Assembly: GCA_013115145.1 (NCBI GenBank)
Contig: JAAPAO010000395.1
Location: 1-33,378, forward strand
Direction: 5' to 3'
Source of the DNA: Perkinsus chesapeaki ATCC PRA-425
Lineage: Eukaryota > Protista > Perkinsozoa
Length of the DNA: 33,378 nucleotides
Positions within the stretch are counted from its first letter, which is position 1. Every line of letters starts with the position of its first letter. The position numbers were made by a program, and so were the translations under genes. The notes beneath the pieces were generated by a model, which saw nothing but the letters and a program-made list of their open reading frames with translations, was not told where the DNA came from and made no database searches. This document shows positions 1-33,378 of this stretch, piece by piece.

Positions 1-841
1 TATCGTTTGTCTCTGTTTGACTGTAGGTTAAATTCGCTTGAACGAATAGACCTCAACACTTATCTGTTTAGTTTTTTTGTATTGCGTTAGTGTGTAAGTG
101 AAAATTAGGAGGGAGTGAATAAGCTTACATTCTTCGAAGGAACTCCAGGTTCTGGTCAAGGGCCATAGAGGTAATTGCGGACTTCAACGTTTCCATAGTC
201 TTTGTAGATGTGGAGCCATAGAATCCTCCGACAGAATGGCACACAGCTCGCTGGGCAGCGATGTTAAGCCTGAAGAGCGGTGGATCAATCTGCGCATGCG
301 CGGTTAGTTAAACTGACGGCTTGAGCTTCCACGACTGCAAGAAGGCTTTCCAGGCTGCAATCCCATCCTCTTTGTGGCGCAAAGCTAAGCCCTTAGCAAG
401 CCATTCAGCTGAGGAGGACGGAGAGAACTCCGGACAATCTTCCTTCATGACCAATACCTACGGAAAATATACGCAACTTGGACCCGCTTTCTACAGGACA
501 CTATTACTTGGGCGCGAGCCACGAGATCTCTGAGTAACTGAGTGTCACTTCTGTGGCCATCAGCATTCTTATACATTCTAATCAAAGCACTATACTCGCG
601 GGAAGCGAAGAGAGATCGGCAGTGGGCCACCCGAGCTTTGCTGTCAGATGGCTGCAGTGCAACCTAGAACACCGGAACTCGTTAGAACTGATTAGGCCGG
701 GCGGCGGTGCCGTCAGCTTACAGCCAGTTCGGAGAAGAAGACAGCTGACTCCCAATCACATTCAGAGAAAGCGTCGTCGGCTACTTTCAAAAGAGCATCC
801 AAGGTGCTGAGGACACCGCGGCGACCATCTGTTGGGGCCAT
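1..841 (-). CDS. TPR protein, Cdc16/APC6-like N-terminus (multi-exon, 3' end runs off the window)
   Basis: Hand-spliced from ATG 841: MAPTDGRRGVLSTLDALLKVADDAFSECDWESAVFFSELA/VALQPSDSKARVAHCRSLFASREYSALIRMY.../..SAEWLAKGLALRHKEDGIAAWKAFLQSWKLKP/LNIAAQRAV...LEFLRRM, joined by GT-AG introns. The helical TPR pattern resembles the APC6/Cdc16 N-terminus (family recalled, not searched). Confidence 0.55.
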
Positions 842-1028
842 ACGAAAGCTTGATTATCGACTTTAGCGTTCCAATACGAGGAGTCCTCCTCGACAACTTT
901 GGCTCCGTAAAGACGACCGAGATGCACTGGCAATTGACAGAATACAAAGCACATTACCGCAGACAACAAATGATAAAAGTGAGAGGCAATTAATCACAAA
1001 AGCCAAGCTACAGCACAAGTGACTGTGT

Positions 1029-2971
1029 TCAAGAGAGGGCTTCATGGTGTTCTAAGTTAGCTAGGACAGGTATAATTTTGGTGTACACTCGGATGCCTTC
1101 TATCAGGGCCTTCTCCGTGATGAACCTAGATCGGAGGGAAGTGCTAGGACATATGAGTTTTTATCAGGTTACTCATTGTGGTCATGGAGGAGTATCGGAG
1201 TGTCTCTCATTGGTGAAAATCCGAAACACGGGAGCCCTTTTTCTCTGAAGTATCTGAACATAACCCACCGGTTCCTCTCGTGCTCTAATGGGACTTGGAC
1301 AACGAACCTGCTATCTGTTCCACTGGGAAATATTTCCAAATTGGTTTGAACACCAGCCGCATCTTGAATGGCCTTTCGCAGCGCTAGCAGCCAAGGATCG
1401 GACAGACTCAAAGCAGGAGGATGCTTCGAGAAGTTCTGAGGAGAATGAAGATGCAAAAGTGTAAAAGGCGGTCGCCTCCATGTTACATCGTACTGAACTT
1501 CAACATCGTCTTTGTATTCCCCGAGCCAATCATCGAATATTCCCTGCAATCGAGAAGTGTCTATATGAAGCGGCACCTAACTCACAGTGTAACCAACATA
1601 TCATCGGTCACGTCCGATTACTCTGACGTCAAGGCCGATGAGAGCCTCGGAAGGGATAACATTCAGAGCAAAGCCAGACTTGGTACTACAAAGAACAACG
1701 GCAGCGCGAATGATGATGCTCAAGAAACATGCGAGTCATACCTGCTACTCGGCACGCCTGTTTGCAAAGCGGTTACATTAACCGTTAAAACATCACCGAG
1801 CGTCTTTGCCGCGGCTGCTGGCCCGCAAGTAGCATCATCGAGTATCTTGCGCTGCTCGGCCCGCACCGCATAGATTTTTGACAGAATCTTTACCTGATGA
1901 TCGATAGGTTTAGGTAGCGGAGGAATCGCTCGGGACCAGCTTCTCAACGGCTGTATTCTCAATGAATCTGCTTCCATGCCCAGTGTTCCCCTTCACACGG
2001 AAGGTTACCCAGTTGGTAGAGCGTTCACCGTAGAAGAGCGTATAGCTGGGTTAAGAAGCATGGGTCATAGAGAGCAACCAGCAAGAGCTTACTTGCCAGC
2101 TGACGGGGTGGCGAGACCCTCATCGAGGACAACACCAACGTTGAATTCAGCGAACTCGGGACTCTCGACAAATTTTCCGGCACCTGTACAGTAGGCTGTT
2201 AGAAGATTAAAGTGCGAGTAAACAACTCACCATCGACCCCGCCGACCTCCTCATCGGGGACTAAGGATACGTGGATGGTTCGACGAAGCTGTCTGCCATC
2301 AGCAAATACGTGTCGAAGGCCTTCGATATACCTGAGGATTATGAGATAGCTTCGGAAGCGAGAAAATCTGGATGCTCGAGAGAAACTATATTTCTCCAAC
2401 TCGACCTACCCGCTGAGAACACACTTCATGTCCTGTGTACCTCTGCCATAGATCTTACCATCCTTGATAACCGCTTCAAACGGGTCGGTCTCCCAATGCT
2501 GTCGAAACACCGGCACGACCTGAACAAACGTTAGAGTTATAACAGAGAGAATCGCTCACATCATAGTGGCCGTTCAAAAGGATGCTCTTCAAGGTTGGCT
2601 CCGTCCCGGGAAAGGTTGCCAACACCACCGGCTTGCCCGGTACGTACCTACACAATGTCTTCGTATTGGCCTTCTTGCAAAAGTACTACTCGATAGATCT
2701 TATATTTGTAACCCTCGGGATCTCTGCCAGCCACTTTTGGAGGAGTGCAGCGCATTGAGCGTAGGACCCGTTTGATACACCTGAACAGTGGCAGAGACAG
2801 GACTGTGCGTCGGCAGACGGAATACGCCAGGTATGACCCACCTTCACCAGAGATGCTCGGTATCCTAACCAGCTCCCTGAACCTATCGATGCTCTCTCTG
2901 TCATCATCACTCAGGGGGCCCGACACCCAGTTGCTCGCTACAGTGACGTCTCCTTCCTCCGTAGTTGCCAT
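1029..2971 (-). CDS. ACY1: Aminoacylase-1 (M20 peptidase family), multi-exon
   Basis: Motifs appear in the expected order across exons: [58 protein letters not shown]-like segment, [28 protein letters not shown], then last exon [31 protein letters not shown] (stop 1029-1031). Confidence 0.92.
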
Positions 2972-3538
2972 CACTTCCTGAGGAACACGATAATGGGATC
3001 GTCGGGAGTCGGCATGCTCACTGCGGCCATCCTTCGCTTGGCCTCACAGCTGCAAGCTTGTTCGACAGCTTCCCTTTTACCGTTCTGAGTGGGAGCTGGA
3101 GGCATTGGTATAACGGAAATAAAGAACTTTCAAGGATGAGCCACAACACACTGAAATAAGGACGATCTCAGTAGTTCCCCTCCTCAAAACGAATGATCCG
3201 CTCCAAACAGACAGCCCAAAGGATGAGCCCGTCTATCACAAGGCCTCCTCAGAATCCATGAACGAGGGGGGCGGATGATGGTGAGATAACCTCCGATGCC
3301 CGGACACTTGAACTCAGCGGTCACCAATAAATCAACCAGGCGCGACGTGTACATCATCGCAGTGTCATCACGTGGATTGCTAGTACCGTCTCCGGAATCA
3401 CACTTGTGGACTCGGAAAAAAATCAGTGTCGGATTCTACTCGAGCCCACTTGAGTCACTAATAACGCAAGTCCAATATCGGATCGAGTCTCAATGACCAT
3501 TAGTCATCATGTAATCAATTACTATATCCCACCACCGA

Positions 3539-6500
3539 TCAAAGACTATTCAAGTCAACGGAGGCAAACAACTTCTCAAGATCTTCGCCTTCTGTCTGAT
3601 CAACGCCGGTGAGTGGGATAGAAGTACTGAACAATGCCGAGAGCGAGTCCTTCGTCAGAAGTTTGGTGGCTCTAGTTGCCGACAGACTGCTGCTCGGTAG
3701 TGTTCTTTCCACCAACCAATCGCTCTCAACTATCTCATCAGTATACTTTTTGGGATCATAAACTAGCTCCCGTCCTTCCTCTTTATGAGCGGGTGGCTCC
3801 CGTGGTGAGAGCTGCGCCCATCGTTCGGCTTCATTCTTATCATCAGTTATGGCTAATTGGGGATCCTCCACGATGACCGGGAGGACCGCAACGCTGCTGG
3901 GCTTGTCCTCAATCGCCAGCACTGCTGCTGCTTCATCATCAGATGGCTCGACCAGTATAGCATCAACAACCCCGCTAACGTCAGCCTCCGTGCCAGCCTG
4001 CTCTATCTCCGTTCGCTGTGACCCGGCCAAGTGGAGCTGTGGATTAGGGGGCCCCTCATCATTAACACAGTGCACCGTTGATGAACTCTCCGACATAGCA
4101 GCCCTCTCCACTATAGCACTCACTATGCTCTGAGCCACCTTGCCAGCCTTTTCACCCTCGCCTTTCGAAGATGCCACAACCGGTGGAGCTGAAGGAGCCG
4201 GCTGTGACCGGCGAGTGAAAGGCCGTCCGCCAATAGAAGACGGTACTGAGGGCACCATAGGAATCATCCGTGGAGATCAAACACCTCACCACGTCTGGCT
4301 TTGAATCGTCGCACCAACGACAACTGTGGGGCTTTCGGTCGAGGCTTCGGCTTGCTCAGTCTCTCCACCGAGCTCCTCTGAGCCACAGCCATCGAGGTTC
4401 TGAGACAAAGACAATGAGCAGATATAACACCAAGAGATTACCGTAGCTGTTGGAAGCTCTCGATGGCATCCGACTCTGTAATAGCTTTGGTGCTGCCGTG
4501 ATGATGCACTTGCCTCCTGCCAAGCGCCCTCCTCAGCAACCTCCGGTCACTTGCAGCATTGCGTCGGGCGAAGGAACACCTGACATGTGGAAACTCCTCC
4601 AAGATATGAGATTGACCGTGACGTCACCGTGAACATCCAGCATCGATACTGGCCTCACCGAGGGAACCGGTCGTCCCTGGTTGAGTACTCCCGCCGCCGC
4701 CGCCGCAGCCCGCACATGACTTGTACACCTTTGCTGCATTTACGGAGCGCCAGAACTGCCCAGGGGGAGGGTCTCGACAAGTAACACCGTAGAGAGCGGC
4801 GGATCGGCGGTTCCCATCGGTACCTTCCTTCCCAGTCGTGCCCGGTATCCGACCCCACCTTCGCCGTTTAAGGCCTTCATTGATGGTACGTGATACCTCC
4901 AATACATGCAGCAACAGACCAAGCATCGTTCGATCATCGAAGGTCTCCTCGATACCACACTTACCCTATAAACCATCGGCTTGCCGACAGCGAGACGCGG
5001 ATAGTCCTACCTCAGACATTTCACCAACTGTACCTATTATTGTCGCCAAGCGGAGACCTGTTTCGTGACAGGAGTGACAGCGAGGATGCGAATGCGTATT
5101 ACAGAACATACCTGAGAGTCGAGTGTCTATGGAACTAGTCGAAGACAGCAGCGTACCTCCGCATTTGCAAGGGGTTGCTGAGGTGGGTAAAGGTTTCAGG
5201 CATCCTGGATGCATACAAGCAAAATGCTCCATAATCTGCCGGACGTTGAACGCCTTGTCTAGGTACGTCTTGGCCGCCAGCAGATAACCTTGTTGACACA
5301 ATGCCTACAGACCACCAAGTACAGCAGCTTGTTGAGCCCTGTTTAGGGTACCTTGGCGCGCTTAACCCTTCCCCATCGTCTGATAAGACTGTAACAGCCA
5401 GGTTGGCCGTTTTCAGATTTACTGCCCAACGAGGTAACGAAGTCGTCTATTGTCCTTGAGCGACGCCCCTGCCCAGCAGCGTGTTCCCCTGGTGCATGGC
5501 CGCCAGCAGCTGGGATGAATCTGAGCAATCCGACTCTCTGAAATGGTAAGGCTTCCTAACCCTACCGACAGTTATCGATCTCTCCGTTGAGCATGAATGT
5601 CGAGCGTCGCATCCGCTTAGCAATCCTGCTACCTACCAATATCGAATAGGCGAACCCATCTGTGGTGGAAGCCGCCGCCGGCACCTCCTGAAAGTCGGGC
5701 GACCATCTCATCGTACTGACTGGCCTTATTGACTTCGATGCTCAGGTGAACCTTTTGGTTGAAGCATGCACCGACGGATCGGCCCAGGGGAGCCCAGAAG
5801 CCGAGGCCGTGACGGCTAAGTGCCCAACGTCTGTGAGACTGAATCTAAACGTACCACTACAAAAACGCATCTCCCAATACGGATGTCCTCACGCGCTTCA
5901 TTAGGGTCTCCGAGCAATACCGAGCAAACTGCGGCGGAGCGATCTTCCAGAGCTTCGATACTTCCACTTGCTCACCCCGCCATGAGCATCGCTTCGGCAT
6001 CTTGATCGAAAGTCTTCTCTCGAAAGCAACAAACCTCGCAATGCCTTTCGCATCGCTCCGCCCAATAATTTTTTCCTTTGCCAACACGTCAAAGGTAAGG
6101 CCTTGAATGCGCACTTCAACCAAAGGCATATGCCTCTTCATCTCGATGTTGAGCGTGCCATCCTCTCCAACACTGATAGCTGCATTTATCACTCTTATCG
6201 CAGTTGATCGATCGATATCGTGGCACCCGAATAGATCACAAATTCTGTCCTCACCAACGGCTTGACAAAGGTCGGCGAAGAGGTGCTCGAGAAAACCGCT
6301 ACTGGTGACACCAAAAAGGTCAGAGGTTCGAGACACTGAGTGGTTCACAATAGTAAAGACCTTCCTCTTCAGTGCCGAATGTCGTTGCATGGCCTCGTGA
6401 AGCTCGGACATCCTCATTGCATCGGCCCGGTCTCCCTGGCCCAGGGGAAGGCGACCGCTAGGTGAGTCGATGGTGGATATAATCCTAAACAGCAAGCATC

Positions 6501-8114
6501 TCCTTCTAGAAGCGAACCTGTCCACCTCAGTTTGCGAGCTTCCTTCAGAAGGACCACGAAGGCATCATAGGAGTGATGCGGCCCGAGCGTTTCCTTGTAC
6601 TCGGCCAAAGCAGCCATCACCGCGGCATCATTTGGACCATGCCTTCTCAAGAGCTGGAATAACCGCATCGATGCAAGTTGAGATTCGGTGCTCATTGTAT
6701 GCCTCTTTGGTCGCGCTAGCTCGGATAGGGGCGTCGGGAGGATGTGCAGATATCTCGACTTCGACCTGCAGTGTGATTTCCACTAGTAATACGGATTTGA
6801 GGTTAACCGACCTTTCGAGAATATCTTTCCCCGATTGCTCAGCAAATCCCGCTGCTTCTTTCTGTTTCTTGATCTCTCGCTCAGCGATCTTCGTAATAAC
6901 ATCTAAAGCTTGCGAGCGGCTAAGTCCTCTGAGCCGGTAGGATGATTTTTGGTAAGGTGTTAAGGACGCCCAGAATCGGAACAGGGACGAAACATCAAGG
7001 CTTCGGTATCCGTTCTGTTTTTCGAAGGCACCCAGAATAGGAAATGTTTCATCGCGACCATCAATGAAGTTATGAAGGTACTCGAGCAACTGAGGCTCTC
7101 CAACCCTAATAACAGCAACGATTTGTTATTAAGGTCTTAGGCGATGGTTTCACCCCTTGAGCCCCCATTTGGCCTTGTCCTTGATGGATTTGAAGTATGC
7201 AGTGACATCACTAGCAACTAGCTTAGATTCTCCTTCGAAGAAGCTCGGCCGGTAGTCAGGATCCTTTGGTAAGATGCCATCGTCGCCCAGCCTTTTCCAG
7301 TCGGCGTCGCAGGCGATGAAGAGATCGATAACTCGTGTATATTGCAGCGGCGGCAGCAGCAGCAGCTTCGAAGGTGCTACGGGGCGATGGTATACAAGTA
7401 CTATTGACCATCACTCACCATCGTTCTTGCGGTCTTCTGAATGCACTCCTCCAAAAGGTGAAGATAGACTCCCCAGAGTGGAGACAGGTTTAAGGAGAGG
7501 TTCAATGGGCGAAGGCTCAGCACGACCGCTACTAGCTATGGTCGACATTGACAGGCTTCGAGACGAAACCTTTACAACCTTCCCTGGTAAAAGGGGCCGA
7601 GAAGAGAGCCAGTCCACCTTGGAGTACATAATACGATAACGATTAAGCAAATAGTCACGTCTACCTCTCTCCGAATGGCGAAGAACTTGTACACAAGTTT
7701 AACGAGGTCCCTACGCCCAATCCGGTAGACCATGTCATACTCGGAATCGGACACAGCGGTCATCTCAGTAGTAGGCCCCCCGGAACTAGCTGCAGCATTG
7801 AGGCAGATCGATGCACAAGGAAGGCTCTTCCTCTGGTAATGATCAATCCAATATCTGATTGTCACTCTTGTGGCTCTTATATGACACTCCTACTGGATAT
7901 AGACTTCCTCATCTTCCGGTGGTGGCTCGCATGCCGTTTGCTTTGCAAAGCTCTTAATTAGCGAGATCACAACACCTGCCTCTATCGTGGACATATTCTT
8001 CTCGCTGAGAACTCTGTGAAAAGGCCCATCAGCTTCGGAAAGCATCTCGAATAAGCTCTGGAATGGTACTGCTGAAGCCTTCATGGATGGAGACGTTCCA
8101 GTCATGAGGAGCAT
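3539..8114 (-). CDS. Large multi-exon hypothetical gene (may be 2 genes): possible PAP/TUTase-like region, AN1 zinc finger, acidic low-complexity C-terminus
   Basis: ORF blocks 7890-8114, 7572-7865, 6628-7089, 5857-6525, 4966-5301 and 3539-4267 can be joined in phase by about 35-85 nt introns (e.g. 6654-6702 GC-AG, 5112-5156 GT-AG). Not every junction is certain. Confidence 0.55.
5068..5217 (-). other. AN1-type zinc finger (split by a 45-nt intron, 5112-5156)
   Basis: Spliced CMHPGC-LKPLPTSATP-CKC-GGMF-C-NT-H-SHPRC-H-S-C matches C-x4-C-x10-C-x-C-x4-C-x2-H-x5-H-x-C exactly. Confidence 0.8.
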
Positions 8115-8121
8115 AAAGCTA

Positions 8122-8909
8122 CAGTACGCGACATCTAGAGATGCGCGGACTGGACGGGCAGAAATATCGAGAAGTATGGCGAGTTTCGAGCTATTTCCTT
8201 TTCTATTGAATTCTCCATACTCGATTACCCATAAATCGAGCTTGCCCCGCTATAACTCAACAAAAAAACTTTTAGCCATTTTCGTGCTGAGTGGCGCGAC
8301 CTTTCAGCCCGTTCACGACGGTTCTGGGCAGTTCTGGGCTGTCTCGCTGAGAGGCCGACATTTTGGCGGTGCACAGAGCTTGTGCCACGCAGTGAGGCAT
8401 AGTGGCTCCTAGTTATTCTTACTAAAAATCTCTTAGCACACACCGTTGTTCACCAGGACACGGGTCTACTTGGCATATGATGAAGAGGATAAACAGGTGG
8501 GGGCTAGACTCTAGTCACTCGTGTCAGGGCGGTAGGTTGCCCAACCGAAGTATGCGAAGTACGCGTCACGGGATTCGCGTGTCTACCCCAAAGATTCCGT
8601 ATGCTCTCGTGTTACTCAGGACAGGTTCGGTATCTGTATGCCTGTCTTTTCCTCAAAATTTTTTCAATTGTATGAAGTTCGGATTGGTTGCACTTCATGT
8701 CCGAAATGTCCGCAAGTGGAAACTTCGCAAAGTCCCACTTTCGACAACCCTAGATATTGCCATAACGAGCGCCATTAGTAGTCGCACGCATATGCATAGC
8801 GCAGCCGAGTAGTCGAGAAGTCCCTCATTCCTATTAAGTATCAGTCTATGAGGGAATCTTACTTAACAAGCAGTTGTAACTTGACCTATGACATCATTCG
8901 CGTTTCTGC
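8122..8909 (+). repeat. Left inverted arm (788 bp)
   Basis: Reverse complement of 9561-10507 apart from substitutions and indels. Homology continues past a 7-nt divergent patch (8884-8890) into cargo codons 2-7 (8891-8909). Confidence 0.95.
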
Positions 8910-9310
8910 TTCTCGTCTACCTATTGTTCTTTCAAGGATCACAAGCTTCTGTTGGCCCTACAGGGAAGTACTTTAAGAAGATCGGTGATAACGTTTGTGT
9001 CCAAGTGGATTGGCTTAATGGTGAGGAGAACGCTGCCAGAAGAATAAACTTACTAGTGATGTGTGGTCAAGAACAGGAAAATGCCGTAGTGGATGTTGTA
9101 CAGAAGGGCCCTTCGAACTATACGATTTCTGGAGCATCATACAATGAATACAATGACTTCATTCTGTACGTGATCGGATACATGTGCAGAACCACCTTCG
9201 AAGTAGTCGACGGAGATTTGATGTACTACAGTTACAACGCTCAAAAAAACTCAGTGAGGACGGATTTCGGCCTAGACCCATATGTAGAATTGTTCCCCGG
9301 TTCTTGCTAA
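8888..9310 (+). CDS. Small secreted protein, 140 aa, intronless, 4 Cys (element cargo)
   Basis: Signal-peptide-like MTSFAFLLLVYLLFFQGSQA/SVGPTGKY; Cys37, Cys59, Cys100 and terminal Cys140; sequon N77-Y-T. It is the only credible plus-strand gene inside a minus-strand gene block. Confidence 0.8.
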   Translation: MTSFAFLLLVYLLFFQGSQASVGPTGKYFKKIGDNVCVQVDWLNGEENAARRINLLVMCGQEQENAVVDVVQKGPSNYTISGASYNEYNDFILYVIGYMCRTTFEVVDGDLMYYSYNAQKNSVRTDFGLDPYVELFPGSC

Positions 9311-9560
9311 TGAAAAAGACACTTTTCGGCAAGTATCCTCCAGTTTGAAGTTGACTAGGCGATGAATACATATAGATTCATCTAAATCATATTGAAGCGC
9401 GATCATTCTGCGTTATAGTATTGTTGTACTGATTCAACCACTCAAATACCTATGTTATACAGGAAGAATCTTTTTTCCAATGCTTTTGGGTTAAGTCGCT
9501 TTAATATAAAGTTAGTTAATGTAAATGGCTGGTGGAAAGGAACTCGAAATCAGATCTGCT

Positions 9561-10507
9561 GCAGAAACGCGAATGATGTTCTACGCCAAGTTACAACTGC
9601 TTGGTAAGTGGACCTCTACTCTTTGCAAGGACTCCCTCATAGACTGACACTTGAAAGAAATGAGGGACTTCTCGACTACTCGGCTGCGTGCGACTACTAA
9701 TGGCGCTCGCCTCATGGCAATACTCCAGGGTTGTCGAAAGTGGGAATTTGTGAAGTTTCCACTGGCGGAATTTCGGACATGAAATGCAACCAATCGGAAC
9801 TTCACACAATTGAGAAAATTTTGAGGAAAAGACAGGCATACAGATACCGAACCTGTCCTGAGTAACACGAGAGCATACGGAATCTTTGGGGTAGACACGC
9901 GAATCCCGTGACGCGTACTTCGCATACTTCGGTTGGGCAACCTACCGCCCTGACACGAGTGACTAGAGTCTAGCCCCCACCTGTTTATCCTCTTCATCAT
10001 ATGCCAAGTAGACCCGTGTCCTGGTGAACAACGGTGTGTGCTAAGAGATTTTTAGTAAGAATAACTAGGAGCCACTATGCCTCACTGTGTGGCACAAGCT
10101 CTGTGCGCCGCCAAAATGTCGGCCTCTCAGCGAGACTTTTGGCCCTTATTCGTTCCCCGCTGGAAAAAAAAGCGTTCATATATGCTATAAAGGTCATTCA
10201 AAATGGCCCATTTTTTACGAGTAGTAGAAAAGTAATCTGCGTAGTATAATAAGCCGTAAGCAAAGAGATCCAGCTTCGGAAGCTGACCGGAACAAAACAG
10301 CCCAGAACCGTCGTGAACGGGCTGAAAGGCCGCGGCACTCAGCACGAAAATGGCTAAAAGTTTTTTTGTTGAGTTAGAGCGGGGCAAGCTCGATTTATGG
10401 GCAATCGAGTATGGAGAGTTCAATAGAAAAGGAAATAGCTCGAAACTCGCCATACTTCTCGATATTTCTGCCGGTCCAGTCCGCGCATCTCTACATGTCG
10501 CGTACTG
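9561..10507 (-). repeat. Right inverted arm (947 bp)
   Basis: Mirror of the left arm; carries an extra 162-bp segment (10137-10298) that is absent on the left. Confidence 0.95.
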
Positions 10508-11133
10508 TACTTGACACAATTAGGACCCGAATTTCACCAACTGCAAAACAATACGGCGTGTTATTAGGCGTGCTATTCCAACACCACTATCATCATCATC
10601 ATCAAGTGCTTAGTAGCTTCACCTACGCCCTCTGCCCCCCCAACTCTCTTTTTAATCGTACTATTGAATGGAATCTTTCACTAAATGGGTTCAATGACGA
10701 AGATTGTGTTACTGAAGGTCACGGTTGTAATAAAGCCGATGAAGGCATTCAAGTGGTCATACCGTCTACCATCAGTGAGCTTGCCTCACAAACGTAGACA
10801 CCGTTACCAATTCAACTACTTCGGCAAACCATAAGTCTGGCATGAGCACCTTGGCTAATTGGAAACTAGGCTGATAAACGCTGATTGAACGATGATGATC
10901 AAACCTGCTTGTAACAACTGAGAATACAGTGAATTAGGAGAGACTAATAAAACAGTATTGAGGTGGACATCAACAGGATTTCAGATATTCATGGGGCAAC
11001 GAAGAATAATGGTTGATAACCTACTTGTGTGGTGAACCGGCTGTACGCGAGTGCGATAATTTTAACAGGTGTCGACCAATTCACCTGAAGCCTGTGTTAT
11101 GTGCAGAGTACATGTCATTTGGCTCACTGAAGG

Positions 11134-12329
11134 TTAAGGTGCCGGTGGTGGTGGTGGAGGAAGAGCCTGTGCAGCTCGTCTTTTAGCTGCCTTTCGCTTT
11201 GGGGGCTTTTTGCCAATCATAGAATTCATCAACGGGTCATCCTCAGCGAATTTGCGAAGCAGGTCGTCCTGTAAAGGCAGCGTGTGAAGCACGACGATTG
11301 AAGGTTACTACATAGCCTTGGCCATTACTCCAATGGTTTTTATATCCCAACGAGGCACCAGGATTCTGATGAAACGTGCTGGAAATCAAAGCGGGTAAAG
11401 TTTTCCGCCGCCCACTCACCGTCAACAGCATTCTGGTGCCACTCTTTGGCTTTATCTCTTTAAGGTTGAGATCTTTATAGAGAGGATGATCAGCGAGAGA
11501 TGTCTGCAAGAGAGCACTGTATAGAGTAGCAACATCAGTGGAAAGTCCATTAAAGGGCAGTGGGTTGGATGACGATATCTTCCCTACTAGCTACCATTCA
11601 CAAACAGTTTACGTTAGCCGAAAGATACTTCATTGGAAGCCTATGAGTGGTCGAGTGGCCATTATGAGTCTCTTGAGATTTTGCTACATGCTACAGTATT
11701 AGGGGCATGTACAACAAGAAAACACCATCTGATGGTGTTTTCTTGTGGTGACCATCATCAACACTAAGGAGTTGACCTGTTTTGCTGCTCCTCTCATGGA
11801 GGGTTGGTGCGGCTCCGCCTGCTCCTCCGGCGCATTCCCCTGAGGCACAAGAAGTACCACACGACATAGTGAGGTTGTAGAATGGGCCGAGTAGGAGCTC
11901 CAGTAATTGGCATACTGTATCGCTCGTGGCTGCTGGAGGATTGGGCTTCAGTAACTCAGACATGCTAGTTAGATGCATGCTTGCTTCGATCCCGATCAGG
12001 AAGGCTGAAATGAGCGCGTTGCGGTAGAGCAGCATTACTGAGGATAAACAAGTAATGCTGGTCAAGAGAAGATTTTCGATAAGTCGAACGAACTAGGTGG
12101 TGAATAGTGATGACTAGTCCGAGGCATCGATCGTCGACATCGTACTCGAATGATGATGTGTGGGGGAAAGCTAATAGAGGAACTTCAACATCACGCCACA
12201 TTCCTCAAAACACAATCATTAACACTACTCCGCTTGAAGGAATAATTATCCACCGGCGAGATCACTCGGGAGGGAAATCCGAACCGCTCGAATACCCACT
12301 AAAGCGGCCGCCTCGGAAATCGATCCCAT
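11134..12329 (-). CDS. Hypothetical multi-exon protein
   Basis: MGSISEAAALVGIRAVRISLPSDLA/GMWRDVEVPLL..., ORF block 11691-12065, ...LQTSLADHPLYKDLNLKEIK..., last exon DDLLRKFAEDDPLM...ALPPPPPPAP*. Internal junctions are uncertain. Confidence 0.5.
11714..11746. repeat. Perfect 16-bp inverted repeat with 1-nt spacer
   Basis: ACAAGAAAACACCATC-T-GATGGTGTTTTCTTGT. Confidence 0.95.
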
Positions 12330-12450
12330 TCGAGCAGTCGCGTTTAAAATGCCATTGACTTTCTATAACACCCTGGAATATAACCAACACCAATAAACAC
12401 TTGTTAGAAAAGTGACATATTTCCTGTGAGACAAAAATGCAAGAATATTA

Positions 12451-14400
12451 TCATGAATAAGAAGTCAGACCGCCAGCGCCCGAGTCGGGTTTGGAGGCGC
12501 TTTCTCGCAGCATGCGGCTTAGTTCCGCAAGATGTGCCTGAACTTCCTCAATGCAGCTCAAGGCTTCGTTACGAATGCTGTCCTCGGCTTGTAAGGCAAA
12601 GTCAATCTAACATTAGAAAACGTCTACGATATCGATGCTACTAGTCCCCAGGGAAAACAACAAGTGGAAAGTTTATGAATGGTGAACTGGAGAATCATCG
12701 CATTGCCGCCTCCTACACCGCAGATACGGAGGATTAAAGACGTAGGATGTCCCTCATCCTCAATCAAAGGATACAACAGTGCTAAATATCTACCAAGATA
12801 CCTCAGCACATGCCCTCTGTGTGGTAGAGACCAGTTGATGGTCAGCATATATAGTACGGGTTGATAAGGATAAAGCTTCATGTTCGACATCTCGAAGGCT
12901 TGCTCCCAGTTGTATACATGCTTCCTTTAGCACTTCAGCCTAAAGTAAGTGTGGTCGATGAAAGGAGGCGAGTCGAAGGTCCTGTAAACTTATCCCACTT
13001 TGCTATTCCGATCGCTCTCAGCAGCTCGAAGTCTCTCGACTGCCTCCTCTATCTTGGTTTGGGCAACAGCCACACGTGCCTTCTGCTCAGAAAGTTCGAA
13101 CGCTCTTGTAGCGCGGTCACCTGAACAAGCCCAGGCAGATGAAGTGCAAATGACACCACTAGCATATACCCTTGCAGTGCTCGACATCCACTATTTGTTT
13201 CTTCTTTGCTTCTTCGAGCTCCTCCACCTTCCGCTGTATAATCGTGGTGTCGCTGATGTTCGCCACTTCAGTCTCCAATGCAGCGCATCTCTCTATCAAC
13301 GCCTTCTCCTCCTCTGCTGCATGAACTGCTAAGCTCTGAGCATCGCCGACTATACGTAACAGCCATACTGCTGAGGCTCATTCACCTCCGCCTTGGCAAA
13401 CTGCTCTTCAGCGCCATCAGCTCCTTCGCGCAGTGTAAGTACTTTACAATCAATAATAAGCCGGAGCTCACGCATTCTGGTATCCAGCTCCTCGGAGTCG
13501 GTAGGAGCACCTGTCAATGGAATGATAAATCTCGCCCCAGATTTTCGCCGCTGCCCACCTAACGAGCTTTCACTTGTTAACCAATCGGGCACCCTTTCCC
13601 ACACGGAGATGATGCCCTCAGGAGTCTCGGCAGCGCTACACGCGCAGTGCAGTTCGGCGATGGTATCTCGTGCAGCTTCGGCATCCCTAAGTTCGTTGGC
13701 CGCTCTCTCGGCGGCGTTCCGCGCTTTCCCAGCTTCGGCACGTGCGCACCTGTTAGAAGATACGCCAAGAAACAGCAATAACTCTCCGCCTGACCGTGAT
13801 GCATCTTTGGCAGCCTCGGCCTCCCTCTGCAGAGCTTCCAGGGTTTTGAGACTCCGAGCCCTTTTCGTTGGTACCGAAGCCAGCCTCTCCTTCGCAATTA
13901 AGAGTTTACTACAACCAGAGGAACTCCGCCATTCCAATGCCTGTCAGACAATACCCTTCGATATCGGCCAATCGAGCTGTGGCGCGTGACTGTAGCTCCG
14001 CTGATGTCACCGATGCTTGGTGTGTTATATCAAGAATCCTAATAAAGGTCCCATTTGAACCTATAAGATATCCTTCTTCCGAGCCCACCTTTTAGCATCA
14101 ACCATCGCTGAGGTACATTTAGCAAGATGGTCCTCTGCCTTAACCACCGCAGCTTGAGACTCTTTCACCTCTGCACAGGTATGAGCCAACGAACTCACGT
14201 CCCTGACTGGATCAGCTCGATCAGCCTCCCGACCAACACTCGACCAGGGTCACTTCCGTCTTAAACTTCCAGCCGTTGAAAGTAGCTTTTTTCGCGTTAA
14301 GAGGAGCTTGTCTGTCTCCTTCCTGCTTTCGTGAGCTGACGTCGATGCCTGAGCAACAGCAGTGACCCCGTTATACCGAGATAGCCGACACACGTGGCCG
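12451..14400 (-). CDS. Long coiled-coil protein (multi-exon; 5' end uncertain, may be continuous with the PX gene)
   Basis: Ala/Glu/Arg-rich heptad exons: AEVKESQAAVVKAEDHLAK, LKTLEALQREAEAAKDA, KARVAVAQTKIEEAVERLRAAE; last exon AEDSIRNEALSCIEEVQAHLAELSRML...TSYS* (stop 12451-12453). Confidence 0.6.
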
Positions 14401-14504
14401 ACTCAATGGTGGCCTAGATGATATTAACATATATAGCATTGATGACGAGGAGAGCGGTACAGATCCAATTGCTGTAGCATAATTTTATTAGTATTAAAAA
14501 TCAT

Positions 14505-16348
14505 TTAAAAGGTGACCCTAGGGCTTGTCTGCCATTCATATATCACACACAAGCAGTCCAGCAAGGGCGCCTCTCACATACCTTATCCCAGGAGTCAACC
14601 AGCCTGGCTTGCGCCGTGGCAAGGGAATCGAAGACAGTGACTAAACGAGAAACAGCATCCTCATCAAGGCCCTCTCTGGCAGGCCCTCTCTGTTTAACAT
14701 CATTCTCCTTTGCTTTCACAGTTAAGTGGCAATCTTTTGATATACCTGCGGGTAGATGAGAGTTGGCTACGGATAGACAGCGGCCGCTCACCTATCAGCT
14801 GCTCATGCCTCTCACTGAGTGTTTCACCACATGCTAGTTCAACGCATTTTATCCGCGTCTCTGCTGCGTGTTCAGTTAAGCCCTTATCATCGCACCACCC
14901 CTGGCACGCCAAAAGCGTTTCACTCGCCTCCACGCTGTTGTGGTTATCAATGAGCCAGCAAAGCTGCCCCAGAACAGCATCATAAAGCTGCTGCCCTTTG
15001 CACCTGCTGATGGTAGCATCGGCTTCATCCGATGCCGTCTCGACAGCAAAGTCGATCAGAGGTCCTCGGAAGTAGACTGTGAGAAGTTTGCAGGTGAGGC
15101 TGGCGATGACATCGTGGTCGTTCAATAGGAGCCGTATTGGCTTTGCTGAGCGCTCATCGAATACGGCATCCAATGCCTCGAAAAGACGCAGTTCATCGTC
15201 GGTGCTGCCGATGGCCCTATTAACCCGATCTAACTCGGAGGCAAGAGTTTCTCGTAGTCGATCTCCGTGTGGTGTAAGAGTTTCGTTCTCGTGGCGGAGA
15301 AGGATAGATATCATCAAGCTGGTGATGGAAGTGGTGGCCACGTCATTTACTGCCATCAACGCCTCTATCAACTGCAGACCAGAACTCTGCCTATCAGTTA
15401 GGGCGATCTCGAGGTCAGGGTCCGCGGCCATAGCAATCATCAACATGCAGGCAATACAAAGGGAGAGCCGAGGATTGGCAGTGTAACCTGGTAACGGACA
15501 GGTGGCACAACAATAGAGCGATAAGCTTAGATACCAGAAAGCATCTCTATTAGCTCTAGAATCCCAGCGTCAACCTGAAAGTACACAAAGACGGCTGCTG
15601 GATGCGATCGTACTGTTGCCAACAAGACCTGAGATGATAACTCAGAGAAGCGTCACAGTGTATGAGCTCCCACATTAGTAGCTTCAACTAGCGCAGATTC
15701 CTGCGATAGGGCTCCGATAAGGACTCCAATGCCCCCCTCTTCAGATATCGCTCTGCCGGACTGACTAGAAATTTGGCCCAAGACGGCCAAGGCAAACCCT
15801 GTAACCATGTGATCTTGTCCACTTCGCACATGCTCCAGTAGTGCCCTCAAGACTGGCCTACACAAAGCTACTGACGCCGCGAAGGTAGGCTGAAGCGAAA
15901 GCGGGCAAAGTAGCGGCAAGTACTGTGCTTCCTTGGACCAAGCGTATCGGGCTATTATGCAGATCTCCACACAGGGAGCTTCAAGGAAGTGCCACACTTG
16001 GTTGTCTTCGTACACCTTTTTGATGGTTATCACTTGTCGAAGATAACGCTCAAGCCCTTGTCGTCTGACCTCAACAATTGCCGCATCATGAGCCCGCCAC
16101 GGAAGATAGCGCTTCGGCGGCAGCCTAACCGAGCAGCCGTCTAGTAAATGCGATATTGCTCGATGAAGCGAATGAAATTGCGAATATCGACGGCGAACCG
16201 TCCACTGCATAACACCGCCTGGCCCCGAGATGGCTAAGGTGTACCAAACTGGCGTTGTCTCTGCGTTCGCATGAGTGACTGTGATACCCAAAACGCGTTG
16301 TGAGGATGCTGAAGAGTTGGAGGCCCTTTCACGCCGGTGCTGAGACAT
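14505..16348 (-). CDS. PX (Phox) domain protein followed by helical ARM/HEAT-like region
   Basis: PX signature VWYTLAI...WTVRRRYSQFHSLHRAI...VRLPPKRYL...EVRRQGLERYLRQVI...VWHFL. In-phase introns link it to ORF 14700-15446 and the exon ISKDCH...VDSWDK. Confidence 0.8.
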
Positions 16349-17313
16349 GTTTATAGTAATTAGGCGCTGATGACAACACCATGGCTGCTCTTGAACAGTG
16401 ATACGATAATACAACAACTCCTCCGGCCACGGACAAGTTATCGATGAAGTCTGAGAGGAAACCCCTCCCCCTACTCCTGCTGCTTTGGGCCCAGGACCAG
16501 AGTAGTCCTATTTGACCGTCAACAATCAGTCGGCAATACAACCCAACTGATCGCAGATGGCCAAGTGACATCTCTTATCTCTCTTGAGTCCGGGTTTAGA
16601 GGAGCCATTGTTTGCCATCAGATCGAATAGGAGCAGCATCGTGTAAAGTGATGTACGAACGCAAGACAAGCATTCTCGGACACACCAGCATAAGTGAGAG
16701 CAGCACAACAACATCAACACCATGGAAGAACGAACATCACTAGTGAAACAATTCGCAATAGGCATTAACCACATCCTTTCCTGTCTGTATGTTCTTATTT
16801 TTGAACATGTGACCAATATTATCGATTATCATATTGGTGACTTCCTTGTCACAGCGTCTAAATAAAACAAACCATCAATCAGCATAATACTTAGTTCTGC
16901 TACCCGAGCCGGGGTTTGGTATCCGTACAAATCTTCCTCACCGGTAACTCTCCAACATAATGGACTTCCATAAAACGTGTATCTCCTTCCATATAACACT
17001 CACTAGTGTCCTACCGCGCGACGCACTGCGTAGCAATTAACGGAGTGAGATCCTCCTACATCTTCAGTCCAGTCGAGCCGGTCATCGTCGAGCTCTTCAT
17101 CAAATGTCAGATGAGCTAGGGGTCGAGTGATTCCCTGCAAAGGTAGTGCAATAAAGAGCACGTTGCTGTTCAGCAATCGGTGGCTCCGCTACCCCCTATT
17201 TATACATTATCCGTCTCGCCGCGAGAAATACAGTGGAGGGGTATTAATTATAAAATGCCAACCGTATAAATAGCTGCCAAGGCTGACGGCAGAGTTAGAA
17301 TGGCCATCAAGCA

Positions 17314-17807
17314 TCATTCGATTAAGCGACAAGATTTCTTAAAATGTGGCCTATTATCTCACTCGTGCGTCTATCGGTGGGGATCTCATCAATTTCGGTC
17401 TCTGTCGTGGCGCAGCTTCTTTCATCTGGGATGATCCAGGTTGCGATGGCGTCTGCAAGCAATTCGACATGAAACAACTGCGCGGAAGCAATCGTGAAAC
17501 CTAAGCCTACTCCTCCGGCTCCGGCTCACCTCCTCCGGCTCCGGCTCCGCAAATGTGACCTTTCTACTCGATGGAGGAGAAGCGCTTTTCCTCTTCTAAA
17601 GTTCGAACAGAGTAGGCAAATCCACAATCGAAGGCTTACCAGAATACCCTTCGAGGACTTGCCGTTATGAACCGTGGAGGACGCCTGAAGAGGTGGTGCA
17701 CTAATTAGTGGAGAGTAAGTTAATAAGAGAACACTTACCAACCCACTACACTCGAGGAGAGCAGCGGCAGCTAAGACAGCTAAGAATAGGAAGGTCGGAC
17801 GAAGCAT
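17314..17807 (-). CDS. Small predicted secreted protein (about 114 aa) with GILK and RKVTF motifs
   Basis: Signal-like MLRPTFLFLAVLAAAALLECSGL. Two clean phase-0 GTAAG...AG introns (54 and 44 nt) give ASSTVHNGKSSKGIL/KRKSASPPSSRKVTFAEPEPEE. The last exon (LFHVELLADAI...RLIE*) depends on an ambiguous acceptor. Confidence 0.65.
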
Positions 17808-17931
17808 TGATAATAAAGAATGTCGAAATTCTTACACGACCATCTCGGTGCGCAGACAAAACAATTATTTAAAGAACAACATACATAACGATAATGCTGA
17901 TAAATATCTTAACACCGGCGGCGGTCACTCG

Positions 17932-18666
17932 TTACGTGGTACGAAATGGGATATGATTAATGACATATGGTGGCACACAGAGACATCTGACTAGCCTATC
18001 CCGACTGCTACTGCTGCTGCTTTCGGTAGTGGTGGTGGTGCTGCAACCCAGATAAGGTACGTGTGCTTGAAAGAACTTCAGGGCGGCCTCAATAGTCCTA
18101 TCGGTGCAAAAACTGATGAAAGGCATGGCGTAATATCCTTGTACGCTGGTGATTCACTACAAGTAGGCATCGGACTGTAAACGCTCGGTATGGTTCCTCG
18201 CAATGGTGATCTCTTCAACATTGCATACTTCCTCTTTGTAGGTGAACTTGACAGTGATAGCTGCGCTCCTCAGAGCTTCACCAGGCGTATCGTCACATAA
18301 TACCTCACATGAATTAGGCCCACTTGGCTGAAAAAGAGGAAGATGGTATCCAAAGTGACGCCAAGGTGCTGCTGCTGCTGCTGCTGAAGGCCTTCTTCTT
18401 CTTCTTCTTTGTTGTTGTTGAGAATCGTTTAATTGCAGCAGCACACTGGAAATGTGACATTCCCTCACCTCCGTCCTCTCCCCATTGTAGATCTCATTTG
18501 CATCTTGATGCTCCACTTCATTCTCAACCTTCACTGCTTCTTTAGTCATTTGCACCTTCGGTCGCCCCTGCCGGCCTTGCTGTCCGCTGTGGTGCGTTGG
18601 TATCCTCCCGCCGTCCCCTCTTGCAGTATGAGGGTGATGGGGCTGTGGCCCAGAAGCAAATGACAT
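17932..18666 (-). CDS. Hypothetical multi-exon protein (fragments)
   Basis: ORF 18157-18666 has protein-like ends and a microsatellite-rich middle (likely intron). Next exon FCTDRTIEAALKFFQAH follows a GT-AG intron. Confidence 0.4.
18367..18420. repeat. Compound trinucleotide microsatellite (GCT)n-(CTT)n-(GTT)n
   Basis: Directly visible in the sequence. Confidence 0.9.
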
Positions 18667-19890
18667 TCTTTAATTAACCTATCATTTTACCGCACCTGAC
18701 CTGTTTGAATATCCATCACTTCCTGAAATCCATCATAGGCCTTTTTCGCCGTCGAAGAGATCGAAGACCAAATAGGCCTCGCTGTGTCCTGGGTTGAGAA
18801 AGTGGTGAGGTGGGAAATGTTACATGACGTATCGTTAAAATTATCCAGTGATAAACGTTATAATGCCAATCAACATCACCGAGAGGGGCTCTATCGGGGC
18901 GCCGCCACCCTTCACATTGCTGTTATCGGGGAACCTTATCTTCACACCAATAAGCAAGCGAATCTTCTACAGGTCCACCTCAGTGATCTAGTTGCTTTTC
19001 TCAACCTACAGTATCTAGATCGGCCTGCTTCAGTGCTTACCTGCACACGTTCTATAACGACCCCTATTGGCCCAGGAGTTATCCTTCCCGCGATTCGTTC
19101 ACCACTACGTTTGCCGTGTATCGCGGAAGGATCCTGAGGAAGAGGAAGACATTCCGATGGTAGCAATAACTATCCACCAGAGGGAGCTCGATAGCACCAC
19201 CACTACCTGGCGCGGCGGGAGTGCTTCGATCTGCTATACGCTTATTATGGCGACTCCGTCTTACCACTAGATCGGGGATGTCGTCGACAATCCTGACTTT
19301 CACCTTCGCCTTTCGAGATTTCGAGGCACCTCTCGCTGGCACGGTTGAAGACATGCCCAAGAGGAAAGCCGCGACGGCGGCGGCGGCGGGGGCGATAATA
19401 ATGTAGTAAGTCATCATACAAGTAACCAATCGAAAGCAAGAATGAAACACAACTGCGAATCTTGGCTCGAATACCGATCAGCGAATGCCATCGCTGCCTG
19501 TCAGAGAAGCAGCCGTTTCAACTATCTCCCGATCGTTGATGCGACGTATGACAATTCTCCAGGACAAGAAAACGGCGAAGATCGAGGAAGGGGAACAATG
19601 CTCACACTGGGACATTGTACGTGAGACAGCAGCAGCAGCAGCTCGCAAGTGTCACGCATTATAGAGCCGCAGTGGCGGTGGCTAACAAGGTGCTGAATGA
19701 GCAACTTTTAATTCTCTTAACATAGACGAGAAAACGGGTTGAGTTGAACAAAAAGAGATATAGATTTATTAGACAACTGATAAAAATGACATCCACAAAT
19801 GACATAAAACATGATGAAAAATTCCGCCTTCCAGTGGTGGCTGCCTTAAGAATCAGGCAGCAGACATCCTCATGTTGGTGCAGGCCTACT

Positions 19891-20052
19891 CTAATTTATG
19901 AAGACATTATCCGAGTAAAGAGAGCCGTCATCAGAGTCAGATGCTCTTTTATCGTCGACGGAGGAGGAACCACTCGATGGTTTAGCTACGAAGTAAATGG
20001 CACCATCATCATCACTATCATCATCTTCGGAATCATCTTCGGAGTCATGACC
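19891..20052 (-). CDS. Acidic exon of a hypothetical gene
   Basis: After the TTTAG acceptor: GHDSEDDSEDDDSDDDGAIYFVAKPSSGSSSVDDKRASDSDDGSLYSDNVFIN*. Confidence 0.35.
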   Translation of the reverse strand, partial: GHDSEDDSEDDDSDDDGAIYFVAKPSSGSSSVDDKRASDSDDGSLYSDNVFIN

Positions 20053-20328
20053 CTAAAGACATTCTGATCTGAACCTTACTATAAAATCATTATTACTTGT
20101 AAGTAGGAGAGTGGCCTACGTCGAGATTGCATCAGCTCATCTATCTCCCTTTGACTCTGAAAATGGATACTCAACCACTGTAAGCCATAAAAGGGGCATT
20201 GTAGTAGAAGCCTCACGACGACGACGACGACGACAGATGAGCGATATACTGCTGCCGTCGCTGCTGCTACTACTATTAGGGTAATACGTCAAGATTAAAA
20301 ATAGTTAAATCTCACTAAGACTTATTAC

Positions 20329-20909
20329 CTTTTCCTTGTGTAGCACAAAAGGCTGGGACAGTTTACCAGGTGCCTGAGTAGTATCAACCTCACAAGGAGC
20401 CCTCATGGAAAGAGATAAGCCGTAATATAACAACAACAGCAACAACTGTATATTTGCCAGCCATTGGTGAACTTGGAAGAACAGAGTAGCACGCAGTCTT
20501 ACCGATGCACTTGACGAAGGCGGCTCTGGAATATCTCTATCGAGCAAACGCCTTGAGACGGCTCGTTTTGTTGGAAGCGATGCGTGCTGTTAAAACACAT
20601 ATTCCATATTAATGCAAAAAACCAGGAACATGTGACGAGTGAGACGTACTGGATAGGTGGATCTGCGCTTGGAGAAGTCACCGGTCTCAGGTTTGGCTGG
20701 AAGGCGTAGATCTTTGGGAGGTTGCTCATCATGCGGGTACGATGCAAGGTTTTTTGTTGGCTTTAGCTGAAGCAGCATTAAGGGTGAGTGCTTCACAAAA
20801 TTATCACTGTTACAATGTCCATTGACTTTGGTGCTTCCAATTCCCAGTTTGCAGTTTGCCTGAGCAGAGTCTCTTTTCTCAGGTTAACCTTGGGCTTTGA
20901 TTTTGAGCT
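20329..20909 (-). CDS. Run of phase-0 exons of a hypothetical protein (possibly the 3' part of the zinc-finger gene upstream)
   Basis: SSKSKPKVNLRKETLL...KSMDI/LKPTKNLASYPHDEQPPKD...RRSTYP/HASLPTKRAVSRRLLDRDIPEPPSSSAS/...VLHKEK, separated by GT-AG introns. Confidence 0.5.
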
Positions 20910-21495
20910 CTGAAGTGCAAAAAGAAGGAGGCATTATTAATCCACAAGGATCGTAGTAGTGTATGTGATAGAAATTACCAATATTCCTATCTCATACTCA
21001 CCTTATCAGTATTGGGAGCAGCAGCATCACTTTGGGAAAGCAGTAGGCCTCCTAATACCACAGTGACGACGACGGTGTGGATCGATGGGATAGGGCGGCG
21101 CATATTAAACAGATGAGTGGTGAAGTAACCAAACCATAACAGTTGGAATATGCAATTTGCTCGAGAGACATAGAGTTACCAAGGCAACAAGATAATCGCT
21201 GCTGTTGCGCCGCCTTCTCTTATCGGGCGGAAATTATATTACATTCGAGAAAGGCACCAACGATGCTATAATGAAAGGGGATGCCACAATAGTTACACGA
21301 CGGTAGCAGCAGCACGAACAAGCTGCTGCGGTGAACAATAGCAGCTACCTCAGATATCCACCCGTAATAGTTACTAACACAATAATACTGATAATAGTAG
21401 AAGACAAAATGACATATAACGACTGTTATGAAACTCGACCAACCATTGGGCTGCTTCTTCTTCTTCTTGCCACCCTCCTTGAATCCCATATGTGC

Positions 21496-23970
21496 CTACT
21501 CCGTCACTGTTCTGGTTTGCTCATTGGCACCGGTCGGCGCCGCTGTCTCTGTCCAGTGCTTGAGGCTCTTCACATCAAACTTAACAACATTATCAGTGCT
21601 ACCAACCAGGGGTAAGGTCATGATGGCATCCCTAGTTGGGAAGAGTACCGCGGTGCTTGTATGGGCCCTGGAGGTTACATGCTCGATGAGTTGGCCCAAT
21701 CCTTGACACCCATTCTTGCACAGGACGCACGAGAATCTCTCAGAGTTGGCCTCATCGATACCATATTTGCTCAAAGTATCCCATAGCCTGGCCCGCTGCT
21801 CAAACAGCACAGTCTCCGAGGCATTGTCCGACCTGAGCAGGCCAGCAGCAGCAGCTGTCGGCCTTGAGTAGCGATGGTCATCACGACGGTCCTCAGTCGG
21901 TCGAGAGTCACGGAATGGATCTTTAATTCTGCCACCTCGACCAAAGCGTTCGAGGTGACGTAGGAACTCGTTAAATAAGGGGAAGTTCTCCCTATCACCA
22001 CGGATCTGCGACCTAAGATACCAATTATTCGTAAAATAAATAGCAAATGCCTCCTTACCCGTCCTCCCCTTTAAAGAGTCCCTTCTGTATAATCTCTATG
22101 TGGGCTGGTATTGCCAGCTCTAGCTCTTGTATTTTCTCATCTGTAATTGTCGGGCAGCTCTGAGACCCAGCAGATATGAAGCTCCTATATCCCTCGACCC
22201 ACCCTGGACTTCTCCAAAGCAGCTACCCAGGCCTTATCAACTTTCTCAGCCTTCAATACTGCCACTTTAACAGCAATCCTTTGACCCCAAAAATCAACGT
22301 ATCTACGGCGGGCCAGGTGAATGATATCTTCTCGATCCAGTTACGTGTTCTCCTCTTTTTCCTCCTCAGAGGCTCTGACCATCGTCACCGCGATGCCCAC
22401 TGGTTCAAGTGCTCGTGTTTTCCATAAAACTCCAGAGTGCGGTAGACGAAGATACTCTCCATCACACGGCAGGAGTTGTCGAGTGAAGTTTATGAATCTA
22501 ATGATAAGATATCATCTATTGGCCGCCGCTGCCGGTGGTATCAGCAGCAGCCTACTTGGCAACGGTCTGGCCGAGCTTCGGATGCGGCCAGGAATATACA
22601 CACCTCACAATGCCACTGGGGATCCTTTTCTCAGGAGGGTGGTAGCCCTCCGGCCAGCGTGGAGTGGTCAACCCGAGCTCAGGCAGATCCTCCTCCTCAC
22701 TCTTGTCCTGTGGTTGGCTAGGCGGCGGCGCCGGCTTGGCTGGCTTCTCTGGGATAGTGTCGAGGCGACTGGGGCCGAGCTGTCCTTTCGGTGGCTTCGT
22801 ATCCTCTACGAACTCTTCCCTCCTAGTAGCCGCCGGTGCTCTGGAACTACTACTGACTTTGTGCCTCACCGAATCCAGGTCAGCCTGGCACGGCACGTCG
22901 GCCTCGGGCTCAAAGTCTGGAGGCATCTGCTGTGGAGATCTCGCCAATGGTGACAGGGTCCCCTTCTCCCGTGGGATCTGCCGATCTTCTTGACTAGCGT
23001 TTCCTGGAATAGGTCCATCTTGCTGATGATGGCGATCCACATAGATAGCGTTATCGAATGTCGACTGCTGCGGTGGCGGTGGGAGCCGCGGCCCGTCTCG
23101 AGCACCGCCCCCTATCTCCGAGTTCAAGTTCTGCCGTATAGGGATTGTGCCTCCCTGTTGGCGCTCATATCTCTGTTGTTCCGGTAGCAGTCTCCTATTA
23201 GGTAGAGGTTCACGGTAGTCATAATAGCCAGCCACGTCATCGGTATAAGGATATTGCGATGGTTGTGGAGGCGGAGGAGGCCTTGGAGCTGATGACGCAT
23301 AGCTATACCGGGGGCCTTCATAGGTAGTAGAGTATCTATCAGACTCAACTGTGTACTCAGAGTACCCCCCTACTGAGGGATGAGAGTAAGGAGGAGGAGG
23401 AGGCTCCTGGATTCCACGGAGGACAGGTGCTGCTCGACGATACGTTTCATCCAGACTCGGTTGAGATCCTGTGTACGAGTAGTAGCTCGAAGTTGCGGGT
23501 ACCTCTCGAGAACTATAACCACCGTAAGGTCGCTGTACATCAGGCCTTGAATAGTCCTCATAGTAATAGTAATCGGCCTCTCGGTAGCGAGATGGCTGGC
23601 CCAGAGTTGGTGAGGGTTCTCGAGTGCCTTCCAGTGCAACAGCATCATACCGTCCACTTGTCGCTGCTTCTTGCCTGCCTATCCACCCATTCGACGAACC
23701 TCCAGGTCCATCATGTCTCCCCTGATGATACTCTAAACGTGAAGGCTCGCCCCCAGTTGGGTAGAGCGGTCGAGGCTGTGGGTCCGGTGGCATCGGGGGT
23801 GGCCTTGTAGTAGGCTTCGGAGGCCTACGAGGCGCTCCTTGCTGGAGGTCAGTGGAGCCCAAAGGCCTTATAGAGGGACGGGAGTCTGGAGGCTGGAAAC
23901 AGTCCATCCTAGGACGTCCAGTGGCGTCCAGCACACGGCCATTACACTCACCAACGGCCGAATGCCTCAT
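21496..23970 (-). CDS. Pro/Tyr-rich low-complexity protein with a U1/matrin-type C2H2 zinc finger (multi-exon; 3' end may extend further)
   Basis: A 1.4-kb first exon (22552-23970) joins by in-phase 42-58 nt introns to TVAK/FINFTRQLL...ENT/YVDFWGQ.../...GEDG/SQIRGDRENF...; motif CVLC-x12-H-VTSRA-H. Confidence 0.7.
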
Positions 23971-25396
23971 AAGCTGATGGTAATGCCCCTTTGATGACTC
24001 AAGTCGAACTCAATTACAATGGTAAATAGATACCGCTCCTTCATACTAGACATGGCTTCAACTCACCTTTAATGGGTACAATTCTACAGTACAAAGATTC
24101 CCCGGAGGTTAACAGCTGTAAGACTGCCGGCCGGCCGGCGGCGTTCCTCCCGTAAATGTCCATAGATCTTTCACACAATTAGTGCATCATAAACCGGCTA
24201 GCATCCACTTCGATCGAATATAATCTGCTACTGTATAAAAGGGAGGTTACGTATTCAGAGAAGGCCCCACGTGTACAGTAGTAGGAAATACGCAAGCCAC
24301 AGGTTGCATCGCTCCGCCGATTTTTCAAAATTTCTACCCGAATCTTGCTCCTTATTACAACTTCTCCCAATAGCGTTTGACACTACTACCTCCATTGACT
24401 AGGTGCATTTGCCCTATATTTTTGCCCTCGGAGCTATAGTGCTTAACGACTAGCTTACCGTATCAGTCAATAAAGCAACGCTAGCGTCATCATTTGAGTA
24501 CTTCAGCAGTAGGGTTAGACATTGTGGCTCGTAGAGACCATATCGCTCCACAAATTTACAAGCTCACTTTCTCACCGTATTTTTGTCAACTCGCCTTCAA
24601 ACAAGGTATTTCTCTAAATCGATTATTACCATAGCGAGGGGTCTAGATTGCCCACAAATAACGAAATGTGGCTTCAGATTGCATTACTATCGTCCGCTAT
24701 CTCTCTCCCTAATGGACGACACTTCCCCTTCTGCAAGCTCCTCCTGTACAGAGATGTCCACAGGCGGGCTTTCCACCGTTTCTACCCCGACGATGGCCCT
24801 GCGTTTGCCTACACTAGGCCTCGCTTCTCCTACTGTAGAGCTTGAGAGTGATTATATTGACGAAAGTACGGTTGCCGTCTTTGTCACGTCAAGCCACTTG
24901 AATCATTTTAGGCGACACTCGTTCAAGACGATCAGCGGAGTGTTCATGGCAGCCTTACCATCGATCGCTCTGGGGCCTTGATCGACCTTATCATAGAGAT
25001 CTTGCCACACAACAGGAGCAGCAGGAAAAGAAGAGGAGATTTGTTTCATCTGATGTACCATCTGTTAAATACAGTTATCCCATTGAAGAACCCATGAGAA
25101 TCAAACGCCGAGCCGTGAAGCATCATCAGGACCAATAAGTCCTTGTACATTCCATAACCTTGGACAGTTCCTCTCATTATCGAGTCACATTCCTATCAAG
25201 GCTTTTATGCCATTTTGCTGTGTATTACCAGTATTCGAACTCCCACCAACTGTAAACCTTCTGCCAATGCTACTATCCATTATATTCTCGTCACATTATT
25301 GCGCTTGTTTCTCTTCGTCTACGGTTGCTGTCTCATCCCTCCTGCCCCTTGTGTTTCACCACACGATACAGCCCCTCTATCCCAGTATAATTTAAC

Positions 25397-26548
25397 ATGG
25401 CATCTCTTTCCTCATTCTATGTGCCTTTTGAGGCGACTCCTACTATTGATATCAACTATCGGCAATTACCGCCATTACCATGGCGTAAGCTTCCCAGTGA
25501 AGTCCTCGGTAAGATTCTGTACTTCCTGGACCCCTTAAGAGACTGGCTAACTCTTGCCCAGAGCGGTGACCCTTTCCGTGCCCTCCTATACAACGGTATT
25601 TACCATGTTGAGTGCATTACATTGAGAATCGATCACAGCATATCTAACGACTGGCTCAAGCAGATCATTGAAGCTTATAGTTCCCGAGTGACCGAGGTTT
25701 CCTTGCTGGAGACCGGCAGTATCTCCCGTAGGCTATGGCCTGTCATTACTACTCTCGACAACTTGGAGACATTGTGCCTTCGAGACTTGCCAGCTCTACC
25801 TATCGGTGCCTTCAGTAAGGTAACTCGGTTTGAATACAAGCAAGCGATCCCGCCGGATACATGGCAGTCTCTTACCAGCTTCATCGAGTCCCTTCCAAAC
25901 CTCAACGTGCTTCACTTGATGGCTAACATCTCCGGTACACCATCGGCATCCAGCTGGATTGACCGTCCCCTCCAAGAGCTCCATGTTGACGCCTGGTGCT
26001 TTCAACCCGAAATTAATAAGCAACTTTACGATGATATAGTGAAATGCATCAATAAATCGCAGTTAACTCTTACTACCTTCTCCTACTCAAACCAGGTATG
26101 TGGTGACACGGACGCTCTCATGGGCGCATTAAGTGCTTGCAAGGCTCTGAGGCGTCTATCGCTCTCGAGCGTCGGCACCTTGCTTGAAGCCATCGTTGAG
26201 CTAGGCAACGATGGGTCTTCGAATCTAGAACACCTCTCTTTGAACTGCACCGCTGTGATCGGCGATGGTGGATCTTTCGCGAAATGGCTTGAAGGCTGTC
26301 AGCGCCTCAAAAGCCTCAGTCTGTATATGTACCGTGGCGATCCCCAACTAGTTCTTGCCGTGGTCACACCCGCGCTGAAGAAGTTGGTCAGTCTACAATA
26401 TCTGAGTATTGAGGGCTTCGACATGCCCGCTGAAGGCTGGTGGACAGTGGCAGAGTCTCTGCCCCGTTTGAAAGGTGTCTCCCTATGGGGAACTGCCCCA
26501 CCTGGCCTATTCGATGCTCACCCTCAGTTTCTTGTTTCATGGAGGTAG
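25397..26548 (+). CDS. F-box + LRR-like protein, intronless, 383 aa
   Basis: F-box-like WRKLPSEVLGKILYFLDPLRDWLTLAQSG; repeated LxxLxL units (LDNLETLCL, LPNLNVLHL, LRRLSL, LKSLSL, LQYLSI). Confidence 0.8.
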   Translation: MASLSSFYVPFEATPTIDINYRQLPPLPWRKLPSEVLGKILYFLDPLRDWLTLAQSGDPFRALLYNGIYHVECITLRIDHSISNDWLKQIIEAYSSRVTEVSLLETGSISRRLWPVITTLDNLETLCLRDLPALPIGAFSKVTRFEYKQAIPPDTWQSLTSFIESLPNLNVLHLMANISGTPSASSWIDRPLQELHVDAWCFQPEINKQLYDDIVKCINKSQLTLTTFSYSNQVCGDTDALMGALSACKALRRLSLSSVGTLLEAIVELGNDGSSNLEHLSLNCTAVIGDGGSFAKWLEGCQRLKSLSLYMYRGDPQLVLAVVTPALKKLVSLQYLSIEGFDMPAEGWWTVAESLPRLKGVSLWGTAPPGLFDAHPQFLVSWR

Positions 26549-26699
26549 ATGTCCCTAAAGGGGCTTTAGTAGTCTCTATTATATTTTCTTGAATTCTTCT
26601 TCACTTCATGGCCTCAGTGGCTCTCTGATATCTCAGTGTGATTCTGCCCCCGGTTGTTGTGTTCAGTAGTCTTTTGAAGTACTCCTCTAGTCCTTTTCG

Positions 26700-28142
26700 A
26701 TGCCATCAAATGGCCGAAGACGCAAACGATACAGAAAGGCCGAGTCTGGCGGTGACGGATCATTCTTCAAGCGAATGCAGCGGCTCAGCCACCAATACGA
26801 GCCATCGTCGGCTTCCCTCGAGACGGCCTTGCGAGAAATCCTTCCCCAGCCCTCCCGGAAGGTCGTGAAGCCCCGTCGGCCGGCCCCTCCGAATCTGCTC
26901 TCGTGGCTCCCCATAGAGACCATCGACTTAGTGACGTCATTTCTACCACTCGTTCCCGACATACTCAACCTTCAGTGTATCTGCCAACGCTACAGTAATC
27001 TAGCCTCCAGGATGAGTTATGCCCTTGAAGATGTGGCTCTACCGGGTAACGTGAGATCCTGTTCCCACTTCCAGCGTGTCATGGCCATCATTTCGGCTCA
27101 TGTCAAGCGACTGGCCTGCGGATCAGAAGGAGTAACCAATCCTCTGGTTTGGTCGGCGGTCTCGACAGGGTTGCCTCCGATGCCCAAGCTGGAGCACTTA
27201 GAGCTCTTTGAACTGCCTGACAGACTCTCTACTACAAGGCTCAAGTTCCCGCCCGCCTTCAGCTCCTTTAAGTATGCGGGTACAAATCCTATCAATTGGG
27301 ACACCCTCTCCCGGTTCATCCGTGCAGTTCCGTCGTTGAGCTCCCTCGAACTGCAAGGCGTCGCTTTAGGCGCCCCAGGAGATTCTAGGTGGCTGTCGAA
27401 GGATGGGGGCTGGCGGAAGCTAGTCATCGGCGTCACCCTTCAAGACGCTCGGCAAGGCATTATTGTCGGCAACTCTTCCAGACGGCAGAGGGCAGTTGGC
27501 GACCTCTGCGATAGCGTCTCCTCCGCACTGGAAGCGTCAAAATCTACTCTGATGGAATTCGGGTTCAAGGAAGTGTGCACAAGGGGAATGTTGGACGCCT
27601 TACGAGGCTGCCAATCACTTGTAAAACTACAACTGACAATTAATAGGCAACGTGCCAGTGAACTAGTACCCCTTCCTGGATACGATACCCTGCGGAGCCT
27701 GCGCCTCGCCTTCCCCCTACCAGACGACACCACCAGGCGTGAGAGAGCCATGATGGACAGATCGGTCGACGATGTAGTGTCCAGTCTGTCGGCTTATCAA
27801 TCACTTCGACATATTGCGCTCGATGGTTGCAACACCCCACTGGAGCTGTCTCATGTCTCGATGAATGCCCTCGGCGGGTTGATGCTAGAGTCACTGGAGC
27901 TTCGAGATGTCCTTGTTATTCTGGGAGAGTTAGAGGAGCTCGAGGGGCTGGCACTCAGGACTCTGAGACATTTTACCATCACGGGACCATTACGGGAGAA
28001 GCCGGACACTTATCGGCTCCTTCGAGAGTCATGCCCAAAGTTGAGGACACTGACTGTGTCACTGTCCGACTTTACTCCCGGTCCTGTCGTCTATGATGAG
28101 ATAAGGCTGCTCCGGAGTAGTAGCGGCGTCAGAGTCCTTTGA
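26700..28142 (+). CDS. F-box + LRR-like protein, intronless, 480 aa
   Basis: F-box-like LSWLPIETIDLVTSFLPLVPDILNLQCICQRY; LxxLxL units (LEHLEL, LSSLEL, LVKLQL, LRSLRL, LESLEL, CPKLRTLTV). Confidence 0.8.
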   Translation: MPSNGRRRKRYRKAESGGDGSFFKRMQRLSHQYEPSSASLETALREILPQPSRKVVKPRRPAPPNLLSWLPIETIDLVTSFLPLVPDILNLQCICQRYSNLASRMSYALEDVALPGNVRSCSHFQRVMAIISAHVKRLACGSEGVTNPLVWSAVSTGLPPMPKLEHLELFELPDRLSTTRLKFPPAFSSFKYAGTNPINWDTLSRFIRAVPSLSSLELQGVALGAPGDSRWLSKDGGWRKLVIGVTLQDARQGIIVGNSSRRQRAVGDLCDSVSSALEASKSTLMEFGFKEVCTRGMLDALRGCQSLVKLQLTINRQRASELVPLPGYDTLRSLRLAFPLPDDTTRRERAMMDRSVDDVVSSLSAYQSLRHIALDGCNTPLELSHVSMNALGGLMLESLELRDVLVILGELEELEGLALRTLRHFTITGPLREKPDTYRLLRESCPKLRTLTVSLSDFTPGPVVYDEIRLLRSSSGVRVL

Positions 28143-28258
28143 TGATGATGAGATTGTCCATTATTAAGTGTTATAATTGTTGTAAGTTTCACTGCATGAA
28201 ATAATAGAGTTAGAGTTCGCATAATAGTATGGACAATACCGCTTACTAATAGCAATAA

Positions 28259-28724
28259 ATGGCCCCTAGACGGTTCACCCATGAGGAGGCACAGGAGAGG
28301 GTCTGCCGGTGGTGTGGCTGTAGAGGCAAGGTACCCGTAAGTGTCCTGCTCCCCGACAGGTGTATTCAGTTGATGCATAGCACTCGGGTCGATATGTACT
28401 ATCATACCCTTGCTGCCATTGGAGCTGATGTTACTAAGGATGATCCACACTTTCATCCATATAATATATGTGTTGGATGTGCCAATGTTATTAGACGGGT
28501 AGGAAAGACACTTGGAGGGCCGGGCTCAGAGATCAGAAATCCATCGGGCTCGACGAAGGTCCTTTATAGAGCTCGTAGAGGGCTAGAATCTAGGGTAACT
28601 TATAGGCCCTTTTGGGCTTTCCGAGAGAGGATACACTTTCCATGGGGATCATCTTACGGACTTCCTTGCAGTGCTCGAGTGCTTAGAACCAATGAACCCT
28701 GGCAAAACGCAGAATCTTGTTTGA
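28259..28724 (+). CDS. Chapa/RAG1-N-terminal-like zinc-finger mini-gene, copy 1 (second CxxC degenerate)
   Basis: Exons 28259-28330, 28370-28498, 28537-28558, 28606-28724 (last two tentative): H-EEAQERV-CRWCG ... IGADVTKD-DPHF-HPYNICVGC. Confidence 0.7.
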
Positions 28725-28847
28725 CTGTAATATGATTAATTATAGGTGTAATATTGCGTGAGATAGGGATTGGAAATCTCACTATATCATTTATAATTAT
28801 GAAACTGTTCACCTTGTTTGTATAGCTACATGTTCCTCAGTGTCGCC

Positions 28848-29111
28848 TCACCGGACCGAAAGATTGCCTTCGTGACCTTCCAGAACAGGTTGATTGGGGT
28901 AAACCAGTGGAGAGTGATAGTACCAAATCCCATCGGCAAGAATGCATGGTTTGTAGGGCAATGGCCCAGAAGAGTTTGCGATACATATGATGTGTTTCCT
29001 GCTCATCTGGCTTAGTGGATTGGAGTTGTCTTCAATTTCTCTTGTCAGCCGCAAAAGAGGTTTCAAGACCTCCCTACACTTCGATACCAACGCTCTGTCA
29101 CCCAGGCGCAT
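28848..29111 (-). pseudogene. Possible hAT-transposase-like fragment
   Basis: DRALVSKCREVLKPLLRLTREIE has the spacing of the hAT-type helix motif (W)xxLxxLxxxLxPFxxxTxxLE; there is no long ORF. Weak support. Confidence 0.25.
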
Positions 29112-29293
29112 TTGCCTAATACCTCCTTCAGGCGGGTATCACAATCCTTTCATCGATGAATCGTAATATAGTAGAACTGCTAGGTTTAGTAATTTACGCT
29201 GGTATCTATCTTCACGTGCTGCTGCATTCGTTGTATATCTTATCCAAAGCACAGCGAAGGACGTTCAGCTCAGTTTTTAAATCTTTCATTAGG

Positions 29294-29788
29294 ATGCCAG
29301 TGGGCATGAGCCATGCCATGGCTCAACAGCAGGTGTGTCGTTGGTGTGGAGCTCGACGGCGGAAAGGTGGGAAAGTGCGTTACCCATTCAAGACCTCTGC
29401 GTGCTTCCACCTCGGTCACATTTAGGGAATGTCTGCAGTCGACGATTTCGAAGTGATCCTTAAAAAGTGTGGGTATAACATATACCACGATAATGAGTAT
29501 TACCATCCCAAGAAGATATGCCAGAAGTGTCGAGTGGTCCTTGTTATGGTATGCCTTCTTTTTTGTGACGTGTCTATTTACTTTAATAATCTAATCAGAA
29601 CATAGACGACCCCGAAGCATGCCTGCACAATCTGCCGCCGCTGGTGGACTGGGGGGCTCCGAAGGAGCAAATAAAGGACCACTCGAAGTGTCGTGTATGT
29701 CTGGCCGCCTTGGGCAAATTGGAAGGTGCGTTCCTCAAGTTGCTTGTATCGATTCAAATCCTTCGCAGGTGTGAGGCCGTCTGACTGA
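29294..29788 (+). CDS. Chapa/RAG1-N-terminal-like zinc-finger mini-gene, copy 2 (complete motif)
   Basis: Exons 29294-29374, 29426-29548, 29599-29725, 29769-29788: H-AMAQQQV-CRWCG ... D-NEYY-HPKKICQKC ... LVDWGAPKEQIKDHSKCRVCLAALG. Confidence 0.8.
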
Positions 29789-29977
29789 TCGACTTCACCG
29801 CGGCTCAATGCTTATTCGTTTCTATCTCTTCGTTGTGTGTTGGAAGTTGTGGTATGATATAGCAAGGGAAATATCCCTTAGTCTGCCGAGCAACCTTCGC
29901 GACTGTCCTCAATCGATCGATTATCATTCCCCACATTAACCCCTCCCTAGAGGAGTGTTGGTATTATTATTATCAGC

Positions 29978-30396
29978 ATGGTTCTTTCCCATGAGAAGTC
30001 CCGTCATCGAGTGTGCCGATGGTGCGGCATGACCAAATGGCGAGGCTGGGTTAGTAACCTATCCAAGAGGTCTCTACTCCTTCCTTTAGCGTATGGACTA
30101 TGTATGCTACTTCAAGGATGATCTCAAGCTGCTCGGCATCGACATCGATTCTCCCAAAGAGAAGCTGCTACCAACTAGAATATGTCGCATTTGCCGTATG
30201 TGCTTCCAAGAGGTGAATCCTACCAATGCTCTTAACCTTCTTCGGACTGGTTTTTCAGTACCCCCACGACGCGGAAGGATTCGTTCGGCACGGTCGGGTA
30301 CCAGTTGATTGGACTCCGGTGTACCGGGACGAGCCCGGGGTCGATCATTCGAGATGCAAGGTGTGTTGCGCTGCAAGAGGGCAGCTCGTGAAATAG
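29978..30396 (+). CDS. Chapa/RAG1-N-terminal-like zinc-finger mini-gene, copy 3
   Basis: Exons 29978-30049, 30090-30212, 30259-30396: H-EKSRHRV-CRWCG ... LGIDIDSPKEKLLPTRICRIC ... PVDWTPVYRDEPGVDHSRCKVCCAARG. Confidence 0.8.
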
Positions 30397-30927
30397 CATC
30401 CTCAGCTACTTCATGCTACTGATGAGACTGTGTTTCCGTTATTCACAGTGTACTTGCGCTACTGCAGTTGGATCTATCCAGCGGGTCGATTGCTGAGTGG
30501 AAGATAATTGTGTGTAACCGTGGCTAGTTTGTAGGGTATACTTTAATTACTCATCGTGGCGGACTCTCCCGAACCTGAGAGCCCACGGTAGCAAATGCCT
30601 CGTTTGTGTTTTGACTCGGTTCACAGAGCCAGAGTCATAATTGTCATTTGTGGTAGTAGGTCCGATGTATCGGACGTCCAACTTATCGAAGATAACCCAA
30701 GCGTGACCGCGTACTCCACTCAACATGTAACCATGGTCTACTGTGTGTCACCAATGAGCATATCCGATAGGTAACATGGCACGTTTCATCGGCAACACAT
30801 GGTGAGGCGATAGACCCCATTGAGCCTGGTAATCAACCCTAGCGGAAGGCAATCCCATCCGGCCTCGTCAGGGTCCCCAATTCTAGTGTCACCGGTAACA
30901 ATCCATTCCCCTCGTCCACATAACATG

Positions 30928-32886
30928 CAGCACCTTCGACACGGGACTCCACTTACGAGTAGGGCTCATTGACATACGCGTGTCACCGCCCAGCCTTTAA
31001 TATGGATTCATACAACTTCCCAACGCCCAGGTACCCTTAACCTCTGCGCTACCACCATCGGAGCCGGCATGCTCGGTCTGCCCAGAGCCTTCGCGTCCTG
31101 TGGGATCCTACTTGGTGTAACTACTCCCCCAAACGATGATTATCTTCTCTTTTAGATTCTGGTAATTGTTGTTACCGCCTTGGCAACTGATAGAACGCTC
31201 GTATGGCTGGTTATGTGTGCGCGTGAAAGCCGGCGAAGGTACGCCATCAACCAAGCACGATCGCTTGCATCGTCTTTAGGTCGTATGAGAGCAACGCTCG
31301 CGTTTACCTCGGGACGATGGGGGAAAGGCTTCTCAATACTGCCTTGGTGAGGCCGTCCTCTCTTCACGTCCGCACAATCGCTGTCCCTATCCAGTTGCTA
31401 TTACTCTTTGGGGCATGTACGGCCATGATGGTTATCACAATCGACCTGGAACCGCAATTTCTGATGCTGCTTCTCCCCGGGGTGATGCCTCTATAGTCCA
31501 TATATTACTCGCCTATCTGTGCAGGCATCGCCTCTGGTTGCAGCCATCATGTCCAGCGCTCTCGTGCTGCCTTTCACTCTGTCGAAGGATCTTAGGTAGC
31601 TTCCTCCACCCTATCAAGCCCCAGTGCTCCTTCTCCTATAGTGTTCTCCGGTATGCCTCAGCTGCATCGCTGGTATGCATTTTCATTCTTTTCCTGACGC
31701 AAGTGTATCTCATGGTCATGGCCGATACCAAGGTGCGCGCGGACTCGCGCTCAGCAGGTGGCATCTCCTTCCTCGGTGTAGATCAATCCAACAGTTTCCG
31801 TCTGGCGACCGCAGGGCCTCTGGTCAGTGATCGCCTCGTTCCCGCTAGTTCTATCATCTTATGTTGGACACTTCAACATTTTCAAGATAGACTACGAACT
31901 CAAGCATCGCTACCACGGTGATATGAGTAACACTGCCATTTGCCTCATCGGAGCTCCAACGCTCTCCTTCTATACAGATAACATAATACATGTGTCGATA
32001 TGTGGTATAGCTACTCCACTCTACATCGCCTCTGGACTCATGGGGTATCTTCTCTACGGCGAAAGCGTTAAGAGCAACCTTGTGCAGGTTGGTTGTGGCG
32101 TATCTTGTGCACACTTAACATTCGATCTCAGGAGTGGTATGGGTCCCCCGAGTTGATGTTGCAAGTGTGCCAAGTGGCTGTCATTCTCACTAACTTGTAG
32201 CACTAACTCCCTCTCTTTTGTAGTGGTAATGATCTTATCCCACCAGATTCAAGTTCCCACTACTATTGGCTCCCCTCAGGGAAAGCCTAACCGAAAGAGT
32301 GATTGCCAATGCATTTCTCCCTGCACCTTGTCCCTCAACAGGTTCCTACGCTAAAAAACGTTAATAACGTCGCCCTCACATCGTCCCTATTTATCTTGAT
32401 CATTCTCGCCGCCCTATCAACTAAATCGTTGGGAACTGTAAGCATCAAAGGCTGCTAGTCACTTTCGATTTCCCTCAGGTATTAGCACTCGTTGGCAGCT
32501 TATCGGGCTCAGCGGTCGGTCTTATTCTACCGGCATCTATGTACCTTGGAAACAGCCGGCTCTCAGAAAGCGTAGACTCTTGTTTAGGTACGTCTCCTAC
32601 AGGCGTCGAGGCCACGCAAGGGAGACGTTATTGCGTGAGATAGAGCAGGCGGCAATGGAAATGCATGAAGCTCATCGCAACGACCCGATGCTTGAGGGGC
32701 TCATGCCTCCACCACCATTGGTCGCCACGGATGAGCCAGTCGTGAGTTATTGGACTGCTGTTCCCACGGTGAGTAACAGCTGCTCATAGCATATCCGATC
32801 CCTCTTTGCAGGGGATTCTCCTACTCGGGATTGGAGAGGCTTTGCTAGGATTCATAGCAACCTTGCGGGACTGGGGAACCCGATGA
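30928..32886 (+). CDS. Amino-acid transporter (Aa_trans/AAAP family), multi-exon; 5' end uncertain (may start near 30560)
   Basis: TLNLCATTIGAGMLGLPRAFASCGILL, hydrophobic exons, YVGHFNIFKIDYEL, GYLLYGESVKSNL, LVGSLSGSAVGLILPASMYL; last exon GILLLGIGEALLGFIATLRDWGTR* (stop 32884-32886). Confidence 0.88.
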
Positions 32887-33015
32887 TGATGATTATGATT
32901 GTGTTTTCAGCAAGAGCTGTTGTGTTATGAAGTCTATGACTATGACACGCTTACACACGCCTTGTGATGGTGTTAGTGTTCAACCAGTGTGTAAGTTACG
33001 AATCTATATAGCTTA

Positions 33016-33058
33016 GTTGTGTGCCTTCAGCTAAGTGACTAAGCTGAAGGCACACAAC
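33016..33058. repeat. 43-bp near-perfect palindrome between convergent gene ends
   Basis: GTTGTGTGCCTTCAGCT-AAGTGACTA-AGCTGAAGGCACACAAC: 17-bp perfect arms, and the inner AGT/ACT can also pair. Confidence 0.95.
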
Positions 33059-33157
33059 GAGGGTCGCTTGATTTATGAACGTTTTCCAACTGCCAAGACA
33101 ACAATATTTCAAAGATAGATGAAAATAATTCACAAGCAACACATTGCTGAATTAAGC

Positions 33158-33378
33158 TCAAGTCGAGAACCTGCTGTTGTAGGCTTTCACCTCAAGATGC
33201 TCTATGTTCTCAATCTCCTTGATATCTTTCTCGGTAAAGTGTTAATAGCCACCATCTGAGATGCCAGAGACTGGCAGCCAGACTGCTGGCTTACCCACAT
33301 CCAGCTTCCTCTTTGGGCGATTCTCCGTCTCAAGTACGGTGATTCTTGCACACAGAGCTCCAATCTGTCCAAAGTTGA
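33158..33378 (-). CDS. 3' end of a gene, possibly an MFS-type transporter C-terminus (partial)
   Basis: NFGQIGALCARITVLETENRPKRKLDV/..DIKEIENIEHLEVKAYNSRFST*, with a GTAAG intron. It resembles MFS C-terminal tails only loosely. Confidence 0.35.

What the first reader, a model, noticed from the sequence alone, without database searches (positions are those of the whole stretch)
8120..10509. Pack-type Tc1/mariner-like foldback element carrying a secreted Cys-containing cargo gene
Seen: TA|CAGTACGCG...CGCGTACTG|TA ends and 788/947-bp inverted arms around a 651-bp unique core. The core holds an intronless 140-aa signal-peptide protein on the strand opposite to all surrounding genes. Established: a TA target duplication with CAGT termini is typical of IS630-Tc1-mariner/pogo elements. 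Inference: a non-autonomous element that moves secreted (possibly host-interacting) genes, which could be a dispersal route for an expanded secreted-protein family in a parasite-like genome.
Basis: partly seen in the sequence, partly recalled or inferred. Interest (0 to 1): 0.8.

Follow-up and report, generated by a model that had tools for sequence, protein, structure and literature searches.

The report
Gene-carrying inverted-repeat element, Perkinsus-like genome
A 2.4-kb stretch with long inverted arms and transposon-style ends (TA next to CAGT) really does enclose an intact gene for a small secreted protein found only in Perkinsus shellfish parasites, but nothing available here shows that it has ever moved or exists in more than one copy.

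Summary
TA|CAGTACGCG…CGCGTACTG|TA ends (8120-10509) bound inverted arms of 788 and 947 bp around a 651-bp core. The core holds an intronless 140-aa ORF.

The ORF is a real gene. Full HMMER finds a family of about 135-140-aa proteins in Perkinsus olseni and P. chesapeaki, each with a signal peptide and four conserved Cys. AlphaFold with the family alignment gives pLDDT 87. There is no Pfam, PDB or Foldseek relative.

The arms are non-coding, 4.4% diverged with six indels, so this is not a palindromic read artefact. The hexamer TACAGT occurs at only 4e-4 per position, so Tc1/mariner/pogo-type ends are the best reading (about 0.55).

Mobility is untested. The source genome is not in any searchable collection. 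I found no second arm copy, empty site or transposase.

The arm includes the gene's own ATG and first seven codons, so the arms were built from the gene's flank and did not pre-exist it. And ten intact family genes at nine loci in relatives have no such ends; two of those loci are tandem arrays.

Verdict: partly supported. Interest is moderate.

The parts
8120..8121 (.). Left flanking TA (putative target-site duplication copy)
   Evidence: TA is the only direct repeat at the flanks. Because TA is palindromic, it can equally be read as 2 more bp of the inverted repeat.
8122..8909 (+). Left inverted-repeat arm, 788 bp, starting CAGTACGCG. Its inner end includes the 5' flank, ATG and first 7 codons of the enclosed gene.
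   Evidence: No Pfam hit in its ORFs. Non-coding codon scores. No internal sub-repeats. No Rfam match.
8390..8662 (.). 273-bp stretch of the left arm that is 100% identical to 9815-10087 in the right arm, flanked by stretches that are 3-12% diverged
   Evidence: Inference: gene conversion between the arms, or constraint.
8888..9310 (+). Intronless gene for a 140-aa precursor: hydrophobic signal peptide (residues 1-20, cleavage predicted by eye after SQA), and a 120-aa acidic mature protein with 4 conserved Cys (C37, C59, C100, C140)
   Evidence: gene-like codon score in this frame only; family alignment; AF2 pLDDT 86.8; hydropathy.
8910..9560 (.). Unique core, 651 bp: the rest of the CDS plus 250 bp of 3' flank
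9561..10507 (-). Right inverted-repeat arm, 947 bp. Its inner end carries a decayed copy of the gene start (TAGAAC where the left arm has TATGAC).
10137..10292 (.). Segment of about 152-156 bp present only in the right arm (a deletion in the left arm or an insertion in the right; unresolved)
   Evidence: The left arm has a 10-bp tandem duplication at the matching point.
10508..10509 (.). Right flanking TA
5860..8114 (-). Neighbouring multi-exon minus-strand gene. Its first in-frame ATG (8114) lies 5 bp from the element's left TA, so the element sits in its 5' UTR or promoter.
   Evidence: a run of positive-scoring minus-strand ORFs. No Pfam hit and no homologue found.

Best explanation
This is a non-autonomous DNA element with IS630-Tc1-mariner/pogo-type ends: CAGT termini next to a TA. 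Almost three quarters of its length is one long inverted repeat. Its interior holds an intact host-family gene for a small secreted 4-Cys protein specific to Perkinsus.

Proposed history (inferred). An element end became linked to the gene and its 5' flank. The long arms then arose when that whole left side (terminus, about 770 bp of flank, and the first 22 bp of the CDS) was copied in inverted orientation to the other side of the gene, for example by template switching during break or gap repair, or by aberrant transposition. Since then the arms have diverged by about 4%, apart from a 273-bp tract that is still identical and may have been homogenised by conversion between the arms.

Proposed mechanism (inferred). 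If a matching transposase exists in the genome, it would bind the two near-identical termini and cut and paste the whole 2.39-kb unit, gene included, into a TA.

What is shown: the anatomy, the termini, that the gene is real and what family it belongs to, and that the arms are non-coding. What is not shown: any movement, any second copy, any transposase.
For: - The repeat ends exactly at TA|CAGT on both sides, with unrelated flanks. 25 of 26 terminal bases are identical.
- TACAGT occurs at only 4e-4 per position and strand, so a random duplication breakpoint would rarely give these ends.
- No longer flanking repeat exists, which argues against superfamilies that leave longer target duplications.
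- The arms have no coding signal, Pfam domain or Rfam family.
- The unit sits in an intergenic or 5' UTR position and points opposite to its neighbours.
- It is the only large repeat in 33 kb.
- Arm divergence of 4.4% plus indels rules out a palindromic read artefact.
- Tc1-like elements are reported in P. marinus: PmTRT, 48 copies (PMC5630946).
- The gene is real: 9 HMMER hits, best 1.1e-23; four invariant Cys; AF2 pLDDT 86.8; gene-like codon score.
Against: - Only one copy is known. No arm-like sequence is elsewhere in the window, in 106 kb of P. olseni, P. chesapeaki and Logan loci, or in the metagenome, viral and prokaryote collections.
- No transposase was found in the window.
- TA is palindromic, so the 'duplication' cannot be told apart from two more bases of the inverted repeat.
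- Arms of 788 and 947 bp are far longer than usual Tc1/mariner terminal repeats, and no repeated transposase-binding motif is visible inside them.
- The repeat contains part of the CDS, which a plain local inverted duplication explains just as well.
- Inverted segmental duplications without such ends do occur in Perkinsus (L006).
Confidence: 0.55

Rival explanations
1. A local inverted segmental duplication with no transposase involved. The gene has always been at this locus. About 790 bp of its upstream region plus the first 22 bp of its CDS were copied in inverted orientation downstream of it, by fold-back or template-switch replication or repair. The TA-CAGT at the outer edge is coincidence.
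For: - The repeat includes the gene's own start, and the right-arm copy of the ATG has decayed.
- Only a single copy was seen wherever I could look.
- There is no transposase and no sub-terminal binding-site repeat.
- A P. olseni locus holding a family member shows nested, diverged inverted duplications without transposon-like ends (L006).
- TA is palindromic, so it adds only 2 bp of extra repeat.
Against: - The outermost six bases being TACAGT has a chance of about 4e-4.
- The structure sits 5 bp from the neighbour's ATG, which means the gene's 'native' upstream region would abut another gene's start.
- The closest homologue, in P. chesapeaki, lies in a different gene neighbourhood. It may be a paralogue, so this is weak evidence.
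Confidence: 0.3
2. An assembly artefact: a chimeric or palindromic long read, or two diverged haplotypes of a heterozygous polyploid genome joined in inverted orientation.
For: - Perkinsus assemblies are reported as polyploid and heterozygous (my own knowledge of the literature, not checked here).
- 4% arm divergence is in the range of allelic divergence.
Against: - The arms differ by 34 substitutions and six indels, including one of about 152 bp, so this is not a missed-adapter palindrome.
- The structure is internal, with different unique flanks on the two sides that continue into different genes.
- The repeat ends at the same base on both sides.
Confidence: 0.05
3. The ORF is a chance reading frame inside a repeat and not a gene, so there is no 'cargo'.
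For: The word-index protein search found nothing, there is no Pfam hit, and the exact protein is not in the collection.
Against: - Full HMMER finds 8 true family members (a ninth hit, P0008, is a repetitive false positive).
- Length, signal peptide, four Cys and several motifs are conserved.
- A family HMM scores the window ORF at 6e-49 (the ORF was part of the training alignment).
- AF2 gives pLDDT 86.8.
- The codon score is positive only in this frame.
Confidence: 0.03

Closest known systems
Non-autonomous IS630-Tc1-mariner/pogo elements, including Stowaway-type MITEs and Fusarium 'mimp' elements near effector genes (my own knowledge)
   Same: A TA next to each end. Termini start with CAGT. 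No transposase of its own. Sits in gene-proximal non-coding DNA. Like mimps, it is associated with a secreted-protein gene of a parasite.
   Different: Those elements are tens to a few hundred bp long, have short terminal repeats, occur in many copies and carry no gene. This one is 2.39 kb with 0.8-0.95-kb arms, holds a complete gene, and is known from one copy only.
Fold-back Tc elements of Caenorhabditis elegans: Tc4 (about 1.6 kb, about 770-bp arms, short loop) and Tc7 (long arms whose tips match Tc1). From my own knowledge, not checked here.
   Same: Tc-type elements in which almost all the length is one long, non-repetitive inverted repeat, mobilised in trans.
   Different: Their loops are short and non-coding. 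Tc4 duplicates TNA. Their mobility and transposase are demonstrated; here neither is.
Pack-type gene-capturing transposons (Pack-MULE, Pack-CACTA and similar)
   Same: Terminal inverted repeats enclose host-derived coding sequence and no transposase.
   Different: They belong to other superfamilies with 9-bp or 3-bp target duplications. They usually carry gene fragments, occur in many copies, and have identifiable parental genes. Here a whole gene is enclosed, its start lies inside the repeat, and no parental copy or second copy is known.
Drosophila Foldback (FB) and Galileo long-repeat elements (my own knowledge)
   Same: Very long inverted arms make up most of the element.
   Different: FB arms are built of tandem sub-repeats and give 9-bp duplications. 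Galileo is P-like with 7-bp duplications. Here the arms have no sub-repeats and only TA is repeated.
Inverted segmental duplications around genes in Perkinsus (P. olseni locus L006)
   Same: A family member lies between inverted copies of flanking DNA.
   Different: The L006 arms are 69-85% identical, 7 kb apart, include parts of other genes and lack TA-CAGT ends.

Membership tests
IS630-Tc1-mariner/pogo (non-autonomous member) | Insertion at TA with a TA on both sides | tested here: met
   TA at 8120-8121 and 10508-10509, with no longer direct repeat. Caveat: TA is palindromic, so this cannot be told apart from 2 more bp of inverted repeat.
IS630-Tc1-mariner/pogo (non-autonomous member) | Terminal inverted repeats starting CAGT/CAGR | tested here: met
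   CAGTACGCGACAT… at both ends, 25 of 26 terminal bases identical. Chance frequency of TACAGT is 4e-4.
IS630-Tc1-mariner/pogo (non-autonomous member) | A matching DD(E/D) transposase with related termini in the same genome | not testable with these tools
   None found among the window's ORFs of at least 100 aa or in the arm ORFs. The source genome is not in any searchable collection. The literature reports Tc1-like PmTRT in P. marinus, but the text I read lists no terminal repeat for it.
IS630-Tc1-mariner/pogo (non-autonomous member) | Several copies, or polymorphic empty sites, as evidence of transposition | not testable with these tools
   One copy in 33 kb. None in 106 kb of related loci. 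None in the metagenome, viral or prokaryote scans. These collections are not expected to hold the genome.
IS630-Tc1-mariner/pogo (non-autonomous member) | Short terminal repeats (tens to about 250 bp), sometimes with repeated binding sites inside them | tested here: not met
   The arms are 788 and 947 bp, and no repeated internal motif goes beyond chance 12-18-mers.
Pack-type gene-capturing transposon | The internal sequence is a copy of a host gene whose parental copy lies elsewhere | tested here: inconclusive
   The gene belongs to a host family. No parental copy could be sought in the same genome, and the window holds only this member. The gene's start lies inside the repeat, which does not fit simple capture between pre-existing arms.
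Drosophila-type Foldback elements | Arms made of tandem sub-repeats, with a 9-bp target duplication | tested here: not met
   No tandem repeats in the arms. No 9-bp flanking repeat.
Unnamed Perkinsus family of small secreted 4-Cys proteins (the enclosed gene) | About 135-140 aa, intronless, hydrophobic N-terminal signal, four conserved Cys, shared motifs (VCV..W, YNDF, DGDL..F.Y, C-terminal G.C) | tested here: met
   phmmer E-values from 1.1e-23 to 4e-4 for 8 members. C37, C59 and C100 are invariant, and the terminal Cys is present in every full-length member (it is missing only from the mis-spliced P0002 model). Full-length intronless ORFs in relatives. All are named 'hypothetical protein' of P. 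olseni or P. chesapeaki, and one is labelled 'Secreted protein' by UniRef.

The most novel reading that the evidence does not exclude
A Tc1/mariner-type long-arm element in a perkinsid parasite that is still mobilisable and carries a complete, expressed secreted-protein gene from place to place. That would be whole-gene transduction by a cut-and-paste TA-element, and a way to seed new copies of a host-facing gene family, with the inverted arm possibly also giving antisense or hairpin RNA control of the gene.
Probability: 0.12. Interest if true: 0.65.

Novelty: new variant of a known kind. Interest (0 to 1): 0.4.

Why it matters

This locus defines a previously unnamed, lineage-specific family of small secreted disulfide proteins with a confidently predicted fold that has no known relative.

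If the enclosing structure is mobile, it would be an unusual case of a TA-inserting cut-and-paste element carrying a whole functional gene. It would link transposons to the turnover of secreted-protein genes in an alveolate, as is seen for effector genes in fungal and oomycete pathogens.

If it is only a local inverted duplication, it is an ordinary structural variant. Its main value is then the gene family it drew attention to.

Tried and rejected
1. Word-index protein search with the ORF: nothing. Full HMMER was needed.
2. Exact look-ups of the ORF, four arm or arm-overlapping ORFs and seven other window ORFs: none on record. So the source genome is not in the collections, and copy number cannot be obtained by this route.
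3. Homologue search with the left-neighbour exon, to fetch an orthologous 'empty' site: no hits. The syntenic Logan contig L001 stops at window position about 13.8 kb, short of the element.
4. Exact-pattern scans for the terminus and for the perfectly conserved mid-arm in metagenome, viral and prokaryote collections: 0.
5. Transposase remnants in the arms and transposase genes in the window: none by Pfam.
6. RNA genes in the element: none by Rfam at E<=1. No tRNAs in the window.
7. Sub-terminal repeated binding sites or tandem sub-repeats in the arms: none convincing. I saw by eye an 8-mer (AGTACGCG) shared by the terminus and position 8559; it is within chance.
8. Composite model, with two separate elements flanking the gene: rejected. 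The inner ends of the arms have no CAGT/TA and run into the CDS.
9. An exon spanning the empty site: the reconstructed empty site gives only a 129-codon plus-strand ORF of unremarkable score and a minus-strand ORF starting at the neighbour's ATG. There is no evidence that the element splits an exon.
10. Single-sequence AF2: poor (pLDDT 49), so not used.
11. Function of the protein: Foldseek against PDB and BFVD gave no match at E<=0.001 and low TM-scores (at most 0.43 and 0.51 on the query). There is only a faint lipocalin or lipoprotein-like flavour. The profile search against PDB sequences and Pfam gave nothing.
12. A second TACAGT…ACTGTA pair at 17229-20182 (18 of 26 bases): no supporting repeat or transposase, so treated as chance.
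Full report
**1.

The sequence, the repeat finder, a self-BLAST of the element against the whole window and a direct alignment of the left arm with the reverse complement of the right arm all show the same structure.
- The inverted repeat starts exactly at TA|CAGTACGCG (8120/8122) and ends at CGCGTACTG|TA (10507/10509).
- The arms are 788 bp (8122-8909) and 947 bp (9561-10507), around a unique 651-bp core (8910-9560).
- The bases outside the two TAs are unrelated. No direct repeat longer than TA exists at the flanks.
- 25 of the 26 terminal bases match.
- It is the only large repeat in the 33-kb window.

**2. The arms are real, old and non-coding**
- They differ by 34 substitutions in 776 aligned positions (4.4%; 20 transitions, 14 transversions) and by six indels.
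- The largest indel is a segment of about 152-156 bp found only in the right arm (10137-10292).
- Identity is uneven: 96-97% in the outer 200 bp, a perfectly identical 273-bp tract (8390-8662 = 9815-10087), and 88-95% towards the inner ends. I read this as old duplicates with a conversion tract (inference).
- This pattern excludes a missed-adapter palindromic read. The different unique flanks on the two sides argue against a haplotype fold-back mis-join.
- The arm ORFs have no Pfam match even at E<=1, and the longest have negative codon scores.
- There is no Rfam family. There are no tandem or sub-terminal repeats of the kind seen in Foldback elements or in Tc1-like elements with repeated binding sites.

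**3. The enclosed ORF is a real gene of a lineage-specific family**
- The 140-aa ORF (8888-9310, +) scores like the window's conserved genes in its own frame and negatively in the other five. It is among the best-scoring ORFs between 4 and 13.5 kb.
- The word-index search found nothing. An exhaustive phmmer search found nine hits. Eight are true relatives of 121-173 aa (E from 1.1e-23 to 4e-4). The ninth, P0008, is a repetitive false positive.
- All eight relatives are 'hypothetical proteins' of Perkinsus chesapeaki and P. olseni (species also via PMC11513098).
- The alignments show a hydrophobic N-terminus, four conserved Cys (C37, C59, C100 and the C-terminal Cys) and shared motifs.
- Two annotated relatives (P0002, P0007) have spurious introns. 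The underlying uninterrupted ORFs are full-length family members.
- In the window protein, residues 1-15 are strongly hydrophobic. SQA precedes a likely cleavage site after residue 20 (my reading of the -3/-1 rule; hydropathy). That leaves an acidic 13.5-kDa mature protein with one N-glycosylation sequon.
- AlphaFold with the nine-sequence alignment gives a confident model (pLDDT 86.8, pTM 0.78): a beta-rich domain with one long helix.
- Function stays unknown. Foldseek finds no match at E<=0.001 in PDB or BFVD, and TM-scores on the query reach at most 0.43 and 0.51. There is only a faint lipocalin or lipoprotein-like flavour. Neither Pfam nor PDB sequences match the family.

**4. Context**
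- The window is eukaryotic. It holds a PX domain and F-box/LRR proteins.
- Positions 13.9-27.4 kb are collinear with a Logan contig from run SRR12548988, at about 61% protein identity in the PX gene.
- Together with the family distribution, this places the window in a Perkinsus-like genome that is neither of the two annotated species (inference).
- The left neighbour is a multi-exon minus-strand gene (5860-8114). The element's TA lies 5 bp upstream of that gene's first ATG.
- The gene inside the element points the opposite way to all scored neighbours between 3.5 and 16.4 kb.

**5. What it most likely is**

The ends are the strongest clue. TA next to CAGT is the signature of IS630-Tc1-mariner/pogo elements (established knowledge). 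The hexamer TACAGT occurs at only 4e-4 per position in this window. Tc1-like elements are reported in P. marinus (PmTRT, 48 copies; PMC5630946). I therefore favour, at about 0.55, a non-autonomous Tc1/mariner/pogo-type element with unusually long arms.

**6.
- The repeat does not stop before the gene. The ATG and first seven codons lie in the left arm, and the right arm carries a decayed copy (TAGAAC where the left arm has TATGAC). So the long arms were generated from the gene's own 5' side after the gene and the left terminus were already linked. They are not a pre-existing fold-back element that later captured a gene. Inverted copying of one end during repair or aberrant transposition would do this (inference). 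A transposase-free local inverted duplication would do it too, and that is the main rival (about 0.3).
- The 'dispersal route' idea finds no support in relatives. I examined ten intact family genes and three fragments at nine loci of P. olseni and P. chesapeaki (L002-L010). None has a TA-CAGT inverted pair, and none is tightly bracketed by inverted repeats. Two loci (L002, L010) are tandem arrays.
- One locus (L006) lies in the 7-kb spacer of diverged, nested inverted duplications without transposon-like ends. This shows that such duplications occur in this lineage without Tc1-type ends.

**7. What could not be tested**

Copy number, empty sites and a matching transposase all need the source genome. 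That genome is not in the protein or contig collections. The pattern scans of the metagenome, viral and prokaryote collections were empty, as expected. No transposase was found among the window's ORFs of at least 100 aa. Mobility is therefore unproven.

**8. Comparison with known systems**
- The element works like, and may be, a non-autonomous Tc1/mariner/pogo element. It meets the TA and CAGT-terminus criteria, fails the 'short terminal repeat' norm, and is untested for transposase and copy number.
- In form it resembles the fold-back Tc elements of C. elegans (Tc4, Tc7; my own knowledge). In content it resembles Pack-type gene-carrying elements, though those belong to other superfamilies and usually carry fragments.
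- It is not a Drosophila-type Foldback element (no sub-repeats, no 9-bp duplication).
- The association of a TA/CAGT element with a secreted-protein gene recalls Fusarium mimps near effector genes (my own knowledge).

**9. Verdict**

The most solid new result is the gene family itself. The element is best called a candidate long-arm Tc1/mariner-like non-autonomous element, or else a local inverted duplication with coincidental ends. The genome-wide arm search and the empty-site search listed under next steps would decide between the two.

Noticed in passing
window 8390-8662 and 9815-10087: A 273-bp tract is perfectly identical between the arms, although the rest of the arms is 3-12% diverged. 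This suggests gene conversion between the arms, or constraint on this part.
   Followed up: partly
window 13900-27400 vs L001 (Logan SRR12548988 contig): Collinear synteny with an unidentified related organism (about 61% protein identity in the PX-domain gene; DNA blocks 64-84% identical). The contig ends before it reaches the element's locus.
   Followed up: partly
window 17229-20182: A second TACAGT…ACTGTA pair 2.95 kb apart, with 18 of 26 terminal bases matching. There is no longer repeat and no Pfam domain inside. Probably chance.
   Followed up: partly
L002 4790-10381 (P. chesapeaki JAAPAO010000525): A tandem array of the family: one fragment and two intact genes, with direct repeats about 3.1 kb apart. 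The annotated product KAF4657751 (P0002) has a spurious intron; the uninterrupted 140-aa ORF 9959-10381 is the full-length homologue.
   Followed up: yes
L010 2027-2464 and 4535-4968 (P. olseni JABANP010000330): An intact family gene is followed 2 kb downstream by a second copy split over two reading frames (an apparent pseudogene). This is another tandem pair.
   Followed up: partly
L006 546-2297 / 9439-10235 and 7355-7829 / 8929-9401 (P. olseni JABANP010000015): Nested, diverged (69-85%) inverted segmental duplications surround a family member (5971-6417). The outer arms include part of a VTT-domain gene. There are no TA-CAGT ends.
   Followed up: partly
L009 2889-2961 (P. chesapeaki JAAPAO010000076): A perfect 36+36-nt palindrome lies 43 bp downstream of the true stop of a family gene. 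The annotated model (P0007, 173 aa) splices across it, but the uninterrupted ORF ends with the family's usual G-x-C.
   Followed up: partly
window 25397-26548 and 26700-28142: Two adjacent plus-strand ORFs (383 and 480 aa) with F-box-like and LRR signals. Both are conserved in L001. They look like a tandem pair of F-box/LRR proteins.
   Followed up: no
window 22552-23970 (-): A 472-aa proline/tyrosine-rich ORF with no Pfam domain, partly conserved in L001. A 210-aa ORF overlaps it on the opposite strand.
   Followed up: no
window 33001-33073: A 36-nt-arm near-palindrome (78% complementary, 1-nt spacer) near the end of the window.
   Followed up: no

What the first reader, a model, noticed from the sequence alone, without database searches (positions are those of the whole stretch)
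28259..30396. Tandem cluster of three spliced stand-alone Chapa/RAG1-N-terminal-type zinc-finger genes with no transposase core
Seen in sequence: after removing short introns, three adjacent plus-strand mini-genes each encode H-x7-C-R-W-C-G, then a D-x4-H-P-x3-C-x2-C-type segment (DDPHFHPYNICVGC; DNEYYHPKKICQKC; the degenerate IDIDSPKEKLLPTRICRIC). Copies 2 and 3 continue to W-x(9-11)-DH-x2-C-x2-C-x4-G (VDWGAPKEQIKDHSKCRVCLAALG; VDWTPVYRDEPGVDHSRCKVCCAARG). Established knowledge, recalled and to be verified: this is the order and spacing of the Chapa motif at the N-terminus of Chapaev transposases and of the RAG1 non-core zinc-binding region (human RAG1 roughly HQANLRHLCRICG...[21 protein letters not shown]...EWHPHTPSCDIC). 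Inference: a transposase-derived zinc module has been domesticated and amplified as intron-containing host genes in a non-animal lineage, free of any DDE core, RING domain or TIRs. The ORF track hides this because introns break every copy.
Basis: partly seen in the sequence, partly recalled or inferred. Interest (0 to 1): 0.87.

Follow-up and report, generated by a model that had tools for sequence, protein, structure and literature searches.

The report
Free-standing RAG1-type zinc domains in Perkinsus
A mollusc parasite (Perkinsus) has three neighbouring, expressed and conserved mini-genes, each encoding only the two-zinc domain otherwise known from the front end of the antibody-gene recombinase RAG1 and Chapaev transposases of animals; among the relatives these searches returned whose source organism could be identified, this is the only non-animal case.

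Summary
Window 28259-30396 carries three separate plus-strand genes of 116, 116 and 110 aa. RNA contigs confirm every intron (GT..AG, 39-342 nt), a spliced-leader 5' end on all three and poly(A) tails on genes 1 and 2. Gene 2 has a third intron.

The organism is a Perkinsus. The same three genes lie in the same order in P. olseni (L001). Protein identity is 82-91% although synonymous sites are saturated (pN/pS 0.08-0.16).

Each protein is one complete RAG1 NZD / Chapa-type domain. All eight zinc ligands of the mouse RAG1 NMR structure are present. Spacing is identical at six; the last histidine-to-cysteine gap matches in gene 1 and is one residue shorter in genes 2 and 3.
- A Perkinsus-only profile retrieves Pfam RAG1_imp_bd members, including a sea-urchin RAG1-like protein with its catalytic core.
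- hhalign gives 99.1% probability.
- An animal-only profile scores the three proteins at 33-58 bits.
- The models' nearest predicted structures are RAG1 N-termini.

Direct Pfam scans stay below threshold.

There is no DDE core, RING or terminal inverted repeat. Descent from a transposase is plausible but untested, and the function is inferred. Other notes of this scan report Chapaev-like transposons elsewhere in this genome; I did not check them.

The parts
28241..29005 (+). Gene 1 mRNA. The spliced leader is joined at 28241 or 28251 and the poly(A) tail follows about 29005. Three exons.
   Evidence: contig pieces 28241/28251-28328, 28368-28497 and 28840-29005; loose 5' ends carrying the spliced leader; loose 3' A-run.
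28259..28330 (+). Gene 1 coding exon 1. It encodes H8-x7-C16-x2-C19, i.e. the first ZFb ligand and the first ZFa pair.
28370..28498 (+). Gene 1 coding exon 2. It encodes D-D-P-x-x-H-P-x3-C58-x2-C61, the second ZFa pair.
28841..28990 (+). It encodes V-D-W...H98-x3-C102-x2-C105 (the ZFb ligands) and the stop codon.
   Evidence: the P. olseni orthologue P0002 has the same structure.
29267..29821 (+). Gene 2 mRNA. The spliced leader is joined at 29267 or 29272 and the poly(A) tail follows about 29821. Four exons.
29294..29374 (+). Gene 2 coding exon 1. It encodes H7-x7-C15-x2-C18.
29426..29548 (+). Gene 2 coding exon 2. It encodes H-P-x3-C59-x2-C62.
29599..29725 (+). Gene 2 coding exon 3. It encodes V-D-W...H96-x2-C99-x2-C102.
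29769..29788 (+). Gene 2 coding part of exon 4: the last six residues and the stop codon.
   Evidence: (a 43-nt GT..AG joint).
29975..30438 (+). Gene 3 mRNA. The spliced leader is joined at 29975, three bases before the ATG. The contigs end at 30431-30438.
29978..30049 (+). Gene 3 coding exon 1. It encodes H5-x7-C13-x2-C16.
30090..30212 (+). Gene 3 coding exon 2. It encodes L-P-x3-C56-x2-C59.
30259..30396 (+). Gene 3 coding exon 3. It encodes V-D-W...H95-x2-C98-x2-C101 and the stop codon.

Best explanation
Shown: three tandem Perkinsus genes are transcribed, cis-spliced and carry a spliced leader at the 5' end. Poly(A) tails were seen on genes 1 and 2. Between two Perkinsus species they are under strong purifying selection.

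Shown at the level of sequence profiles and predicted structures: each 110-116 aa protein consists entirely of one RAG1 NZD / Chapa-type domain with the type I ligand scheme.
- ZFa site, four cysteines: the C-x2-C of the C-R-W-C-G motif plus the C-x2-C that follows (H/L)-P-x3.
- ZFb site: the histidine seven residues before the first cysteine plus the C-terminal H-x2/3-C-x2-C.
- Like invertebrate RAG1-like and Chapaev domains, and unlike vertebrate RAG1, there is no H2 insertion.

Inferred: each protein folds around two structural zinc ions into a small basic module (pI 8.8-9.1). It acts as a free-standing binding scaffold for nucleic acid and/or protein partners rather than as an enzyme. The three paralogues arose by duplication in the Perkinsus lineage before the split of this species from P. 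olseni, and have diverged in partner specificity.

Most likely origin, also inferred: the N-terminal module of a Chapaev- or RAG-like transposase was retained as a host gene after loss of the catalytic part. One concrete possible role is regulating or competing with resident Chapaev-type transposases, much as N-terminal-only transposase fragments repress P elements.
For: Transcripts: seven GT..AG joints, spliced-leader 5' ends on all three genes and poly(A) on genes 1 and 2, in four runs.

Organism and conservation:
- Orthologues and the gene order F-box/LRR, gene 1, gene 2, gene 3, Aa_trans are kept in P. olseni.
- pN is 0.056-0.129 against pS 0.64-0.80. Introns and spacers are only 40-59% identical.

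Sequence homology:
- An exhaustive hmmsearch with a two-sequence Perkinsus profile over 1.84 billion proteins gave 26 hits.
- Nine non-Perkinsus hits were scanned whole against Pfam. Five pass the PF12560 gathering score (33-114 bits) and a sixth (P0013) falls 0.3 bits short. One of the five, the Diadema RAG1-like protein, also has a RAG1 core at 237 bits.
- hhalign of the Perkinsus trio against 15 animal modules: probability 99.1%, E 4e-19, 97 columns.
- 13 of those 15 modules match PF12560 at E <= 0.01.
- The animal-only profile scores the window proteins 58, 57 and 33 bits over their full length.
- A Perkinsus-only profile against all PDB sequences has the mouse RAG1 NZD (21wb) as best hit, E 0.0084.

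Zinc ligands follow the NMR structure, H102, C110, C113, C175, C178, H206, C210, C213 (preprint 10.64898/2026.01.24.700457). All eight are present in all three proteins. Only the H-to-C gap of ZFb differs, by one residue, in genes 2 and 3.

Predicted structure:
- AF2 models have pLDDT 89.4 and 82.7.
- In AlphaFold DB clusters the top four matches are RAG1 or RAG1 importin-binding proteins, probability 0.99-1.0, TM 0.54-0.56.
- In Swiss-Prot models the top match is mouse RAG1 residues 102-222.
- In the ESM Atlas the matches have TM 0.57-0.68 over 94-108 residues, five of the ten listed being vertebrate RAG1 fragments.
- Language-model features point to RAG1_imp_bd clusters.

The six Perkinsus sequences form one group in the tree, support 91/92.
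Against: - No Perkinsus protein reaches Pfam's gathering score for PF12560 by itself: copy 1 scores E 1.8 and P0006 has no hit.
- Against solved structures only ZADs match, weakly (Z 2.6-4.0), and only over the ZFa half.
- The Swiss-Prot Foldseek E-values are not significant.
- The animal set used for hhalign and for the reverse profile was itself retrieved with a Perkinsus profile, which flatters those scores.
- Zinc binding, partners, localisation and any link to transposons are untested.
- The exhaustive search found no Perkinsus protein joining this module to a DDE core, so the proposed transposase ancestor has not been seen.
Confidence: 0.8

Rival explanations
1. The proteins are ordinary ZAD-type (zf-AD) single-zinc treble-clef domains. 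The extra His and C-terminal H/C/C are incidental.
For: - Sub-threshold zf-AD hit on gene 3 exon 2 (E 0.011).
- A ZAD (7po9) is the second-best PDB sequence hit, E 0.084.
- The six best solved-structure matches by VIA-align are all ZADs, Z 2.6-4.0.
- 6 of 15 animal relatives also touch zf-AD.
Against: - The ZAD matches cover only model residues about 8-75, the ZFa half.
- The four ZFb ligands are conserved in all six Perkinsus sequences, in near-RAG1 spacing.
- Profile alignments to RAG1_imp_bd members run through both ends.
- RAG1 N-termini outrank ZADs in AlphaFold DB and the ESM Atlas.
- The NZD preprint itself reports ZAD as the remote relative of ZFa, so weak ZAD hits are expected for a true NZD.
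Confidence: 0.06
2. The fold assignment is right but the direction is reversed. The Perkinsus genes represent an old cellular, free-standing two-zinc domain. They are not a domesticated transposase piece; transposases captured such a domain.
For: - The trio is old: paralogues are 32-41% identical and synonymous sites are saturated between species.
- It has host-type short introns and trans-splicing.
- It forms its own group, not nested in any animal clade, in an unresolved tree.
- No Perkinsus module-plus-DDE protein was retrieved.
- The preprint postulates a free two-zinc intermediate before capture by transposases.
Against: - Every retrieved relative whose source organism could be identified is from an animal. 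Most hits carried no organism label.
- No homologue from other alveolates or protists appeared in an exhaustive search. A patchy Perkinsus-plus-animals distribution fits transfer of a mobile element better.
- Other notes of this scan report Chapaev-like transposons in the same genome (unchecked).
Confidence: 0.2
3. The copies are decaying transposon fragments or contaminating host (mollusc) DNA rather than functional Perkinsus genes.
For: All identifiable relatives are animal sequences. Perkinsus lives inside molluscs.
Against: - Spliced-leader 5' ends.
- 39-51 nt introns.
- Conserved gene order in an independently assembled P. olseni genome.
- pN/pS 0.08-0.16 with unalignable introns.
- Intact reading frames in both species.
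- No TIRs or DNA-level repeats.
Confidence: 0.02

Closest known systems
[quoted passage not shown]
   Same: - Ligand order and spacing are shared: H-x7-C-x2-C ... C-x2-C ... H-x3-C-x2-C. Gene 1 is identical; genes 2 and 3 have H-x2-C.
- Also shared are the D-x3-(H)-P motif before the second C-x2-C and the W before the last histidine.
- It is the best PDB sequence hit.
- It is the best Swiss-Prot structure hit, aligned from H102 to residue 222.
   Different: - The Perkinsus proteins are the domain alone. There is no disordered N-terminus, NoLS, RING or recombinase core.
- There is no vertebrate H2 helix or basic loop.
- An insertion of 9-11 residues lies between the W and the last histidine.
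- They score below the Pfam gathering threshold.
- The host is an alveolate, not a vertebrate.
Chapa domain of Chapaev transposases, type I, and the NZD of invertebrate RAG1-like proteins (Kapitonov & Jurka 2007, cited in PMC4411706; preprint 10.64898/2026.01.24.700457)
   Same: - Compact H1-H3-H4 version without H2.
[quoted passage not shown]
- Extra C-terminal helix in the models.
- The Diadema RAG1-like protein P0011 and a RING-linked module (P0016) were retrieved directly by the Perkinsus profile.
   Different: - No DDE core, no RING and no TIRs.
- These are single-copy syntenic host genes under purifying selection.
- No Repbase Chapaev sequences were available here, so the trio was never compared directly with a Chapaev Chapa domain.
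ZAD (zf-AD, PF07776) of arthropod and vertebrate zinc-finger proteins
   Same: The ZFa half (C4 site plus two helices) superposes weakly on ZAD crystal structures, Z 2.6-4.0.
   Different: - ZAD has one zinc site and dimerises.
- ZAD sits in front of C2H2 arrays.
- The Perkinsus proteins add a complete second site and stand alone.
Small animal proteins annotated 'RAG1 importin binding domain-containing protein' (ESM Atlas and AlphaFold DB clusters of 115-157 aa)
   Same: Similar size and fold, with no attached core: TM 0.61-0.66, language-model score 0.93.
   Different: - They are from animals only and are uncharacterised. Whether they are genes or transposon fragments is unknown.
- The Perkinsus trio is shown to be expressed, syntenic and constrained.

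Membership tests
RAG1 NZD / Chapa domain | ZFa site: two C-x2-C pairs about 40-60 residues apart (mouse C110, C113, C175, C178). | tested here: met
   Gene 1: C16, C19, C58, C61. Gene 2: C15, C18, C59, C62. Gene 3: C13, C16, C56, C59. The same holds in P. olseni.
RAG1 NZD / Chapa domain | ZFb site, type I: a His seven residues before the first Cys, plus a C-terminal H-x3-C-x2-C (mouse H102, H206, C210, C213). | tested here: met
   Gene 1: H8, H98, C102, C105, with identical spacing. Gene 2: H7, H96, C99, C102. Gene 3: H5, H95, C98, C101. Genes 2 and 3 have H-x2-C, one residue shorter.
RAG1 NZD / Chapa domain | Statistically significant sequence-profile similarity to recognised members. | tested here: met
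   Whole-library E-values run from 8.6e-18 to about 1e-4 for proteins that pass the PF12560 gathering score. hhalign gives 99.1%, E 4e-19. The reverse animal-only profile scores 33-58 bits. The best PDB hit is 21wb, E 0.0084.
RAG1 NZD / Chapa domain | The single sequence scores above Pfam's gathering threshold for PF12560 (23.3 bits). | tested here: not met
   The gene 1 ORF scores 8.5 bits, E 1.8. P0006 has no hit at E <= 1. PF12560 is built mainly on vertebrate RAG1 and includes about 150 positions outside the zinc domain.
RAG1 NZD / Chapa domain | Fold: helices H1, H3 and H4 around two interleaved zinc sites. | tested here: met
   The models have pLDDT 89 and 83, with helices at the expected places and no H2. 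Their nearest predicted structures are RAG1 N-termini, TM 0.54-0.68.
RAG1 NZD / Chapa domain | Binds two zinc ions per monomer, and folding depends on zinc. | not testable with these tools
   Needs ICP-OES or ICP-MS and EDTA titration of purified protein.
Chapaev or RAG1-like transposase (whole protein or element) | DDE/RNase H-like catalytic core downstream of the zinc module; terminal inverted repeats and target-site duplication. | tested here: not met
   The mRNAs run from spliced leader to poly(A) (genes 1 and 2) or contig end (gene 3) in 465-765 nt of genome, and the CDS ends right after the domain. There is no core-domain hit. No TIRs flank the genes or the cluster.
ZAD (zf-AD, PF07776) | Scores above the Pfam gathering threshold (28 bits); a single C4 zinc site; placed N-terminal to C2H2 arrays. 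| tested here: not met
   The best score is 16.3 bits. A second, conserved H/H/C/C site is present. No C2H2 array is present.

The most novel reading that the evidence does not exclude
The Perkinsus trio is the first free-standing, selectively maintained NZD/Chapa-fold gene family outside animals. One reading is that it is a domesticated, Chapa-only regulator of resident Chapaev-type transposons, acquired with a mobile element from the mollusc host. The other is that it is a surviving example of the free two-zinc 'intermediate' that the 2026 NZD preprint postulates existed before capture by RAG1 and Chapaev ancestors. Either way it gives a small, soluble, single-domain system, in a culturable and transfectable protist, for finding out what this domain binds. 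That question is still open for RAG1 itself.
Probability: 0.4. Interest if true: 0.75.

Novelty: new variant of a known kind. Interest (0 to 1): 0.62.

Why it matters
The zinc domain at the N-terminus of RAG1 was given a structure only in 2026, and its function is still unknown. The preprint that solved it describes it as RAG1-family specific, shared consistently only with animal Chapaev transposases. It treats the few other proteins carrying it as sporadic and incoherent.

Here the same domain forms a coherent, expressed, strongly constrained three-gene family in an alveolate parasite, with nothing else attached. This has three consequences:
- It extends the known range of the fold beyond animals.
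- It bears on where the RAG1 N-terminus came from: a cellular domain, or a transposon module spread by horizontal transfer between a parasite and its mollusc hosts.
- It offers a minimal natural version of the domain for binding and structural studies.

For Perkinsus annotation, it shows that three real genes are missing or mis-fused in current gene models.

Tried and rejected
- Direct Pfam scans of the exons and of P0006 gave only sub-threshold hits: RAG1_imp_bd E 1.8, zf-AD 0.011, ZCCHC24_C 0.026.
- A word-index search with the N-terminus of the Diadema RAG1-like protein, meant to gather an NZD set independent of the Perkinsus query, returned only the query itself.
- A word-index search with the 23-sequence alignment returned four already known proteins. 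The taxonomic range therefore rests on the single exhaustive search and on the structure and language-model libraries.
- Foldseek against the PDB found nothing significant. VIA-align found only weak ZAD matches. 21WB did not appear in the structure searches, although it is in the sequence copy.
- Nei-Gojobori dS could not be Jukes-Cantor corrected for genes 1 and 2 because pS exceeds 0.75, so I report pN and pS instead.
- My first intron guesses were wrong and were corrected from the P. olseni models and the RNA joints: gene 1 intron 1 at 28337, and the gene 2 acceptor at 29605.
- The first semi-global exon alignment script failed and was replaced.
- The search for TIRs and DNA-level repeats found only short chance matches.
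- The tree does not resolve which animal group is closest, so no donor can be named.
- Model coordinates are not exposed, so zinc-site geometry could not be measured.
Full report
**What is in the sequence.** Between 28259 and 30396 the plus strand carries three short genes, and each is broken by small introns. I first derived models from the sequence. I then corrected them with the annotated P. olseni orthologues and with RNA. Logan contigs of four 454 metatranscriptome runs (two samples, one study) lie on the window with no differences. They skip exactly seven GT..AG introns:
- Gene 1: 28331-28369 and 28499-28840.
- Gene 2: 29375-29425, 29549-29598 and 29726-29768.
- Gene 3: 30050-30089 and 30213-30258.

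The contigs begin with a spliced-leader sequence joined at 28241/28251, 29267/29272 and 29975. Those of genes 1 and 2 end in A-runs after about 29005 and 29821. The leader letters are those of the dinoflagellate-type leader. The published P. marinus leaders differ from it by one base or one deletion (PMC3101222). Since the libraries are labelled RT-PCR, that base may come from the primer. Either way, the mRNAs carry a leader at the 5' end. The resulting proteins are 116, 116 and 110 aa.

- Gene 1 does have the third element (V-D-W...H-x3-C-x2-C). It lies in a third exon at 28841-28990, behind a 342-nt intron.
- Gene 2 has a third, 43-nt intron near its end.
- The H-P to L-P change in gene 3 is conserved in P. 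olseni and is not at a zinc ligand.

**Whose genes they are.** The closest database proteins are hypothetical proteins of Perkinsus olseni. A 68-kb P. olseni contig (L001) holds the same three genes in the same order. They sit between an F-box/LRR gene and an amino-acid transporter gene, as in the window. P. olseni gene models fuse neighbouring members with each other or with the flanking genes.

The window is therefore from a Perkinsus species other than P. olseni. Protein identity is 82%, 89% and 91%. Synonymous sites are saturated (pS 0.80, 0.76, 0.64), and introns and spacers are 40-59% identical, which is close to unalignable. pN is 0.129, 0.060 and 0.056, so pN/pS is 0.16, 0.08 and 0.09. 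These are constrained genes, not decaying fragments. The three paralogues are only 32-41% identical to each other. In a tree each pairs with its P. olseni orthologue, and all six form one group with support 91/92. The triplication therefore predates the species split.

**What the proteins are: sequence evidence.** Single-sequence Pfam scans give only sub-threshold hits: RAG1_imp_bd E 1.8 and zf-AD E 0.011. An exhaustive hmmsearch with a profile of just two Perkinsus paralogues, against 1.84 billion representative proteins, returned 26 hits at E <= 0.001. Apart from Perkinsus sequences, every hit whose source could be identified is from an animal: amphioxus, the hydrozoan Clytia, the sea urchin Diadema and the annelid Owenia. 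Most hits carry no organism label.

I scanned nine non-Perkinsus hits whole against Pfam. Five pass the gathering score for PF12560 (RAG1 importin binding, which contains the N-terminal zinc region) at 33-114 bits, and a sixth (P0013) falls 0.3 bits short. Among the five:
- P0011 is annotated 'V(D)J recombination-activating protein 1-like'. It carries the RAG1 recombinase core at 237 bits behind the module.
- In P0016 the module is followed by a RING finger, as in RAG1.

Further tests agree:
- Profile against profile, the Perkinsus trio aligns to 15 animal modules with 99.1% probability, E 4e-19, over 97 columns. The alignment runs from the N-terminal histidine to the last C-x2-C.
- 13 of those 15 modules match PF12560 at E <= 0.01.
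- An HMM built from the animal modules alone scores the window proteins at 58, 57 and 33 bits over their full length. Nothing else among 1019 stop-to-stop fragments of the window and L001 scores.
[quoted passage not shown] A Drosophila ZAD comes next at E 0.084.

One caveat applies. The animal set was gathered with a Perkinsus query, which flatters the hhalign and reverse-profile scores. The whole-library E-values and the PDB result do not share that bias.

**Zinc ligands.** The 2026 preprint that solved the mouse domain (10.64898/2026.01.24.700457) assigns ZFa to C110, C113, C175 and C178, and ZFb to H102, H206, C210 and C213. [quoted passage not shown]

| Protein | ZFa ligands | ZFb ligands |
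|---|---|---|
| Gene 1 | C16, C19, C58, C61 | H8, H98, C102, C105 |
| Gene 2 | C15, C18, C59, C62 | H7, H96, C99, C102 |
| Gene 3 | C13, C16, C56, C59 | H5, H95, C98, C101 |

The H-x7-C-x2-C spacing is identical to mouse in all three. The last element is H-x3-C-x2-C in gene 1, as in mouse, and H-x2-C-x2-C in genes 2 and 3. The term 'Chapa domain', and its restriction to Chapaev and RAG-related elements of animals, are confirmed in PMC4411706.

**What the proteins are: structural evidence.** AlphaFold2 models of the P. olseni orthologues of gene 3 and gene 1 are confident: pLDDT 89.4 with pTM 0.81, and pLDDT 82.7 with pTM 0.74. The helices fall where H1, H3 and H4 are expected, with no H2 insertion.
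- Among 2.3 million AlphaFold DB clusters, the four best matches are named RAG1 or RAG1 importin-binding domain proteins, with probability 0.99-1.0 and TM 0.54-0.56.
- Among Swiss-Prot models, the top match is mouse RAG1 residues 102-222, aligned to model residues 5-110. Seven RAG1 orthologues are in the top 16, but the E-values are not significant. The preprint reports that database models of this region are poor, which may explain the weak scores.
- In the ESM Atlas, the nearest models have TM 0.57-0.68 by query over 94-108 residues. Five of the ten listed are vertebrate RAG1 fragments, one is a small 'RAG1 importin binding domain-containing' cluster, and the rest are unnamed animal clusters or a TNP-like transposase cluster.
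- Language-model feature searches give the same families at 0.92-0.93, with 199-209 shared features.
- Against solved structures there is nothing significant by Foldseek. VIA-align finds only weak ZAD matches, Z 2.6-4.0, confined to the ZFa half. The preprint reports the same result for the RAG1 domain itself.

**What is absent.** Each mRNA spans only 465-765 nt of genome, and the coding sequence ends right after the domain. There is no catalytic core, RING or other Pfam domain. No terminal inverted repeats or DNA-level repeats surround the genes or the cluster. The exhaustive search found no Perkinsus protein that joins this module to anything else, apart from obvious gene-model fusions.

**How it most likely works.** The following is shown: expression, splicing, constraint, and homology at profile and model level to the NZD/Chapa domain with a full set of ligands.

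The following is inferred. Each protein folds around two structural zinc ions into a compact basic module (pI 8.8-9.1). It acts as a binding scaffold for nucleic acid or protein partners. The preprint draws the same conclusion for the domain in RAG1, whose partners are still unknown.

The origin is also inferred. All identified relatives are animal proteins, many of them on mobile elements, so the most economical story is retention of the N-terminal module of a Chapaev- or RAG-like transposase as a host gene. Other notes of this scan report Chapaev-like transposons elsewhere in this genome; one has been followed up and the rest have not been. I could not check them, so they are a lead only. 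If they hold, a Chapa-only host protein that competes with or regulates such transposases is a concrete, testable role. The opposite direction, a cellular domain later captured by transposases, is not excluded, and the tree does not resolve a sister group.

**Comparison with what is known, and novelty.** The domain is known: Chapa in 2007 and 2015, NZD in 2026. I found no paper linking it to Perkinsus or to any protist. Small free-standing versions exist in animal databases but are uncharacterised. What is new is the combination: a non-animal host, a domain-only architecture, tandem triplication, and direct evidence of expression and long-term constraint. I rate this a new variant of a known kind. 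It is of moderate-to-high interest for the evolution of RAG and for the function of the domain.

Noticed in passing
window 29294-29375 (run X4, record 12): A second spliced gene-2-like transcript, with 7 differences in 82 nt and a diverged exon 2, is present in the same sample. It comes from another Perkinsus strain or species, or from an unassembled paralogue.
   Followed up: no
L001 6001-11094; proteins P0001, P0003, P0005: P. olseni gene models mis-fuse these genes. Gene 1 is fused with gene 2 (P0001, P0003). The upstream F-box/LRR gene is fused with the start of gene 2 (P0005). Gene 3 is fused with the downstream amino-acid transporter (574-aa model). The window's own versions of these proteins did not appear in any protein search.
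   Followed up: partly
window 29005-29272 and 29821-29975: The gaps between the poly(A) site of one gene and the spliced-leader acceptor of the next are only about 265 and 155 nt. The three genes may be cut from one polycistronic precursor by trans-splicing.
   Followed up: no
window 25397-26548 and 26700-28142 (+): Two tandem intron-poor ORFs encode F-box-like/LRR proteins directly upstream of the cluster. An Aa_trans exon lies downstream at about 31827-32156. The same neighbours flank the cluster in P. olseni.
   Followed up: partly
proteins P0004, P0007; ESM Atlas clusters: In animals, NZD-like modules also occur outside RAG1-like and Chapaev proteins. An amphioxus protein has three in tandem. 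An echinoderm cluster of TNP-like (P-element/THAP9-type RNase H) proteins has one at the N-terminus. The domain has been recruited by more transposase types than the literature lists.
   Followed up: no
window 28499-28840: Gene 1 intron 2 is 342 nt (675 nt in P. olseni), whereas the other six introns are 39-51 nt. It contains the in-frame read-through that makes the misleading 158-aa ORF 28259-28735.
   Followed up: partly
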